64,000 nt of DNA, taken from assembly GCA_964502215.1 (NCBI GenBank), contig CAZCUN010000007.1, positions 2,794 through 66,793 on the forward strand, in the 5' to 3' direction. The notes beneath the pieces were generated by a model that saw only the letters and a program-made list of their open reading frames with translations, had not been told where the DNA came from and did no database searches. The DNA is from an uncultured Rhizobiaceae bacterium. GTDB taxonomy: Bacteria; Pseudomonadota; Alphaproteobacteria; Rhizobiales; Rhizobiaceae. This document shows positions 1 to 64,000 of this stretch, one piece after another; position 1 is the stretch's first letter; every line of letters begins with the position of its first letter. Position numbers and translations under genes: made by a program.

Positions 1-316
1 GTTCTTTCCCAAATTCATTAACTCTTTCAAACCAAGCGTTGTCTTTTAAACCACTAAAAAGTTGGGAGGATTTTCCGTAAGCTCTCAGGTTTTTTTTGCT
101 AATTTCTAAACCTTTATCTTTAGCTTTTGACAACATTAATTGCATGTAAACAAGAATTTCATCTGCATCATTTGTTTTAGTAGTTTTTTTAACTTCATTC
201 CAAAACTCTTCCGTAGTCATGCCGATATCAGGCAAAAAACTATTTTCTTGAATATTGCCATGGGCAAGAGTCCCATCATAATCATATATTATGGCAGTAC
301 GTTTTATGCGTAACAT
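1..316 (-). CDS. HAD-superfamily hydrolase, N-terminal part (gene runs off the window start)
   Basis: Manual reverse translation from the ATG at 316..314 gives MLRIKRTAIIYDYDGTLAHGNIQ... with the HAD motif I DxDGT(L). It stays open to position 1 and lies 10 nt downstream of the preceding minus-strand gene. Confidence 0.6.
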   Translation of the reverse strand, partial: MLRIKRTAIIYDYDGTLAHGNIQENSFLPDIGMTTEEFWNEVKKTTKTNDADEILVYMQLMLSKAKDKGLEISKKNLRAYGKSSQLFSGLKDNAWFERVNEFGKE

Positions 317-326
317 CTATTTATCC

Positions 327-1295
327 TTATGGAACAAGAACAACCTTACCGCGTGCTTTTCGATCATGAATATGGTTAAGCGCGGCGGAGGCTTCTTCAA
401 GTTTGAATTTCTTTTCAACAAGTGGCTTTATCGTGCCAGCGGTATACCAACCAAAAAGCTCTTTCATATTTTCTGCGTAAACCTCAGGTTCTTTCTGCGT
501 GAACGTTCCCCAGAAAACACCCACAACGCTATAGCCTTTGACAAGCGCCAAATTAACTGGAAATTGCGGAATATCGCCATCCGCAAATCCGATTACCAGC
601 AAACGCCCATTCCAATTTATCGCACGAGAACAAGCATGGAAAACGTCACCGCCAACCACATCAAAAACAACATCAGCGCCTTTGCCATCTGTTGCTTTTT
701 TAAGTTCGTCTTTCAGATTGTCATAGCCAAGCGTAATGTCTGCGCCATTGTCTTTACAGACCTTGCGCTTTTCATCTGTTGAGGCAATCGCGATAACTTT
801 CGCGCCCATCGCCTTACCAATTTGAACAGCAGCCAAGCCTGTGAGACCCGACGCCCCCGTCACCGCTAATGTCTCACCGGCTTTAAGTTGTCCACGTTGT
901 TTTAGCGCATGATGCGCTGTTCCATAACCACACATCAGTGCCGTGATTTCGCTCGCATCAGAGTCTTGTGGAATTGGCATCACTAGCGATTTATGTACTT
1001 TGACTTTTTCTGCAAAAGCCCCTGTCATACAAACCGAAGCAACACGGTCTCCAACCTTAAACCCAGAGTTTTCACCCGCTTGGCTAATTGTGCCAGCAAG
1101 CTCCATTCCCGGCACAAATGGCGTTGGCGGCTTCACTTGATAAAGCCCTTGCACCAAAAGACCATCTGGGAAATTCACACCAATCGCTTCTGCATCAATC
1201 ACGACTTCATTGGCATTGGGTTGCGGGTCAGGCATCTCTTGAATTTCAAGATTATCAATCGGCCCAAATTCTTTGCAAACAACAGCGCGCATCAA
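327..1295 (-). CDS. NADPH:quinone oxidoreductase / zinc-type alcohol dehydrogenase (MDR) family protein
   Basis: 322-aa ORF. The N-terminus (MRAVVCKEFGP...LEIQEMPDP) and the GxGxxG-type nucleotide fold (AVTGASGLTGLAAVQIGKAMGAKVIA) are typical of Qor-like MDR enzymes. A 4-nt overlap with the upstream gene suggests an operon. Confidence 0.8.
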   Translation of the reverse strand: MMRAVVCKEFGPIDNLEIQEMPDPQPNANEVVIDAEAIGVNFPDGLLVQGLYQVKPPTPFVPGMELAGTISQAGENSGFKVGDRVASVCMTGAFAEKVKVHKSLVMPIPQDSDASEITALMCGYGTAHHALKQRGQLKAGETLAVTGASGLTGLAAVQIGKAMGAKVIAIASTDEKRKVCKDNGADITLGYDNLKDELKKATDGKGADVVFDVVGGDVFHACSRAINWNGRLLVIGFADGDIPQFPVNLALVKGYSVVGVFWGTFTQKEPEVYAENMKELFGWYTAGTIKPLVEKKFKLEEASAALNHIHDRKARGKVVLVP

Positions 1296-2551
1296 ATCTT
1301 CTCTTGCGTATATTTGCGAAGCTCAGATCGTGCCACCTGACGACGATGCACGGCATCTGGCCCATCTGCTAAGCGTAATGTACGAACATGTGTCCATGCA
1401 CGAGCTAAAGAAGTATCTTGGCTAATCCCTTGCGCCCCATGCATTTGCACCGCTTCATCAATAACCTTTAGAGCCATGATCGGTGCAACCACTTTAATTT
1501 GCGAAATCCAAGGCGCGGCAGCGCGTTGGTCACCTTGATCCATCATCCACGCAGCCTTAAGACAAAGCAGACGCGCTTGTTCAATCTCCATTCGGCAATT
1601 GGCAATGATGTCATAGTTAGCACCCAGTTGTGCCAAGCGCTTGCCAAAGGCTTCACGTTGCATCGAGCGTTTACACATTAGTTCAAGCGCACGTTCAGCT
1701 TGTCCAATGGCGCGCATGCAGTGGTGAATGCGCCCTGGCCCAAGCCGTCCTTGCGAAATTTCAAAACCGCGCCCTTCTCCAAGAAGAAGATTTTCCGCTG
1801 GCACACGCACATCAGTAAACCTCAAATGCATATGACCATGCGGTGCATCATCATGCCCATAAACCTGCATCGGGCGTAGTTTTTCAATACCAGCGCTTGA
1901 AGCATCGACGATCACTTGTGAATGTTGCTGGTGTTTTGTGCGACTATCATCAGGCGTGTGAACCATGACAATATAAACCGCACAACGCGGATCACCCGCA
2001 CCAGATGACCACCACTTCTCGCCATTTAAAACATACTCATCGCCATCACGCACACACGACATTGAAATATTTGTTGCGTCCGATGAAGCTACGTCAGGCT
2101 CTGTCATTAAATAAGCAGAGCGAATTTCACCCTCAAGCAATCGCGCTAGCCACTCTTTTTTGTGGGTCTCAGTGCCGTAGCGCTCAAAGACTTCCATGTT
2201 TCCTGTATCAGGAGCTGAACAATTAAACGTCTCCGCCCCCAAATGCGCTTTGCCCATTTCTTCTGCAAGATATGCATATTCAACCGTTGTCAAACCATAA
2301 CCACGCTCAGAATCTGTCAGCCAAAAATTCCAAAGCCCCCGCTTTTTTGCTTCCGCTTTGAGCCCTTCCAAAATTTCAGTTTGGCGCGGCGTATATTCCC
2401 AACGATCGCCCTTTTCAACTTCTGCAAGAAATTCTTCATCTAGGGGAATGATCTCTTCAGAAATCATTTGAGCAACCTTTTCATGCAAAGGCTTTAAGTG
2501 CTCCGTCATCCCTAAGTCCATGGCGGTAGAAGTTGAATTAGATGTTGGCAT
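1292..2551 (-). CDS. acyl-CoA dehydrogenase family protein (ACAD10/11-like)
   Basis: 419-aa ORF with the acyl-CoA dehydrogenase layout (…YLMTEPDVASSDATNI…, C-terminal …GPDAVHRRQVAR…). Confidence 0.8.
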   Translation of the reverse strand: MPTSNSTSTAMDLGMTEHLKPLHEKVAQMISEEIIPLDEEFLAEVEKGDRWEYTPRQTEILEGLKAEAKKRGLWNFWLTDSERGYGLTTVEYAYLAEEMGKAHLGAETFNCSAPDTGNMEVFERYGTETHKKEWLARLLEGEIRSAYLMTEPDVASSDATNISMSCVRDGDEYVLNGEKWWSSGAGDPRCAVYIVMVHTPDDSRTKHQQHSQVIVDASSAGIEKLRPMQVYGHDDAPHGHMHLRFTDVRVPAENLLLGEGRGFEISQGRLGPGRIHHCMRAIGQAERALELMCKRSMQREAFGKRLAQLGANYDIIANCRMEIEQARLLCLKAAWMMDQGDQRAAAPWISQIKVVAPIMALKVIDEAVQMHGAQGISQDTSLARAWTHVRTLRLADGPDAVHRRQVARSELRKYTQEKI

Positions 2552-2659
2552 GTCAGTTACTTCTTTCTTTCAAGCAAATTTACTCTTTACGAATACGTCA
2601 AAATAGGAGCATTGTAGAAGCAGTAAAGTCAATAACCAAACCGCATTTGGAGGAATGAT

Positions 2660-3481
2660 TTGGGCATACTCGACACACTATTTTCACTTGAAGGTAAAAC
2701 CGCACTCGTAACCGGTGCAGCAACTGGCATTGGTCGCATGGCAGCAACTGCGCTTGTTGAAGCTGGCGCACATGTTTTAATCGCATCTCGCAAAGGCGAA
2801 GCTTGTGAAGCTGTTGCAAAAGAACTGAATGCGCTAGGCGGATTAGGTCAAGCAGAAGGTTTTGCAGGTGACGTCAGTACAGAAGAAGGCATTAACGCGC
2901 TTGTTAAAGATGTTCAAAGTAGAACGGATAAACTCGACATTCTCATCAATAATGCAGGTGTAACTTGGGGAGCACCGATTGATGAATTTCCTTACTCTGC
3001 CTGGAGCAAGGTTATGGATGTCAATGTTACAGCAGTCTTTCACCTCACACAACAACTCTTACCACTACTGGAAGAAGCTGCATCATCAGATAATCCTGCA
3101 CGCGTTATAAATCTTGGATCTGTAATGGGCGATGCAGCATTGGGCGAAGGCGCTTATTCTTATGCAGCATCAAAAGCTGCTGTCCATCACATAACCAAAA
3201 TCATGGCACGGGAATTAGCTGAACGCCACATCACATTTAACGCATTTGCCCCTGGCCCTTTCCAAAGTAAAATGACCGCCTTCGCAACCGCGACAGAAGA
3301 TCAAGCAGAACACGTTGGTAAAGGCGTTCCACTTGGGCGCATCGGTTCACCAGAAGACATCGCAGGTGCAACGCTATATCTTTGTGGTAGAGGTGGCGCC
3401 TATATTACGGGTGCAATCTTACCGCTCGACGGTGGCATTCACATAAACCCAGAGAGTGATCTTTTCGGAATGAATAAGTGA
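2660..3481 (+). CDS. SDR-family oxidoreductase
   Basis: TTG start preceded by GGAGGA. Contains TGAATGIG (TGxxxGIG), NNAG and YxxxK (YSYAASKAAV) motifs. Confidence 0.85.
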   Translation: MGILDTLFSLEGKTALVTGAATGIGRMAATALVEAGAHVLIASRKGEACEAVAKELNALGGLGQAEGFAGDVSTEEGINALVKDVQSRTDKLDILINNAGVTWGAPIDEFPYSAWSKVMDVNVTAVFHLTQQLLPLLEEAASSDNPARVINLGSVMGDAALGEGAYSYAASKAAVHHITKIMARELAERHITFNAFAPGPFQSKMTAFATATEDQAEHVGKGVPLGRIGSPEDIAGATLYLCGRGGAYITGAILPLDGGIHINPESDLFGMNK

Positions 3482-3485
3482 TCGT

Positions 3486-3959
3486 ATGAGCAAAATATCT
3501 ATTAAAGAATTTCAAGCGCAAGCTGGCGAATGGGAAGCAAAATCTCCTTGGGTTGAGGTTTCACAAGACCTCATCAATACATTTGCAGATGCAACTCTTG
3601 ACCATCAGTTCATCCATACAGATGAAGTTCGTGCAAAAGAAGAAACGCCCTTTGGTGGCACAATTGCGCACGGGTTTTTATCGCTCTCACTGCTTTCCAA
3701 ATTTATCAGCGATGTCATTCCAGACATTGAAGATAAAGAAATTGTTATCAATTACGGCTTTGAAAGGATCAGATTTCTAACGCCAGTTCCCTCTGGATCG
3801 CGTCTAAGAGGCCATATAAAATTAATTGAATGCAACGAACGAAAACCCCGCGAATATCTTTCCAAATATGATGTTGCAGTGGAAATTGAAAATATTGAAA
3901 AGCCAGCGCTCGTCTGCGAATGGCTCGGCTTAACCGTTTTGAAAAAGGATGAAACATGA
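3486..3959 (+). CDS. MaoC-like (R)-specific enoyl-CoA hydratase, hot-dog fold
   Basis: 157 aa. Contains …DHQFIHTDEVRAKEETPFGGTIAHGFL…, characteristic of MaoC dehydratases. Confidence 0.8.
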   Translation: MSKISIKEFQAQAGEWEAKSPWVEVSQDLINTFADATLDHQFIHTDEVRAKEETPFGGTIAHGFLSLSLLSKFISDVIPDIEDKEIVINYGFERIRFLTPVPSGSRLRGHIKLIECNERKPREYLSKYDVAVEIENIEKPALVCEWLGLTVLKKDET

Positions 3960-4852
3960 CAATCTCATTTGAAGGCCAAGTAGCTATTGTAACAGGCGCT
4001 GGCAATGGCCTTGGACGTTCGCATGCACTTGAACTTGGCAAGCGCGGCGCAAAGGTTGTGGTCAATGACTTTGGTGGCGCAAGAGATGGAACAGGCGGAG
4101 CACTTGGCCCAGCAGAGCTTGTAGCCCAAGAAATCATAGATGCAGGTGGCGAAGCAATCGCCAATGGTGCAAACGTCACCAATTTTGCAGACTGTGAAGC
4201 CATGGTTGCAAATGCAATTTCTAAATGGGGACGTGTCGATGTGCTCATAAATAACGCTGGCATCTTGCGCGATAAATCATTTGGAAAAATGGAAATGTCT
4301 GATTGGAACTCAGTCGTAGATGTTCACCTAAACGGTTCAGCAAATTGCACCAAGGCCGTTTGGAACCAGATGAAAGAACAAAACTATGGTCGCATCCTTA
4401 TGACCACTTCTACGTCAGGCGTTTATGGAAACTTCGGCCAAGCAAACTATGGCGCTGCAAAGCTTGGGCTTGTAGGTCTTATGAACACGCTCTGCATTGA
4501 AGGTGCTAAAAATAACATTCAGATTAATTGCCTTGCTCCAACAGCTGCAACGCGTATGACAGAAGATATTTTGACGCAAGACATGCTTGCAAAGCTTGAT
4601 CCAAAGTTTGTTACCCCAGCCGCTGTATTCATGGTCTCTAAAGACGCACCTAATCACACAGTAATGTTTGCAGGTGCAGGTTCTTATACCACCATGCAAA
4701 TCAGCGAAGGCGCTGGCGTGCATTTGAGTGAAGAAGATCGCACAGCAGATGGTATCGCCGCAAACTTTGATAAGATTAGCGACATGTCAAAACCTGATAT
4801 CTTTCATTCAGGCACAGAACATGTTGTTAAAGTTGTGCAGATGGGCAATTGA
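3956..4852 (+). CDS. SDR-family 3-hydroxyacyl-CoA dehydrogenase (dehydrogenase domain of MFE-2 type)
   Basis: 298 aa with VTGAGNGLGRSHAL, NNAGILRD and YGAAK motifs. ATGA overlap with the hydratase gene. Confidence 0.75.
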   Translation: MTISFEGQVAIVTGAGNGLGRSHALELGKRGAKVVVNDFGGARDGTGGALGPAELVAQEIIDAGGEAIANGANVTNFADCEAMVANAISKWGRVDVLINNAGILRDKSFGKMEMSDWNSVVDVHLNGSANCTKAVWNQMKEQNYGRILMTTSTSGVYGNFGQANYGAAKLGLVGLMNTLCIEGAKNNIQINCLAPTAATRMTEDILTQDMLAKLDPKFVTPAAVFMVSKDAPNHTVMFAGAGSYTTMQISEGAGVHLSEEDRTADGIAANFDKISDMSKPDIFHSGTEHVVKVVQMGN

Positions 4853-4854
4853 GC

Positions 4855-5088
4855 ATGACAAAATCAAAGTGGATTACCATTTTTGAAACAACAGGCTCAG
4901 CATTGGCAATTGCATACGCCATGCTAATCGCATCCAATACAGGCAATGAAATTTTAGGCTTTACATTATTATTAATATCCGCCCTCCTCTTTGCAGGTTG
5001 GGCTGTTATCGACAAACGCTGGGCATTTTTAGTGCTACAGTTTTTCTACATAGCATCTGCCATAATAGGCTTGGTGCGCTGGAGTTAG
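4855..5088 (+). CDS. small integral membrane protein (about 3 TM), unknown function
   Basis: 77 aa from the ATG at 4855 (the track ORF begins at a TTG at 4849). Three hydrophobic segments. Sits tightly between the SDR and thiolase genes. Confidence 0.45.
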   Translation: MTKSKWITIFETTGSALAIAYAMLIASNTGNEILGFTLLLISALLFAGWAVIDKRWAFLVLQFFYIASAIIGLVRWS

Positions 5089-5227
5089 GGTCAGACTTCA
5101 AAATAAGAACCAAAACGCCTCGACAGGGAATGACCCTCTCTTCTTGGCAAGGCAAGCATTTGCATCCTCGCAAATGCGCCAGCCCGTCAACGAGCGCTGA
5201 CCTGGAAGGGCAGTGAAAGGACAAATT

Positions 5228-6430
5228 ATGAGATCTGCAGTTATCGTATCAACCGCAAGAACCCCAATCGGCAAGGCCTATCGTGGGGCATTTAATGACA
5301 CACAAGCACAAACACTTGGTGGTCACGCAATTGAACACGCAGTTAAACGTTCAGGCGTAGACCCAGCCGAAATTGATGATGTGATTATGGGCGCTGCAAT
5401 CCAACAGGGTTCAACACATCTAAACACAGCACGCCAATGTAGCTTACGCGCAGGACTTCCTACATCTGTCTCAGCCATGACATTGGATCGCCAATGTTCA
5501 TCAGGGCTGATGTCTATTGCAACAGCGGCCAAACAGATCATCGCAGACGGCATGAAAGTTACTGTTGGCGGAGGCTTAGAATCCATTTCGCTTACGCAAA
5601 ACGAACACATGAACCTACACCGCGGTATTGACCCATGGTTGATGGAAAACATTCCTGCGACCTATATGTCGATGTTAGAAACCGCAGAAGTTGTTTCAGC
5701 CCGCTACGGTGTTTCGCGCGAACAACAAGACGAATACGGCTACCAATCACAAATGCGTACAGCGGCAGCACAGGAAGCCGGCAAATTTGCCGATGAAATC
5801 GTGCCTTTAACATCCAGCATGAAAGTCATGGACAAGGAAACCAAAGAAATTTCTGACGTGGAAGTGACGCTTGAAAAAGACGAAGGCAATCGTCCAACAA
5901 CCACGCTTGAAGGTATGCAAGGGCTAAACCCTGTCTTTAAAGGTGGTCAGCAAATCAAAGAAGGTAAATTCATTACAGCTGGCAATGCTTCGCAATTATC
6001 TGATGGCGCATCGGCTGCTGTTTTGATGGAAGAAAAAGAAGCAGAAAAACGCGGTGCAAACGTGCTTGGTATTTATCGCGGCATGGCAGTTGCGGGTTGT
6101 GACCCAGATGAAATGGGCATCGGCCCAGTATTTGCAGTTCCAAAACTTCTAAAAGCAAATGGCCTGAAAGTTGAGGATATCGGTCTTTGGGAATTGAACG
6201 AGGCTTTTGCAAGCCAGTGCATTTATTGCCGTGATACGCTTGGCATTGATCCTGAAATCTACAACGTCAATGGTGGTGCAATATCAATTGGGCACCCATA
6301 CGGCATGTCAGGCGCACGCATGACTGGTCATGCCTTAATTGAAGGTAAGCGTCGTGGTGTAAAATATGTCGTTGTCACCATGTGCATCGGCGGCGGCATG
6401 GGTGCGGCAGGACTATTCGAAGTTGCCTGA
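5228..6430 (+). CDS. acetyl-CoA C-acyltransferase (thiolase)
   Basis: [22 protein letters not shown]… N-terminus, active-site region …[10 protein letters not shown]…, C-terminal …[17 protein letters not shown]… and …CIGGGMG…. AAAGGA lies 6 nt before the ATG at 5228. Confidence 0.9.
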
Positions 6431-6444
6431 TTAAATCAAAGAGC

Positions 6445-6480
6445 GAGGCAGATGCATAAAGACCCTAATGCACCTGCCTC
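6445..6480 (+). terminator. hairpin downstream of the thiolase gene (weak intrinsic-terminator candidate)
   Basis: GAGGCAG(a)TGCAT … ATGCA(c)CTGCCTC, giving 12 paired positions 15 nt after the stop. No clear U-tract follows. Confidence 0.3.
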
Positions 6481-6566
6481 TATCACTCGGAATGGATGAT
6501 AAAGGGCATTGTTGAATGAGTTCCTTAAAGGTAGTGGGAGGATACCGCCTTTAAAAAACAAGCAAA

Positions 6567-6644
6567 TTATAAGGAGTGAACTGCTACCGCACCAAAGAAA
6601 GTAAACATAGTTACGGTCGTGATAACGAGCGCGTTAATATACAT
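6567..6644 (-). CDS. possible 25-aa hydrophobic micropeptide
   Basis: Manual read: AGGAGA, 6 nt, then ATG. Translation is MYINALVITTVTMFTFFGAVAVHSL*. It lies in an otherwise empty 358-nt gap. Confidence 0.25.
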   Translation of the reverse strand: MYINALVITTVTMFTFFGAVAVHSL

Positions 6645-6787
6645 ATTAATCTCCTATTTTTCAGACATTCGTCTGCTGTTGTTGATAGGAGATACGCTAG
6701 TAATTTAATTTGGTTTCAGAGAAAAATTAATGCCTGATCACATAAAATTTTTTAAAAAAATGAATATTTTTACGCTTGGGGAAGCAT

Positions 6788-7516
6788 TTATTTTAAGCAG
6801 TTTCTCAACTCAGAAACCAATTCTATAAAACAAGAATTATCATATATTTCACGAGTACGTTCTGCTGGAAGGCTATTTTTAAAATGCTTTAAAGCCTTAC
6901 CTGGTCTTGAAGAGAGTACCAAAATATCAGTTGATAGAAAAACTGCTTCAGCAATCGAATGCGTCACAAAACAAATGGTCATACCCATCTGAACCCAAAG
7001 TTTATGAAGCTCCAAATTCATAGTTTCCCGTGTCATCTCGTCTAGTGCACCAAAAGGTTCATCCATCAACAAAAGCTCAGGCTGCATCACCAATGCACGC
7101 GCAATCGCTACACGTTGCTGCATGCCGCCTGAAAGTTGGTGAGGGTATTTATTATCAAAATCAGACAACCCAACACGCGTTAAAGCTTCATCTGTCTTTG
7201 CATCAATGGATTGCGCTTTAGAAAGCTTCAAAGGCTTTGAAACATTGGCTCTTACATCAGCCCATGGAAAGAGTGCCGGCTGTTGAAACACATAAGCAGA
7301 ATTTTGCGTTTTAACATCTATTTCACCAACTGTTGGATTTTCTAAACCAGCTATCAATCTAAGTAACGAAGTCTTGCCACAACCAGAAGGGCCTATGATA
7401 GAAAGGAAGCTTCCCTTTTCAATGTTTAAATCAATCTCTTGCAGAACTTCCACATCGCCATTTTCTGCACGATACGAAAACCCTAAATCAGACGCCTTGA
7501 TCAAATCATTTCTCAA
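6788..7516 (-). CDS. ABC transporter ATP-binding protein (NitT/TauT-like)
   Basis: Walker [10 protein letters not shown], signature [15 protein letters not shown], Walker B LLLMDEPF. Confidence 0.85.
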
Positions 7517-9138
7517 GCTTCTATAACCTTACCAGGAGCAATGTCTCTTGAATCAAGTTTCAAATGTATAAGCACAGGCCCATCCTCTTTGAGGGCTTTG
7601 TCCAAACAAATTTCAAATTCAGTATCTTTGATAACTGTATAAGCATTCGCACCATATGATTTTGCCCAAGCTTTAAAATCTGGGTTCTTCATTCTAGTGC
7701 CTGAAACACGACCTGGGTAATCACGATCTTGATGCATTTTAATGGTGCCATAAACCTCATTATCACACACGATAACTTTGATATTTAAATTATGCTCACA
7801 AGCAAGACCGAATTCCATTCCATGCATTTGAAAGCAGCCATCGCCTGCGAGAACAACAACAGTCTTGTTCGGTTCACGTTTTGCAGCGGCAATTGCTGCG
7901 GGCATTCCATAACCCATTGAACCAGAAGTAGGTGCTAATTGTGTACCCCATCGATAACGATAAAAACGATGCAACCAGATTGCATAATTTCCCGCTCCAT
8001 TACAAAGAATTGAATCTTGTGGCAGTTTATCCCGCAACACTTTAATGGCATTGCTCATCGTAACCTCGCCAACCCCCTTAGGCGGTTCTTGCGTCCATTC
8101 AAGGTAACTTTTATGAGCTTTGTCCGCCTGATCTTGCCAATTTTTTCTGGCACTCCATTCAAGTAATGAACTTAAGAACGTTCCTGGAGTAGAATTAATT
8201 GAAACTTCAGCTGAATAAATCCGCCCTAATTCTTCAGGTCCTGGGTGTACATGAACCAAACCTTTTCCAGAGCCTGGTATACCTAACATAGAGAAACTCT
8301 GGCTTGGATTTTCACTAAATCGACACCCAAGTAAAATCAAGCAATCTGAATTTGCGACACGTTCTTTTAAAGCAGGGTTTATTCCTAACCCGACATCACC
8401 TGCATAATTTTGATGGTTGGAATCAAAGAGTTGTTGTCTTCTAAACGACACACCAACAGGCAAGCCCCATGCCTCACTAAATTGATGAAGCATATCGACA
8501 TCATTTTGTGTCCAACGCGACCCACCAGCCACTATAATTGGATTAGAGGCATTTTCTAAAAGAGTAACAAAACGTTCTAAGTCACCAAGCGTTGGTGCAG
8601 GGTTAGAAACTTCAACATAAGGCCCCGGTTCTTCTTCAACCATATCGCGCAGCATGTCTTCTGGAAGAGCAATTACAACAGGTCCTGGCCTTCCAGACAT
8701 AGCAATATGCCAAGCATGATTGATTACTTCAGGTATTCTCGCTGGATCATCAATTTCTTCTACCCATTTTGCAACAGAGCCATAAAAAGCGCGGTAGTCC
8801 ATTTCCTGAAACGCTTCACGCCCACGCATCTGCCTACCAATTTGACCGACAAATAAAATCATAGGCGTTGAATCTTGTGCAGCAATATGAACACCAGAAG
8901 AAGCGTTCGTTGCCCCTGGCCCGCGGGTTACCATACAAATTCCAGGTCTCCCCGTCATTTTCCCGTCTGCTTCAGCCATAATTGAAGCACCACCCTCATG
9001 ACGCGCAACAACCGTTTCAATGCCCGAATCATACAGCCCATCTAATACAGCCAGATAACTTTCTCCAGGCACGCAGAAAACTCTTTCCACGCCTTGGCTT
9101 TTAAGACTTTTAACTAGAAGGTGGCCTGCAGACTGCAT
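7513..9138 (-). CDS. thiamine-pyrophosphate-dependent enzyme (acetolactate-synthase-like family)
   Basis: 541 aa. N-terminal TPP-Pyr domain (…VFCVPGESYL…RHEGGA…TRGPGATN…) and C-terminal TPP-binding GDGCFQM…N motif. Confidence 0.8.
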   Translation of the reverse strand: MQSAGHLLVKSLKSQGVERVFCVPGESYLAVLDGLYDSGIETVVARHEGGASIMAEADGKMTGRPGICMVTRGPGATNASSGVHIAAQDSTPMILFVGQIGRQMRGREAFQEMDYRAFYGSVAKWVEEIDDPARIPEVINHAWHIAMSGRPGPVVIALPEDMLRDMVEEEPGPYVEVSNPAPTLGDLERFVTLLENASNPIIVAGGSRWTQNDVDMLHQFSEAWGLPVGVSFRRQQLFDSNHQNYAGDVGLGINPALKERVANSDCLILLGCRFSENPSQSFSMLGIPGSGKGLVHVHPGPEELGRIYSAEVSINSTPGTFLSSLLEWSARKNWQDQADKAHKSYLEWTQEPPKGVGEVTMSNAIKVLRDKLPQDSILCNGAGNYAIWLHRFYRYRWGTQLAPTSGSMGYGMPAAIAAAKREPNKTVVVLAGDGCFQMHGMEFGLACEHNLNIKVIVCDNEVYGTIKMHQDRDYPGRVSGTRMKNPDFKAWAKSYGANAYTVIKDTEFEICLDKALKEDGPVLIHLKLDSRDIAPGKVIEA

Positions 9139-9239
9139 ATTTAACAGCTTTCATTTATTTTTTAAGCAATTCCAATATTTATTACATAAAATAGTGTAAA
9201 TAAAACTGCTAATTTGTTGATTTTTAAATCTTCTTGTGT

Positions 9240-9410
9240 AAATTGACCTTGCGGAACGTCAGGGTGCCCCAGCCTATCAAGCCCTGATTTATTTTGGATG
9301 AAACTACTTGTAGTTTTTGAAAGTTTCGTTTCGCAGGTGGAGTCAGCCCCTTCGGGATCGTTGGCTTCACTGCGTGGCTAGGTTCACAGTTACCTCCCCT
9401 TTTTTTTAAC
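9240..9410. other. GC-rich structured island in an AT-rich intergenic region; candidate cis-regulatory RNA or sRNA, family not identified
   Basis: Several short stems are visible: TCAGGG 9259-9264 with CCCTGA 9282-9287; AAACTA-CTTG-TAGTTT at 9301-9316; AGCC…GGCT enclosing CC-TTCG-GG. A T8 run lies at the plus-strand 3' edge. The only long ORF here (9224..9493 -) looks non-coding. Confidence 0.3.
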
Positions 9411-9431
9411 AAGTTCAAAAGAATAAAAACT

Positions 9432-10649
9432 CTATCCAAAAACATCCTCCGCTTTAAACTTCTCAATAGCGACTTTATCAAACCCCAATTCATTTAAAAT
9501 TTCTGCGTTATCCTGCCCTAGTAGTGGTGGATCGCGTTCTATTTGCGCAGGGCTTTCAGAAAATGAAATTGGATTATTCATTGCCAGATAACGCCCCTCA
9601 CTAGGGTGGTCTCTTTCTTCCAAAAACCCAGTCTCACGTAATTGCGGGTCATCCAACACACTGTCTAATGTATGAACTCGCATACACGGTACATTTTTTT
9701 CAGCCAACACAACCATCCATTCATCGGTAGTACGCTCAAGTGCAATGATTTCAGCTTCCTGATAAAGATCCGTGATATGATTGGTTCTGGCCGTATAGGT
9801 TGAATAACGCTCATCTTTCATCAGATGCTCACGTCCACCTAATTTAAAGAACTGATACCAATTATCATCCGAATACGGCATCAGCGCTATATAACCATCT
9901 TTCGTTTTATAAGGTTTCCTCATCGGATTTATAGAACGAGAATAGGCAATCGGCGGCCTTGGCGGAACAAATGTATGCCCATATAGATTTTCGGCCATCG
10001 TAAAAGACACCATACATTCCATCATAGGCACTTCAACAAACTGCCCTTTGCCTGTTCGCTCTTTATGAAGAAATGCAGCCAAAATTGCATAAGCAGCATG
10101 TAGCCCAGTTGTTTTATCTGCAATAAGCCCTGGAAAATAACGAGGTTCAGTCGTTCCATCTTGCATCGGTATCATAAAAGAAGCTCCCGATACTGCTTGG
10201 ACTAAATCATCATAGGCCTGCCGCTCTGCGTAATGCCCATCAGATCCAAAGCCCACTGCATGACAATAAATTATTTCTGGGTTGATCGCTTTGACACTTT
10301 CATAATCAAAGCCCAAGCGCTTCATGCCACCAGCTCTAATATTATGCACAAACCCATCCGCATCTTTCACAAGTTCATGCAAAATCTGCTTTGCACCTTC
10401 TTTGCTAAGATCGAGCGCCATCGCACGTTTATTACGATTGATAGTTAGGTATATAGGCCCCATACCTTTATTAACATGCGGCCCAGCATGGCGCATAATA
10501 TCACCACTTGGCGTTTCAATCTTTATGACATCTGCACCAAGATCACCCAAAAGTTGCGTACAATAAGGCCCTAGAACAACTGAAGTCAGGTCAATAATTT
10601 TATAGCCAGAAAGCGGTCCTTGTTTTTTTTGTATATTTTTTTCACTCAT
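9432..10649 (-). CDS. family III CoA-transferase (CaiB/BaiF/Frc-like)
   Basis: …GPLSGYKIIDLTSVVLGPYCTQLLGDLGADVIKIE… is the family N-terminal signature. I chose the ATG at 10649 (MSEKNIQ…) because the longer track ORF would overlap the upstream gene. Confidence 0.85.
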   Translation of the reverse strand: MSEKNIQKKQGPLSGYKIIDLTSVVLGPYCTQLLGDLGADVIKIETPSGDIMRHAGPHVNKGMGPIYLTINRNKRAMALDLSKEGAKQILHELVKDADGFVHNIRAGGMKRLGFDYESVKAINPEIIYCHAVGFGSDGHYAERQAYDDLVQAVSGASFMIPMQDGTTEPRYFPGLIADKTTGLHAAYAILAAFLHKERTGKGQFVEVPMMECMVSFTMAENLYGHTFVPPRPPIAYSRSINPMRKPYKTKDGYIALMPYSDDNWYQFFKLGGREHLMKDERYSTYTARTNHITDLYQEAEIIALERTTDEWMVVLAEKNVPCMRVHTLDSVLDDPQLRETGFLEERDHPSEGRYLAMNNPISFSESPAQIERDPPLLGQDNAEILNELGFDKVAIEKFKAEDVFG

Positions 10650-10680
10650 AAAAAGACTATTGGCGAAACTTTTATATTGT

Positions 10681-11178
10681 TCAACCAAATAAATGAGACA
10701 AGTCATTTTCATCCAGATGAAAGGCTTTACCGAAACCGCCATTCAAAAGGCCACGTTGAATTTTAAGCGGGTAAAAACCAAAATCACCAAAATCTATATA
10801 AAGCTCTGCTTTGGGATGCGTTTTTAGGAATGCCTCTCGAAATTCAGATCTCTGCTTGTCTTCATTTAGCATGCGCGATGTTTCTGCGACAAAGGTAATT
10901 CTGGCATAGGCAAGCCCATCACCTTTGCCAGGCTCTCCCAACATGATTGAACACTTCTTATCCTCAACCAAACATTTAGAGTGCACAGATAAATCAGAGC
11001 CTGCAAAAAACAAACCCAGCTTCTCATCATAACAAGCAGCTATTCTGCTCACCAGAGGAAAATTACTGTCTTTATCATTCACAGCCAAGCTGGCATATTT
11101 TGTTTCTGCCAAAAGTATGCGCGTTAATTCAAATGCCTCATCATTGGTTTTATGGACGGGATTAATTTTATCAACCAT
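10681..11178 (-). CDS. pyridoxamine-5'-phosphate-oxidase-like FMN-binding (HugZ-type) protein
   Basis: 165 aa. …YASLAV…FPLVSRIA…ARITFVAE… and the C-terminal …DFGFY.L… pattern fit the split-barrel family. Confidence 0.6.
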   Translation of the reverse strand: MVDKINPVHKTNDEAFELTRILLAETKYASLAVNDKDSNFPLVSRIAACYDEKLGLFFAGSDLSVHSKCLVEDKKCSIMLGEPGKGDGLAYARITFVAETSRMLNEDKQRSEFREAFLKTHPKAELYIDFGDFGFYPLKIQRGLLNGGFGKAFHLDENDLSHLFG

Positions 11179-11252
11179 TGTGTATTTTTTCCATGTTCAC
11201 AGCAGGTGTTTCTGTGGTTATAACATAAAATAAATTTTTGGAGGAATATCCT

Positions 11253-12878
11253 ATGCTTGGACAAATGATGGAACAGCAACTGCTGATTTCAAGCATCATC
11301 GATCATGCTGCCCGTTACCATGGCGATACGGAAATAGTATCCGTAAATACAGACGGTTCTCAACACCGTACTAATTATGCGCAGGTTCAACAAAGGGCAA
11401 GAAAACTTGGTTCAGCTCTAGAAAAACGCGGCATGAAACGCTCTGACCGCATTGCAACGATCGCTTGGAACAATCACCGTCATTTTGAACTTTATTATGG
11501 CGTATCAGGCGCAGGCTTTGTTTGTCATACAGTAAATCCACGCCTCTTTCCTGAGCAATTGATTTACATTCTCACACACGCTGATGATAAGGTCGTCTTC
11601 TTTGACGCAACTTTCATTCCTATTGTCGCAGGCGTTCGTGAGCATGTCCCACACATCAAACATTGGGTTTTGATGGAAGCACGTGATGAGGCGCTTTCAA
11701 AAGAGCATGATTGGATGGAATTTTATGAAGACCTGATTGCAGAAGGTGATGAGGATTATCAATGGCCACAAGACCTTGATGAAAGAGATGCCTCCTCACT
11801 TTGTTATACATCAGGCACGACGGGCAACCCTAAAGGCGTTTTATATTCACATCGCTCAACGCTTCTTCATGCCATGATGTCTGCAACACCAGATGTGATG
11901 AACTTCTCAGCGCGTGATTGTCTTTTGCCAGTTGTTCCCATGTTCCACGTAAACGCTTGGGGTTCTCCTTATGCAGGCGCATTGGCAGGCGCAAAGATTG
12001 TGATGCCAGGCCCAGGACTTGATGGCGAAAGCCTTGCCAAACTGTTTAATCAAGAAAAAGTTACGATCGCCGCAGGTGTCCCAACCATCTGGGCAGGTCT
12101 TATCCAATATCTGGAAGCAAGCGGCACGAAACTACCGCATATGCAGCGCACTGTCATTGGCGGTTCTGCATGTCCTCCAGTAATGATCGATAAATTCCGT
12201 GATGATTACGGCGTTGAAGTACTTCATGCTTGGGGCATGACAGAGATGTCTCCACTTGGTTCGGTAAACAATCTTAAAAACAAGCAATTGGATTTATCTG
12301 AAGAAGAGCAAAAAGAGATAAGACTCAATCAAGGCCGCCCTGCCTTTGGTATGGAACTTGGCATTTTTGATGAAAACTTCAACCAACTGCCAAATGATGG
12401 TGTTACACAAGGCGACCTTCATTGCCGCGGCCCATGGGTCTTGAGCGATTACTTTATGGCTGAAAAAGATACAACGCTAAACAATGGTTGGTTTGATACA
12501 GGTGACGTAGCCACAATTGATGAAGACGGTTTCATGACCATCAAAGATCGCTCCAAAGATATTATCAAATCTGGCGGCGAGTGGATATCTACCGTTGAAC
12601 TTGAAAACATCGCAGTGGGTCACCCAGAGATTGCAGCCGCAGCAGCAATTGCCGCCAAACATGACAAATGGGACGAACGACCTGTCATACTAGCGGTTAA
12701 AGCAGAAGGCGCTAAAATCACAGAAGAAGATGTCTTAAGCTACTACAATGGCAAAATCATCAAGTGGCAAATTCCCGATAAAGTTATCTTTGTTGATGCG
12801 CTTCCAATTGGTGCAACAGGTAAGATTTTAAAACGAGAACTACGCGTTGAATATGAAAATGTTCTTTTAAATAGCTAA
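11253..12878 (+). CDS. AMP-dependent acyl-CoA synthetase (fatty-acid--CoA ligase)
   Basis: AMP-binding motif [12 protein letters not shown], plus …GWFDTGDVA…[15 protein letters not shown]…. GGAGG lies 8 nt before the ATG at 11253. Confidence 0.9.
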
Positions 12879-12896
12879 GGTGATTAATACTTTATA

Positions 12897-13274
12897 ATGG
12901 ATCAAGCTCAACTTATTTTCCTGATTTTTCAAATCTGGTGTTCCATCGGAGCAATTATCGCTTTTATTTTTCTTATCTTCGGCATCGACCGAATTGATGA
13001 AGATGCGCAAGGTGCTTACGTTTTCAGACTGTTGTTAATCCCTGCAATCTTGTTGATATGGCCGCTAATTTTATGGCGCTGGATTATCCTTGAAACCAAT
13101 AAAGTCACTTGGTCAAATCGATACAAACCTCCACGCCATGCGCATTTTTGGATCGCAATTATTTTTGCCCTCGCCATTCCAAGTATCATTGTTTTAGGCT
13201 TGGCAACCCGTCAGGTTTGGCCAGTAGATTTCAAACCTCAAAAGCTTTCCATGCTTGAGGAGGAAATCGAATGA
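12897..13274 (+). CDS. integral membrane protein, unknown function
   Basis: 125 aa with 3 hydrophobic segments. First gene of an overlapping four-gene set. Confidence 0.5.
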   Translation: MDQAQLIFLIFQIWCSIGAIIAFIFLIFGIDRIDEDAQGAYVFRLLLIPAILLIWPLILWRWIILETNKVTWSNRYKPPRHAHFWIAIIFALAIPSIIVLGLATRQVWPVDFKPQKLSMLEEEIE

Positions 13275-14338
13275 GCGTTAAATACATTCCCGTACAGTGG
13301 AATTCCAACAAGTGGAAATACAACGCAATCATGCTAGCAAGCGTTTTTGCTTATTTGTGGATTTTCCTTTTCATCACACCAGACCTTATGTCAAACGAAG
13401 GTCGGTTAAATGTTCAGGTTCACAATGCAAGAGCCTTTGGATCTTGCGCCTTTCTAATGCTGAGTTTTATTCTTTGTATTGGCCCACTGGCACGATTAGA
13501 TAAACGCTTTTTACCGCTTTTATATAACCGCCGCCATTTTGGTGTGATGACGACTTTTGTAGGCATTACCCACGCTGGTTATATCGTGAATTGGTACTTT
13601 GCTTTTTCCTCCTCCAACAAATATGAAGCACTGCTTTTTGCCAACACAAGTTATGGCCAACTCTCTGGCTTTCCATTTGAAGCATTTGGCATTTTGGCGC
13701 TTTTCTGCCTTTCCATATTAGCAGCCACCAGCCATGATTTTTGGCTCAAGTTTCTCACACCACGCATATGGAAGCGTATTCATTATCTGATTTATGCAGC
13801 CTATATTCTCGTCGTTGCGCATGTCAGTTTTGGTATTTTGCAAGACCAGCAGAACCATACGTTTACAGCAATCTTTATTGTAAGTGCATTGATTGTTGCC
13901 CTCTTGCACTTGCTGGCAGCTTTACACGAGCGCAAACATGGCGATCCCTTCCCAGATACAAATGGCGATTGGATAAAAGCTTGCGAAACCTCCGCCATGC
14001 GCGAAGGCTTTGCCAAGATAATCCATCTTACGAAAAAAGAACGCGTTGCAATTTTTCTGCATGAAGGAAAGCTATCCGCGATCTCAAACGCCTGCGCTCA
14101 CCAAAATGGCCCATTGGGTGAAGGAAAGATTCTAGATTGCCTTGTAACCTGCCCATGGCATGGGTTTCAGTATGATGTCACGAATGGTTCATCACCTGCA
14201 CCATTTACGGAGAAGGTGCCAACCTATAATCTGAAACTTGAAGGCGGGAGTATTTTGGTTGACCGAAGTGCTAATCCACCTGGCACATTTGTAGAGCCAT
14301 TGGCATTTACCCTAGAAGGACAGAATAATGAGCGATGA
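13271..14338 (+). CDS. ferric-reductase-type (YedZ/NOX-like) transmembrane domain fused to a C-terminal Rieske [2Fe-2S] domain
   Basis: About 6 TM segments, with His pairs inside TM helices (IHYLIYAAYILVVAH, 13 residues between the His). C-terminal CAHQNGPL…CPWHGFQY matches the Rieske CxH…CxxH motif. Confidence 0.7.
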   Translation: MSVKYIPVQWNSNKWKYNAIMLASVFAYLWIFLFITPDLMSNEGRLNVQVHNARAFGSCAFLMLSFILCIGPLARLDKRFLPLLYNRRHFGVMTTFVGITHAGYIVNWYFAFSSSNKYEALLFANTSYGQLSGFPFEAFGILALFCLSILAATSHDFWLKFLTPRIWKRIHYLIYAAYILVVAHVSFGILQDQQNHTFTAIFIVSALIVALLHLLAALHERKHGDPFPDTNGDWIKACETSAMREGFAKIIHLTKKERVAIFLHEGKLSAISNACAHQNGPLGEGKILDCLVTCPWHGFQYDVTNGSSPAPFTEKVPTYNLKLEGGSILVDRSANPPGTFVEPLAFTLEGQNNER

Positions 14339-15089
14339 AAAACCCCCCTTCTTTGTTGGTTATTTAGGTATTCCTAAAGGCTTGAAAGGTTTTTTGCTGA
14401 AAGTTTCAGCGCTAACCTTCGCAGGTTTTGCCGCAGGTGCTGTCCTTGCAGGCGCAACTCAAGATGACCCAGGTGAGGCAGGTTTTAGATTTGATTACGG
14501 CAGACAAACCGTAACAGGCATCATTGAAGCAAAGCCCTACCCTCTTCTTTATGTGACTGAGGGTAGCGAACGCATCAAAACTGGCAAGACCATGATGCTA
14601 TCGGGTCAAGGCAAAACAGGTGCTATGAAAAATGTTGCAGCATTAGAGGGTGAAATCATCGAAGCAACTGGCTTTATATTAAAGCGCGGCGAATTAAACA
14701 TGCTCCAGCTCTTAGGTGGAAAGCGTGGTGTAAAACCGCTTTCTAAAGAAGCCCCTATTCCAGCAAGTGAGCAACTAGGACGATGGAAATTACAAGGCGA
14801 AATCTGTGATGGCAAATGCCTAGCAGGCGCAATGCAACCAGGCCGTGGCCTTGCCCATAAAGCATGTGCAAACCTTTGTCTGTTTGGTGACATACCGCCG
14901 GTCTTTGTTTCATCTCAACCCATAGAAGGCGAAGAATACTTTTTAGTGGCAGGAGCAGACGGTGGCAGACTGCCCGAAGAGGCTTACGATTACATCGGGC
15001 AATTTGTAGAAATTGAATCAGACATAGAACGCCGTGGAGATATGATGGTGTTGAAAATCGACCTTGAAAAAATCAGAGCGATCGAATGA
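14328..15089 (+). CDS. membrane-anchored protein with a CxxxC…CxxxC motif, unknown function
   Basis: 253 aa. One N-terminal TM segment and the four-Cys segment CDGKCLAGAMQPGRGLAHKACANLCLFG. Overlaps the upstream gene by 11 nt. Confidence 0.5.
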   Translation: MSDEKPPFFVGYLGIPKGLKGFLLKVSALTFAGFAAGAVLAGATQDDPGEAGFRFDYGRQTVTGIIEAKPYPLLYVTEGSERIKTGKTMMLSGQGKTGAMKNVAALEGEIIEATGFILKRGELNMLQLLGGKRGVKPLSKEAPIPASEQLGRWKLQGEICDGKCLAGAMQPGRGLAHKACANLCLFGDIPPVFVSSQPIEGEEYFLVAGADGGRLPEEAYDYIGQFVEIESDIERRGDMMVLKIDLEKIRAIE

Positions 15090-15343
15090 AAAAAGCAATC
15101 ATACTATCAATCGTAGCCGCAGTTGGATTTGTACTTTTGTATATTTCCCGCTTTTGGCTCTTCACACTTTGGGATCGCCCAGGATTGTTCGATTTAAAGC
15201 AAATTCCACCACAAGGCGGCTTGTTAGGTCGTTGGCTTAGAGGAACAGACTTCGCACCCTTTGAATTAATGATTTGGGTAATTGTCGGCTTTCTAATCTT
15301 GACCAACCTTGAAAAGCTATTCGGCCTATTTAACAAACACTGA
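15086..15343 (+). CDS. small membrane protein (2 TM), unknown function
   Basis: 85 aa. ATGA overlap with the upstream gene. Confidence 0.45.
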   Translation: MKKAIILSIVAAVGFVLLYISRFWLFTLWDRPGLFDLKQIPPQGGLLGRWLRGTDFAPFELMIWVIVGFLILTNLEKLFGLFNKH

Positions 15344-15385
15344 AAAAACCGCTTGGATTTGATGTTTTTGTAGACTAATAAACTT

Positions 15386-15401
15386 TTTACGTTAACGTAA
15401 A
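15386..15401. promoter_or_regulatory. perfect 16-bp palindrome TTTACGTTAACGTAAA (operator-like)
   Basis: Read directly. It lies 63 nt upstream of the SCP2 gene start in an AT-rich spacer. Confidence 0.35.
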
Positions 15402-15463
15402 TATTGCATTTTATAAGCAATAATTTATATCTAATTTATAACTTTTTACCGAGGAGAAATCTC

Positions 15464-15760
15464 ATGAGTTTAGAAGCAGCAGCAGAAGCAATCACTGCAA
15501 AAGTAAGTGGTGGGAGCGGCATTGGCGCGACTGTAAAATTTAACTGTGGTGACGATGGCGTTGTATTCATCGACGGCAATGCAACACCGCCAACCGTATC
15601 GACAGAAGATCAAGACGCTGATTGTACAGTCGTTTGCGACAAGGAAGTTCTAGAAAGCCTAATCGCTGGCGATCTTGATCCAACAGCTGCATTCATGCAG
15701 GGCAAGATTAAAGTTGAAGGCGACATGGGCGTTGCCATGAAGCTTAGTTCAATTCTGTAA
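15464..15760 (+). CDS. SCP2 sterol/lipid-carrier domain protein
   Basis: 98 aa from the ATG at 15464 (GAGGAG 7 nt upstream). The C-terminal …AFMQGKIKVEGDMGVAMKL… is the SCP2 signature. Confidence 0.75.
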   Translation: MSLEAAAEAITAKVSGGSGIGATVKFNCGDDGVVFIDGNATPPTVSTEDQDADCTVVCDKEVLESLIAGDLDPTAAFMQGKIKVEGDMGVAMKLSSIL

Positions 15761-15787
15761 TCTAACGATTTTAGAGATTGATTTTTA

Positions 15788-15815
15788 AAAGGACGGCAGA
15801 CATGCTGTCCTTTTT
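15788..15815 (+). terminator. rho-independent terminator
   Basis: GGACGGCA-GACA-TGCTGTCC followed by TTTTT. Confidence 0.7.
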
Positions 15816-15836
15816 GCATTTAGGGGACAATATAAA

Positions 15837-16793
15837 ATGGCTGATCATGGATATGAAGAAGGTCGCTTGAACCTTCCCTTCGTTGGCTTTGCAACCTTCG
15901 GTAAAAAACCAACCTGTGAAGACTGGAACAAAATTGATGCCGATGTTGCAGTGCTTGGCGCACCTTTTGATTTTGGCACTCAATATCGCTCAGGCACAAG
16001 ATTTGGCCCCCGCTCTATACGTGAAGCCTCAACGCTTTTCTCATTTGGTCATGCAGGTGCATACGACCATGAAGATGACGCAACTTATCTTGGCGAAGAT
16101 GTGCGCATCGTTGATATGGGGGACGCAGATATCGTTCATACAGACACCGAGAAGAGCCATGCAAATATTGAGTTTGGGGTTCGCAAAGCATTGAAAGCTG
16201 GTGCACTCCCAGTTGTTTTGGGTGGTGATCACTCCGTTAACATTCCCTGCATTAGAGCTTTTGATGATCAAGAGCCGTTTCACCTTGTGCAAATTGACGC
16301 ACACTTAGACTTTGTGGATGAACGCCACGGTGTAAGACACGGCCACGGCAACCCAATGCGTCGTGCTGCAGAAAAAGACTATGTAACAGGCCTTTCCCAA
16401 ATCGGCATCAGAAATGTCTCATCTACCGCAAAAGAAGGCTATGAAGCCGCTCGCGAAATGGGATCTGATATCGTTTCCGTTCGCCAGTTTAGAAAGCTAG
16501 GCGTCGAAGGCATGTTATCCAGAATACCGCAAGGAAAGCGTTATTACGTAACGATTGATATTGATGGCTTTGACCCTTCCATCGCTCCAGGCACAGGTAC
16601 CCCCAGCCATGGTGGTTTTCTATATTATGAAGTGCTTGAACTGCTTCAAGGTTTATCAAAGCGTGGCACTGTAATAGGCATAGACTTGGTAGAAGTTGCC
16701 CCTGATTATGACAACACAGGCTCAACCTCATTTCTAGCTGCGCAAGTCTTATTAAACTTCCTTGGCTTCATCTTTCATGAACGTGGAAAGTAA
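15837..16793 (+). CDS. agmatinase / guanidino-acid hydrolase (ureohydrolase family)
   Basis: 318 aa. …GAPFDFGTQYRSGTRFGPRSIREAS…, GGDHS, …DAHLDF… and …DIDGFDPS… Mn-binding motifs. Confidence 0.85.
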   Translation: MADHGYEEGRLNLPFVGFATFGKKPTCEDWNKIDADVAVLGAPFDFGTQYRSGTRFGPRSIREASTLFSFGHAGAYDHEDDATYLGEDVRIVDMGDADIVHTDTEKSHANIEFGVRKALKAGALPVVLGGDHSVNIPCIRAFDDQEPFHLVQIDAHLDFVDERHGVRHGHGNPMRRAAEKDYVTGLSQIGIRNVSSTAKEGYEAAREMGSDIVSVRQFRKLGVEGMLSRIPQGKRYYVTIDIDGFDPSIAPGTGTPSHGGFLYYEVLELLQGLSKRGTVIGIDLVEVAPDYDNTGSTSFLAAQVLLNFLGFIFHERGK

Positions 16794-16953
16794 GTTTCTC
16801 TCTGAAATTAACCAAAACAAAGAAAATCTCTACGTAAAGGTGAGAGTTTTTGATTGACGCAAGCGTTATAAAAGTGCTTTTTTAAAACTTGGAGAAGATA
16901 CGCTGAGACCAAATAATAACTTTGGCGCGCGTACAGGGAGCTGAATAGATAAT

Positions 16954-18066
16954 ATGGCCGGAAATAAATCTGCCACGGACACATCGTATGTCCGCTTTGA
17001 AAACGTCCAAAAAAGTTATGATGGTGAAGTTCTTGTTGTAAAGGATTTAAACCTCGATATCCAAAAGGGCGAATTCGTTACCATGCTTGGGCCGTCAGGG
17101 TCTGGCAAAACCACATGTTTGATGATGCTTGCAGGGTTTGAACCAGCAACACATGGTGAAATCTTTTTAGATGACCGTCCTATCAACATGGTTCCTCCGC
17201 ATAAGCGTGGCATTGGCATGGTTTTCCAAAACTATGCGCTGTTCCCTCATATGACGGTTGCAGAAAACCTAGCGTTTCCACTTCAAGTGCGTGGTATGAG
17301 CCGCTCTGACCAAGAAGACCGTGTTAAAAAAATTCTAGACCTAGTTGAACTCCCACAGATGGCTGGTCGTCGTCCTGCACAACTTTCAGGTGGTCAACAA
17401 CAACGTGTTGCAGTTGCAAGAGCGCTTGTGTTTGAACCTGATCTTGTTTTGATGGATGAGCCACTTGGTGCTTTGGATAAGCAATTGCGCGAGCAGATGC
17501 AGTATGAAATCAAACACATTCACGAAAACTTAGGTGTGACGGTTGTTTATGTTACACACGACCAAACAGAAGCTTTGACAATGTCAGATCGCGTGGCCGT
17601 ATTTGAAGATGGTGTTATTCAACAACTTTCATCCCCTGAAAGACTATATGAAGCACCGCAAAATTCATTCGTGGCGCAGTTTATTGGTGAAAATAACAAG
17701 CTAAATGGCGTTGTTGAAAAAATATCTAAAGGCATTTGCCAGGTTCGCACCGATGATGGTACATTGCTCCATGCAGAAAAAGTAAATGTTGAGGGTGTTG
17801 GTGACAAAACCACCCTATCTCTACGCCCTGAGCGTATTGAGCTTGACCCGCCAAAAGGCACAAAAAATTTAATTAAGGGTCGTATTGAAGAATTGATATA
17901 CTTAGGCGATCATATTCGTGTTCGTATGAATGTTGCTGGCAATGATGAGTTTATTGTTAAAGTCCGCAACAGAGCTGACAAACGACCTTTAAAAGAGGGT
18001 CAAGAAGCAAAAATCGGCTGGCTTTCAGAAGATTGTAAAGCGCTTGATTTCGTAGGTCAGCTATAA
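16954..18066 (+). CDS. polyamine-type ABC transporter ATP-binding protein (PotA/PotG-like)
   Basis: GPSGSGKTT, LSGGQQQRVAVARAL, and a C-terminal TOBE-like domain. Confidence 0.85.
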   Translation: MAGNKSATDTSYVRFENVQKSYDGEVLVVKDLNLDIQKGEFVTMLGPSGSGKTTCLMMLAGFEPATHGEIFLDDRPINMVPPHKRGIGMVFQNYALFPHMTVAENLAFPLQVRGMSRSDQEDRVKKILDLVELPQMAGRRPAQLSGGQQQRVAVARALVFEPDLVLMDEPLGALDKQLREQMQYEIKHIHENLGVTVVYVTHDQTEALTMSDRVAVFEDGVIQQLSSPERLYEAPQNSFVAQFIGENNKLNGVVEKISKGICQVRTDDGTLLHAEKVNVEGVGDKTTLSLRPERIELDPPKGTKNLIKGRIEELIYLGDHIRVRMNVAGNDEFIVKVRNRADKRPLKEGQEAKIGWLSEDCKALDFVGQL

Positions 18067-18149
18067 GAATTCGTATTTCGCCACAATTGGCAAGTACGTA
18101 ATTAGGTGTTCGGGACAATATACCAGAACATAAACAAAGGGAGAGTAAA

Positions 18150-19235
18150 ATGAAACTCACAAAACTACTTGCAGGCACAGCTATCAGCCTTGCTATCGCA
18201 TCAGGTTCAACAGCGGCATTCGCTAAGGACCTTACAGTTGTTTCTTGGGGCGGTGCTTATACCAAATCTCAAGTTGAAGCTTACCACAAGCCGTTTATCG
18301 CTAAGACTGGCGCAAACGTTAAGTCTGAAGATTACAATGGCGGCATCGCTGAGATTAAAGCTCAGGTTGAAGCTGGCAATGTAACATGGGACATCGTTGA
18401 CGTAGAATTGTCAGACGCTATCCGCGCATGTGACGAAGGCCTATTGGAAACAATCGACCATTCAACACTACCAGCTGGCGCCAACGGCAAGCCTGCTACG
18501 GAAGACTTCCTTCCAGGTACACTTTACGATTGCGCAGTAGCAAACATCGTATGGTCAACAATCTTTGCTTATGACAAATCAAAAATGCCAAATGGTCCTA
18601 AGACTATGGCTGATTTCTTTGACACAGCAAAATTCCCTGGCAAGCGTGGCCTACGTAAAGGCGCTAAAGTGAACCTTGAGTTCGCTCTAATGGCTGACGG
18701 CGTAGCTGCTAAAGACGTTTACTCAGTACTTGCAACACCTGCTGGTGTTGATCGTGCATTTGCTAAATTAGACACCATTAAAGGTGATGTAGTTTGGTGG
18801 GAAGCTGGCGCTCAGCCTCCACAAATGCTTGCTGATGGCGAAGTAGCACTTACTACCGCTTATAACGGCCGTATCTTCAACGCAGTTGCAGGCGAAGGCA
18901 AGCCATTCGAAATCGTTTGGGATGGTCAAGTTTGGGATTTGGATCTTTGGGTAATTCCAAAAGGTGCAAAAAACAAAGACACAGCACTTGAGTTCTTAAA
19001 GTTCTCAACATCAACTGAGCAGTTGGCTGCACAAGCATCATATATCTCATATGGTCCAGCTCGCCTTTCATCTGCTCCACTAGTTGGCAAGTTCCATGAT
19101 AAAGACATCGACATGGGCCCACAAATGCCAACAGCTCCAGCTAACCTGACAAACGCTGTACAGAACAACTTTGAGTTCTGGGCAGATAATGCAGATCAGC
19201 TTGGTGAGCGTTTCAACGCTTGGTTGGCAAAATAA
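18150..19235 (+). CDS. ABC transporter periplasmic substrate-binding protein (PotD/PotF-like)
   Basis: Signal peptide MKLTKLLAGTAISLAIASGSTAAFA, 361 aa, and its position in the operon. Confidence 0.8.
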   Translation: MKLTKLLAGTAISLAIASGSTAAFAKDLTVVSWGGAYTKSQVEAYHKPFIAKTGANVKSEDYNGGIAEIKAQVEAGNVTWDIVDVELSDAIRACDEGLLETIDHSTLPAGANGKPATEDFLPGTLYDCAVANIVWSTIFAYDKSKMPNGPKTMADFFDTAKFPGKRGLRKGAKVNLEFALMADGVAAKDVYSVLATPAGVDRAFAKLDTIKGDVVWWEAGAQPPQMLADGEVALTTAYNGRIFNAVAGEGKPFEIVWDGQVWDLDLWVIPKGAKNKDTALEFLKFSTSTEQLAAQASYISYGPARLSSAPLVGKFHDKDIDMGPQMPTAPANLTNAVQNNFEFWADNADQLGERFNAWLAK

Positions 19236-19252
19236 GCCTAATAAAATCATGA

Positions 19253-19281
19253 GTGCGGGAATTTCTTTCCCGCACTTTTTT
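19253..19281 (+). terminator. intra-operon rho-independent terminator / attenuator after the binding-protein gene
   Basis: GTGCGGGA-ATTTCTT-TCCCGCAC followed by TTTTTT. Confidence 0.7.
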
Positions 19282-19323
19282 AAATCTTAAGAATTAAATA
19301 GTCGCTTTAATCAGCAGACTGAA

Positions 19324-20652
19324 ATGGGGAAAAAGATGAGCGATACAGCCATCAACAACATGGGAAACAAAGCGCAGACACTTGCAGCTGATAATGGCCC
19401 ACTGATTGCCGCAGACGGCACACCCCTAAAAGCAAAGCTTGCTAAAACAACCCGTTCAATGAAGATAAAAGCGCTTTTGCTTACGCTTCCGCTGGTTATT
19501 TTTATCATTATATCATTCGTCATTCCAATTGGACAAATGCTACATCGCGGATTTTATAATCCAGCCGTTAGCAACGTAATGCCAACTTTCTCAGTTGCCA
19601 TCAAAGATTGGGATGAGACAACAGGTGAATTACCATCCGAAGAAATCTTCGAGATCTTCGTCAAAGACCTAGCTCTTGCCAAGAAAAACCGCGAGGTTGG
19701 CAAGACAGTTGGTAACATGGCAACGCGTATCAATTATGAATTACCTGGTTCAAGAAGCTTATTCACAAAATCTGCGCGTAAAGCCGGTAAGATCACCGAA
19801 GGCCCCTATAAAGAAGCCCTCTTTGCGCTCGATAAAAGATGGGACGATCATAATCTTTGGAGAACAGTTAAACGCGCTTCGAATGATTACACAATCTCAT
19901 TTTTCCTTGCTGCGCTTGATTTAAAGTATGACGCAACAGGCAGTATCACGCGCGCGGATGAGCTTTATAGGATCTATGTTCCCATTTTGCTAAAAACGCT
20001 ACTTTTATCAGCGCTGATCACTCTGATCTGTTTCTTGATTGCTTACCCAGTGGCTTATTTACTTTCTACACTGCCTTTGCGTACATCTAATTTGCTAATG
20101 ATCTTAGTGCTGCTGCCGTTCTGGACATCTCTGCTTGTTAGAACATCAGCTTGGATTGCCATGCTCCAGCAACAAGGCATCATCAATAACATTCTAGTTT
20201 TCTTAGGTATAATAGGCGATGAAAGCCGTATCCAAATGATTTACAATCAAACGGGTACAGTAATCTCGATGGTTCATATCTTGTTGCCATTTATGATTTT
20301 GCCGCTTTACTCAGTGATGAAAACCATTCCGCCAAGCTACATGCGTGCTGCAAAATCCATGGGGGCAACTGGCTCTTATGCCTTTAGACGTGTTTACTTC
20401 CCACAAACAATTCCTGGCATTGCCGCAGGAACGCTACTCGTCTTTATTCTTGCAATTGGTTACTACATCACCCCTGCCCTTGTTGGTGGTAGCGATGGTC
20501 TGTTTATCTCAAATCTAATTGCTGACCACATTAAGAAAACGCTTAACTGGAGCCTTGGCTCAGCACTGGCTGCAATATTGTTAGTCGTGGTGATGGTTTT
20601 CTACTGGCTATACAACAGACTTGTTGGCGTCGATAAATTGAAGTTTGGGTAA
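19324..20652 (+). CDS. ABC transporter permease (PotB-like, with long N-terminal extension)
   Basis: 442 aa, multiple TM segments, EAA-loop-like …MRAAKSMGATGSYAFRRVYFPQ…. An alternative ATG is at 19336. Confidence 0.8.
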   Translation: MGKKMSDTAINNMGNKAQTLAADNGPLIAADGTPLKAKLAKTTRSMKIKALLLTLPLVIFIIISFVIPIGQMLHRGFYNPAVSNVMPTFSVAIKDWDETTGELPSEEIFEIFVKDLALAKKNREVGKTVGNMATRINYELPGSRSLFTKSARKAGKITEGPYKEALFALDKRWDDHNLWRTVKRASNDYTISFFLAALDLKYDATGSITRADELYRIYVPILLKTLLLSALITLICFLIAYPVAYLLSTLPLRTSNLLMILVLLPFWTSLLVRTSAWIAMLQQQGIINNILVFLGIIGDESRIQMIYNQTGTVISMVHILLPFMILPLYSVMKTIPPSYMRAAKSMGATGSYAFRRVYFPQTIPGIAAGTLLVFILAIGYYITPALVGGSDGLFISNLIADHIKKTLNWSLGSALAAILLVVVMVFYWLYNRLVGVDKLKFG

Positions 20653-20656
20653 AGTC

Positions 20657-21742
20657 ATGAGCAATAAGATGGTGAGCGAAGAACAAAAGCTACACAGCAA
20701 CCTAGGTTTAGGTATTTTAATAATAGCAACAATTGCTTTCTTTTTCTTAACAGGGTCGCTAGCAGGAACAGTTGGCTTTCTCTTGATATTTGGCATTCCA
20801 TTTTTTGCCATGAGCCAATTACCTGGCTACGCAACGATGAAAGATAAAATCTGGCAATATGTATTCCTTACCGTTTGCACGCTCATCTTTATCTTTTTAA
20901 TCACCCCTATTCTCATCATCATACCGCTTTCATTTAATGCAGAGCCATATTTCACCTTCACCGAAGGTATGATGAATCTTGAAGCAAGCGCTTATTCATC
21001 CAGATGGTACGCAGATATTTTCCGCTTTGGTATGACGGCACCTGACGCTATTGAAGGTTGGTGGACCGACATGTGGAATAATGCCACCTGGATACGTGCA
21101 ACTAGAAACTCATTCTTCATTGCAGTTTGCGCAACAATTCTGGCAACAGGATTTGGCACGCTGGCCGCATTAGGATTATCGCGCCCTGAAATGCCTTACC
21201 GTGCACAAATTACAAGCTTGCTAATCTCACCCATGATTGTGCCGCTTGTAATTACAGCAACAGGCATGTTCTTTTTCTTTGCACAAAAAGATATCTTCCC
21301 GTTCTTCCCAGAAAGCTTAGTGAACACCTACACAGGGCTTATTCTTGCGCATGCTACACTTGGCGTACCCTTTGTTATCATCACAGTAACAGCAACGCTT
21401 TCAGGTTTTGACCGTTCACTCATACGCGCCTCTCAAGGCTTAGGCGCAACGGGCTGGACAACTTTTAGAAAAGTCATCATGCCGCTTATTACACCGGGCA
21501 TGATTTCAGGCGCTTTGTTTGCTTTCATCACATCGTTTGATGAAGTAGTTGCGGTTATCTTCCTTGCAGACGTTGACCAACGTACAATCCCTCGTCAGAT
21601 GTTCTCTGGCTTGCGCGAGCAAATCTCACCGACCATTCTAGCCGTTGCGACTATTTTAGTTCTGATCTCAATCGCGTTGCTCACAACACTAGAACTACTA
21701 CGCCGTCGCTCTGAGCGCCTTCGTGGTTTATCTCCTGGCTAA
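20657..21742 (+). CDS. ABC transporter permease (PotC-like)
   Basis: …[22 protein letters not shown]… EAA loop. The ATG at 20657 comes just after the upstream stop (the track ORF starts at a TTG at 20645). Confidence 0.8.
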
Positions 21743-22479
21743 TGCAAAACAGTCTTGCGCAGCTAAAAGAATTAATTGACGAAGCAAAAACAATCGTCAT
21801 TCTAACAGGTGCGGGTATTTCAACTGAATCAGGTGTTCCCGATTTTAGGTCACCAGGTGGCTTATGGGAGCAATTCCGCATCGTTGAATATGGCGAGTAC
21901 ATTTCAAGTGAAGAGGCCCGTATAGAAGATTAGCATCGACGGTTTTTCATGGCAGACCAAATCGGCCAAGTTGAACCCAACATCGGTCACACTAAAATTG
22001 CTGATTGGATAGATCAAGGCAAATGCACACAACTCATTACGCAAAACGTAGATGGGTTACATCTGCGCGGTGGTGCACCTCAAGAAAAAACAATCGAAAT
22101 TCACGGCAATGCCACAACCGCATCCTGCATTTCATGTGGTGAACACCATTCGATTGAGACTTGCCGCACATTATTTGAAGCAACGGGAACAAGCCCCAAA
22201 TGCCAGACTTGCGATGGTCTAGTCAAAGCAGACATCGTCATGTTTGGTGAAAAAATGCCTACAAAGAAAACTGCTCAAGCATTCAAAACAGCAGAAACCG
22301 CAGACTTGTTTATAGCCATCGGCACATCGCTTGTCGTGAACCCCGCAGCAGCCCTCCCCCTCCATGCCAAACACAATGAAGCAAAGTTCGCAATTATCAA
22401 TCGCGACCCAACACAATTGGACGAGTTTGCAGATTGTGTAGTCAACGATGAAATAGGCCTCGCAATAAAAGAGCTATGA
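21742..22479 (+). pseudogene. cobB: NAD-dependent protein deacylase (sirtuin, CobB family) interrupted by one in-frame TAG (21931..21933)
   Basis: Track ORFs 21742..21933 and 21949..22479 are in the same frame (offset 207 nt). Joined, they read …[20 protein letters not shown]…EARIED*HRRFF…PNIGH…QNVDGLH…CxxC…CxxC…, a complete sirtuin. Confidence 0.75.
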
Positions 22480-22480
22480 C

Positions 22481-23146
22481 TTAATTATTCTTTGTGATTA
22501 ATTCTACCAAACTAGCTTTATTGATAATTTCTATCGAGCCTCGTGACTGCTCCACCCACCCCCTACGATGAAACTCTTGTAACTGTCGAGAAATCACTTC
22601 CCGTGCTGTTCCAAGCTCAGTTGCTAGTTGTTGATGGGTTGTATTAATTTCATTTTGACCATTAGCAAGATCAATAAGCTTTTGTGCAAGCCTAATATCC
22701 AAACGTCTAAAAGCAACTTCATTGATAATTGTCATCAACTCTGTAAGGCGTAAGGAGAAAGTTGAAAATATAAAATTGCGAAAACATTCTGATTTAGCGA
22801 TTAATTCATCAAAAGTCTGGCGCGGGATAATGGCAGCCTCAACTTCTGTTTCTGAAATTCCTTCTGCAGCATAATCTTGATGCCCAATTAAACAAGAAGC
22901 TGTCATGATACAACTTTGCCCAGCTTCTATTCGGTAAAGTACAATTTCTCTTCCGCCCTCAGAAACCTGCTGCACACGAACTGTACCGTCCATTAAGAAG
23001 ATCATATTCTCAGCAGGCTTGCCGGGTGAAAATACTGATGTACCAGGAGGAATAGAAATAACGCGGCTATGCTTATCAATTATGTCGCGCCATTCTAATT
23101 CAAGGTTATTAAGACCCTCAAAGTTTTCGGCCCACAAACGATCCAT
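22481..23146 (-). CDS. Crp/Fnr-family transcriptional regulator
   Basis: N-terminal cNMP-binding-like barrel and C-terminal HTH (…HQQLATELGTAREVISRQL…). I chose the ATG at 23146 over the TTG at 23158. Confidence 0.8.
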   Translation of the reverse strand: MDRLWAENFEGLNNLELEWRDIIDKHSRVISIPPGTSVFSPGKPAENMIFLMDGTVRVQQVSEGGREIVLYRIEAGQSCIMTASCLIGHQDYAAEGISETEVEAAIIPRQTFDELIAKSECFRNFIFSTFSLRLTELMTIINEVAFRRLDIRLAQKLIDLANGQNEINTTHQQLATELGTAREVISRQLQEFHRRGWVEQSRGSIEIINKASLVELITKNN

Positions 23147-23172
23147 ATAAAACACCAATCAGTCATTGATTA

Positions 23173-23550
23173 TTATGAAGTAACAGGTAACTTTTCTGAA
23201 AGCCAACGCAACATGCCACCTTCAACATTCACAACATCACTAAACCCAGCATTTAGCAATAATCTCGCAGCTTTTTCACCACGCATCCCAGATCGACAAA
23301 CAACCGCAACACTAGCAGCTTTATTATTATCAACCGATAGTAATACCTCGTCAACAAACTTAGAATTTTGCAAGGCGATACAATAGCAGTCCTTCGGGCT
23401 TCCATCAGCAGCCCATTCATTAGGCTCACGAACATCAACCAAAGTTAAATCCCCCATTGAGGCCTTTTGATTAGCATCCAATGGATCAATCATTGGAATG
23501 AGCAATGTTTCTGTACCCATCCCAATTTTTTTAAAAAGCTTATCAAGCAT
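23173..23550 (-). CDS. rhodanese-domain sulfurtransferase
   Basis: 125 aa with the active-site loop …VVCRSGMRGEKAA…. Confidence 0.8.
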   Translation of the reverse strand: MLDKLFKKIGMGTETLLIPMIDPLDANQKASMGDLTLVDVREPNEWAADGSPKDCYCIALQNSKFVDEVLLSVDNNKAASVAVVCRSGMRGEKAARLLLNAGFSDVVNVEGGMLRWLSEKLPVTS

Positions 23551-23559
23551 GATATCTAC

Positions 23560-23772
23560 TTAAGCGTTGTCTGAGCGCGTACGCAAACCAAGCAGCCCAT
23601 ATGCTGGACAAAAACTAACAGCACCTGTGACAATCAAAATTGCAGCAGCAATTGCGGCAGCAATGCCAATACCAGTGCCAATATTCAAAACACCTGTGAG
23701 TAATAATACAACAAGCACTCCACCTGCAATAACTCTTAAGATACGATCCCAAGTTCCAACGTTTAATCTCAT
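23560..23772 (-). CDS. DUF2892 (YgaP C-terminal-like) membrane protein
   Basis: MRLNVGTWDRILRVIAGGVLV…CPAYGLLG. GGAG lies 6 nt before the ATG at 23772. Confidence 0.7.
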   Translation of the reverse strand: MRLNVGTWDRILRVIAGGVLVVLLLTGVLNIGTGIGIAAAIAAAILIVTGAVSFCPAYGLLGLRTRSDNA

Positions 23773-23861
23773 GATAATCTCCATCTACAATTTTAAGATG
23801 AAAAGAAGGTACCAAGACTAACAAACCAAGTAGGTGACTAAGTCACAAACACCTGTAGAAA

Positions 23862-24512
23862 TTAGTCAGCACCAAAAGCCACGCCATCATCGCCAGTCTT
23901 CCACTGCGGATATTTTATCATAATACTTTTAAAGCGTTCACTTTCTAAAAACGCGTCTAGCCAACGAATTGTATGATGCCACTCTTGAGACCAAAACCAC
24001 TCTTTATCAACATGTGCAAATTGGCGAACGAAAGGCAAAATAGCACCATCAGCAAATGAAAAATCATCGCCATATAAATAAGACTGCCCTTTAAGCATAG
24101 AGTCTAACTTCATCATAAAATTTGCGCCAATCGCACGTTCCTTACTCGTATCAATTGTATCATCACGACTAGCATACTTATAAGCGTCTAATGCAGCTTT
24201 AAACGGCCCATCGCTCTCATCTATTAGGTTTGTCATATGTTGCAGTTGCGCATGAGGAAAGTCCAACCAGCCTTCTTGATCTTGGATGTTCAAAGCCCAA
24301 TCCATAATATCCCGGCTCTCCTCAATCACTGCACCATCTTGCAAAACAAGAACAGGAACTGTGCCTTTTGGACTAGCGGTTAACATCTCATCTGGCTTCT
24401 CACGTAGCACTACTTCGCGAAGCTGCACAGGCGTTTTTGTTGCTAATAAAGCAAGTCTTGCACGCATCGCATATGGACATCGCCGGAATGAATAGAGAAT
24501 CGAAACTGACAT
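23862..24512 (-). CDS. glutathione S-transferase family protein
   Basis: …LYSFRRCPYAMRARLAL… thioredoxin-like N-domain, followed by a helical C-domain. Confidence 0.7.
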   Translation of the reverse strand: MSVSILYSFRRCPYAMRARLALLATKTPVQLREVVLREKPDEMLTASPKGTVPVLVLQDGAVIEESRDIMDWALNIQDQEGWLDFPHAQLQHMTNLIDESDGPFKAALDAYKYASRDDTIDTSKERAIGANFMMKLDSMLKGQSYLYGDDFSFADGAILPFVRQFAHVDKEWFWSQEWHHTIRWLDAFLESERFKSIMIKYPQWKTGDDGVAFGAD

Positions 24513-24585
24513 ATTGCCTCAAAATAAATGGTTAATAGATACTTAAATTATTTGATAAAAAGAAAAATAACAAATTTGTCGATAA

Positions 24586-24673
24586 GAATCATAAAGGTTA
24601 ACGTAAACGAGTGAGTGATTCGTTTTTTCGAGTCAAGGCGGCAACTTACAAGACAAATATCAAACATGGAATC
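24586..24673. promoter_or_regulatory. cluster of four GANTC (CcrM-type methylation) sites upstream of the coiled-coil gene
   Basis: GAATC 24586-24590, GATTC 24617-24621, GAGTC 24630-24634, GAATC 24669-24673. GTTAACGTAAA lies at 24597-24607. Confidence 0.4.
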
Positions 24674-24684
24674 AGCGGGGAACC

Positions 24685-26088
24685 ATGAACAAAGCTCTAA
24701 AAATTGCAGATCTTCAAGAAGGTAATGTATCGCTTGGTAGGTCAAATCTTTCAAATCCTGATCAATTAACTAATCTGGATACAGAAGAAATTCGTTCTAA
24801 AATCAAAGCTGCTCGTCTTGAAAAACTCATGGCGCGGCAACTAGAAAGCGAACTCACCTTCGATTTAGAAGCTGAGCCTGAGTTAGTTATCGAAGCTTCA
24901 GATGAGGAAATCACCCTAGAAACACTTTTTGACGATGTTTCAAACGCTCCTATAAAGCTGGAGATACCAGCATCAAAATCTAAAGGTTACTCTATAGGTA
25001 GCTCAAAACGCATGCGTAACATGCAAACAACCAGGCATTCTTGTGATGAAATGGTTACTCGTATTCGATCTGGCTCTCATATTCTAACGGAATTAAACGA
25101 GCAAACGACAAATCTAGTAAATCAACTCCAGTTCATGGAACAAGAGTTTGCAAACTTTGAAGAAGCTGAAGTAAAAGCTTCAAAACTAGCAAGTGAACAT
25201 AAGCGAATTACAACCGAATATAATGAAGCTCTTAATCTTATTGAAAAACAAAGCCGTCAACTAAATGTTCTCGATCAACAGCGAACTAAAAGCAACGCTG
25301 ATTATGAAAATACAAGAGCAGAACTAGAGCAGCTTCAAATTCGCAATCGTAAAGACATAGATTTATTCGCAGAAGTTCAAATCGTCAATTCGGAACTAGA
25401 GCAAGAAAAGCGTTCGCTCAATAATCAACTGACAGCAAATGAAGCAAGCCTTTCTGAAGCTACGTCAGAACTTCAAACGACAAATAATATGTTGAAGCAA
25501 AAAGATATGGAAGCAGCAAGAGCACTAGCTGAACTCACTTCCACAAAAGAACGCCTTCAAAATGCAGAAACAAGCCTAGCTTTTACAAGCGAGGAACACG
25601 AAACTTTATCTAAGCAATTTACAGAAGCTCAAATTGAATTACAAAGTCTTCAATCGCAAAATGAAGCTGCAAATGACGAACTTGCTTCAACACAAACCAA
25701 CTTGAAGCAAACAACATAAGAGTTAGAAGAGCTAACCGCAGACGCACATGATAAAGACATATCATCTGCAAAACTCACCTCTGACTATGCTTCACTTATC
25801 AAGCAAAACTCTAAAGTCACGAATGATTTAAATAACATTCAGAACAAATATGACGAATTGAATAAATCTGCTCTTGAACAACAAAGTCAGCAATATGCAC
25901 GCATCCATGAGTTGGAAAGTGTCATGCGCGATGTAAAACGTCAGTTAGAATTTAAAACCAAAACCAATGCAGAATTAACAGTTGAGCTTGAAGCAACAAA
26001 CAATTTGTTGGTTCTTCACGAAGAGATGGTATTGTTGGTTCTTCACGAAGAGATGGTAACTGCACTTTCGAAAGAAAATAATAGATAA
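24685..26088 (+). pseudogene. long coiled-coil protein gene interrupted by a single in-frame TAA (25717..25719)
   Basis: Track ORFs 24685..25719 and 25858..26088 share a frame (offset 1173 nt). I translated 25720-25857 by hand and found no other stop. The heptad-rich Q/E/L/N composition continues across the stop. Confidence 0.65.
26005..26058 (+). repeat. perfect 27-bp tandem duplication (2 copies) inside the coiled-coil gene
   Basis: TTGTTGGTTCTTCACGAAGAGATGGTA appears twice (26005-26031 and 26032-26058), encoding LLVLHEEMV twice. Confidence 0.95.
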
Positions 26089-26107
26089 TTTACTTTAATA
26101 TAAAAGT

Positions 26108-27097
26108 CTATTCATGCGGTGCGTTCTGATTAGAGCGTGCCGCATGTTCTTTTTGGGCTTTTCTTTTTTGCAGCTTTTGGTTTCCCTGATCAGCCGCAAT
26201 ATGTTCTTGGCCGCGTTTTTTTGCCAGCTCCATTTGTTTTTGCCGCTCAATAAAGCGTTGGCGTTGGCGCGTTGTTTGTTTGTCATAACAACGAGGACAC
26301 GAAACACCGGCGGCATATTGTTCAGACTGCTTGTCTTCTTCTATAATTGGATATCGGCAAGCATGGCACATGTCATAAGGCCCTTGCTCAAGGCCGTGAC
26401 CAACACTGACACGTTGATCGAACACAAAACACTCACCCTCCCAAAGGCTTTCTTCCTTAGGAGTATTTTCAAGATATTTTAAAATGCCACCTTGCAGGTG
26501 ATAAACATCCTCATACCCAAGCTCTTTCATCAAAGACGTAGATTTTTCACAGCGAATACCGCCCGTGCAAAACATCGCAATCTTCTTGCCCTTAAGCAGA
26601 TTATCCTGCCCCTCTACCCACTTGGGCAATTCTCGAAAGCTTGTGGTATCAGGATCAACAGCGCCCTTAAATGTACCAATCGCCACTTCATAGTCATTAC
26701 GTGTATCTACCACAACAACATCAGGGTCTTGTATAAACTCATTCCAATCTTCAGGAGCAATATATTCACCCACCTGCTTGGTAGGACTAACCCCTTCGAC
26801 ACCCAAGGTTACAATCTCTTTCTTGAGGCGAACTTTCATGCGGTAGAAAGGATTTTCTTCTGCCCAACTTTCTTTATGTTCAAGATCGCAAATACGTTCA
26901 TCAAGCTTGATAAAATCAAGAAGTGCATGGATGCCTTTTTCCGAGCCAGCAACCGTGCCATTAATACCCTCTTCAGCCAAAAGAATAGTGCCCATCACCT
27001 CATTAGCAATTGCGCAGTCTTGTATCCCTTGCTGAAGCTCTTTGTAATCGGGCAAGGCAACAAATTTATAAAAGGCGGCAACGAGGTAAGAAGACAT
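26108..27097 (-). CDS. trhO: rhodanese-related tRNA uridine(34) hydroxylase (UPF0176/YceA family)
   Basis: [18 protein letters not shown]… N-terminus, rhodanese loop …[10 protein letters not shown]…, and a C-terminal Cys-rich tail. Confidence 0.8.
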
Positions 27098-27221
27098 TTT
27101 GATATTAATTCAACTGTAATTGGCACTGGCGCTTACATACGCCCTTTGGATAAAGCTTTCAAACCCTGAAATGATGAAACTTCAACTTTGATTTTCTAAC
27201 GATTTAAGTACATAAAACAGT

Positions 27222-27686
27222 ATGAAGAATAATCTTGATGAAATTGATCTAAAAATACTGCGTATTTTGCAAAAAACCGCTGATCTAAGTATTACAGAAA
27301 TTGGCGACAAAGTAGGCCTCAGCCACACCCCTTGCTGGCGTCGTATCAAAAAGATGCAAGAAAGCGGTGTTATTAAATCTCAAGTATGTAATCTAGATTC
27401 TGAAATAATCGGCTTAGATGTTTCAATCTTTGTTTTCGTCAGGTTAGATACGCATTCGGCTCAAGCGCTTCATAAATTTGAAATATCAACAAAATCAGTG
27501 CCCGAAATCATGCAATGTTACACCATGAGTGGAGAGTTTGATTACTTACTAAGGATTGTCGTAGCAACGGTTAGGGATTACGAAAAAACAGTAAAGGGAA
27601 AGTTACTTCAGCTGCCACATGTAGGAATGATGAATTCACATTTTGCACTAAGTGAAATAAAAAATTCATCTGCTTTACCAATTTAG
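27222..27686 (+). CDS. Lrp/AsnC-family transcriptional regulator
   Basis: …LDEIDLKILRILQKTADLSITEIGDKVGLSHTPCWRRIKKM… followed by a RAM domain. Confidence 0.9.
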   Translation: MKNNLDEIDLKILRILQKTADLSITEIGDKVGLSHTPCWRRIKKMQESGVIKSQVCNLDSEIIGLDVSIFVFVRLDTHSAQALHKFEISTKSVPEIMQCYTMSGEFDYLLRIVVATVRDYEKTVKGKLLQLPHVGMMNSHFALSEIKNSSALPI

Positions 27687-27826
27687 GATATTTTCCTAAA
27701 TATTACTAAAAATAACCAAATTTTTTGCTACAACAATACATGATTGTGTTATTTTTGAACTGCATTTTCTTTTTTCTTGGGCCATACTCTATAATATGAA
27801 GATTTAAAAATATAACGGAGAGCACC

Positions 27827-30800
27827 ATGGGTGAAAACACACCAGCCAGCAAAATCATTGCAGCCAAGGACATTTCGCTCGAAGATAAATATACCGCCAC
27901 CGAAGGCAAAATATTTCTCAATGGTACGCAAGCACTGGTTCGTTTGCCAATCGTTCAAATGCGCCGCGACCGTGAAGCAGGACTTAAAACAGGTGGTTTT
28001 ATTTCAGGCTACCGTGGTTCTCCTATAGGCGCTTATGACTTTGCGCTTCAACAAGCGCAAAAGCATCTTGATAAAGAAGGCATCGTCTTCCAGCCAGGCG
28101 TTAATGAAGACCTAGCCGCAACAGCTGTTTGGGGAACACAGCAAATTGATCTAACACCAAGCGCAAAAGTTGATGGCGTTTCTGCCTATTGGTACGGCAA
28201 GGGCCCAGGCGTTGACCGCTCAGGCGATGTTTTCAAACATGCAAACTCTGCTGGCACATCAAAGATTGGTGGTGTTTTAGCGTTTGCGGGCGATGACCAT
28301 ACTGCAAAGTCTTCCACAGTAGCCCACCAATCAGACCATGCCTTCATGGCCGCAATGATGCCAATGCTATTTCCTTCAAGTGTGCAAGAGTTCGTTGAGC
28401 TAGGCCTGCTTGGTACGGCTATGTCTCGTTACTCAGGCCTTTGGGTAGGTTATAAAGTTATATCAGACACCATCGAAACAACTGGTGTGGTTGATTTGGC
28501 AGGTGAGAAGCAAAAATTTATCATTCCTGAGGAGTTTGCGCTCCCAGAAAATGGTTTAAACCTTCGCTGGCCAGATGGTATTTTAGAACAAGACGAGCGA
28601 CTTTTAGAACATAAAGCCTATGCAGCCCTTGCATTTGCTAAAGCAAATAACGTTGACCAACTTATCTATGACACGAAGAAACCGCGTTTTGGTATTATTG
28701 CATCAGGCAAGGCTTATGAAAACGTGCGTGAAGCACTTCGCCAACTGGATATTGATGAGAAAACTGCCGACAAAATTGGCCTTCGTCTTTACAAAGTACG
28801 CATGCCTTGGCCGTTAGAGCCTGAAGGCATTCGCAAATTTGCAGATGGTCTTGAAGAAGTGCTTGTTATTGAAGAACGTCGTGAGATTATTGAAAACCAA
28901 ATTAAGCAACAATTGTTTAATTGGAAAGCCAGCGTACGCCCGCGCATCGTTGGTAAATTCGACCACGAAGACAATCACATTCTAAAATTAAACGAAGAAA
29001 TGACTGCTGGAGTGGCGGTTCGTGCCATTGCAAGCAGACTGTTAATGCTAGATATGCCAGAGGGCATTGCGGGTCGTGTCAAACAAAAACTTGCTTATTA
29101 TGAAGAACGCGCAAGCATTAAGAAAAACCATGAAACACCTGTAACCCGCACAGCACACTTTTGCTCAGGTTGTCCACACAACACCTCAACAAAAGTACCA
29201 GAAGGTAGCCGCGCACTTGCTGGTATCGGCTGTCACTTCATGTCTGTATGGATGGATCGCGAAACATCAACCTTTAGCCACATGGGTGGCGAAGGCGCAA
29301 GCTGGTCAGGGCTTAATCATTTCACAGATGAAGACCATATCTTTGCAAACCTTGGGGATGGCACATATTTTCACTCAGGCTATATGGCAGTAAGAAATGC
29401 TGTTGCATCAAAAGCTAATATTACCTACAAAATTTTATTCAATGATGCCGTTGCCATGACGGGCGGTCAAACCCACGATGGCCCTCTTGATCCACCGACG
29501 ATCTCCAAACAATTAAAAGCAGAAGGCGTAAAGGAAATCTGGCTAGTCTCAGAAGACCCACAACGCTATTCCAAATCTGATTTTGCATCTGGTATAACAA
29601 TCCGCCACCGCGAACACCTTGATGAAGTGCAAAAGCACTTACGCACTGTAAAAGGTTGCACAGCGATTATCTACGACCAAACATGCGCAGCAGAACTCCG
29701 CCGCCGTCGCAAGCGCGGTAAAGCCGTAGACCCAGACAAACGCGCCTTTATTAATCCATTGGTATGTGAAGGTTGTGGCGATTGTTCAGTGCAGTCCAAT
29801 TGTGTTTCCATCGAACCCCTAGAAACAGACTTCGGTCGCAAGCGCAAAATCAACCAATCATCTTGTAATAAAGATTTTTCATGCGTTGAAGGCTTCTGCC
29901 CATCGTTTGTAACGGTTAAAAGCGGTTCACTTAAAAAACCAAAGGCAGCTGAACTTGACGCTTCAAACCTGCCCAAACCAAAGACACCAAAACTCGATGA
30001 TGTTTACAACATTGCGATCACAGGTGTTGGTGGCACAGGTGTGCTTACAATTGGTGCTATTCTTGGCATGGCAGCTCATGTGCAAGGCAAAGCAGCCTTG
30101 ATGCTAGATATGGCAGGTCTTGCACAAAAAGGCGGCGCAGTGCTCTCCCATGTTCGCCTTGCCCCAACACCAGATTTAGTAACCGCACCGCAAATTGTAA
30201 CAGGTGAAGCAGACTTGCTTTTAGCCGCTGATACAGTCGTTGCCTCAGCTCAAAGTTCAATTGCACTGTTAAGTTCAGAAAACACCAATGCTATTCTCAA
30301 CACGCATTTGAACCCAGTTTCAAATTTCATTTTTGACCGTGATTATGATTTCCGTGAGGACGGTGTTGTCGATACGATACGTCAACACGTTCGCAAGGAT
30401 ATGGCTCAAGTCAACTTTAACAAACTGGCAGAAACCGTTTGTGGTGATGCGATTGCCACCAACATCATGATGATTGGCTATGCATGTCAAATGGGCATGA
30501 TCCCACTGCCACCAGAAGCAATTGAACGGGCAATCGAATTAAACGCAGTTGCTGTTGCAGCCAATAAACGCGCCTTCAACTGGGGTCGTAAATTTGCCCA
30601 TGATCCAAAAGAAATTGAGGTCATATTAGAGGAAGCAAATCCAAAGGCAAAAGAGCCTGATACATTAGAAGAAATCATCAACAAACGCGCTGAATTCTTG
30701 AAAGATTATCAAGATGAAGACTACGCACAAAGCTACCGTGATTTTGTTTCTAAGGTTGAGACTGCGGAAGAAAAACTATCTAAATCCAAAGACTTAACCA

Positions 30801-31342
30801 ATTCTGTGGCGCGCAATCTATTTAAGCTTATGTCTTACAAAGACGAGTACGAAGTCGCGCGTCTTTACACTAATGGTGAGTTTGAAAAACAGATTGCCGA
30901 TACTTTCGATGGCGATTTTCAGATTAATTATCACCTTGCGCCGCCGTTGATTGGCTTTGGTAAAAAACCAAATGGTCGCCCACGCAAGCGCGTCTTTGGC
31001 TCATGGATGATGAAAGCTTTCAAACTGATTGCAAAGTACAAACACCTGCGCGGCACAAAGATGGATATTTTTGGCTATTCAGCAGAGCGCAAAATGGAGC
31101 GCAAGTTAATTGAGGACTACAAGCAAACCCTCACAGAGTTGCTAGGAAAATTAACTGAGAGCAATCGCCATTTTGCAAGTGCCATTGCACGCGTACCAGA
31201 TGACATTCGTGGTTTTGGTCCTGTAAAAGAAGAAGCATTTAAAAAAGCGCAAGCAAAGCAAAAAGACTTACTAGCTCAGTTTGAAAAGCCCGATGCACAA
31301 AACGAAAACGACAAGCTAACTAAAGCCGAACCTGCTGAATAA
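27827..31342 (+). CDS. indolepyruvate ferredoxin oxidoreductase family protein (fused alpha/beta)
   Basis: 1171 aa. TPP motif …GDGTYFHSG…, ferredoxin-like CEGCGDC…C cluster, and N-terminal …KYTATEGKIFLNGTQALVRLP…. Confidence 0.85.
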   Translation: MGENTPASKIIAAKDISLEDKYTATEGKIFLNGTQALVRLPIVQMRRDREAGLKTGGFISGYRGSPIGAYDFALQQAQKHLDKEGIVFQPGVNEDLAATAVWGTQQIDLTPSAKVDGVSAYWYGKGPGVDRSGDVFKHANSAGTSKIGGVLAFAGDDHTAKSSTVAHQSDHAFMAAMMPMLFPSSVQEFVELGLLGTAMSRYSGLWVGYKVISDTIETTGVVDLAGEKQKFIIPEEFALPENGLNLRWPDGILEQDERLLEHKAYAALAFAKANNVDQLIYDTKKPRFGIIASGKAYENVREALRQLDIDEKTADKIGLRLYKVRMPWPLEPEGIRKFADGLEEVLVIEERREIIENQIKQQLFNWKASVRPRIVGKFDHEDNHILKLNEEMTAGVAVRAIASRLLMLDMPEGIAGRVKQKLAYYEERASIKKNHETPVTRTAHFCSGCPHNTSTKVPEGSRALAGIGCHFMSVWMDRETSTFSHMGGEGASWSGLNHFTDEDHIFANLGDGTYFHSGYMAVRNAVASKANITYKILFNDAVAMTGGQTHDGPLDPPTISKQLKAEGVKEIWLVSEDPQRYSKSDFASGITIRHREHLDEVQKHLRTVKGCTAIIYDQTCAAELRRRRKRGKAVDPDKRAFINPLVCEGCGDCSVQSNCVSIEPLETDFGRKRKINQSSCNKDFSCVEGFCPSFVTVKSGSLKKPKAAELDASNLPKPKTPKLDDVYNIAITGVGGTGVLTIGAILGMAAHVQGKAALMLDMAGLAQKGGAVLSHVRLAPTPDLVTAPQIVTGEADLLLAADTVVASAQSSIALLSSENTNAILNTHLNPVSNFIFDRDYDFREDGVVDTIRQHVRKDMAQVNFNKLAETVCGDAIATNIMMIGYACQMGMIPLPPEAIERAIELNAVAVAANKRAFNWGRKFAHDPKEIEVILEEANPKAKEPDTLEEIINKRAEFLKDYQDEDYAQSYRDFVSKVETAEEKLSKSKDLTNSVARNLFKLMSYKDEYEVARLYTNGEFEKQIADTFDGDFQINYHLAPPLIGFGKKPNGRPRKRVFGSWMMKAFKLIAKYKHLRGTKMDIFGYSAERKMERKLIEDYKQTLTELLGKLTESNRHFASAIARVPDDIRGFGPVKEEAFKKAQAKQKDLLAQFEKPDAQNENDKLTKAEPAE

Positions 31343-31375
31343 AGCACTATTTAAAAAAATCTGACTTGGTGTACG

Positions 31376-31407
31376 AAAACAAAAAACCCAGCACCAAAGT
31401 GCTGGGT
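31376..31407 (-). terminator. rho-independent terminator of the sugar-dehydrogenase gene
   Basis: On the minus strand: ACCCAGCAC-TTTG-GTGCTGGGT followed by TTTTTTGTTTT. Confidence 0.75.
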
Positions 31408-31464
31408 AAAAGAGCCAGAAGCCTGGGGCAAATTAGGCTTCTTAGCTTGGGGCATTTGTAATGC

Positions 31465-32814
31465 TTATGGTGTCCAGTAGTTAAACTGTAGTTTCGCAAT
31501 CTCTTCATCAAACAGACCGCGAAGATCAACAATTGGTGCACCGCGACCAACAACAGAAGCTAGTTTGAAAAGATCAATATCTTCAACAAAGCAATCATGT
31601 TTTGCGGTTACAACAACAGCGTCGTACTGACATTCTTCTTCTAGTGTTTCGATGAACTTAGCACCGCGACCACCTTCAAAGTGACCATCATCAGCAATTG
31701 GATCATATGAGAATACATCTGCACCACGTGTCCAAAGGCTGTCCATTACTGCAAAAGCTTTTGAATTACGGATGTCTGGGCAATTATCTTTAAAAGCACG
31801 ACCAAGAACAAGAACACGCTTACCTTGTAAGTTATGCGCTTCAGGATCAAGCATCTCATGCAATTTGTCAGAAACAAAATGCGCAGTACGTTCATTTACG
31901 GTACGAGCAGATGCAACCATATCCATTGCAAGACCATGACCACGGCCAGCATTAAGAAGGTAAAACGGATCAACTGAAATACAATGTCCGCCTACAAGAC
32001 CTGGGAAATACTTATGGAAATTCCACTTTGAACCTGCTGCTGCAACAACATCTGTTACTTTGATATCCATTGCATCAAATAATTGCATCATCTCATTAAT
32101 AAGAGCGATGTTTACATCACGTTGTGTATTTTCTAGAATTTTAGCAGCTTCTGCAACTTTAATAGATGCAGCCTTAAACAAACCTGCTTTAACAACACGA
32201 GAGTAAAGCTCTGCAAGATAATCTGTAACTTCAGGTGAAGAACCAGAAACAATTTTTGAAATATCGCCAACTCTACGGGCATGATCACCTGGTGAAACAC
32301 GTTCTGGAGAGTAACCTACATAAAAGTCTACACCCTCACGCATACCAGATTCTGCTTCAAGAATAGGAACACACTTGTTTTCAGTTGTGCCTGGGTCAAC
32401 AGTTGATTCATATACAACAATACAACCACGCTTCATATTTTGACCAATTGTCTTACTAGCTGCAAGCACTGGACGATAGTCAGGCTTGTGACCTTGCATG
32501 ACAGGTGTCGGCACACAAACCATCATCACATCAGCTTCATTAAGAACGTTTACATCACAAGAAAACTCCATGTTTTTCTTAGATAGATCTTCGCCCGTAG
32601 TCATTTCTGTTGAATCTTCGCCATTACGAAGTGCTTCAATCTTAGCTTCATCAACATCAAAGCCGATAGTGCGTGCGTCATCTGCAAAGCCTACCATTAA
32701 AGGAAGACCAACATAGCCAAGGCCTAATACTGCAACGATAGATTCTTTTGGATTTGGAAGTGCTACTGTTTCAAGAACTTCAAAGCGATTTGTTTGCGCA
32801 ACTGTTGTGCTCAT
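31465..32814 (-). CDS. nucleotide-sugar 6-dehydrogenase, TviB/WecC/Cap5O (UDP-N-acetylhexosamine) subfamily
   Basis: Rossmann motif VLGLGYVGLPL and catalytic segment LVGGHCISVDPFY, which matches the N-acetylhexosamine branch rather than the Ugd pattern GGSCFPKD. Confidence 0.8.
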   Translation of the reverse strand: MSTTVAQTNRFEVLETVALPNPKESIVAVLGLGYVGLPLMVGFADDARTIGFDVDEAKIEALRNGEDSTEMTTGEDLSKKNMEFSCDVNVLNEADVMMVCVPTPVMQGHKPDYRPVLAASKTIGQNMKRGCIVVYESTVDPGTTENKCVPILEAESGMREGVDFYVGYSPERVSPGDHARRVGDISKIVSGSSPEVTDYLAELYSRVVKAGLFKAASIKVAEAAKILENTQRDVNIALINEMMQLFDAMDIKVTDVVAAAGSKWNFHKYFPGLVGGHCISVDPFYLLNAGRGHGLAMDMVASARTVNERTAHFVSDKLHEMLDPEAHNLQGKRVLVLGRAFKDNCPDIRNSKAFAVMDSLWTRGADVFSYDPIADDGHFEGGRGAKFIETLEEECQYDAVVVTAKHDCFVEDIDLFKLASVVGRGAPIVDLRGLFDEEIAKLQFNYWTP

Positions 32815-33139
32815 TATATATACCCCTGTTTTATACGTCTTCTTATGAGACGCTTTTTATTATTATCTTCGCTTTCTAATGAAGCGTTTATCAACATGTC
32901 TTTGCACGTCTTGAAACCATTTATATCGGACATGTAAAAATATTTAGTTACGGGAAGTGGTTAAAAAAAACTTATATTTTCAGTCGCGTTTTAAGTTTGA
33001 AATAAACCTTTCGTTTACCCTGTTTTCAACAAGCCCAATAGTAACCAACCGTTAACTTTGATTCTTAAGCGCTGTTTTATACCCCCCATATATATTGGTC
33101 GATGGGACGCTAAAATTCGGGGCAAAACCGATTTTAGTC

Positions 33140-34387
33140 ATGCATATAAAAAAGAGAAGACGCATGATTAACTTAAACGGCATAGAATGGCTTTTTGCCA
33201 TACTTGTGCTTATCATATTCACAAACAGGTATCTGTTTGGAAGCATTCTTCGTATGTTGGATAAACGTACGAAGCCTGGTTTCAGCAAAGAACCTGACGT
33301 GTGGCCAACTGTAACGATTGTTACGCCTGTATTTAATGAAGGCGCAACAGTTATTCAGACAGCGGATAGCTTTGCCAAACTGAATTACCCAAAAGATAAA
33401 TTGCAAGTCATCTTTGTAGACGATGTTTCTACAGACGATACTTATGAGCACCTTTTAACAGCCCAACGCAACCACCCATGGATGCGCGTAGATCGTAACC
33501 CGCATAATATGGGTAAACGCCTTGGCATTAAACGTGCCGTTCTAACTGTTGAAACCGATTTAGTGATGTCTGTAGATTCAGATGTAATTGTTGAGCGTGA
33601 CGCAATGCGCAACATGGTTAAACACATGCATACAACAGGTGTTGATGCAGTTGGTGGTTGTGTATTCGTATCAAATGCAGACGAAAACTGGCTTACCCGA
33701 ATGCAGGCTGTTAAGTACTGGGTTGGGTATATGTTTTTGAAAAATATAGAGAATACCTTTGACCATGTAATGTGTTTATCTGGCTGTTTGACCATTTATA
33801 AACGTGAAGCACTGGTAGCAGTGGACGAAGATGTTGCAGACCGTCGTTTCCTTGGTGATGAAGTGAAATATGGTGAAGACCGTTACTTAACACGCAAGCT
33901 TGTCGAAAAAGGTTACAAGACACGTCTAACGTTTGATGCGCAGTGTTATACAAAAGCACCTGCTACTATGGCTAATTATATTTCACAGCAATTGCGCTGG
34001 CGTCGTTCAAACATGATCGACTTGATTACAGCTATTCCGCACATCAATAAGTTTAATACATACGTCTGTATTCATTACATTGCGATGGGCATGTTGCTTC
34101 TATTTTACCCAATGGTTCTATTGGTTGAATTCATGCGCCTTGGCTTCATTATTCCTATGATGTTGCACGGCCTACTAGCAGCTTGTTTCGGCATTGCTTA
34201 CGAACTGAACAAACATAAAGTGCCTGAAATGGCGCGTACAGACGGCATTTGGTTCATGGCGATGGCGCTTATTTTCCCTGTTGTCTACTTAACACTTAAC
34301 CCGTTGGCATTAGCAACACTTGGTACAACTTCTTGGGAAACCCGTGGTGGTGCAAAGAAAAAGATTAAAGCGGTGACAGCAAAATGA
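33140..34387 (+). CDS. processive family-2 glycosyltransferase of the hyaluronan-synthase / NodC / chitin-synthase type
   Basis: FVDDVSTDD, SVDSDV, CLSGCLTIYKR, GEDRYLT and QQLRWRRS motifs. One N-terminal TM segment and several C-terminal ones. The start is uncertain: TTG 33095, ATG 33140 or ATG 33164. Confidence 0.85.
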   Translation: MHIKKRRRMINLNGIEWLFAILVLIIFTNRYLFGSILRMLDKRTKPGFSKEPDVWPTVTIVTPVFNEGATVIQTADSFAKLNYPKDKLQVIFVDDVSTDDTYEHLLTAQRNHPWMRVDRNPHNMGKRLGIKRAVLTVETDLVMSVDSDVIVERDAMRNMVKHMHTTGVDAVGGCVFVSNADENWLTRMQAVKYWVGYMFLKNIENTFDHVMCLSGCLTIYKREALVAVDEDVADRRFLGDEVKYGEDRYLTRKLVEKGYKTRLTFDAQCYTKAPATMANYISQQLRWRRSNMIDLITAIPHINKFNTYVCIHYIAMGMLLLFYPMVLLVEFMRLGFIIPMMLHGLLAACFGIAYELNKHKVPEMARTDGIWFMAMALIFPVVYLTLNPLALATLGTTSWETRGGAKKKIKAVTAK

Positions 34388-36030
34388 TGCCTACATTGCT
34401 GCATACGGGTGAAGCACCAGTAAAGGGAAGTTTACGTTCCCGTATTATGGTCATGGGACCTGCTGCGCATGGTATTGCAGCGGCACTCGTGCGGATGCAA
34501 AGTAATTCTGAAATACATTCTGCAAACACAGCCGCAGAAGCGATAGAAATTCTTAAAACAGGTGATTTTGATCACTTGTTGATTGATAACCGAGCTGATG
34601 GTGCAATGAGTTTAACAATCCCTGCCCTTTCGCGCTTGGATTCTATTAAAAACATTACTGTTCTTGCTGGCGCTCAGTCGAGTCCTTCTATTTCTGCGCT
34701 TCCAGGTGTCGCGTCTGTCATTACAGCGCCTTACAATCCTGTAAAGATTGCAAATTCACTTGATATAGAAATTCGTGATAGCAGAAGCTCTAATCAGCCA
34801 GAGCAGAATAAAGGCCGCCGCGCAGAAGATAAATCTGTAGCTAAAGAAATCCACGGGGAGGTGGAAGATACCAGTGCAGACAAACATGAAGAGGACGAGC
34901 GTCCCCTTGTTTTTAGAATGCTGTCTGCACTGGTTCATTTTATTCCAGGCTTAACGCCCCTACTTTCAATGCTATATAAGAATTTGGCTCTGACCGTTCT
35001 TTCAGCATTATTCATTGCCTTTGTTAGTTACGGCATCATGATTGCTTATTTCTTGACGTCTGGTGACTGGTCTAGCCCATTGCAACTTCAGCGTGGCCAT
35101 GAACTTGTTATTAAAGCAGAACGAGACCTGGGTGAGCTTAAAGTAAAGCGCAATCTTGTAACGCAACAACTTGCAGATGCTGGCAACAAAGCCTCTCGCG
35201 GTCGTTCATCACTTGAGCGTGCTGAAACGCTTGCACAAATCACATATGTTACAATTAATCAGGAAACTGAAAACCGCATAGATCGCCAAGCTCAAGTCAA
35301 AAACGAGATTGGTGCTCTTTACAGCGTACTTAATTCATACGGTTCAGCAAAAAGCCGCCGTGCAGAGCGTAACCGCCTACAAAATGAGTTTAACCGTCGC
35401 GTTATAACCCGTAATCTTTTCCAGCGTTCAATGTTGAACCTTTCTGAGGTCGAAGAAAATATTGTGAACCTGCGCGAGAAAATTTCTACGAAGAAAACAG
35501 AGCTTAAGCTAAACAATCAATCAATTGCATATTTGGCTCAATTAAAAGACCAGCTGTCATCTGATTTGAATAAAATTGCCCTATTCGGCGGTAAAGCAGA
35601 ATTTGTACCCATCGCAAACCAAGTGATTGAAGTGCAACAAGTCCGCACATCAGGCAAAGCTGATATTAGCGAATTTAAAGCAACTGAAAAGACACTGAAC
35701 AACAGTCTTTCTGTATTGGAAAACTCAATTTCAGAACTTCAAAAAACGCCTATGATTAGAGCGCTTGAAGAGCCTGTAAACGTGCTTTTCGTTCCTTATG
35801 ACAATTTAGATGCTTATACAAAAGACGAGCATCTTTATACCTGCGCCATCGCCATTATCTGGTGCAGCGAAGTGGGCACTGTAGGTAGCCCAATCGGCGG
35901 CGAAATCGTAACTACTCATCCATTTTTTGGCAAACCAATCCGTGGCCAGTTCGTTGAAGCGAACCTGACTGAAAAATCAGCAGCACAGAAAGAGATTATC
36001 CATGTTGGACGTCCTCCACTATTCTTCTAG
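34384..36030 (+). CDS. predicted co-polymerase/adaptor: CheY-like pseudo-receiver domain, acidic linker, TM segments, coiled coil and HlyD/MFP-like C-terminal domain
   Basis: ATGA overlap with the GT2 gene. Residues about 20-130 follow the alternating beta/alpha receiver pattern (RIMVMG…AAEAIEILKTGDFDHLLID…ITVLAG…VITAPYNP). Hydrophobic segments lie at about 175-235. A long heptad-rich region is followed by a beta-rich C-terminus. Confidence 0.55.
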   Translation: MMPTLLHTGEAPVKGSLRSRIMVMGPAAHGIAAALVRMQSNSEIHSANTAAEAIEILKTGDFDHLLIDNRADGAMSLTIPALSRLDSIKNITVLAGAQSSPSISALPGVASVITAPYNPVKIANSLDIEIRDSRSSNQPEQNKGRRAEDKSVAKEIHGEVEDTSADKHEEDERPLVFRMLSALVHFIPGLTPLLSMLYKNLALTVLSALFIAFVSYGIMIAYFLTSGDWSSPLQLQRGHELVIKAERDLGELKVKRNLVTQQLADAGNKASRGRSSLERAETLAQITYVTINQETENRIDRQAQVKNEIGALYSVLNSYGSAKSRRAERNRLQNEFNRRVITRNLFQRSMLNLSEVEENIVNLREKISTKKTELKLNNQSIAYLAQLKDQLSSDLNKIALFGGKAEFVPIANQVIEVQQVRTSGKADISEFKATEKTLNNSLSVLENSISELQKTPMIRALEEPVNVLFVPYDNLDAYTKDEHLYTCAIAIIWCSEVGTVGSPIGGEIVTTHPFFGKPIRGQFVEANLTEKSAAQKEIIHVGRPPLFF

Positions 36031-37348
36031 AAAAGCAAAGCCTATCGCATTAGCTTTGACAGCAGTCATGCTTTTAAGCGGCTGTTCTGCATCAACGTTC
36101 GATAACAAAGAGTTTTTCGAACAAGATAACCGTGCGTTTTTTGAAAAGCTGAAAAAAGAGCCAAAACACGAACGTGAAGATGTGACGGATCAAACACCAG
36201 AACAGGATAAATACGAAACGCACGTTAAGAAGGTTGATCCTGATGTTGATACGAAGGTAAATGTTGTAACACGCACACCAGCAATCGATTCTGTAAAAAC
36301 GTTCAGCATTAAGCCAAAAAAATTGTCACGCGTGAATATTAGTGACAGCAGTGCAGCTTGTCGTTACTTACGCAAATCCGCAGATGCAGAAGCCTTTATT
36401 GTGGGTTCCCCTACTCTATCTGCTTCATCTGACGATGATGGTTCTGGCTCTGTAAACCTTGGCATGAACTTACTTGATTTTCATAAGGCAGATTTAATCC
36501 GCGCATCAGGTGACGCAAAATGTCGTCTGCATGAAGCATCAAAGAAAATTGAAGCAACGCTTGGACTTGGCGTAGAAGCAAACCGTTTTGCACGTGCAGA
36601 TGCTAAAGCAAAATACATTCGCCAAAACCTTGGCTTTCTTGAAAGCATAGACAGACGCGCAAAACAACTCTTAAACCAAGGTTCTTTAACCGTTCAAGAT
36701 ACCAACCTTGTTAGCCTTCGTATTGATGAGCTAAAAGCTGAAATGCAGGCTTCTCAAGCCGAGGCTGATCAACGTCGTGGCCTACCTTCACTAGACATCA
36801 ACCAGGTTAGAAGCCGCCATGGTGCATTGGTTGAAGCGACAAATGATCTACAAAACATCGAGCGTGAGATCAGAACAAATGATGCGTTAGAGTTGAGTGT
36901 AAACACAGGCTACCGCTATAATGAAGTGTTTAACGACGCCCTACAACGCAACGATAACGACGGTGCTTTTGCAAGCGTCAGTGTTGGTGTACGCTTAGGT
37001 GCATTATCTGCACAACGTCGCCGTGTAGAAGAAGAAGCAGCAGGCGCACGTCTTGATGCATTATTTGAAGAAAACACAGGCACAATTTGGAAAAGTGGAT
37101 TTTCAGATCGCGCAATCTCAAGAATGGTATCAGATTTGAAAAAATCTGACGCAGAATTAACAGCGGCCCTTACAAAGGCAAATGATACCATTAATCGTCT
37201 TGGTGCAGCAGATCGTCCTGAAATTATGCGTGCACGCCTACAAACAAAACTTGAAAAAGTACGTGTTGGCGCAAACCGCGCAGCGGTTAGAGCTTCCATC
37301 AAGCAGCTTGAAGATAATCAAAGAAAAATTAAAGCACTTTCAAAGTAA
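36002..37348 (+). CDS. lipoprotein, TolC/NodT-like outer-membrane-factor candidate
   Basis: Lipobox …AVMLLSGC|S. Long helical segments flank beta-strand pairs (…LELSVNTGYRYNE…GAFASVSVGVRLG…), as in OMF proteins. 29-nt overlap with the upstream gene. Confidence 0.5.
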   Translation: MLDVLHYSSRKAKPIALALTAVMLLSGCSASTFDNKEFFEQDNRAFFEKLKKEPKHEREDVTDQTPEQDKYETHVKKVDPDVDTKVNVVTRTPAIDSVKTFSIKPKKLSRVNISDSSAACRYLRKSADAEAFIVGSPTLSASSDDDGSGSVNLGMNLLDFHKADLIRASGDAKCRLHEASKKIEATLGLGVEANRFARADAKAKYIRQNLGFLESIDRRAKQLLNQGSLTVQDTNLVSLRIDELKAEMQASQAEADQRRGLPSLDINQVRSRHGALVEATNDLQNIEREIRTNDALELSVNTGYRYNEVFNDALQRNDNDGAFASVSVGVRLGALSAQRRRVEEEAAGARLDALFEENTGTIWKSGFSDRAISRMVSDLKKSDAELTAALTKANDTINRLGAADRPEIMRARLQTKLEKVRVGANRAAVRASIKQLEDNQRKIKALSK

Positions 37349-37362
37349 GAAAACTCAGATAT

Positions 37363-37393
37363 GATTGCCCTTGTATAATATTTAAGGGCAATC
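37363..37393 (+). other. 10-bp perfect-stem hairpin ending at the start codon of the next gene
   Basis: GATTGCCCTT-(11 nt)-AAGGGCAATC immediately followed by the ATG at 37394. The only purine-rich SD-like element (AAGGG) lies in the 3' arm. Confidence 0.5.
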
Positions 37394-37750
37394 ATGCGAA
37401 TAAAAGAAATTATCACAACTGGCATTCTATTAAGTTCTGTTTCTACCTGCTTTGCAGATGAGCAAAAATTAACAGGCGCAGAAATTGAAGCCCTCCTCCC
37501 AACAATAAAAGCAAGTGGCCCTAGCTATACGCAAACCTTTAGTAAAAAAGGTTTGACGACTTACGTTTTTGACGGAAGACCAAGCGAGGGACGCTGGAGC
37601 GTACAAAGCGATCAATACTGCTCGACTTGGCCGCCAAATGATATTGTAGAGTGTTACGATGTTTTAGTGGACAAAACACAACAAACCATCACATGGATTG
37701 GTGCGCGAAATGCCATATCCAAAGGCACTTACAAATTTCTTAAAAACTAG
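37394..37750 (+). CDS. small exported protein, unknown function
   Basis: 118 aa with signal peptide …LLSSVSTCFA|DE. Confidence 0.5.
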   Translation: MRIKEIITTGILLSSVSTCFADEQKLTGAEIEALLPTIKASGPSYTQTFSKKGLTTYVFDGRPSEGRWSVQSDQYCSTWPPNDIVECYDVLVDKTQQTITWIGARNAISKGTYKFLKN

Positions 37751-37859
37751 AATCTTGACTGAAATAAAAAAATTAATTTTCATGTCAAAAACCGTTCAAA
37801 GCCTACCTATATAACATATATGCTAAATTAAACGCCTTGAAGTAATCGGAGACTTTTGC

Positions 37860-38318
37860 ATGCGATTTACAGTAAATGGAAAAACCCACGAAGTTGATGT
37901 TGAAGACGACATGCCCCTGCTTTGGGTATTACGCGATGAACTTGGCATAACAGGCGTTAAATATGGTTGCGGCATTGCTCAATGTGGCGCTTGTACTGTG
38001 CATGTAGATGGTGTTGCGATGCGTTCTTGCCAAATTTCTATTGGGGATCTCGACGGCAAAGTAACAACCATTGAAGGCCTTGGCTCACCAGACAACATGC
38101 ATGCGGTTCAAGCTGCATGGGCGCAACATCAAGTTGCTCAATGTGGGTATTGTCAGTCAGGCCAGATGATGCAAGCAGCCTCTCTATTGGATGAAAACAA
38201 CAACCCAACAGATGAAGATATTGACGATGCTATGAGCGGAAACCTATGCCGCTGTGGTACTTACCCCCGCATTCGTGCCGCCGTTAAAACCGCCTCTAAA
38301 ACAATCAGGAACGCATAG
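37860..38318 (+). CDS. (2Fe-2S)-binding small subunit of a molybdopterin oxidoreductase (IorA-type)
   Basis: …[12 protein letters not shown]… and …CGYCQSG…CRCGTY… motifs. Confidence 0.9.
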
Positions 38319-38320
38319 AC

Positions 38321-40561
38321 ATGGGACGTTTAAAAACAATTGCTCGACGTACATTTATGGTTGGTTCTGTTGCAGTCGTAGGTGGCGTTGCATTTGGTAC
38401 TTATCTTGTAAAGAAAACACCTGAAAACCCACTTGAAGCAGGCCTTGGTGAAGGCGATGCAAGTTTTAATCCTTGGGTTAAAATTGACAAAGATAAAATT
38501 ACCCTCATCACCCCACACGCAGATAGTGGACAAGGCGTACGCTCTGTCCAAGCCGCTATGATTGCAGAAGAGTTAGACCTTGAGCTAGACCAATTCGAAA
38601 CAGATTTTGGCGAACCAAGTGCAGCTTATTGGAATACCACTATGGCCAATGAAACAGTTCCTTTCATGGCAACTGATAAAAGCCTTCCTGCGGAAATGCT
38701 TCGTGGATTTATGGGCGGGCTTTTAAAAGTTTTAGGGATGCAGCTCACTGGCGGATCTACAACCGTTTCTGACAGTTATGAAAAACTGCGCCATGCTGGA
38801 GCAGTTGCAAGAGAAACCTTGAAACTTGCCGCTTCGCAAAAATCAGGCATTGCAGTTGAGCAATTAAAAACCTCAAAAGGCGCAGTGCAATTACCAGATG
38901 GAACTGAGTACAAATATACACAGCTTGCAGAAATTGCCGCCACACTTGAACCCGTACAAGAAGTAACATTACGCGACCCATCTCAATGGCGATTATTAGG
39001 CAAGCCAATGCAGCGCTTGGATGTTTTAGCTAAATCAACTGGCACAATGAACTACGGTATTGATATTACTGTCGATGGCATGGTGCACGCCACTGTTAAA
39101 ATGAACCCTCGCAAAGGTGGCGCACTTAATAGTTTTGATGCAACACAAGCAAAAGCCATGCGCGGTGTGAAAGATGTCTTTGAAATATCAGGTGGCGTTG
39201 CAATAATCGCAGATAACACTTGGCGCGCCATTCAAGCTGCCAATGAAATTGAAGTCGATTGGGGCCAAGCACCCTACCCACCAGAACAAGACGATCATTG
39301 GAAAGCGATTAGCGCATCATTTTCTGAAGACAATTTAGACATGCAATGGCGCAATGATGGCGACATCGAAACAGCCCTTGAAAGCGGCAACATCATAGAA
39401 GCTGAATATCGCTCCCCCTATGTCGCGCATGCCCCGCTTGAACCCCTTAATGCAATTATCAAAGTAACAGATGAAAACGTTGAAGTATGGACAGGCCATC
39501 AAGTCCAAAGGCAATTACAAGTAATTGTTGCTGGCATTACAGGCCATAGCCAAGAGCAAGTGATATTGCATAATCAATATATGGGTGGAAGTTTTGGCCA
39601 CAGGCTTGAATTTGAACATATTAAACAAGCAGCTGAAATTGCCAATAAAATGCGCGGCACACCTGTCAAACTCACCTATAGTCGTGAAGAAGATTTTGCG
39701 CATGATTTCCCAAGACATATTTCTATGGGCAGAGGCAAAGGCAAAGTTGAAGACGGCAAAGTTATAGCGCTTGATTTAAAGATAGCTGCACCCTCCGTTG
39801 TAAGTTCACAAATGGGACGTGCTAATATTCCAGCCCCTGGCCCTGATGCAATGATTGCAACAGGTGCTTGGAATAATCCTTATAACATTCCAAATCACAG
39901 AATGTGCGCCTATCGCGCACCAGAATTATCCCCAACCTCCTCATGGCGTGCCGTTGGAGCACCTGGTGCAGGTTTTATTTTTGACTGCATGTTGGATGAA
40001 CTTATTCATGCTGCTGGTGCAGACCCACTTGAAGAACGCATTCGCTTAATGAACCACGATGTCTCTCGTAAAGTATTAGAAACCGTAGGTGAAATGTCGT
40101 CATGGGGCGAAAAACTACCAGAAGGAAAAGGCAGGGGCATTGCTTTTGTCGAAAGTTTTGGTGTGCCAGTCGCAGAAGTTGTCGAAGTGACCAATACGGA
40201 TGACGGCATTAAAATTGATAAAGTCTGGGTGGCTTGTGATGTTGGAAAAGTGATGGATCCAATCAACTTTGAAAATCTTGTACAAGGAGGCGTTATCTTT
40301 GGTCTTGGTCATGCAATGAATTGTGAAATTACATATTCAGATGGCATAGCGGAGCAAGAAAATTACGATACCCATACAGGCATGCGGTTAAATCAGTGCC
40401 CTCAAATCATGGTAAAAGGCCTTGAGAATGGAGAAGCTGTAAGAGGCATTGGCGAACCCCCTGTTCCCCCTGCCGCGCCTGCGTTAGCAAATGCAATTTT
40501 TGCTGCAACGGGCAAGCGTATTCGCGAATTACCGCTTAATAAACACATTGATTTTGCATAA
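38321..40561 (+). CDS. molybdopterin-binding large subunit (isoquinoline 1-oxidoreductase / aldehyde oxidase beta, IorB-type)
   Basis: 746 aa. Tat-like N-terminus …ARRTFMVGS…. Lies adjacent to the 2Fe-2S subunit, with C-terminal …GIGEPPVPPAAPALANAIF…. Confidence 0.85.
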   Translation: MGRLKTIARRTFMVGSVAVVGGVAFGTYLVKKTPENPLEAGLGEGDASFNPWVKIDKDKITLITPHADSGQGVRSVQAAMIAEELDLELDQFETDFGEPSAAYWNTTMANETVPFMATDKSLPAEMLRGFMGGLLKVLGMQLTGGSTTVSDSYEKLRHAGAVARETLKLAASQKSGIAVEQLKTSKGAVQLPDGTEYKYTQLAEIAATLEPVQEVTLRDPSQWRLLGKPMQRLDVLAKSTGTMNYGIDITVDGMVHATVKMNPRKGGALNSFDATQAKAMRGVKDVFEISGGVAIIADNTWRAIQAANEIEVDWGQAPYPPEQDDHWKAISASFSEDNLDMQWRNDGDIETALESGNIIEAEYRSPYVAHAPLEPLNAIIKVTDENVEVWTGHQVQRQLQVIVAGITGHSQEQVILHNQYMGGSFGHRLEFEHIKQAAEIANKMRGTPVKLTYSREEDFAHDFPRHISMGRGKGKVEDGKVIALDLKIAAPSVVSSQMGRANIPAPGPDAMIATGAWNNPYNIPNHRMCAYRAPELSPTSSWRAVGAPGAGFIFDCMLDELIHAAGADPLEERIRLMNHDVSRKVLETVGEMSSWGEKLPEGKGRGIAFVESFGVPVAEVVEVTNTDDGIKIDKVWVACDVGKVMDPINFENLVQGGVIFGLGHAMNCEITYSDGIAEQENYDTHTGMRLNQCPQIMVKGLENGEAVRGIGEPPVPPAAPALANAIFAATGKRIRELPLNKHIDFA

Positions 40562-40605
40562 GCTCAACAAACTTATCAACGCTTAATCAAAAGTCATTTC
40601 AAAAT

Positions 40606-40638
40606 GCATCTGTGAATACAATTCATAATCACAGATGC
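40606..40638 (+). terminator. hairpin after iorB-type gene (terminator candidate)
   Basis: GCATCTGTGA-(13 nt)-TCACAGATGC. T-rich sequence begins 8 nt downstream. Confidence 0.45.
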
Positions 40639-40720
40639 CGTACATTATTTTTCTTTACAATCTTTCCTTTTCACAACATCCTGCTGAAATAAAATTATGT
40701 GCGGCTTGGAAAGGTAGAAC

Positions 40721-41593
40721 ATGTCAAATATTCTTACCAAGGATCAGAAAGAAGCTTTCTGGCGTGACGGCGTTTTAACGGTTGAAGATGCGGTTACTGA
40801 TGAGCAATTATCTGGATTACGAACTGCCTTTTCTCAATGGATAGAAGAAAGCCGTTCGCACCAAGACGACTACGGCGAAACACTTGATGGCCGCCCTCGA
40901 TTTGACTTAGAACCTGGCCATTCAACAAAGATGCCTGCGCTGCGTCGCGTCCAATCTCCAGAGGAGGTTTCAGACCATTATGCAGATGTAATGCGGAATT
41001 CAAAAATGGCAGATATTTGCGCAGAATTACTTGGCACTGCTATTCGGTTTCACCATGGCAAGGTCAACTCAAAACAGCCAGGCGCTGCAACCAAAATAAA
41101 ATTCCATCAAGATTTTCTATTTCAACCCATGACCAATGACGACTTAATAACATGCCTCTTGTTTGTTGATGAAGTAACACTAGAAAACGGCCCCCTCGAA
41201 GTTGTCCCAGGAACGCACAAAGGCGCATTATACTCACACTGGCAGAACGGTGTTTTCACAGGCGCTATATCAGATGATGTTTTAAAAGAACACGAAGATA
41301 ATATCGTTAGATGCACAGGCAAGCCAGGTTCAGTTTGTTTAATGCATTCAAGCTTACTGCACGGATCAGCGCCAAATTTATCTAACAACCCGCGAACCTT
41401 ATATATTGTAACTTATTATGCAGAAGATGCGATAGAACTAAGCCCAAACCATCTACCAAGCACTCTCACGCATGAACTTGTCAGAGGTGAAGCATCTGGT
41501 CGAGTACGTTGCAGTTCTTATGAAATGCAAATACCAGAAGTTCCAAAAGATACATCGTTCTTTGCCCAACAAGCTTCTTCAGATAAGAACTAA
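40721..41593 (+). CDS. phytanoyl-CoA dioxygenase (PhyH) family Fe(II)/2-oxoglutarate oxygenase
   Basis: …FWRDGVLTVEDAV…, HQD (HxD) and …HGSAPN… facial-triad pattern. Confidence 0.75.
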   Translation: MSNILTKDQKEAFWRDGVLTVEDAVTDEQLSGLRTAFSQWIEESRSHQDDYGETLDGRPRFDLEPGHSTKMPALRRVQSPEEVSDHYADVMRNSKMADICAELLGTAIRFHHGKVNSKQPGAATKIKFHQDFLFQPMTNDDLITCLLFVDEVTLENGPLEVVPGTHKGALYSHWQNGVFTGAISDDVLKEHEDNIVRCTGKPGSVCLMHSSLLHGSAPNLSNNPRTLYIVTYYAEDAIELSPNHLPSTLTHELVRGEASGRVRCSSYEMQIPEVPKDTSFFAQQASSDKN

Positions 41594-41620
41594 ACATTGA
41601 TTTTGGATGGATGTTAAACG

Positions 41621-42394
41621 ATGAACAATATGGCTAATCACACAAAGATCAAAAAATTAGACTTCACCACCGACAGTGGCTTTGGAGAGCGTGCCCGCAT
41701 TGGCTTATTAGTTTTAGAATCTGATCAAACCGTTGAGACTGAACTTAAACTTCTAACAGATATTCCAGGCGTCTCAATTTATCATTCTCGCCTTGCAAAT
41801 GACCTGATCGTCACCCCTGAAACATTAGCAAATATGGAAAAAGAACTCCCAATAGCAGCAGGCCTATTGCCAAAATACATGGCGCTTTCTGCACTTGGCT
41901 ATGGCTGCACATCAGCCTCAACTATTATTGGGGAAGACCGCGTTCAACAAATTCTCAATCAAGCACACCCTAACGTACCAACTTCCAACCCTTTAACCGC
42001 GGCCAAAGCAGCCCTTAAAGCCTTAAATGTAAAGCGTCTTGCATTACTCACTCCCTATACCCCTGAAGTAACACAGGCGATGCAATCAAAGTTTATCGAA
42101 GCTGGCATTGAGATTGCAATTGTTGGTTCATTTTATGAAGAAAGCGATCTTGTGGTTGGTAAAATCTCATCGCAATCAATTTTAGATGCAGCGATTGCGA
42201 TTGGCGCAAACAAAGACTGCGACGGTGTTTTCATTTCCTGCACCAGCTTACGTGCTGCAGCAATCATTGAAAAAGCAGAAGACGCGATAGGTAAACCTGT
42301 AACCGCAAGCAATCATGCACTTGCGTGGCATTTACTAAGACTAGCTGGCATCGAAGATAAACAAAAAGGCTACGGCAAATTATTTGAACTTTAA
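41621..42394 (+). CDS. Asp/Glu/hydantoin-racemase-superfamily protein (maleate isomerase / arylmalonate decarboxylase-like)
   Basis: 257 aa. …RIGLLVLESDQTVE… and two Cys-containing loops (…GYGCTSAS…, …FISCTSLR…). Confidence 0.65.
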   Translation: MNNMANHTKIKKLDFTTDSGFGERARIGLLVLESDQTVETELKLLTDIPGVSIYHSRLANDLIVTPETLANMEKELPIAAGLLPKYMALSALGYGCTSASTIIGEDRVQQILNQAHPNVPTSNPLTAAKAALKALNVKRLALLTPYTPEVTQAMQSKFIEAGIEIAIVGSFYEESDLVVGKISSQSILDAAIAIGANKDCDGVFISCTSLRAAAIIEKAEDAIGKPVTASNHALAWHLLRLAGIEDKQKGYGKLFEL

Positions 42395-42448
42395 GTGACT
42401 AACACCAAGAATATTAAAATCATAAAACGCTAAATTTAGGATATTCCT

Positions 42449-43606
42449 TTGCCAATCAATGAACAAAAACTCGTAGCTGATTTATCCAAAATGGTCAGCA
42501 TTCCAAGTGCAAATACGTTTGGCAAAGAAGACCCTACTAATCCTGTAGAAGAGGCCATAGCTCAATATTACGAAGAGCAATTAAAAAGTCTTGGTTTTGA
42601 AATTAATTCTGCAGATGTTGAAAATGGCCGTCGCAATGTTTGGGGAACTTTAAAAGGCAGCGGCAAAGGTCCTACCGTCCTCTTGGCTGGTCACATGGAT
42701 ACCGTTGGCATTGAGGGTTATGACGAACCGTTTAGCGGCGAGGTAAAAGACGGTAAAATTTATGGGCGTGGCTCATGTGATATGAAAGCAGGCCTAGCCG
42801 CTTACCTTGAAGTAGCACGTATCCTTGTTGAAACAGGCGAAACCCTTTCAGGTGATTTAATCATCGCTGGTGTGGTTGATGAAGAATATGGAATGATCGG
42901 CTCAAAACATTTTGGCACTCACGGCCCTAAAATTGATTTTGCTATTGTTGCCGAACCAAGCAGTTTAAAACTAAGCATCGCACATCGCGGACAAGTCTGT
43001 CTGTCTCTTAAAACTTACGGTCTATCAGCACATTCAAGCGTGCCTGAAAATGGCATTAATGCGATTTATCACATGAACTCAGCAATAACTGCATTGCGAA
43101 AATATGCAGATGACTTATCCAAACGCAAACCAGACCCTTTATGCGGTATGCCAACACTAAGCATTGGCGTGATAACGGGTGGAGAAAGTGTTTCATCTGT
43201 ACCTGATTGGTGTGAGATTGAAATCGATCGTCGAATGATACCAGGCGAAAGCTTTGACAGCATCCATAAAGAATTTAGCGAAGTTCTAAACAAGTTAGCA
43301 GAAGAAATTCCAGACTTTAAATACGAACTTACAAAGCCAAGCTTAAATGCGCCACCACTAAGCACCGATGTGAATTCACCTGTCGTCAAAGCGATTGTGG
43401 AGAGTTATAAAAAAGTCTGCAATCAAGAGCCAGAATTTATGACTTTTCCTGGTTCAACGGATGCACCAAATTTTGGATGTCCTACTGTTATCTGCGGCGC
43501 AGGTTCGCTTGAGCAATGTCATACAATCAACGAGTATGTTCCAATCTCAGAAATGAAAACGGCTGTTTCCATTTATCTTGAAACGATTAGAATTTTACTC
43601 AAGTAA
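42449..43606 (+). CDS. M20-family metallo-deacylase (ArgE/DapE-like)
   Basis: …LLAGHMDTV…, …GRGSCDMKAG…, …DEEYG… motifs. TTG start. Confidence 0.8.
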   Translation: MPINEQKLVADLSKMVSIPSANTFGKEDPTNPVEEAIAQYYEEQLKSLGFEINSADVENGRRNVWGTLKGSGKGPTVLLAGHMDTVGIEGYDEPFSGEVKDGKIYGRGSCDMKAGLAAYLEVARILVETGETLSGDLIIAGVVDEEYGMIGSKHFGTHGPKIDFAIVAEPSSLKLSIAHRGQVCLSLKTYGLSAHSSVPENGINAIYHMNSAITALRKYADDLSKRKPDPLCGMPTLSIGVITGGESVSSVPDWCEIEIDRRMIPGESFDSIHKEFSEVLNKLAEEIPDFKYELTKPSLNAPPLSTDVNSPVVKAIVESYKKVCNQEPEFMTFPGSTDAPNFGCPTVICGAGSLEQCHTINEYVPISEMKTAVSIYLETIRILLK

Positions 43607-43630
43607 GTATATTTCATAGGAAGAAAAAAG

Positions 43631-44791
43631 ATGGATTGGCGAACAAAACTTCTGGATGCAAAACCCCGTGCACGTAGAGATTATCACTCGCTAGCAACAC
43701 CCGTTTATCGTGGATCAACAGTTGTTTTTGACGATCAAAGCTGCGTCAATGACGGATGGGATCAAGCTGAAAACGGGTACTCATACGGTCTTTATGGAAC
43801 CCCAACAGCTTTAGAGCTTGCAGCCCGAATTGCAGAACTAGAAAATGCCCACCGAACATTAATCGTTCCAGGGGGGCAAGCAGCCATTGCACTTGTATAT
43901 TTTGCTTATTGCAAAACAGGAAGCCACGCACTTGTACCTTATTCAGCATACGGCCCCAACAAAGAAATGGCACAAGGCATTCTTCAAGGACTTGGCATCG
44001 AGGTCGAACCATACGACCCTTTAATCGGCGCTGATATTTCCGATCTGATTAAAGACAACACATCCCTTATATGGTGTGAAAGCCCAGGATCAGTCACGAT
44101 GGAAGTACAAGATGTACCTGCAATTGTAAAAGCAGCGCACGCAAAACAAGTAGCTGTTGCATTAGACAATACTTATGCAGCTGGCGTGATGTTTGATGCC
44201 TTTGCACATGACGTTGATATCAGCATACAAGCCCTGACAAAATATGTAGGCGGTCATAGCGATTTACTTTTAGGTTCTGTTTCTGCCAAAGACCAAAATG
44301 CGTTTGAATATTTAGGCCCTGTTTATCGTCAACTTGGACTAGCAGTTTCACCTGATGATTGCAGTCTTGCCCTTCGTGGCTTGCAAACTTTAGCAGTCAG
44401 GTTAGACCAACTTGAAAAATCAACGTTAGAAATTGCCCATTGGTTGCAAGCGCATGATGCAATAAAATCAGTCTTTCACCCCGCACTTCCCTCATGCCCA
44501 GGCCATGAAAATTGGAAAAAAGATTTTACTGGCTCAACCAGTGTATTTTCAATTTTATTTGAAGGTGACAACACACCAAAACAAGTTGAAGCTTTTATAA
44601 ACGGGCTTGAACTGTTTAGCATCGGGTTAAGTTGGGGTGGCGTTAATAGCCTTGCAGTTGTTTACCCTGATTTGGAAAGACCAGGAAAAGAGTTCGGCGG
44701 AAGATTAGTTCGTCTGAATATTGGTTTAGAACAAACTACTAATTTAATTCAAGACATAGATAATGCCCTAAAAAAAGCTCTCATATCTTAA
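43631..44791 (+). CDS. PLP-dependent cystathionine beta-lyase-type C-S lyase
   Basis: 386 aa. …LATPVYRGSTVVF…, …ALTKYVGGHSDLLLG… (PLP-Lys region). Confidence 0.8.
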   Translation: MDWRTKLLDAKPRARRDYHSLATPVYRGSTVVFDDQSCVNDGWDQAENGYSYGLYGTPTALELAARIAELENAHRTLIVPGGQAAIALVYFAYCKTGSHALVPYSAYGPNKEMAQGILQGLGIEVEPYDPLIGADISDLIKDNTSLIWCESPGSVTMEVQDVPAIVKAAHAKQVAVALDNTYAAGVMFDAFAHDVDISIQALTKYVGGHSDLLLGSVSAKDQNAFEYLGPVYRQLGLAVSPDDCSLALRGLQTLAVRLDQLEKSTLEIAHWLQAHDAIKSVFHPALPSCPGHENWKKDFTGSTSVFSILFEGDNTPKQVEAFINGLELFSIGLSWGGVNSLAVVYPDLERPGKEFGGRLVRLNIGLEQTTNLIQDIDNALKKALIS

Positions 44792-44852
44792 CGAATTAAA
44801 AATGCTAAACGAGAGCAACGAGCATAATTATCAAGTGTATCACCAACGACCG

Positions 44853-47327
44853 TCAGGATCTCATCTTGGAACCATTATGGTCATAAAGCGGAGCAACTTG
44901 AACTTGCGCATCATAAAACTTGCCAAGAATTTCAACTTGTAAAGATGATCCCTCAATAGCATTTGGTGTACTGACATAAGCCATCGCCATAGATTTATCG
45001 ACATGATGGGCATAACTACCTGATGTGATATAGCCAACCGCCTCTCCATCTTTCATAACTGCTTCATCAAGTGATACATCAATATCTGTATCAATTGTTA
45101 AGGTTACGAGTTTACGCGCAACCCCCTCCTCTTTAAATTTAAGGGTGGCTTCTTTACCGACAAAATCTTTTTTCCAATTGATAAAGACATCCATCCCACT
45201 TTCAACAGCATTAAAGTCTGGTCGGAATTCAAGCCCCCATGCGCCCCAGCCTTTTTCAAGACGCATACTCATCAAACAACGGTTACCATACCAGCGATAC
45301 CCAAGATCTCTACCCGCCTCTTCAATTGCTTCTGATAAAAGAAGCAGATATTGCGGGCGACAGTAAATCTCATAACCAAGCTCACCAGAAAAGCTAATAC
45401 GGTTTAAAATAACAGGAACGCCACCAACATATGTTTCGCATGTGTCTCGAAACTTCATTGCTTCAGCAGAAATATCCTTGCGTGTAATCTTTTGCAAAAG
45501 ATCACGAGATTTTGGTCCTGACACAGCAATGCCGTGCCAGTCCCCTGTTTGATTTTCATACGTAACATCGTTTGGCAATGTCTTTGCCCAGAAACGGCTA
45601 TGCGCATCTTGCATTGCACCAGAACCAAAAATCATAAAGTGCTCTTCACCTAAGCATGCAACGGTTAAATCACCATAGAGGCGACCCTTACCAGTTAACA
45701 TTGGCGTTAATGATATCCGACCAGGTTTTGGAATAAACCCAGCCATAGTTTTATCAAGCCATTCACGTGCGCCAGCACCCTTGATTTCGTGCTTTGCGAA
45801 GTTGGCAATTTCTATGCCTGCTACACCAGTGCGAACCGCTTCACATTCGCGAGCAACATACTCATGACTGCGATTGCGCTCAAACATTGGGTCTTCCCAT
45901 GCATCTTCTGGATTATCTGAAAACCACAAGACATGCTCCAAGCCAAAGGCCTGTCCCATGCGCGCACCTTTTGCAATCAAGCGATCATAAATCGCAGTTG
46001 TTTGTTGCTTACGTCCCTTTGGGAGCGTTTCATTTGGGAAAGTCATTACAAAACGACGTTCATAATTTTCAGTTGATTTAACTGTCCCCCAATCAGGTGA
46101 AGCCCACTTACCAAACCGCGCAACATCCATCGCCCAAACATCAATAGAAGGTTCACCATCTATCATCCACTCAGCCATAGTAAGTCCAACACCACCGCCT
46201 TGGCAAAAGCCAGCCATAACGCCAACCGCGCACCAGTAATTATGCATATCTGGAACCGGCCCAATCATTGGATTGCCATCTGGCCCAAAAGTGAAAGGCC
46301 CGTTGATTGCCTGACGGATACCCGCATTTGCCATCGCAGGAATACGTTCAAAGCCAAGCTCCAAACGTTCTGCGATGTGTTCCAGATTAGGATTTAATAA
46401 TTCATGGCCAAAATCCCAAGGCGTGCCTTCAACTTTCCATGGCACACCAACTGGCTCATAAGTCCCAAGCAACATTCCATCACGCTCTTGGCGAAAATAT
46501 AGATTGGCTTCATAATCAAAACCACACGGAAGCCGCGAGCCAAATTCTGCAACTTCTTGAATGCGCTCAGTTAGAAGATAATGATGTTCCATTGGCTGAA
46601 CAGGAAAATTTAACCCAGCCATTTGGCCAACTTCGCGCGCCCAAAGCCCACCACAGTTCACAACATGCTCAGCAATTACAACGCCTTTAGAAGTCGTTAC
46701 TTCCCATTGCCCATCAGAGCGGAGTTTTGTGTGAGTAACAGGTGTGTGGGTGAAATATTGCCCACCATAATGGCGCGCAGCTTTAGCAAAGGCATAAGTT
46801 GTACCTGATGGATCAAGATCGCCATCTTGTTCATCCCATAATGCTGCATGGTAATATTGAGGGTCAATTAGTGGATGACGTTTAGCGACTTCCTCAGGAG
46901 AGATAAACTCTTGATCAAGCCCCATATAGCGCGCTTTTGAGCGTTCCCGCTTTAGGTAGTCATACCACGTTTTATTTGAAGCAAGATAAAAGCCGCCTGT
47001 TAAATTAAGACCAACAGATTGTCCTGAAAGTTCTTCAATTTCTTTGTAAAGATTAATCGTATAACTTTGTAGTCGTGAAATATTTGGATCAGAACTAATT
47101 GTATGAATTTGGCCAGCCGCATGCCAAGACGAACCAGAGGTTAGCTCCGAACGCTCAAGCAAAATTGTCTCTTTCCAACCAAACTTAGCTAGATGAAAAA
47201 GAATTGAGCAGCCAACAACTCCACCACCAATAACGACACATTTTGCATGACTAGGCAGCTTCTTTTTACTACTAGTTTCATCTTTTTGAATCTTCAGAGT
47301 CGATTGCGCCATTGTATCTATTGTCAT
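44853..47327 (-). CDS. dimethylglycine/sarcosine-dehydrogenase-like FAD oxidoreductase fused to a GcvT folate-binding domain
   Basis: 824 aa. N-terminal VVIGGGVVGCS dinucleotide fold and a C-terminal aminomethyltransferase-like region. Confidence 0.8.
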   Translation of the reverse strand: MTIDTMAQSTLKIQKDETSSKKKLPSHAKCVVIGGGVVGCSILFHLAKFGWKETILLERSELTSGSSWHAAGQIHTISSDPNISRLQSYTINLYKEIEELSGQSVGLNLTGGFYLASNKTWYDYLKRERSKARYMGLDQEFISPEEVAKRHPLIDPQYYHAALWDEQDGDLDPSGTTYAFAKAARHYGGQYFTHTPVTHTKLRSDGQWEVTTSKGVVIAEHVVNCGGLWAREVGQMAGLNFPVQPMEHHYLLTERIQEVAEFGSRLPCGFDYEANLYFRQERDGMLLGTYEPVGVPWKVEGTPWDFGHELLNPNLEHIAERLELGFERIPAMANAGIRQAINGPFTFGPDGNPMIGPVPDMHNYWCAVGVMAGFCQGGGVGLTMAEWMIDGEPSIDVWAMDVARFGKWASPDWGTVKSTENYERRFVMTFPNETLPKGRKQQTTAIYDRLIAKGARMGQAFGLEHVLWFSDNPEDAWEDPMFERNRSHEYVARECEAVRTGVAGIEIANFAKHEIKGAGAREWLDKTMAGFIPKPGRISLTPMLTGKGRLYGDLTVACLGEEHFMIFGSGAMQDAHSRFWAKTLPNDVTYENQTGDWHGIAVSGPKSRDLLQKITRKDISAEAMKFRDTCETYVGGVPVILNRISFSGELGYEIYCRPQYLLLLSEAIEEAGRDLGYRWYGNRCLMSMRLEKGWGAWGLEFRPDFNAVESGMDVFINWKKDFVGKEATLKFKEEGVARKLVTLTIDTDIDVSLDEAVMKDGEAVGYITSGSYAHHVDKSMAMAYVSTPNAIEGSSLQVEILGKFYDAQVQVAPLYDHNGSKMRS

Positions 47328-47472
47328 GACTGAGTCCTTTAGTCGTAATGCTCATTATTCTGCTTAATACCAAACATTAAGAAATGCTTCTTGAACTAAT
47401 ATACTTGCCCTATAATTCCTCCATATTATACGAATTTTATGGAAAGCATATTTTAATAACGAAGCAATATGT

Positions 47473-48363
47473 TCAGCTGTAAAGCCAAGCAGCCCCCCTT
47501 ACACCAGAGCTATCTCCATATTTCGCTTTTACAATCGGTGTATTGAAATGATCCGTAAACACATGTGACGCCATTAATGCAGGCACGTCTGCATAAAGTG
47601 AAGAGACATTCGACATTCCGCCGCCTAGTATGATGACATCTGGGTCGATCATATTTACCAGCTGAGAAAGCCCACGCGCCAGTTGATCACAATAAGCCTG
47701 ATAAACTTTTTTCGAGGCATCATCTTCAAGTGCAAGAATTTCTTCAGAGTTCAAATGCGTTGGCTCACCTAATAGCGTTTCATAACTACGTTGAAAGCCT
47801 GTTCCTGAAATATAGGTTTCTAAGCACCCACGCCTTCCACACCAACATTGATTTCCAGGAAACTCGTTTTCAAGCATTGGTGCAAGTGGCGTATGGCCAA
47901 ACTCGCCTGCAATCCCTTGCCGACCAACAAGCGCCTTGCCATTAATTGCAATACCACACCCACAACCCGTACCAAGGATAATTCCTGCAACAACATGTGC
48001 GCCCTTACCTGCCCCATCCACAGCTTCAGAAACTGCAAAACAATTTGCATCATTTTGAATAATTACATCTCGCCCAAGAGCTTCTTGTATATCTTTTAAA
48101 AGTGGCTTTCCATTCAACCATGTCGAGTTTGCATTTTTAACAAGCCCAGTTGCTGGCGAGATTGTGCCTGGAATACCAATACCAACAGAGCCTGACCTTC
48201 CAGTTTTTTCCTCTGCCATTAAAACAAGATCATGCACCGCTTTGATGCAGGCTTTGTAATCATCTTGTGGTGTAAAAACACGCTCTCTTAAAAGCGTAAT
48301 GCCATTATCATCAAGGGCAATGATCTCAAGTTTTGTACCACCCCAATCAATGCCAATTCTCAT
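47473..48363 (-). CDS. ROK-family sugar kinase (NagK/Mak-like)
   Basis: [11 protein letters not shown]…, …NDANCFA…, …GEFGH… and CxCGxxGCxE zinc motif (CWCGRRGCLE). Confidence 0.8.
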   Translation of the reverse strand: MRIGIDWGGTKLEIIALDDNGITLLRERVFTPQDDYKACIKAVHDLVLMAEEKTGRSGSVGIGIPGTISPATGLVKNANSTWLNGKPLLKDIQEALGRDVIIQNDANCFAVSEAVDGAGKGAHVVAGIILGTGCGCGIAINGKALVGRQGIAGEFGHTPLAPMLENEFPGNQCWCGRRGCLETYISGTGFQRSYETLLGEPTHLNSEEILALEDDASKKVYQAYCDQLARGLSQLVNMIDPDVIILGGGMSNVSSLYADVPALMASHVFTDHFNTPIVKAKYGDSSGVRGAAWLYS

Positions 48364-49574
48364 TATAAGCTCGCTTTCACTTGTAAAACCTCACCAAGCG
48401 CAAGTTCGATTGAAGCATCGCGTTCTGCACGTTCGATAAAACCACCGCCTAAAACCCGCGTATCTTCGGTATCATCTTCATAAAAAACGCATGCTTGCCC
48501 GGGGGCTATACCTGCTTCACCACCAATTAAATCAACGCTTATCTTTCCAGCATCATTAGATCTATAAAGAATTGCCTCCATCGGTGGGCGGGTGGATCGA
48601 ACTTTTACAAAAAGCTCAAGTCCATCTTCAGGAATGTCTTCAATTACACCATCTCCAAGCCAGTTCACATCTCTCAAATAAAGTTTGCGCGTATCAAGCG
48701 CCTCCTTTGGACCAACAATAACACGCGCATTCTTAGCATCTAAATGAACCACATAAATTGGATCTCCAGTTGCGACGCCAATACCTCGTCGCTGACCAAC
48801 TGTGAAATTAATGATACCTTTATGCTCACCTAAAATACGTCCATCAATATGTTGAATTTCACCTACTGTAGCGGCTTCAGGTTGCAGCTTATTGATGATG
48901 TCTGAATATTTGCCTTGAGGAACAAAGCAAATGTCCTGACTGTCAGGCTTTTGTGAAATCTCTAACCCTAAATCTTTAGCAAGTTCACGCGTTTCCGTCT
49001 TTGGCAAATCGCCTAATGGAAACCGAATGTAATCAACTTGCTCTTGTGTTGTTGCAAACAAAAAATAACTTTGGTCACGACCATGATCGCGTGGGCGAAA
49101 CATAGAACGACGACCAGTATCAGGATCAGCCAACCGCGAACGAATATAATGCCCTGTTGCCAAAGCAGCAGCACCTAATTCTTTTGCTGTTTTTAAAAGA
49201 TCAGCAAATTTCACCGTTTGATTACAAGAGATACAAGGAATAGGCGTTTCGCCAGCAATATAACTTTCCATAAAGGGGTTAATCACTTGCTCTCGAAATT
49301 TGTCTTCATAGTCGAGGACATAATGTGGGATACCAAGCGTTTCAGCAACGCGTCTTGCATCGTGAATATCTTGCCCCGCGCAACAAGCACCTTTACGCTT
49401 TACAGCCTCGCCATGATCATAAAGTTGCAACGTCATTCCAACCACGTCATAACCCTCACGCGCCAAAAGACCTGCAACAACAGAGCTATCAACACCACCA
49501 GACATCGCCACGACAATTCGACAGTCCTTAGGCTCACCTGGCAGACCAAGCGAATTTAATTTTTGGGTAGTCAT
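48363..49574 (-). CDS. mnmA: tRNA 2-thiouridine(34) synthase
   Basis: PP-loop [11 protein letters not shown], …CCAGQD…, …PCISCN…, and overall length. Confidence 0.9.
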
Positions 49575-49693
49575 TTATTTTCTCCAAACATGTGCCGTTC
49601 AAAAGCGGCACTGATGAAATCAATTTAGTGGCTCACGTTATAGTGTAAGTCACCAACCTTGCAAAGAGGTATGCATGTTCTAAACTCGACTTT

Positions 49694-50356
49694 ATGAAAA
49701 AAATAATTTTATCAAGCTTTTTTGTTTTAGCGTTTCCTAACACCACTCTTGCAGCACCTTTGGCTGAACCTCAATTAAACCATTGTAGCTCAGCTGATGG
49801 CATTGAAAAATGCGAAGTGAAATGCGCGCGGTCTTTAGGGGCTCAATGTTTGATTATGCATATCAAATTTGAAGGTCAAAACCTGAAGCCCAATACAAAT
49901 TTACTAAGAGCAAAATTTATTACCTGTAAAAATGCCAACCTGGATTTGCAAATCAAATCTCTTACTGTTGAATTAGAAAAACTGGACAAACGAGAAACAG
50001 AGGCAATATTAACATCAACTATCAGCGCATCAGGAAAAACAATCAACTTAAATGAGCATGATAAAATCAACTTTGATGAGACAAAAGTAGACGCCCGTTT
50101 ATCCCGCACCTACTTTAAAGAATTTATCAATTCTGGTGACAGTTTTGTAGAGGCCGAAATAAATCTAAAACAATGTGGCCATACAGATGGCTCAAATAGT
50201 TGCAAAATCAGTGGCACACTGGTGGCTGTAACAGACCCTAATATCAGTTGTGATTTTCATAATACAACTGAGGCAGGCGCTTACCGACCAGCCAATCTAC
50301 AAATATCACCCAGCCTACAAAACAGCCAAAAGCCTATTGGTCGTATTGGGCAATAA
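49694..50356 (+). CDS. exported Cys-containing protein, unknown function
   Basis: Signal peptide MKKIILSSFFVLAFPNTTLA. 220 aa. Confidence 0.5.
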   Translation: MKKIILSSFFVLAFPNTTLAAPLAEPQLNHCSSADGIEKCEVKCARSLGAQCLIMHIKFEGQNLKPNTNLLRAKFITCKNANLDLQIKSLTVELEKLDKRETEAILTSTISASGKTINLNEHDKINFDETKVDARLSRTYFKEFINSGDSFVEAEINLKQCGHTDGSNSCKISGTLVAVTDPNISCDFHNTTEAGAYRPANLQISPSLQNSQKPIGRIGQ

Positions 50357-50367
50357 CCTGATTTTAT

Positions 50368-51252
50368 TCAACAATAAACCTGCAAGCTAACGTCTAAAGC
50401 TTGGGTAAAACGATGATTGGGATAGAGCTCCATCATCTGCTTTCTAGTTAATTCTTTATTGCAGCTATTCATAAGTTTCAAAAAGTCTTCTATATAACTT
50501 TTGGTTTGCGTTAACAGCTCAGCGCCTCCTATTTGCCCATGCCCAGGTAAAACACATTCAATATTCCATTTTTGATTAAGTGTTTTAAGGTTATCAAGCC
50601 AAGCTTCTGCGCGCCCCTCCGCCAACCATAGATGTTGATGATCAAGTACATGGTCACCTGCAATTAATGTTTTTTGATCAGGAATATACAACACCAAAGG
50701 CGCAATACTTTCCGCATCAGGCATCACAAGACATTCCATATTCAGGTTTGAAAAACTACACTGGCCTGAAGTGAGCGGATGAAATTCATTATCAAAATTA
50801 GACCAAAATTTAATTGTCCTCTTGATCACTTTAATAGATCGAGCAGAACTTATAATTTTTGCATCAGGAAACTTTGGCGCAATAAATTCAAGTCCCAGAT
50901 AGTGATCTGGATGAGAATGCGTAATCACTATGTTTTTAAGTGGCTTATTAAATGCCTGTATAAACTTTATAAGCTTAGCTGCTTCTTGTGCATTTAATTG
51001 AGCATCAACAAGAGTGAGATCGTCATGGCCTATGATAAGATATGAGTTTGCATGAAACCCTTCTGCGTCTGCAGATTGAACCTTAATATTTTGACGTCGC
51101 GAATTGATAGTTGATGCATGCGCGCTAGTACCTAGCGCCAGAATACCGATTGTCTGACCTAAAAACTTACGTCTATTAATCCAATTTTTAGTAAGCACCA
51201 CGTTACTTACAAATCCCAATTGACCCTTCAGAACATATTTTCGCGTTTGCAT
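50368..51252 (-). CDS. MBL-fold metallo-hydrolase with Tat-type signal
   Basis: HSHPDH motif and twin-arginine NRRKFLGQ…AHA. A GTG at 51201 would remove the 50-nt overlap with the upstream gene and give a more typical signal length. Confidence 0.75.
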   Translation of the reverse strand: MQTRKYVLKGQLGFVSNVVLTKNWINRRKFLGQTIGILALGTSAHASTINSRRQNIKVQSADAEGFHANSYLIIGHDDLTLVDAQLNAQEAAKLIKFIQAFNKPLKNIVITHSHPDHYLGLEFIAPKFPDAKIISSARSIKVIKRTIKFWSNFDNEFHPLTSGQCSFSNLNMECLVMPDAESIAPLVLYIPDQKTLIAGDHVLDHQHLWLAEGRAEAWLDNLKTLNQKWNIECVLPGHGQIGGAELLTQTKSYIEDFLKLMNSCNKELTRKQMMELYPNHRFTQALDVSLQVYC

Positions 51253-51637
51253 AAATAGCGCCTGAAAGGTCGGCTCCTTCGAGAATGGCCTTTGTTATTT
51301 TTGATTTCACCATGGTTGCTTTTTTCATATTGGCATTGGTAAAATCGGCCCCTTCTAATTGAGCCCCTCCTAAAGCAGTACCAGCCAAATTCGCACCCGT
51401 TAAATTTGCACCGGTTAAATTACTATTGATCATTTTTGCCTTTGAAAGATTTGCACCACGCAAATCAGCATTGGTCAGATCAATCCAAGTTAGATCACAA
51501 CCACTCCAATCAACATTGGGTTGCGGATTAACCCCACATTCTTTTTCTGCGGACACAGCAAATGAACAACAAAAAACTGCGATCAGTAATCCAAGAACAG
51601 AAGATGTAAATCGTTTAATCATTTTCAAAACCTTCAA
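51203..51637 (-). CDS. exported pentapeptide-repeat protein
   Basis: Signal peptide followed by A(D/N)LxG-type repeats (…ADLRGANLSKAKMINSNLTGANLTGANLAGTALGGAQLEGADF…). Confidence 0.8.
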   Translation of the reverse strand: MKVLKMIKRFTSSVLGLLIAVFCCSFAVSAEKECGVNPQPNVDWSGCDLTWIDLTNADLRGANLSKAKMINSNLTGANLTGANLAGTALGGAQLEGADFTNANMKKATMVKSKITKAILEGADLSGAIYANAKICSEGSIGICK

Positions 51638-51646
51638 TAAAAATAG

Positions 51647-52492
51647 CTATGATTTAGCTTCCAAGTCAGCCCACATCTCTTCAATCCATTTTTTAATAAC
51701 AAGCCCCTCTTCCCAGCGATTAGACATTTCTTTGCCCTCAGCATTGGTCATAGCATATTCTGGTGGGCCAAGTTCGCACAGAAAAACGCAATCGCCTTCT
51801 GCATTACGTTCACGCCAACTGGTCAGCCCTTCAAGCCACCAGCCTTTAAATAGCTCTACCCATTTTTGGTTTTGCGGGAAATCAAGCTGCAATTGAATTT
51901 GTTGACGACTTGCCACCCTGCCCTGAAATGAGTCTGAGCGTTCCAAGATACGTGTAATCAAACCCATATCGCGCTCGCTTAGTGGATACCAAAATTCGCG
52001 ATCAACCACATAGTGCGAAAGATCGGCACACATGCGCATTTCAGGAATGGCATCAAGCAAACATAGCGTTGAATAAAGATCATTGGTGATGCAATTACGA
52101 TGTGCTTCAAACTGGATAGGCATGCCTTCTTGTTCTGACATCTCAATCCATTCGCGAATGACAGGGATCATACCATCCACCGAAAGTGGCATGACTTGCC
52201 CAATCACATCAACAAAAGGCGAACCAAAATCTTTTGCCATCTTGAGCGTATCGCGAAGGCTCTCAATCGTCTTAGGAAATGCAACAATCAAAGGCGTAAG
52301 CCCAACCTTTTCCATCATCGGTTGAACTTCATAAGCCTGTGCTACATCACCAGCACCCAAATCAATCGCCATACCATCATAGCCAGCACCAGCAACCATT
52401 TCACACACTTCTTCATAGGGAAGCTTCACACCCGTTTGGTCATGCGGTTGCATCGCCCAAAGCGAGGTATAGGTTTTGAGTTGACGGCTCAT
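51647..52492 (-). CDS. xylose-isomerase-like TIM-barrel (sugar phosphate isomerase/epimerase) family protein
   Basis: 281 aa. General family resemblance only. Confidence 0.55.
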   Translation of the reverse strand: MSRQLKTYTSLWAMQPHDQTGVKLPYEEVCEMVAGAGYDGMAIDLGAGDVAQAYEVQPMMEKVGLTPLIVAFPKTIESLRDTLKMAKDFGSPFVDVIGQVMPLSVDGMIPVIREWIEMSEQEGMPIQFEAHRNCITNDLYSTLCLLDAIPEMRMCADLSHYVVDREFWYPLSERDMGLITRILERSDSFQGRVASRQQIQLQLDFPQNQKWVELFKGWWLEGLTSWRERNAEGDCVFLCELGPPEYAMTNAEGKEMSNRWEEGLVIKKWIEEMWADLEAKS

Positions 52493-53505
52493 CCTTCAGC
52501 CTGAAGCTTCATTGTGCGTCCACCAGAGGTTGGCACAACCCAGACTTCATTCATCGGATATTGGCTTTCATCTTTTTGCGAAAGCTTCTTGATGACAGCA
52601 ATTTGAAACTCAATCCAACCCATACGGTGCACTTCACCCACTTCATCTTCAAGCTTGGCATTAAGCTGTTTTAACTTCCAAAACGGAACGGTTGGAAACG
52701 TATGATGTGCTGTATGATATGGCATCTGCCAGCACAACCAGCGCATGATAAAGTTTGTCCGCGTTGAACGTGTATTATCCAAAATATCGCTCTCATGACT
52801 AAGCCCCAAATGCTCAATCGTATTTTGCAATTGATGCACAGGCTTGGTGAGCATCATAGGCAAAAGCCAAAATGTGATAGCAACCCAACTTTGAAATAAT
52901 ACCGACGCCAAAGCAATCAACGCATAGCCAGCCAGATGCAATCGCGATTCTAAGACAACTTTTGCTTCTTCATCTTGAGTAATAAACGGCTCAACAATTT
53001 TACCCGTTGCACGACGCACAACACCAAAAATACGATTGCGCCAATAAGTAATACCAAAGAGCCAGAGCAAGTAAGTCTTCAGCGTATAAGGTTCACGCAC
53101 CAACTCCCCATCCCGCTCCCAATTTTGCGTATATTGATGATGCGCAAAATGCATGATCTGATCAAAGTCACGCGGGAAGATCATCGTAAAACCAACCGCA
53201 CGACCAAAAAATTCATTAATCACTTTAGTCTTAAACACAGTCCCATGCGAAAGTTCATGCTGTCCTGCATATAAAAAATTAATCAACACACCCAGCACAA
53301 GACCCGATAGCAAAACCCACCAAGTGCCCATCATTTGGGCGTGCAAAATACAAGCAAGCGCAATAGCCCCCAAATGGCTCGCCATCTGTAGCGCACCATA
53401 AAAATCAGACTTTTCATTTAGCGATTTAAGTTCCGCAGGCTCTAAAACCTTACGTCGAGAAAAACTAGCGTCCATCATTCCCTCCCAAGAAGATGCAATT
53501 TTCAA
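52489..53505 (-). CDS. membrane fatty-acid desaturase family protein
   Basis: Three His boxes: HELSHG, HFAHHQY, HTAHHTF. Confidence 0.85.
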   Translation of the reverse strand: MKIASSWEGMMDASFSRRKVLEPAELKSLNEKSDFYGALQMASHLGAIALACILHAQMMGTWWVLLSGLVLGVLINFLYAGQHELSHGTVFKTKVINEFFGRAVGFTMIFPRDFDQIMHFAHHQYTQNWERDGELVREPYTLKTYLLWLFGITYWRNRIFGVVRRATGKIVEPFITQDEEAKVVLESRLHLAGYALIALASVLFQSWVAITFWLLPMMLTKPVHQLQNTIEHLGLSHESDILDNTRSTRTNFIMRWLCWQMPYHTAHHTFPTVPFWKLKQLNAKLEDEVGEVHRMGWIEFQIAVIKKLSQKDESQYPMNEVWVVPTSGGRTMKLQAEG

Positions 53506-53638
53506 AAGCCTATACTGGAATTAGCAAATGAGCAATTATGCAATGGGTTGAAAATAGTAATGTAAAGCCTAACTCACTAGTAAAGAAAGATTATTGCGAA
53601 GTCGAAAGTGAATTATATCTCTTGGAAGTTGATACACA

Positions 53639-54040
53639 ATGTTTAAAAATGTTACCTCAAGAGAATGGCTTGGGCACCTAGTTCTATTTTTTGGCATCCC
53701 TCTTTTGGGAATTGGTATTAGTATTTCAAATAATGATTGGACATGGTTTTCTCGATTTGGCTCGCTTATGGTATCACAATCAATTTTTGGGTTGGTGTTC
53801 CACCAAATTCTTCTAAAAACAAGAGAGAATCATTCAGAATTACAAGAAATTCTGAAAGGTAGAGAACTACCCGAAACAGAGGATTTTAGCGAATTACAAA
53901 AAGAGACTTTAAGCAGATTACATAACTTGGATGTTGAGAAAAACAAAATACTCGAGAGTGTCGAATTCTTCTTTGCTTCAATTAATGCACTTTTTGGAAC
54001 ATTGATTTGGGGGTTTGGTGATCTTATTGGAAAACTTTAA
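53639..54040 (+). CDS. membrane protein, unknown function
   Basis: 133 aa with N- and C-terminal hydrophobic segments and a charged middle. Confidence 0.4.
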   Translation: MFKNVTSREWLGHLVLFFGIPLLGIGISISNNDWTWFSRFGSLMVSQSIFGLVFHQILLKTRENHSELQEILKGRELPETEDFSELQKETLSRLHNLDVEKNKILESVEFFFASINALFGTLIWGFGDLIGKL

Positions 54041-54447
54041 CTATTGTTTACGAAAAGATTTACTGCTTACCAAAGTTTCTGCGCTAACACGCAGGTAGCC
54101 CACCCTCTCGCAACGGGAGAAGGAAATAAATAAAAATCTATCCCCGTCTCAAAAACCTCAAGCATACTTCCCATATCAACAAGATGCACAACCATTGGAC
54201 TTAAGCCATTGTTTGATGTCTTGTTGAATGCGGAGCGGTCGTAGCTTTATTTATCACTTGGCGTGGATAGCAATATTTACAGGGTGGCGGAACTAAGGCG
54301 ACTTACGGGTACGAAATTACTCTAGAGGCTTTGTCGAAACAGTGTGCCTGAGTAGTTCGACATTGACATCAAATCTCCGCGTGAGGGCTGAACGCCCAGC
54401 ACATACGGGCTTTTAGGTATCAGTCCTCACGAGTTGTGCTTTGTTTT

Positions 54448-54479
54448 CTTTTCGATAAGGCATCCGCCTTATCGAAAAG
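54448..54479. repeat. perfect 14-bp-stem palindrome (CTTTTCGATAAGGC-ATCC-GCCTTATCGAAAAG)
   Basis: Read directly. No flanking U-tract on either strand. Confidence 0.8.
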
Positions 54480-54542
54480 AATAAAATTTTTATATACCAC
54501 CGTTCGAAATTCGGGCGAGTGAGTGTATGCGTATGCATAAAC

Positions 54543-54581
54543 AGCACCCTCACCCTGAGCCTGTCGAAGGGCGGGGGTGCT
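54543..54581 (-). repeat. REP-like nested hairpin (…CCCTGAGCCTGTCGAAGGG… type), possible terminator of the RlpA-like gene
   Basis: AGCACCC…GGGTGCT encloses CCCT…AGGG. It lies 11 nt downstream of the minus-strand stop at 54592. Confidence 0.5.
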
Positions 54582-54591
54582 AAAAACCAAC

Positions 54592-54951
54592 CTACCCAAC
54601 CCGCTCAATACAAACGGAAGTATGACCACGCCTTAAAAACCCCAAACGCCCTGCTGCTTTTTTACTTAGATCAATAGTACGTCCCTTAATAAAAGGCCCA
54701 CGATCATTTATCCGCACAATGACGCTGCGGCCATTTCTGCGGTTTGTAACACGTACTTTAGTCCCAAATTTAAGCCCTTTATGCGCCGCTGTCATGGCAT
54801 TTGGGTTCATGCGTTCGCCATTCGCTGTTTTATTACCTGGCAAGCTATACCAAGATGCACCACCACATTGCTTTGCGGCATGGCTTGACTGGATAGAAAT
54901 GGAAAAGCTAGCAAGAAGAGTGAGTGAAAATATCACAAATAAAACACGCAT
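54592..54951 (-). CDS. RlpA-like double-psi beta-barrel (septal ring lytic transglycosylase family) protein
   Basis: Signal peptide followed by …GGASWYS…[29 protein letters not shown]…[14 protein letters not shown]…. Confidence 0.8.
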
Positions 54952-55033
54952 TAATATACCTTAGAAATTCAAGATTGTTTAAAACTACATATTGGCGATA
55001 TAAACTTGGTAGATAAAAAACAACACAAACAAA

Positions 55034-55873
55034 ATGTTGCAAACTATGACAGAGCTACAAAACTGGATTGGCAAAAGCGAAACAAGAGTTGCGCTTATTG
55101 ATGTGCGGCAGGCTGAAATGATGTCAGCTACCTTTGACAAGCCCATCTTAAAGTCTGGTGATCACCTGCCAGCTTGTTGGCATTGGGCTTGGTTTAATGA
55201 CGCAAAACCGCATTCAGAACTGGGTCGTGATGGCCACCCAAAACGTGGTGGCAATGGGCTTTTACCTCCAATTCAGTTACCTCGTCGCATGTGGGCTGGC
55301 GGCAGACTTGAGTTTATCAAACCTATACTAATTGGCCGAGAGATTACAAAGAGATCAACCATACAAAAAATAGCTGAAAAGAATGGTAGCACTGGTTCAC
55401 TTTGTATTGTGACAGTTTTGCATGAATTACTAGATGGGGATGATCTTTGCATCAGCGAACAACAAAACCTAGTGTTTCGTGAAGACCCCAAGCCAAATTC
55501 AGTAAAAGCAACGCCACCTACCCCACCAGAAGCTGCAACAACATCACGCGAAATCAGCCCTGATCCTGTCACGATGTTTCGTTATTCAGCCCTCACCTTT
55601 AATGGTCACCGCATTCACTATGATGTGGATTATGCAAGAGATGTGGAGGGCTATGATGGTTTGGTCTTTCATGCCCCTTTAACTGCAACTTTATTATTGG
55701 GATTAGCAAAAGAAATTGCAGGCAAAAAGATTACTAACTTCAAATATCGTGCAACATCACCGCTCTTCGGGCATGAAAAATTCACCATACACAGCAAGCA
55801 CGAAGGTGATGATATAATCGTCTGGGCACAAACCCCAGCAGGTGGCCAAGCCATGATTGGAGAGGCTAAATAG
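55034..55873 (+). CDS. MaoC/HTD2-like double hot-dog dehydratase family protein
   Basis: 279 aa. …RRMWAGGRLEF… and C-terminal …FNGHRIHYD… patterns. Confidence 0.6.
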   Translation: MLQTMTELQNWIGKSETRVALIDVRQAEMMSATFDKPILKSGDHLPACWHWAWFNDAKPHSELGRDGHPKRGGNGLLPPIQLPRRMWAGGRLEFIKPILIGREITKRSTIQKIAEKNGSTGSLCIVTVLHELLDGDDLCISEQQNLVFREDPKPNSVKATPPTPPEAATTSREISPDPVTMFRYSALTFNGHRIHYDVDYARDVEGYDGLVFHAPLTATLLLGLAKEIAGKKITNFKYRATSPLFGHEKFTIHSKHEGDDIIVWAQTPAGGQAMIGEAK

Positions 55874-55993
55874 AGCATTTACATTTGATTAAGGTTTATT
55901 ACCAAATTGTAACCAGCACATTATCTAAAATTTAAGGTAAGTGGCGTAAATTGTCTCTTATAGTAATTGGTCCTTTTTTGAGTAGTGAGTAGT

Positions 55994-56269
55994 ATGACCG
56001 ATATGGTAAGACCACGAGTAAAATATGTAATTGGTCCGGACGGTAGTCCGCTGACTGTTTCCGATCTTCCACCAACTTCAACGCGTCGGTGGGTTATCCG
56101 CCGTAAGGCAGAAGTTGTTGCAGCTGTACGCGGCGGCCTATTGTCTTTAGAAGAGGCATGTGATCGTTATACGCTAACAGTTGAAGAATTCCTGAACTGG
56201 CAAAGCTCTATTGATGAGCATGGCTTAGCAGGACTTCGCACAACAAGAATTCAAGAATACCGCGCTTAA
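55994..56269 (+). CDS. sciP: DUF1153 / SciP-like small helix-turn-helix protein
   Basis: …RVKYVIGPDGSPLTVSDLPP…RRWVIRRKAEVVAAVRGGLLSLEEACDRYTLTVEEFLNWQ… resembles SciP as I recall it, and the gene sits beside ctrA. Confidence 0.65.
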   Translation: MTDMVRPRVKYVIGPDGSPLTVSDLPPTSTRRWVIRRKAEVVAAVRGGLLSLEEACDRYTLTVEEFLNWQSSIDEHGLAGLRTTRIQEYRA

Positions 56270-56355
56270 GAACACGGTTCGTTTCAGATAAAACCTGAGA
56301 CATTTAAACCGGTCGCTTCAAAAGACACGGAATTTATAAAGAGCACATCAAACTG

Positions 56356-56388
56356 GACGGCTTTCAAAATTGAGAGCCGTCTTTTGTT
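56356..56388 (+). terminator. rho-independent terminator
   Basis: GACGGCT-(12 nt)-AGCCGTC followed by TTTTGTT. Confidence 0.7.
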
Positions 56389-56398
56389 GCTGGGAAAA

Positions 56399-56839
56399 TT
56401 AAAGACTTTTTTCTTCAGGTTCTAATTTTGCAACTGATATAACGACTGCAACCGCAGAGATTGCAAAAAACCATAGACCAGGTTGTGAAATGGCATTTGC
56501 AAGACCGCTGGTCTTTGCTGCAAAAACTGCAATCGCAACCAAGAGCACATCCATCATTGACCACTTAGCAAGTGCAGCCGTCCAACCTTTTGCAGCTTGT
56601 CTTAAAAACACAGCCTGAAATGCAGTGAATAATTTTAGGATTGGAAATAAAATTGAGAATGCCACAACAACGATAGCCAGCAAAGTTTCGCCCTCCCCCC
56701 AAAGACCTGAAATGATAGAAATTAATGAAGGAGTTTCTTTAAAGAAATAGAGTTTTTCAAATCTCATAAGTGGCAGGGAAATTCCTAAGCCAAATGAAAT
56801 ACTAGCAATCAATAGAATTATAGGTCTGAAACGATCCAT
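56399..56839 (-). CDS. PqiA-like integral membrane protein (single domain)
   Basis: 146 aa with 4 TM segments. …AFSILFPILKLF…WSMMDVLLVA… resembles paraquat-inducible protein A repeats. Confidence 0.5.
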   Translation of the reverse strand: MDRFRPIILLIASISFGLGISLPLMRFEKLYFFKETPSLISIISGLWGEGETLLAIVVVAFSILFPILKLFTAFQAVFLRQAAKGWTAALAKWSMMDVLLVAIAVFAAKTSGLANAISQPGLWFFAISAVAVVISVAKLEPEEKSL

Positions 56840-56995
56840 GCGACCTCACTGAATTTATCACAACAATCAGCAAGTAACATGACGCACCTCAAACGCAAAG
56901 CATAAGTGAACAATATGCTTATTTTATAAAGTGCCCCACGAACTTAATCGCTCACAGGGCACAACAAGGAGTAAGGTAATTACAAAAACTGGGTA

Positions 56996-57388
56996 TTAGC
57001 CAATCATTGCACGACTTTCAGCCAAGTCATCAACAGTATCTTCTAAGATACCTGTACCACCGTCACGTTGCTCTAGCTTTTGAGCCTTTTTCAAGTCTTC
57101 ATCAGCTTCAGCAAGTGCAGCTTCTGCATTTACGCGTTTATCTTTAAGATCTCGGATAGAACCGTCAAGATTTTCCTGACGCGTTCGTGCAGCCTTCGCA
57201 AATGTCGGATAAGCAAAATGCGAAACATCAGTGATGCCTGCTTTTTCCTCTTCAACATTAATTTGGGCTTGTAGATCACCATGCATTTTTTCAAATTCGG
57301 CAATCATCATGTCAATCTGTGCTAATTGACGAGTTTTGTCTTCTACCTGAAAATGTTTCAAGCGAAGAAGGTTATCACGCGATTTCAT
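56996..57388 (-). CDS. FliJ-like coiled-coil protein
   Basis: 130 aa from the ATG at 57388 (AGGAG 9 nt upstream). MKSRDNLLRLKHFQVEDK… is helical. It is divergent from ctrA, as seen in other alphaproteobacteria. Confidence 0.5.
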   Translation of the reverse strand: MKSRDNLLRLKHFQVEDKTRQLAQIDMMIAEFEKMHGDLQAQINVEEEKAGITDVSHFAYPTFAKAARTRQENLDGSIRDLKDKRVNAEAALAEADEDLKKAQKLEQRDGGTGILEDTVDDLAESRAMIG

Positions 57389-57770
57389 ACTCAATACTCC
57401 TGTGAACCGCAAAGAACATCAAACGGACATTCTTTTATGTATTTACTATTTGGCAAACTGCCGATTTGGCAATACGCACCAAACCATCAAGATAAAAAAT
57501 TTACATAATCGCAAATATTAATAAGAAATTGCGATCTTGTTAACTAATCGTTTACTCGACTTATTAATTATAGCCCAAGGTTCTTAAAGGTAGGTAAACT
57601 AAACCGCTATCTTTAGTAAACTAATTGCTAAAAACTCAGGTGATTCGTAAAATTCACCCTTTTGAAGCAAGTTGTTAACCTAAGTAAATATGGTAAATCG
57701 TTGGAAAACAGCGGTTTACACCGATTTTTTAAGCTATTTTTATGGGGTTGCGCTTAAGAATTACAATTTG

Positions 57771-57778
57771 TTAACCAT
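57771..57778 (+). promoter_or_regulatory. TTAACCAT (CtrA 8-mer motif) upstream of ctrA
   Basis: Exact match, 103 nt before the ctrA ATG. Confidence 0.5.
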
Positions 57779-57805
57779 TATGTATCAGCATGTGGTTATT
57801 AATTA

Positions 57806-57813
57806 TTAACCAT
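57806..57813 (+). promoter_or_regulatory. TTAACCAT (CtrA 8-mer motif) upstream of ctrA
   Basis: Exact match, 68 nt before the ctrA ATG. Three further GTTAAC half-sites are at 57539, 57674 and 57828. Confidence 0.5.
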
Positions 57814-57880
57814 AAGTCGGACCGTCGGTTAACGAGGCAACCTGGTTTAGACAATTGCTTAGCGGCAAAAGGGGAAAAAG

Positions 57881-58582
57881 ATGCGAGTATTGCTTATTGA
57901 AGACGACAGCGCTACGGCTCAAAGCATCGAGTTGATGCTAAAGTCAGAAAGCTTTAACGTCTACACAACAGATCTAGGCGAAGAAGGTGTCGATCTCGGC
58001 AAACTCTATGACTACGATATTATATTACTAGACCTTAATCTGCCAGATATGTCTGGTTATGAAGTTCTACGTACACTTAGGCTTTCTAAAATTAAGACAC
58101 CAATTCTAATTCTTTCAGGCCTTGCAGGCATTGAAGATAAAGTACGCGGCCTTGGTTTTGGTGCTGATGATTATATGACAAAGCCATTCCATAAAGATGA
58201 GCTAGTTGCTCGTATTCATGCAATTGTTCGTCGCTCTAAGGGTCATGCACAATCTGTAATTACCACTGGTGATCTTGTTGTTAACCTAGACGCTAAAACT
58301 GTTGAAGTTTCAGGCCAGCGTGTTCACCTAACAGGTAAAGAATATCAAATGCTTGAGCTTCTTTCACTGCGCAAGGGTACAACACTTACAAAAGAAATGT
58401 TCCTTAACCACCTATATGGCGGAATGGACGAACCAGAACTTAAAATTATCGACGTATTCATCTGTAAACTACGCAAGAAACTTGCAGCAGCAGCAGATGG
58501 TTTAAATTACATTGAGACAGTTTGGGGACGTGGCTACGTATTACGCGAACCTGATGGTTCTGAACTTCTTGAAACTGCATAA
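57881..58582 (+). CDS. ctrA: cell-cycle master response regulator CtrA (OmpR-family)
   Basis: MRVLLIEDD…[22 protein letters not shown]…[23 protein letters not shown]…[13 protein letters not shown], typical of CtrA. chpT is a neighbour. Confidence 0.9.
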
Positions 58583-58611
58583 AGCACTTCAAAGAAAATT
58601 GAGATATATTG

Positions 58612-58639
58612 AAACCCGCTTTTATAGCGGGTTTTTTAT
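58612..58639 (+). terminator. rho-independent terminator of ctrA
   Basis: AAACCCGC-TTTTATA-GCGGGTTT followed by TTT. Confidence 0.8.
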
Positions 58640-58687
58640 TACCTAAATTTTATATAAAGATTAGAAAAGATAATTTAAATAAGCTTT

Positions 58688-59080
58688 TTAAGCAGCTTGA
58701 GTTTCTGAATTTACAACTTCAATGCCAGCTTCTTTTAATTTTGTATGCAATATATTGCGATTAAAAGGCTTCATCATAAATCCATTTGCACCAGCACGTT
58801 TTGCTTTAGTCATATCTGAGACCATAATCTCACTTGTGCAATAAATGACGCGCGTATTATTAGAGTTTTCAACTTGCTTAAAATTCTGAAGAAATTCGAT
58901 ACCCGTCATACCAGGAGTATCCCAATCAATTAAAATTGCATCTGGCATATTATAGCTACATTTTTCTAAAGCTTCTGATCCATCTGCAGCTTCAACAACA
59001 ACAAAACCCATATCTGTAAGAATGCGATTTGCAACCTTACGAATAACAGGTGAATCATCAACAATCATAAAAATCTTCAT
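58688..59080 (-). CDS. single-domain CheY-like response regulator (CpdR/DivK-like position)
   Basis: MKIFMIVDDSPVIRK…ILIDWDTPGMTG…MMKPF. GGAG lies 8 nt before the ATG at 59080. Confidence 0.8.
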   Translation of the reverse strand: MKIFMIVDDSPVIRKVANRILTDMGFVVVEAADGSEALEKCSYNMPDAILIDWDTPGMTGIEFLQNFKQVENSNNTRVIYCTSEIMVSDMTKAKRAGANGFMMKPFNRNILHTKLKEAGIEVVNSETQAA

Positions 59081-59234
59081 GCCATTGCTCCAAAGCACTC
59101 TTTGTACATTATACTAAGATAACAAAGCATGTTTAAAAAGAAGCTAATAGAAGCTGCAAGAGTTCAAATTAACGTACTGAATACGATCTACTTGAAATTA
59201 TGGTAAGCTTTTGGTTAATTCTCTTGCCTTGAGC

Positions 59235-59882
59235 TTATTCAGAAGTATGTGCTTGGAAAACAACATCTTCGCCTTCTAAGCGCGCAGTTACCGCCATTTG
59301 AGATGCCTCGGCAAGTTGAAGTGTGTAAACAGGCTGAATAGCATGTGCATCCAATGTCTCTTCAAAAGTACCATTCAACAAATCTAGGAAAGCAGGAGGA
59401 ACGCGTCCTTTAACGCCACTGGAAGTCACTTTAAACTTCGGAGAACCATTCGGATCTTCAATTTCAACCTTCACCAAGCCACCTCTAGGGATAGCAGAAA
59501 GACCAATCAAAACTAAATTCAGCAATAGTTTTACTTGGTTTTTTGCCATTAAAGCACGTTCCCCGTGCCATTCGATGTCTGTTTTCTTTTCATTGTCAAA
59601 AAACGCACGCGCAACACTTTCTGCATCACCTGTATCGATATGAGCACCAGCAGAACCTGCCGCGCCAAAGGCTATACGAGCATATTGCAATCTAGCAGAA
59701 GCATTCTTGGCAGATGAACGAATAAGATCCATCGCAATTTCAGATGTTTCTTCGTCAGCCCCTTCGTCTAGCAGCTCAATACCATTGGCAATTGCACCCA
59801 CAGGAGAGATTACATCGTGACAAACACGTGAGCATAATAGTGCAGCTAAATCCATTCCAGCCAATTCAGGTAGTTTTTGCAT
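59235..59882 (-). CDS. chpT: histidine phosphotransferase ChpT
   Basis: …LAALLCSRVCHDVISPVGAIANGIELL… phospho-His helix, followed by a pseudo-CA domain. Confidence 0.85.
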   Translation of the reverse strand: MQKLPELAGMDLAALLCSRVCHDVISPVGAIANGIELLDEGADEETSEIAMDLIRSSAKNASARLQYARIAFGAAGSAGAHIDTGDAESVARAFFDNEKKTDIEWHGERALMAKNQVKLLLNLVLIGLSAIPRGGLVKVEIEDPNGSPKFKVTSSGVKGRVPPAFLDLLNGTFEETLDAHAIQPVYTLQLAEASQMAVTARLEGEDVVFQAHTSE

Positions 59883-60172
59883 AAGTATGGTTCCCGTTAA
59901 GCAATATATTCAAAAATTTAATCGTTATACATGATATATCGCGCATAACGAATCATCATTAATAACACTTAATATATTAACAGTATTTCCCCTCTTCGAT
60001 AACCAGAATTCCAATTTCAGGCAAGAACTCTTGCGTAGGCTTAGTTATGTTTTGGAAAATAAGTAAAAATGTCACGAAAAAGTCACGATTGATTCACCTT
60101 TCGGAAAAGGTTTTCATTAATAATACCCCCTAGGCGACTGCCCCTTCTAAATCTAAGAGCCAAGGAAACATT

Positions 60173-60778
60173 ATGGAACACGTTAAAAACGCAACGTTTA
60201 GCTTCTTCAGTCATATTCTGAATGCATTGCTACTTACAATGTTATTGAGCATTACAATTATCTCAACAAACACAGTTGCAAAAGCGCAAAGCAGTGAACA
60301 TTATTCAAGTCAGGAAGTCTTGAATGCGGGACACAAGTTTTTTGGAGCAACCTCAGGTAATATTGCTGCAGCCTTTGAAAAAGCTTTCGCAAAATACGGC
60401 TTACCAAACGGCTATATTCTGGGCGAAGAAGCCAGTGGCGCTTTTATTGCTGGGTTGAGATATGGCGAAGGATTTCTCTACACTAAAAATGCTGGTGATC
60501 ATAAAGTATTCTGGCAAGGACCATCAATCGGTTGGGATTATGGTGCAGACGGCAATCGCACTATGATGTTGGTTTATCACCTTCCGAACGTTGATACGCT
60601 TTATAAAAGATATGCTGGCGTTACGGGATCAGCTTTTGCAATCGGTGGCGTTGGCGTAACAGCACTGACACGCCAAGGCGTTCATCTTGTACCGATAAGA
60701 ACAGGCGTTGGTGCACGGTTAGGGATTAACCTTGGCTACTTAAAGCTACGCAAAACACCACGTGTTAATCCATTTTAA
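60173..60778 (+). CDS. eipA: DUF1134 periplasmic protein (EipA-like)
   Basis: Signal peptide followed by …GYILGEEASGAFIAGLRYGEG…GPSIGWDYGA…. Lies beside chpT/ctrA. Confidence 0.65.
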   Translation: MEHVKNATFSFFSHILNALLLTMLLSITIISTNTVAKAQSSEHYSSQEVLNAGHKFFGATSGNIAAAFEKAFAKYGLPNGYILGEEASGAFIAGLRYGEGFLYTKNAGDHKVFWQGPSIGWDYGADGNRTMMLVYHLPNVDTLYKRYAGVTGSAFAIGGVGVTALTRQGVHLVPIRTGVGARLGINLGYLKLRKTPRVNPF

Positions 60779-60801
60779 TCTACTAAAAAATTAATGATTA
60801 C

Positions 60802-60830
60802 AAAAGACGCTTAGAAAGGCGTCTTTTTTT
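60802..60830 (+). terminator. rho-independent terminator
   Basis: AAAAGACGC-TTAGAAAG-GCGTCTTTT followed by TTT. Confidence 0.8.
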
Positions 60831-60974
60831 ATGGCAACTTCATAAGATTGCCATCTATTAACCTTAACCAAGCCTTTACATAGCATTTCTTAGTTTCTCA
60901 TGCGAAAATAAGCATCAATGACACCTGCAAAGCTTATTAAGCTAAGCTGTAAATTTTAAAATGTTGGAAATTCA

Positions 60975-62237
60975 ATGTTACTGGAAATAGTTCTTTATTT
61001 TGTTCTGGGGTTCTTTGTAGCTGGCTTATTAGCCTTGATGGTATCTCCTGTTATATGGAACAGAGCTGTTGAATTGACGCGTCAAAAGATTGAAAGCTCT
61101 GTCCCCCTTTCCGTAAACGAGATACAGGCTGATAAAGATCAACTTCGTGCAGAATTTGCAATGAGCACGCGCCGCCTTGAAATTAGCATTGATGAATTGC
61201 GTGAAAAAGCTTCTGAGCAATTAATAGAAATAAATCGTAAGCGTGACCAATCTGCTAAATATGACGCAGACATGAAAGAACGCCTTAAATCAATCAGTGA
61301 ATTAGAAGCAAAGGCAAGCGACTTAAGGTCTAAGCTTTCAATTAAAGAAGCTGAACTAGTAGCAATCAAAACTAAGCAAGATAAACTAGAAACCCAATTT
61401 GCTGGCACTTCAGAAGAGTTGAGTGAAATTCGGAAAAAATACTCTACTAGCGAAGAAGAACTCTCAGAAAAGCGTGTTGCTCTTGTTGCAAAAGAAAGCA
61501 AAATAGAAAGCCTCACAAATACATTTACAAATATTAATGTTGGAAATGATGAGGGTTTAGAAAGATATAGAGAATTAGGCCTTGAGCTTGCAAATGTTAA
61601 AGAACAATTGGATTCTGAAAAACAACGTAGTGTTGAGGCTGAAGCACTTGCAAATGCAGCTAAAGAACAAGCAGAAGAGGCAATTTCTAAATTAGAATCC
61701 CGTGAAAAAGATTTAAACACTTCACGAAAATCTAATGGCCAAGACAGTTCAAATATTTTGGATTTAAATGAGGAATTGATCAACGAAAAATCTAAAGTCG
61801 TTGAACTTGAAGCTAAACTAGCAAAACAAAAAATTCATACAGAGGCACTTTTAAACGACGCTTCTAATGAAAATGTACGCGCAGCAATGAGCAGCATTAA
61901 TGCTGACATGGAAGAAAAAATTACCAATGTAAAATCATTGGAAAAGGAACGTAATCAGCTCAAAAAGCAACTCAATATGTTATCTTCTAATGTAAACAGT
62001 AATTGGTCAGACGAGCGTCAAGACAATGCAGTATTGCGTGAACGCATGAATGATATGGCTGCGCAGATTGCTGCAATGACTGCGCAGGTTGAAGGAAAAT
62101 CTTCTCCAATTCATAAAATCGTTAAATCTGAAAAGCGGTCAAAAAAGGTATTTTCACAATCTAATGGCACACAAGAAGATAATACAATTTCTTTAGCAGA
62201 GCGTATCCGAGCCATCCAAAATGCAGCAAATAATTAA
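60975..62237 (+). CDS. membrane-anchored long coiled-coil protein
   Basis: N-terminal TM segment (LEIVLYFVLGFFVAGLLALMV) followed by about 380 aa of E/K/L/S-rich heptads. Confidence 0.6.
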   Translation: MLLEIVLYFVLGFFVAGLLALMVSPVIWNRAVELTRQKIESSVPLSVNEIQADKDQLRAEFAMSTRRLEISIDELREKASEQLIEINRKRDQSAKYDADMKERLKSISELEAKASDLRSKLSIKEAELVAIKTKQDKLETQFAGTSEELSEIRKKYSTSEEELSEKRVALVAKESKIESLTNTFTNINVGNDEGLERYRELGLELANVKEQLDSEKQRSVEAEALANAAKEQAEEAISKLESREKDLNTSRKSNGQDSSNILDLNEELINEKSKVVELEAKLAKQKIHTEALLNDASNENVRAAMSSINADMEEKITNVKSLEKERNQLKKQLNMLSSNVNSNWSDERQDNAVLRERMNDMAAQIAAMTAQVEGKSSPIHKIVKSEKRSKKVFSQSNGTQEDNTISLAERIRAIQNAANN

Positions 62238-62255
62238 AACGCTTTTCGGGTTAAA

Positions 62256-62642
62256 CTATTTAATCTTTATACGGCTGACAACATTTCCTGTTTGAAGATT
62301 AACAATCCAAAATTGCTCTGCGCCATCTTTCATAAGTAACCTCAACATAAGGTTATTATTAGAAAGGCTTGATGACGTTATATTCACACCTTCAGGAAGA
62401 GCAATTTCTAAGCTTTCTAAAACATTTCCTGCGCTGTTCTCTATGGTTTTAAGGTTAGAATTTTCACTTTCAGCAGCATTCTCCTGCGAAGTTTGACTAA
62501 TTTTATAGACAACAGCCCCAAGAACCGTGATAAGCGCTAGCAACATGAGACCAATTGAGATGCCAAGTAATCGAACCATTTTAACACGAACTTTTTCCAT
62601 CACTGGATCAAGCGGCTCTTCTTCATCAATTTGGGAATCCAT
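62256..62642 (-). CDS. single-pass membrane protein, unknown function
   Basis: 128 aa from the ATG at 62642. TM segment LLGISIGLMLLALITVLGAVVY. Confidence 0.45.
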   Translation of the reverse strand: MDSQIDEEEPLDPVMEKVRVKMVRLLGISIGLMLLALITVLGAVVYKISQTSQENAAESENSNLKTIENSAGNVLESLEIALPEGVNITSSSLSNNNLMLRLLMKDGAEQFWIVNLQTGNVVSRIKIK

Positions 62643-62669
62643 AATTTTACCTTTAGAAAAGACTTTCAA

Positions 62670-63695
62670 ATGACTGTTAGCGAAGAGAACGCCAAAGGGA
62701 AAGCCTTGATTGCACAAGAAGAGCACATAGGCACAAGATTAGATGCTTTTATTGCGTCTTTTATGCCGAGCTATGTCTCTCGCTCACGTGTAACAGAAAT
62801 TATCAAGCAAGGTGGCGTGACTGTAAACAGTAAGGAAATAAAAAAACCAAACCAGCGTTTAAAGCTTGATGACCATGTCATTATGGAGGTTCCAGCCCCC
62901 GAAGAAGCAACACCTGAACCTGAAAATATTCCGCTTGATATCTACTATGAAGATGATCACCTTTTAATCGTCAACAAACCAGCAGGAATGGTTGTCCACC
63001 CTGCCCCAAGTCATTGGAGCGGAACAATGGTGAACGCACTACTTTATCATTGCGGCGAAACACTGTCTGGCATTGGCGGTGTAAGACGCCCTGGCATCGT
63101 CCACCGTTTGGATAAAGACACATCAGGTCTGTTAGTTGTAGCAAAAAATGAGCGTACGCATTCAGGCCTTACAAGACAGTTTATGGATCATGGACGTACT
63201 GGCCCACTTCAAAGAAATTACCTTGCACTTGTTTGGGGGCGGTTTGAAAAATTAACCGGAAGCGTAAATGCTCCCCTTGCCAGATCGCCAAACAACCGCA
63301 AGAAAAGAGCAGTGGTCAAAGAAGATCATACAGAGGCAAAAGAAGCGATCACACATTTCACCGTAAAATCAGAATATGGTATGGACGAAGACGGTTTCCC
63401 AATCTGTTCGCTAGTAGAATGCAGATTAGAAACAGGCCGCACACACCAAATCAGAGTTCACATGAGCCATATCGGGCACCCGCTTGTTGGTGATCAAGAT
63501 TACGGCAAACACTTCCAAACTAAAGAAAACACCTTGCCTGATGAAACCAGGGACGTCGTAAAAAACTTCAAACGCCAAGCATTACATGCAGCACTCTTAG
63601 GCTTTGAACATCCCGTTACAAAAGAACATATAAAATTCGAAGCCCCTATTCCAGAGGACTTTGATATCTTGCTTCGTTCCTTTAAATCAGAATGA
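62670..63695 (+). CDS. rluD: RluA-family 23S rRNA pseudouridine synthase (RluD-type, with S4 domain)
   Basis: …HRLDKDTSGLLVVAK… catalytic motif and …GRTHQIRVHM…. ATG at 62670. Confidence 0.85.
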   Translation: MTVSEENAKGKALIAQEEHIGTRLDAFIASFMPSYVSRSRVTEIIKQGGVTVNSKEIKKPNQRLKLDDHVIMEVPAPEEATPEPENIPLDIYYEDDHLLIVNKPAGMVVHPAPSHWSGTMVNALLYHCGETLSGIGGVRRPGIVHRLDKDTSGLLVVAKNERTHSGLTRQFMDHGRTGPLQRNYLALVWGRFEKLTGSVNAPLARSPNNRKKRAVVKEDHTEAKEAITHFTVKSEYGMDEDGFPICSLVECRLETGRTHQIRVHMSHIGHPLVGDQDYGKHFQTKENTLPDETRDVVKNFKRQALHAALLGFEHPVTKEHIKFEAPIPEDFDILLRSFKSE

Positions 63696-64000
63696 CTGCT
63701 TGACTTACAAGCCATTCAGTAAGATACACAACATTGTCTCGACCCGCTGCCGCGTGAGCAGCATGTGCTAATTTTATAAAGCCAAAGGTACGAACAAGAT
63801 ACAAACAATGGCATTTTATAAGAAATGCCGAAACTTCCAAGTTTCCATTTCACGCGGGGATCTGACGGTTAACCGGTCAAAGAACAATTCAGTTCAAGAC
63901 GAGAACTTAACCGCAACCGCTACAACAAGCCTACGTGTGTTTTTTCATGCGTTGGATTGTTTTGAATTATGAAAAGATATTATTTTGACTAATTTCTCAG

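Follow-up and report, generated by a model that had tools for sequence, protein, structure and literature searches.

The window analysed here, a stretch of 64,000 nucleotides from an uncultured Rhizobiaceae bacterium, carries three overlapping genes that probably encode a compact and self-contained synthase-dependent secretion module, built like a tripartite efflux pump in which a glycosyltransferase replaces the pump. The three genes would specify a polysaccharide synthase, an adaptor-like protein and a TolC-fold outer-membrane lipoprotein, and a sugar dehydrogenase gene is located divergently next to them.

Organisation of the operon and its divergent neighbour

By open reading frame, the triad consists of three plus-strand genes with overlapping junctions. 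Gene 1 (33140-34387, 415 aa) encodes the putative membrane-embedded, processive GT2 synthase of the HAS/NodC/chitin-synthase class. Its frame opens at a TTG at 33095, but the ATG at 33164 (MINLNG..., 407 aa) is possibly the true start since it better matches the length of the homologs (403-410 aa). Gene 2 (34384-36030, 548 aa) is predicted to encode an MFP-like adaptor with an N-terminal cytoplasmic pseudo-receiver, and gene 3 (36002-37348, 448 aa) a TolC-fold outer-membrane lipoprotein. Both junctions described in the original prediction can be read directly from the sequence: genes 1 and 2 share an ATGA start/stop overlap at 34384-34387 (...gcaaaATGAtgcct...), while genes 2 and 3 overlap over 29 nt at 36002-36030, the gene 3 ATG at 36002 opening the +1 frame within the last 29 nt of gene 2. 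These overlaps exceed what chance would produce, since they are kept across 35 related loci, with 4 nt or 1 nt at the GT2/gene 2 junction in nearly all of them and 29 (26 or 32) nt at the gene 2/gene 3 junction in most. Directly past the gene 3 stop, a perfect 10-bp inverted repeat on the plus strand (GATTGCCCTT...AAGGGCAATC, 37363-37393) is a possible operon-end hairpin, left unflagged by the terminator scan because of its 11-nt loop and the lack of a T-run after it.

Upstream, the divergent intergenic (promoter) region between the two transcription units (32815-33139) gave no family match in an Rfam search and no convincing site in a scan for the sigma-70 consensus. On its other side, the minus-strand gene at 31465-32814, transcribed divergently from the synthase operon, encodes a putative UDP-N-acetylhexosamine 6-dehydrogenase of the TviB/WbpA type. 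The protein carries all three Pfam UDPG_MGDP_dh domains, scores 363 bits against the NCBIfam TviB model (cutoff 592) versus only 134 bits against the UDP-Glc dehydrogenase TuaD, and has UDP-ManNAcA and GalNAcA dehydrogenases and Cap5O as top PDB matches. A terminator-like hairpin on the same strand (31386-31407; 9-bp stem with 6 GC pairs, then TTTTTGTTTT) would close its transcription unit. This dehydrogenase, which the original prediction passed over, adjoins the triad in almost every locus from Alphaproteobacteria as well as in loci L040 and L048, no dehydrogenase being adjacent in L046, and is thereby a fourth conserved component in most lineages. As a TviB-like UDP-HexNAc 6-dehydrogenase usually accompanies the triad, an acidic, GlcNAcA-containing polymer is suggested.

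Predicted properties of the three proteins

The assignment of gene 1 to the processive GT2 synthases of the HAS/NodC/chitin-synthase class, already proposed on the basis of its motifs, is borne out by the sequence comparisons. The translation contains DDVSTDD, SVDSDV, GEDRYLT and QQLRWRRS, together with an SWETRG motif near the C-terminus, and passes the Pfam models Glycos_transf_2, Glyco_tranf_2_3 and Chitin_synth_2. NodC is the top NCBIfam match, covering the full length with 173 bits versus a cutoff of 550, and hyaluronan synthases are the top PDB sequence matches. Hydropathy places hydrophobic segments at residues 8-37, 308-354 and 368-395.

Gene 2 encodes a protein whose AlphaFold model (pLDDT 80, pTM 0.46) can be divided into four parts. 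Residues 20-125 (34441-34758) form a diverged, CheY-like pseudo-receiver (REC) domain, another feature absent from the original prediction, which resembles REC domains in Foldseek with a target-normalised TM-score of about 0.65. The family profile matches the REC domains of PorX and HupR (E 2e-5 and 2.7e-4), and Response_reg is weakly matched by 16 of 44 family members. D68 is invariant in this domain, but it has no acidic pair following beta1, no Thr/Ser following beta4 and no Lys following beta5. The receiver is confined to one sub-lineage and lacking in most of the wider family, the receiver-less relatives starting only about 15 residues before the transmembrane helix. The latter (residues 190-225, 34951-35058), helical in the model and predicted to be oriented N-in, lies in the only hydrophobic zone seen by hydropathy (179-227), so that the several transmembrane segments initially claimed for this protein are reduced to one. 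It ranks among the best-conserved regions of gene 2 (mean 0.82), with Y198, K199, L206, F210 and G217 among its invariant residues.

The following coiled-coil region (residues 240-453, 35101-35742) is modelled as three long helical segments, with helices of 79, 16+50 and 49 residues, and does not form a clean two-helix hairpin; it is poorly conserved (0.54-0.61), and a search for the RLS hairpin-tip motif found none in the protein. The C-terminal beta-domain (residues 454-548, 35743-36027) is, on the contrary, highly conserved, with an invariant cysteine pair (C487, C494) and a terminal HVGRPPLFF motif that is kept in the homologs from Myxococcota, Deltaproteobacteria and Paraburkholderia. The best-conserved stretches (0.81-0.88) are thus the transmembrane helix, the strand adjoining the membrane and the beta-domain. 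Whereas classical adaptors possess lipoyl and beta-barrel domains, gene 2 has this single small beta-domain.

The HlyD-type layout first attributed to gene 2 is retained in terms of fold, its top PDB structural match being EmrA (Foldseek E 1.7e-5, at low TM-scores of 0.15-0.22), but not in terms of family, as the HlyD Pfam models match no family member even at E<=1. The remaining Foldseek matches concern generic coiled-coil proteins (SMC, EnvC) or the receiver domain alone, and gene 2 itself has no Pfam or NCBIfam family match. The description of gene 2 as MFP-like is therefore a moderately supported statement about its predicted fold rather than about family membership.

The case of gene 3 is clearer. 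Its AlphaFold model (pLDDT 79, pTM 0.70) is made of two repeats of a helix, a beta-hairpin and a long helical hairpin, and all 39 Foldseek PDB matches with E<=1e-3 are TolC-family channels of the TolC, OprM, CusC, VceC, CmeC and MtrE type (E 7e-10 to 9e-5), aligned over 384-476 columns, nearly the full length. The outer-membrane-factor pattern proposed earlier is consequently recovered in the predicted TolC fold, whereas the OEP Pfam model matches no member of the gene 3 family even at E<=1; here too, OMF-like designates a predicted fold and not a family. The lipobox claimed for this protein is present (LSGC, residues 25-28, 36074-36085, Ser at position +2) and conserved across the family, G27 and C28 being nearly invariant. 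Beta-hairpin 1 (residues 138-156, 36413-36469) is the most conserved segment (0.86) and is short in the model, with strands of 6 and 8 residues; beta-hairpin 2 (residues 296-330, 36887-36991) alternates hydrophobic and polar residues and includes Tyr304/Tyr306. Model and translation together indicate four amphipathic beta-strands, and the predicted helical tunnel is of full TolC type, about 100 A long.

Profile searches of genes 2 and 3 against PDB sequences returned nothing significant that links them to the MFP/OEP families, and neither did hhalign comparisons with genuine OEP and AprE-type proteins. Because no HlyD or OEP sequence model matches, the two proteins are placed, as far as sequence can tell, in unnamed families, that of gene 2 comprising 735 clusters at 50% identity.

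Distribution, proposed mechanism and alternatives

A survey of gene neighbourhoods, put forward with the original prediction as a check, recovers the triad, overlapping at its junctions in the same way, from about 35 MAG loci of Hyphomicrobiales whose flanks vary and whose hosts include the Rhizobiaceae group, and again from distant lineages. It is present in Myxococcota/Deltaproteobacteria and, rearranged, in the cultured Paraburkholderia sp. PGU19, thereby spanning four groups (Alpha- and Betaproteobacteria, Deltaproteobacteria and Myxococcota); all instances but one come from uncultured MAGs. The receiver-less form is found in distant lineages (L039, L040, L046 and L047), and synthase relatives picked at random had the triad in three cases out of three. 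The three genes and their overlaps are kept while gene 2 drops to about 20-30% identity. No ABC, RND or MFS transporter lies beside the triad in the loci examined. A glycoside hydrolase or lyase accompanies most synthase-dependent systems; none is present at the module, which weighs against its being such a system.

In the proposed mechanism, the dehydrogenase would act on UDP-GlcNAc, or on a closely related HexNAc, and yield the uronic acid by oxidation, and the GT2 synthase would polymerise this donor, alone or alternating with UDP-GlcNAc, while threading the growing chain through the inner membrane. The physical complex that we infer would have gene 2, held by its one transmembrane helix, docked on the synthase through this helix and the membrane-proximal beta-domain, its long coiled coil extending up to gene 3. 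The latter would trimerise into a TolC-like barrel and tunnel carrying the polymer outwards through the periplasm and the outer membrane. The cytoplasmic pseudo-receiver may provide regulation specific to its lineage, in the way that the PilZ domain does for Alg44, and the overlapping start and stop codons would keep the three subunits co-translated. Such a duct is supported by the co-conservation of the triad, by the lack of any nearby ABC, RND or MFS transporter to which the adaptor and channel might belong instead, by the precedent of the BgsAB-TolC and XcsAB-TolC models, and by the nature of the best structural match of gene 2, since the adaptor EmrA has a long hairpin and works with a pump devoid of a periplasmic domain.

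The three proteins might also act jointly on a polysaccharide without forming a continuous duct, gene 2 being a co-subunit or activator of the synthase, like Alg44 or BcsB, with a coiled coil devoted to oligomerisation or chain-length control, and gene 3 a free-standing exit channel reached by the polymer via the periplasm. This is rather unlikely in our estimation, but it would account for the conservation of gene 2 on the synthase side and not in the coiled coil, for its lack of an MFP sequence signature and of the tip motif, and for the low TM-score of the EmrA match, and Alg44 offers a precedent for a co-subunit combining a regulatory domain, a transmembrane helix and an MFP-like part. It fits less well with the full-length tunnel predicted for gene 3, as TolC-type tunnels in known systems open when adaptor hairpins dock, with gene 2 helices of 70-80 residues that exceed the needs of oligomerisation alone, and with the close translational link conserved between genes 2 and 3. 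That genes 2 and 3 are unrelated to glycan export, as parts or remnants of efflux or type I secretion systems or as structural envelope proteins, is highly improbable. Neither can be assigned to a family, which leaves room for such a function, but this explanation is close to refuted by the co-conservation of the triad and its overlaps across four bacterial groups in varied flanks despite the divergence of gene 2, and no pump gene lies alongside.

Another alternative, improbable although less so than the preceding one, concerns the product: the synthase could make short (lipo-)oligosaccharides like NodC, possibly with uronic acid, exported as a signal or surface glycan. A polymer is indeed made less certain by the NodC-like size of the synthase, with about four hydrophobic segments, because the NodC product is a short oligomer. 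The end-to-end NodC alignment, the hosts among Hyphomicrobiales, including the Rhizobiaceae group, and the origin in nod loci of the NodT family of channel lipoproteins, to which it owes its name, point in the same direction, and oligosaccharide secretion by bacterial CHS enzymes has been speculated by some authors. Nevertheless, the NodC score is far under the equivalog cutoff, no nodA, nodB, nodIJ-like gene or ABC exporter adjoins the module in any locus, a cytoplasmic oligomer could not reach the adaptor without a transporter, and Myxococcota and Paraburkholderia carry the module too. A polymer duct remains the preferred explanation.

Comparison with known systems

The pairing of a HAS/CHS-class synthase with a UDP-sugar 6-dehydrogenase making an acidic donor is known from streptococcal hasAB, and algal viruses (chloroviruses, phaeoviruses) and fungi repeatedly combine a CHS-like GT2 with a UDP-GlcNAc 6-dehydrogenase. 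In these cases, however, no outer membrane has to be crossed and genes for an adaptor or a channel are absent, and HasB oxidises UDP-glucose whereas the dehydrogenase beside the triad groups with the HexNAc-specific class. NodC-NodIJ-NodT likewise combines a NodC-class GT2 with a TolC-fold lipoprotein in Hyphomicrobiales, but gene 1 scores below the NodC equivalog threshold, nodA, nodB and nodIJ are absent, and gene 3 falls outside the OEP/NodT family by sequence.

The triad resembles EmrAB-TolC and HlyBD-TolC in that the inner-membrane component lacks a large periplasmic domain, the adaptor is anchored at its N-terminal side and contains a very long helical stretch, and the channel is a trimer of TolC fold (predicted here). 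Those systems are energised by an MFS or ABC transporter instead of a glycosyltransferase, and the triad partners differ from theirs in escaping the Pfam HlyD/OEP models and in lacking the RLS tip motif. Alg44 resembles gene 2 in having a cytoplasmic regulatory domain, one transmembrane helix, an MFP-like periplasmic domain and a GT2 partner, but its regulatory domain is of the PilZ type, binding c-di-GMP, and it has no long hairpin, while the pseudo-receiver of gene 2 is limited to one sub-lineage. Besides, the alginate system Alg8-Alg44-AlgK-AlgE exports through a TPR protein and the AlgE porin, with no TolC-type tunnel.

The closest relatives in concept are two synthase-MFP-TolC conduits. 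XcsA-XcsB-TolC was proposed as a tripartite cellulose secretion system in cyanobacteria (Maeda et al. 2018, via PMC12430437, PMC8892547), in which a processive GT2 synthase is combined with an HlyD-like adaptor and a TolC-type channel, instead of BcsB/BcsC, to form the same kind of efflux-pump-like polymer duct; a review calls this model unvalidated and notes that its genes do not share an operon. XcsA belongs to the cellulose-synthase class with a PilZ domain, its adaptor is a recognisable HlyD-family member and its general TolC is encoded elsewhere, whereas the triad has a synthase of HAS/NodC class, two partners that are orphans by sequence, and translational coupling throughout its three genes. 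In Sinorhizobium meliloti, from the same bacterial order, BgsA-BgsB-TolC likewise joins a GT2 synthase, an MFP and a TolC channel for a mixed-linkage beta-glucan, whose production is abolished by tolC deletion (PMC13438883, 2026). It differs in that the glucan synthase BgsA binds c-di-GMP through its C-terminus, BgsB has an HlyD-like domain, TolC is an unlinked housekeeping protein and no sugar dehydrogenase is involved. Since such conduits had already been proposed, the novelty initially claimed was overstated as a concept; it holds for the specific combination, as the literature searched yielded no account of a HAS/NodC-class synthase whose operon also encodes an adaptor and a channel dedicated to it. 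If the duct exists as proposed, the triad would be the first known case of pump-like polysaccharide export encoded in one operon, with a channel of its own rather than a borrowed general TolC.

Layout of the coupled genes

The three forward-strand ORFs of the original prediction were reproduced by the ORF read-out, with gene 1, coding for the GT2 synthase, at 33140-34387, gene 2, coding for the adaptor candidate, at 34384-36030, and gene 3, coding for the candidate lipoprotein channel, at 36002-37348. The two overlaps that had been predicted were found as well: the sequence reads ...aaATGAtg... around the ATGA of 34384-34387, and gene 3 starts, in the +1 frame, at an ATG that leaves 29 nt shared with gene 2. 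Regarding the 5' end of gene 1, the frame opens at TTG 33095, and a start at ATG 33164 gives a protein of 407 aa, closer to the lengths of its homologs (403-410 aa). Across 35 related loci, the junction between genes 1 and 2 is an overlap of 4 or 1 nt almost everywhere, and the one between genes 2 and 3 an overlap of 29, 26 or 32 nt in most; since these overlaps recur, the arrangement is not accidental.

The terminator scan inside the three genes gave five short candidates (5-8 bp stem), which is about the shuffled-sequence expectation, and none of them is considered to be functional. At the end of the divergent upstream gene stands a terminator-like hairpin, and a perfect 10-bp inverted repeat (37363-37393) lies 3' of the gene 3 stop codon. 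Rfam returned no credible RNA element in the whole window or in the intergenic region, and the promoter scan did no better than shuffled sequence. Directly after the inverted repeat comes the ATG of a 118-aa ORF (37394-37750) without any family match, which was rejected as a part of the module since it is kept only in the closest relatives (61% identity in locus L004, absent elsewhere). Besides, the second junction has a fused counterpart: P0366, a 980-aa protein of the same 90% cluster, carried by a 78.6-kb JGI contig seemingly from the same population as the window, is an exact fusion of genes 2 and 3 when compared with window 35990-36035, and arises from a 22-nt deletion within the 29-nt overlap (...IIHVG then QAKPIAL...). 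Either an artefact of assembly or natural variation merging adaptor and channel in one frame could explain this fusion.

Synthase, channel and adaptor candidates

The assignment of gene 1 to the HAS/NodC-type processive synthases is well sustained by the searches. The protein exceeds the Pfam thresholds for Glycos_transf_2 (84.1 bits, cutoff 23.3), Glyco_tranf_2_3 (81.4 bits, cutoff 27), Chitin_synth_2 (66.5 bits, cutoff 27) and Glyco_trans_2_3, and the predicted DDVSTDD, SVDSDV, GEDRYLT and QQLRWRRS motifs are all present in the translation, which also carries a C-terminal SWETRG. The catalytic D, DxD, (G)EDR and QxxRW motifs are thus represented, in gene 1 as in its homolog from the related locus L040. 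In terms of hydropathy, one hydrophobic segment is N-terminal (8-37) and a cluster is C-terminal (308-354 and 368-395), so that the enzyme is predicted to be membrane-embedded, with putative transmembrane helices flanking the catalytic domain. Among solved structures, sequence comparison ranks hyaluronan synthases as the closest, with HAS1 at E 1.4e-25 and other such PDB entries near E 3e-14. In NCBIfam, the NodC equivalog model (TIGR04242) scores best, aligned end to end at 173.3 bits, which is far enough below the cutoff of 550 to rule out a NodC equivalog; in the same manner, PgaC/IcaA, the PNAG synthase (TIGR03937), was ruled out at 105 bits for a cutoff of 422, and a cellulose-synthase-class, BcsA-like enzyme was rejected with only 33-44 bits to the cellulose synthase models. 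Judged by sequence, gene 1 therefore belongs to the HAS/NodC/chitin-synthase class without being the equivalog of any named enzyme. Its size and layout resemble those of streptococcal HasA and NodC, and, the protein being NodC-sized, its product could conceivably be an oligosaccharide.

For gene 3, the outer-membrane-factor pattern of helix, beta-hairpin and helix is borne out at the level of structure, while the expected match to the OEP profile failed to appear. Pfam and NCBIfam place the protein in no family and give only a weak match to a lipoprotein signal region; the Pfam OEP model matches neither gene 3 nor any of 39 relatives at E<=1; and nothing was returned by hhalign against a genuine OEP protein from the related locus L003, nor by a profile search of PDB sequences. 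By sequence, gene 3 is accordingly not recognizable as a member of the OEP family. The AlphaFold model, built on 39 sequences (pLDDT 79, pTM 0.70), consists of two repeats of a helix, a beta-hairpin and a long helical hairpin, giving four strands per protomer, in which hydrophobic and polar residues alternate; beta-hairpin 1 is short. When compared with the PDB by Foldseek, this model has 39 matches at E<=1e-3, all of them TolC-family channels (TolC, SilC, CusC, OprM, OprN, VceC, CmeC and MtrE among them), with a probability of 1.00 and 384-476 alignment columns. Aligning the N-terminal half with the C-terminal half by hhalign places hairpin 1 on hairpin 2 over 139 collinear columns, at an E of 0.008 (probability 5%; reversed control, E 0.26) that is suggestive of an internal duplication but not significant. 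The predicted lipobox, LSGC, a trait of the OprM/NodT subfamily, was located at residues 25-28, after a hydrophobic segment (15-33), with G27 and C28 conserved in at least 90% of the relatives and Ser at the +2 position. On the basis of the model, we hold with high confidence that gene 3 encodes a lipoprotein with a TolC fold.

The case of gene 2 is less settled. No family of Pfam or NCBIfam recognizes it, and its model (pLDDT 80, pTM 0.46) predicts, from the N-terminus, an alpha/beta domain (residues 20-125), a disordered linker, a single long transmembrane helix (190-225), a short strand (229-235), long helices at 240-318, 322-392 and 405-453 (79, 16+50 and 49 residues), and a beta-domain at residues 465-541, within the C-terminal stretch 454-548. 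Hydropathy likewise reveals one hydrophobic zone where the model has its one transmembrane helix, and the core members of the adaptor family begin about 15 residues before this helix, with R/K on its N-terminal side. The predicted topology would thus be that of the HlyD/EmrA subtype, with a single N-terminal anchor (N-in) and a large periplasmic part. The juxtamembrane strand (0.88), the transmembrane helix (0.82) and the beta-domain (0.81), which has an invariant Cys pair, C487 and C494, are the most conserved parts, and the coiled coil is the least conserved (0.54-0.61); G320, at the predicted turn, is nearly invariant.

Whether this protein is an HlyD-type membrane-fusion protein, as the original prediction had it, receives evidence of both kinds. 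In favor of it, the layout agrees, and the top PDB match of the Foldseek search beyond the receiver domain is EmrA (E 1.7e-5 over 335 columns), with MacA lower in the list; the TM-scores to EmrA are nevertheless 0.15-0.22, and, receiver-domain matches aside, the other neighbours are generic coiled-coil proteins. Moreover, whereas membrane-fusion proteins have an antiparallel hairpin with lipoyl and beta-barrel domains, the model of gene 2 has three helical segments and a single small beta-domain. The sequence models give no match either: the HlyD-family, lipoyl and beta-barrel models of Pfam find nothing in gene 2 or in 44 close relatives at E<=1, nor do the MFP models in 91 diverse relatives at E<=0.1; hhalign against an AprE-type protein from L003 returned nothing, and the profile search of PDB sequences reached EmrA at E 0.19 only; even a profile of 91 sequences brought no link to the MFP families. 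In addition, the RLS motif (R-x3-L-x6-S), by which the hairpin tip binds TolC (Lee et al. 2012, cited in PMC13438883), was absent from gene 2 in a regular-expression scan. As a result of the low TM-scores, the three helical segments, the one small beta-domain and the missing RLS motif, the MFP assignment is the weak link of the model; the predicted layout is HlyD/EmrA-like, and membership of the MFP family is not established. A different pairing, in which genes 2 and 3 would be PCP and OPX proteins of the Wzz/Wza type, was rejected, as gene 2 has one transmembrane helix and not two, and as gene 3 matches only TolC-family structures, with no Wza- or KpsD-type protein among the top matches.

The sequence searches of genes 2 and 3 for families gave one real signal, a REC domain. 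Residues 20-125 of gene 2 match REC domains in Foldseek with a target-normalised TM-score of about 0.65, the family profile matches the REC domain of PorX at E 2e-5, and Response_reg is weakly matched by 16 of the 44 relatives. This N-terminal domain is thus a genuine but diverged receiver. D68, at the phospho-acceptor position, is invariant; despite this, GPAA replaces the acidic pair, A95 the Thr/Ser, and A115-P116 the Lys-Pro, and because these residues are missing, the domain is probably a non-phosphorylated pseudo-receiver. Pfam detected no PilZ domain in the window proteins or in the gene 2 relatives. Regulation, if any, would pass through this pseudo-receiver. Some adaptor-family members (P0049 and P0217, of 818-823 aa, and the one at 8001-10418 of the related locus L037) have an extra N-terminal region of about 440 aa, in which Pfam finds no domain. 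Other long variants (505-668 aa) are likewise unannotated, the N-terminal extensions of 10 long members being without any Pfam domain; these extensions therefore bring no extra support to a regulated adaptor.

Distribution, neighbourhood and probable product

The survey of related loci upheld the co-conservation of the triad: the adjacency of GT2 and adaptor genes recurs with the same overlaps, and the four genes, counting the divergent dehydrogenase, stay together while the flanking genes change. All matches in genomes of the GTDB species set are MAGs, most of them from Hyphomicrobiales (Rhizobiaceae group, Nitratireductor, Salaquimonas, Aestuariivirga, Aurantimonadaceae and Phyllobacteriaceae), and two from Myxococcota/Deltaproteobacteria, in which the similarity to gene 2 extends only from the transmembrane helix to the C-terminus. 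The synthase evolves most slowly, with 63-96% identity among the alphaproteobacterial loci and 44% in L040; genes 2 and 3 fall to 24-30%, which accounts for the few clusters (about 50 for each) retrieved by a word-indexed search. The synthase itself gave 922 matches, the best 120 of the 922 all having at least 65% identity, and the module was present in all three synthase relatives picked at random. An exhaustive profile search collected 735 adaptor-family clusters at 50% identity, 543 of them at E<=1e-10, most being 350-380 aa long and devoid of the receiver domain; one such receiver-less representative sits between a GT2 gene (4-nt overlap) and a gene-3-like ORF. A locus search with one distant protein returned two loci. 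All instances come from uncultured genomes except one, the cultured Paraburkholderia sp. PGU19, whose locus, on replicon NZ_AP023182.1 at about 1,228-1,243 kb, directly follows an EAL-domain gene and comprises adaptor, dehydrogenase and GT2 genes and a probable relative of gene 3 (273 columns at E 1.7e-4 in hhalign), all arranged differently. Public sources hold no informative name for the module proteins, and no ABC, RND or MFS transporter was found beside the module in any locus examined.

Several neighbourhoods deserve mention in their own right. Genes of c-di-GMP turnover adjoin the module in three otherwise different loci, as HAMP-GGDEF-EAL in L043 (339-2372) and L044 (565-2643), where Tad/TadE-like pilus genes stand between them and the dehydrogenase, and as EAL in the Paraburkholderia locus L048 (5422-6741); these suggestive but circumstantial neighbours hint at biofilm or adhesion control. 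In a Rhizobiaceae MAG (L003 / L016, 9583-10856, on a 3.09-Mb contig), gene calling splits the gene 3 homolog into two ORFs (178 and 239 aa), so that it may be frameshifted or a pseudogene; it is closely followed downstream by a canonical set of type I secretion genes (OEP, ABC and AprE-type). In the window, a fused 1171-aa protein of the indolepyruvate-ferredoxin-oxidoreductase family (27827-31342) is encoded upstream of the dehydrogenase; the same oxidoreductase is preceded in L003 by an AsnC-type regulator, a position taken in the window by a 154-aa ORF (27222-27686), and this synteny is kept only among closer relatives. Two further ORFs, 14328-15089 (253 aa) and 24685-25719 (344 aa), match no Pfam family at E<=1e-4 and stand amid ordinary metabolic genes. 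On the other side, at 40721-42394, a PhyH-family dioxygenase, weakly ectoine-hydroxylase-like, adjoins an EutA-like protein of the Asp/Glu-racemase family (197 bits, below the cutoff of 318), followed by Peptidase M20 and Cys/Met PLP-enzyme genes; this region may be a compatible-solute catabolic cluster unrelated to the triad.

With respect to the product, the divergent gene at 31465-32814 encodes a UDP-sugar 6-dehydrogenase which matches the NCBIfam TviB model at 363 bits, versus 134 bits for UDP-glucose dehydrogenases, and whose closest counterparts of solved structure are enzymes that form HexNAc uronic acids. Nearly all alphaproteobacterial loci have it with the triad, and so do L040 and Paraburkholderia. 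In algal viruses and fungi, a CHS-like GT2 is known to be paired with a UDP-GlcNAc 6-dehydrogenase, and the two have been proposed to act jointly. The streptococcal hasAB operon is another analogue of a synthase paired with a dehydrogenase. The product would thus be an acidic polymer containing GlcNAcA, either as a homopolymer or alternating with GlcNAc. On a high-GC metagenomic contig (L046, 469-4555), a receiver-less triad lies beside genes for a CmlA-type beta-hydroxylase, a thioesterase, a phosphopantetheinyl transferase and an APS kinase; as this stretch has no sugar dehydrogenase, that lineage may make another polymer or modify it differently, possibly by sulfation.

A proposed tripartite export model and its known counterparts

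As no ABC, RND or MFS pump stands beside the module in the loci examined, the synthase is the only inner-membrane partner available to the adaptor and the channel, and the most economical model is a tripartite assembly of synthase, adaptor and TolC-like channel. In such an assembly, the synthase would polymerise the chain and move it across the inner membrane, the adaptor would dock on the synthase via its conserved transmembrane helix and beta-domain and bridge the periplasm with its long helices, and a TolC-like trimer would supply the tunnel and the outer-membrane pore. EmrA and HlyD similarly bridge the periplasm for pumps without periplasmic domains. The receiver-like domain could add a lineage-specific control, analogous to the PilZ domain that Alg44 has instead. 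How the parts touch, in what stoichiometry they assemble, which polymer they export and how they are regulated are all things that we infer in this model.

In a broader reading, the module would represent a widespread, unrecognised class of synthase-dependent secretion machine, in which an HAS-like glycosyltransferase drives a TolC-type tripartite assembly from the inner membrane, in the place of an ABC, RND or MFS pump, working with two families that sequence models miss through divergence or convergence, exporting a new acidic, chitin- or hyaluronan-like GlcNAcA polymer, and being gated in Hyphomicrobiales by the pseudo-receiver on the adaptor; we consider the chances of this whole reading being right or wrong to be evenly balanced. 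The interest of the module lies in that the idea of pump-like synthase export has so far rested on two cases, both relying on a pleiotropic housekeeping TolC encoded elsewhere, which makes their genetics hard to interpret. Here, the synthase is translationally coupled to a channel and an adaptor of its own, for which no pump competes, in hundreds of lineages and at least one cultured strain, so that the tripartite model becomes cleanly testable. Besides, the module brings to light two protein families of considerable size that Pfam and NCBIfam lack, and suggests that marine and soil bacteria make an acidic amino-sugar polymer not yet characterised.

In the textbook cases of synthase-dependent export, those of alginate, cellulose, PNAG and Pel, the polymer exits via TPR-plus-porin proteins. 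This picture, on which the original prediction relied, holds for those systems but is incomplete, since a tripartite synthase/HlyD-like/TolC route has already been proposed for cyanobacterial cellulose (XcsAB-TolC; PMC12430437, PMC8892547), and tolC was found in 2026 to be required for BgsAB-dependent beta-glucan production in S. meliloti (PMC13438883). One review names the missing operon linkage as an open problem for the tripartite cellulose route. The channel gene encoded in the present operon gives only indirect support to a presumed dependence of polymer production on a TolC-type channel. In addition, a 2016 survey remarked that certain bacterial chs genes gained by horizontal transfer have 'porin or efflux' genes as neighbours, which it did not analyse. 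The predicted novelty stands in part: the principle is known, but searches of open-access papers and bioRxiv gave no HAS/NodC-class synthase with HlyD/TolC-type partners, and what is new is the synthase class, the two orphan partner families, the hard-wired operon coupling and the probable GlcNAcA chemistry. Like XcsAB-TolC and BgsAB-TolC, the module has its GT2 synthase gene next to an adaptor gene; unlike them, it has neither a BcsA-like enzyme nor a PilZ domain, whereas both known systems combine a cellulose-synthase-like enzyme with an adaptor that is recognisably an HlyD protein and with TolC as an unlinked housekeeping channel.
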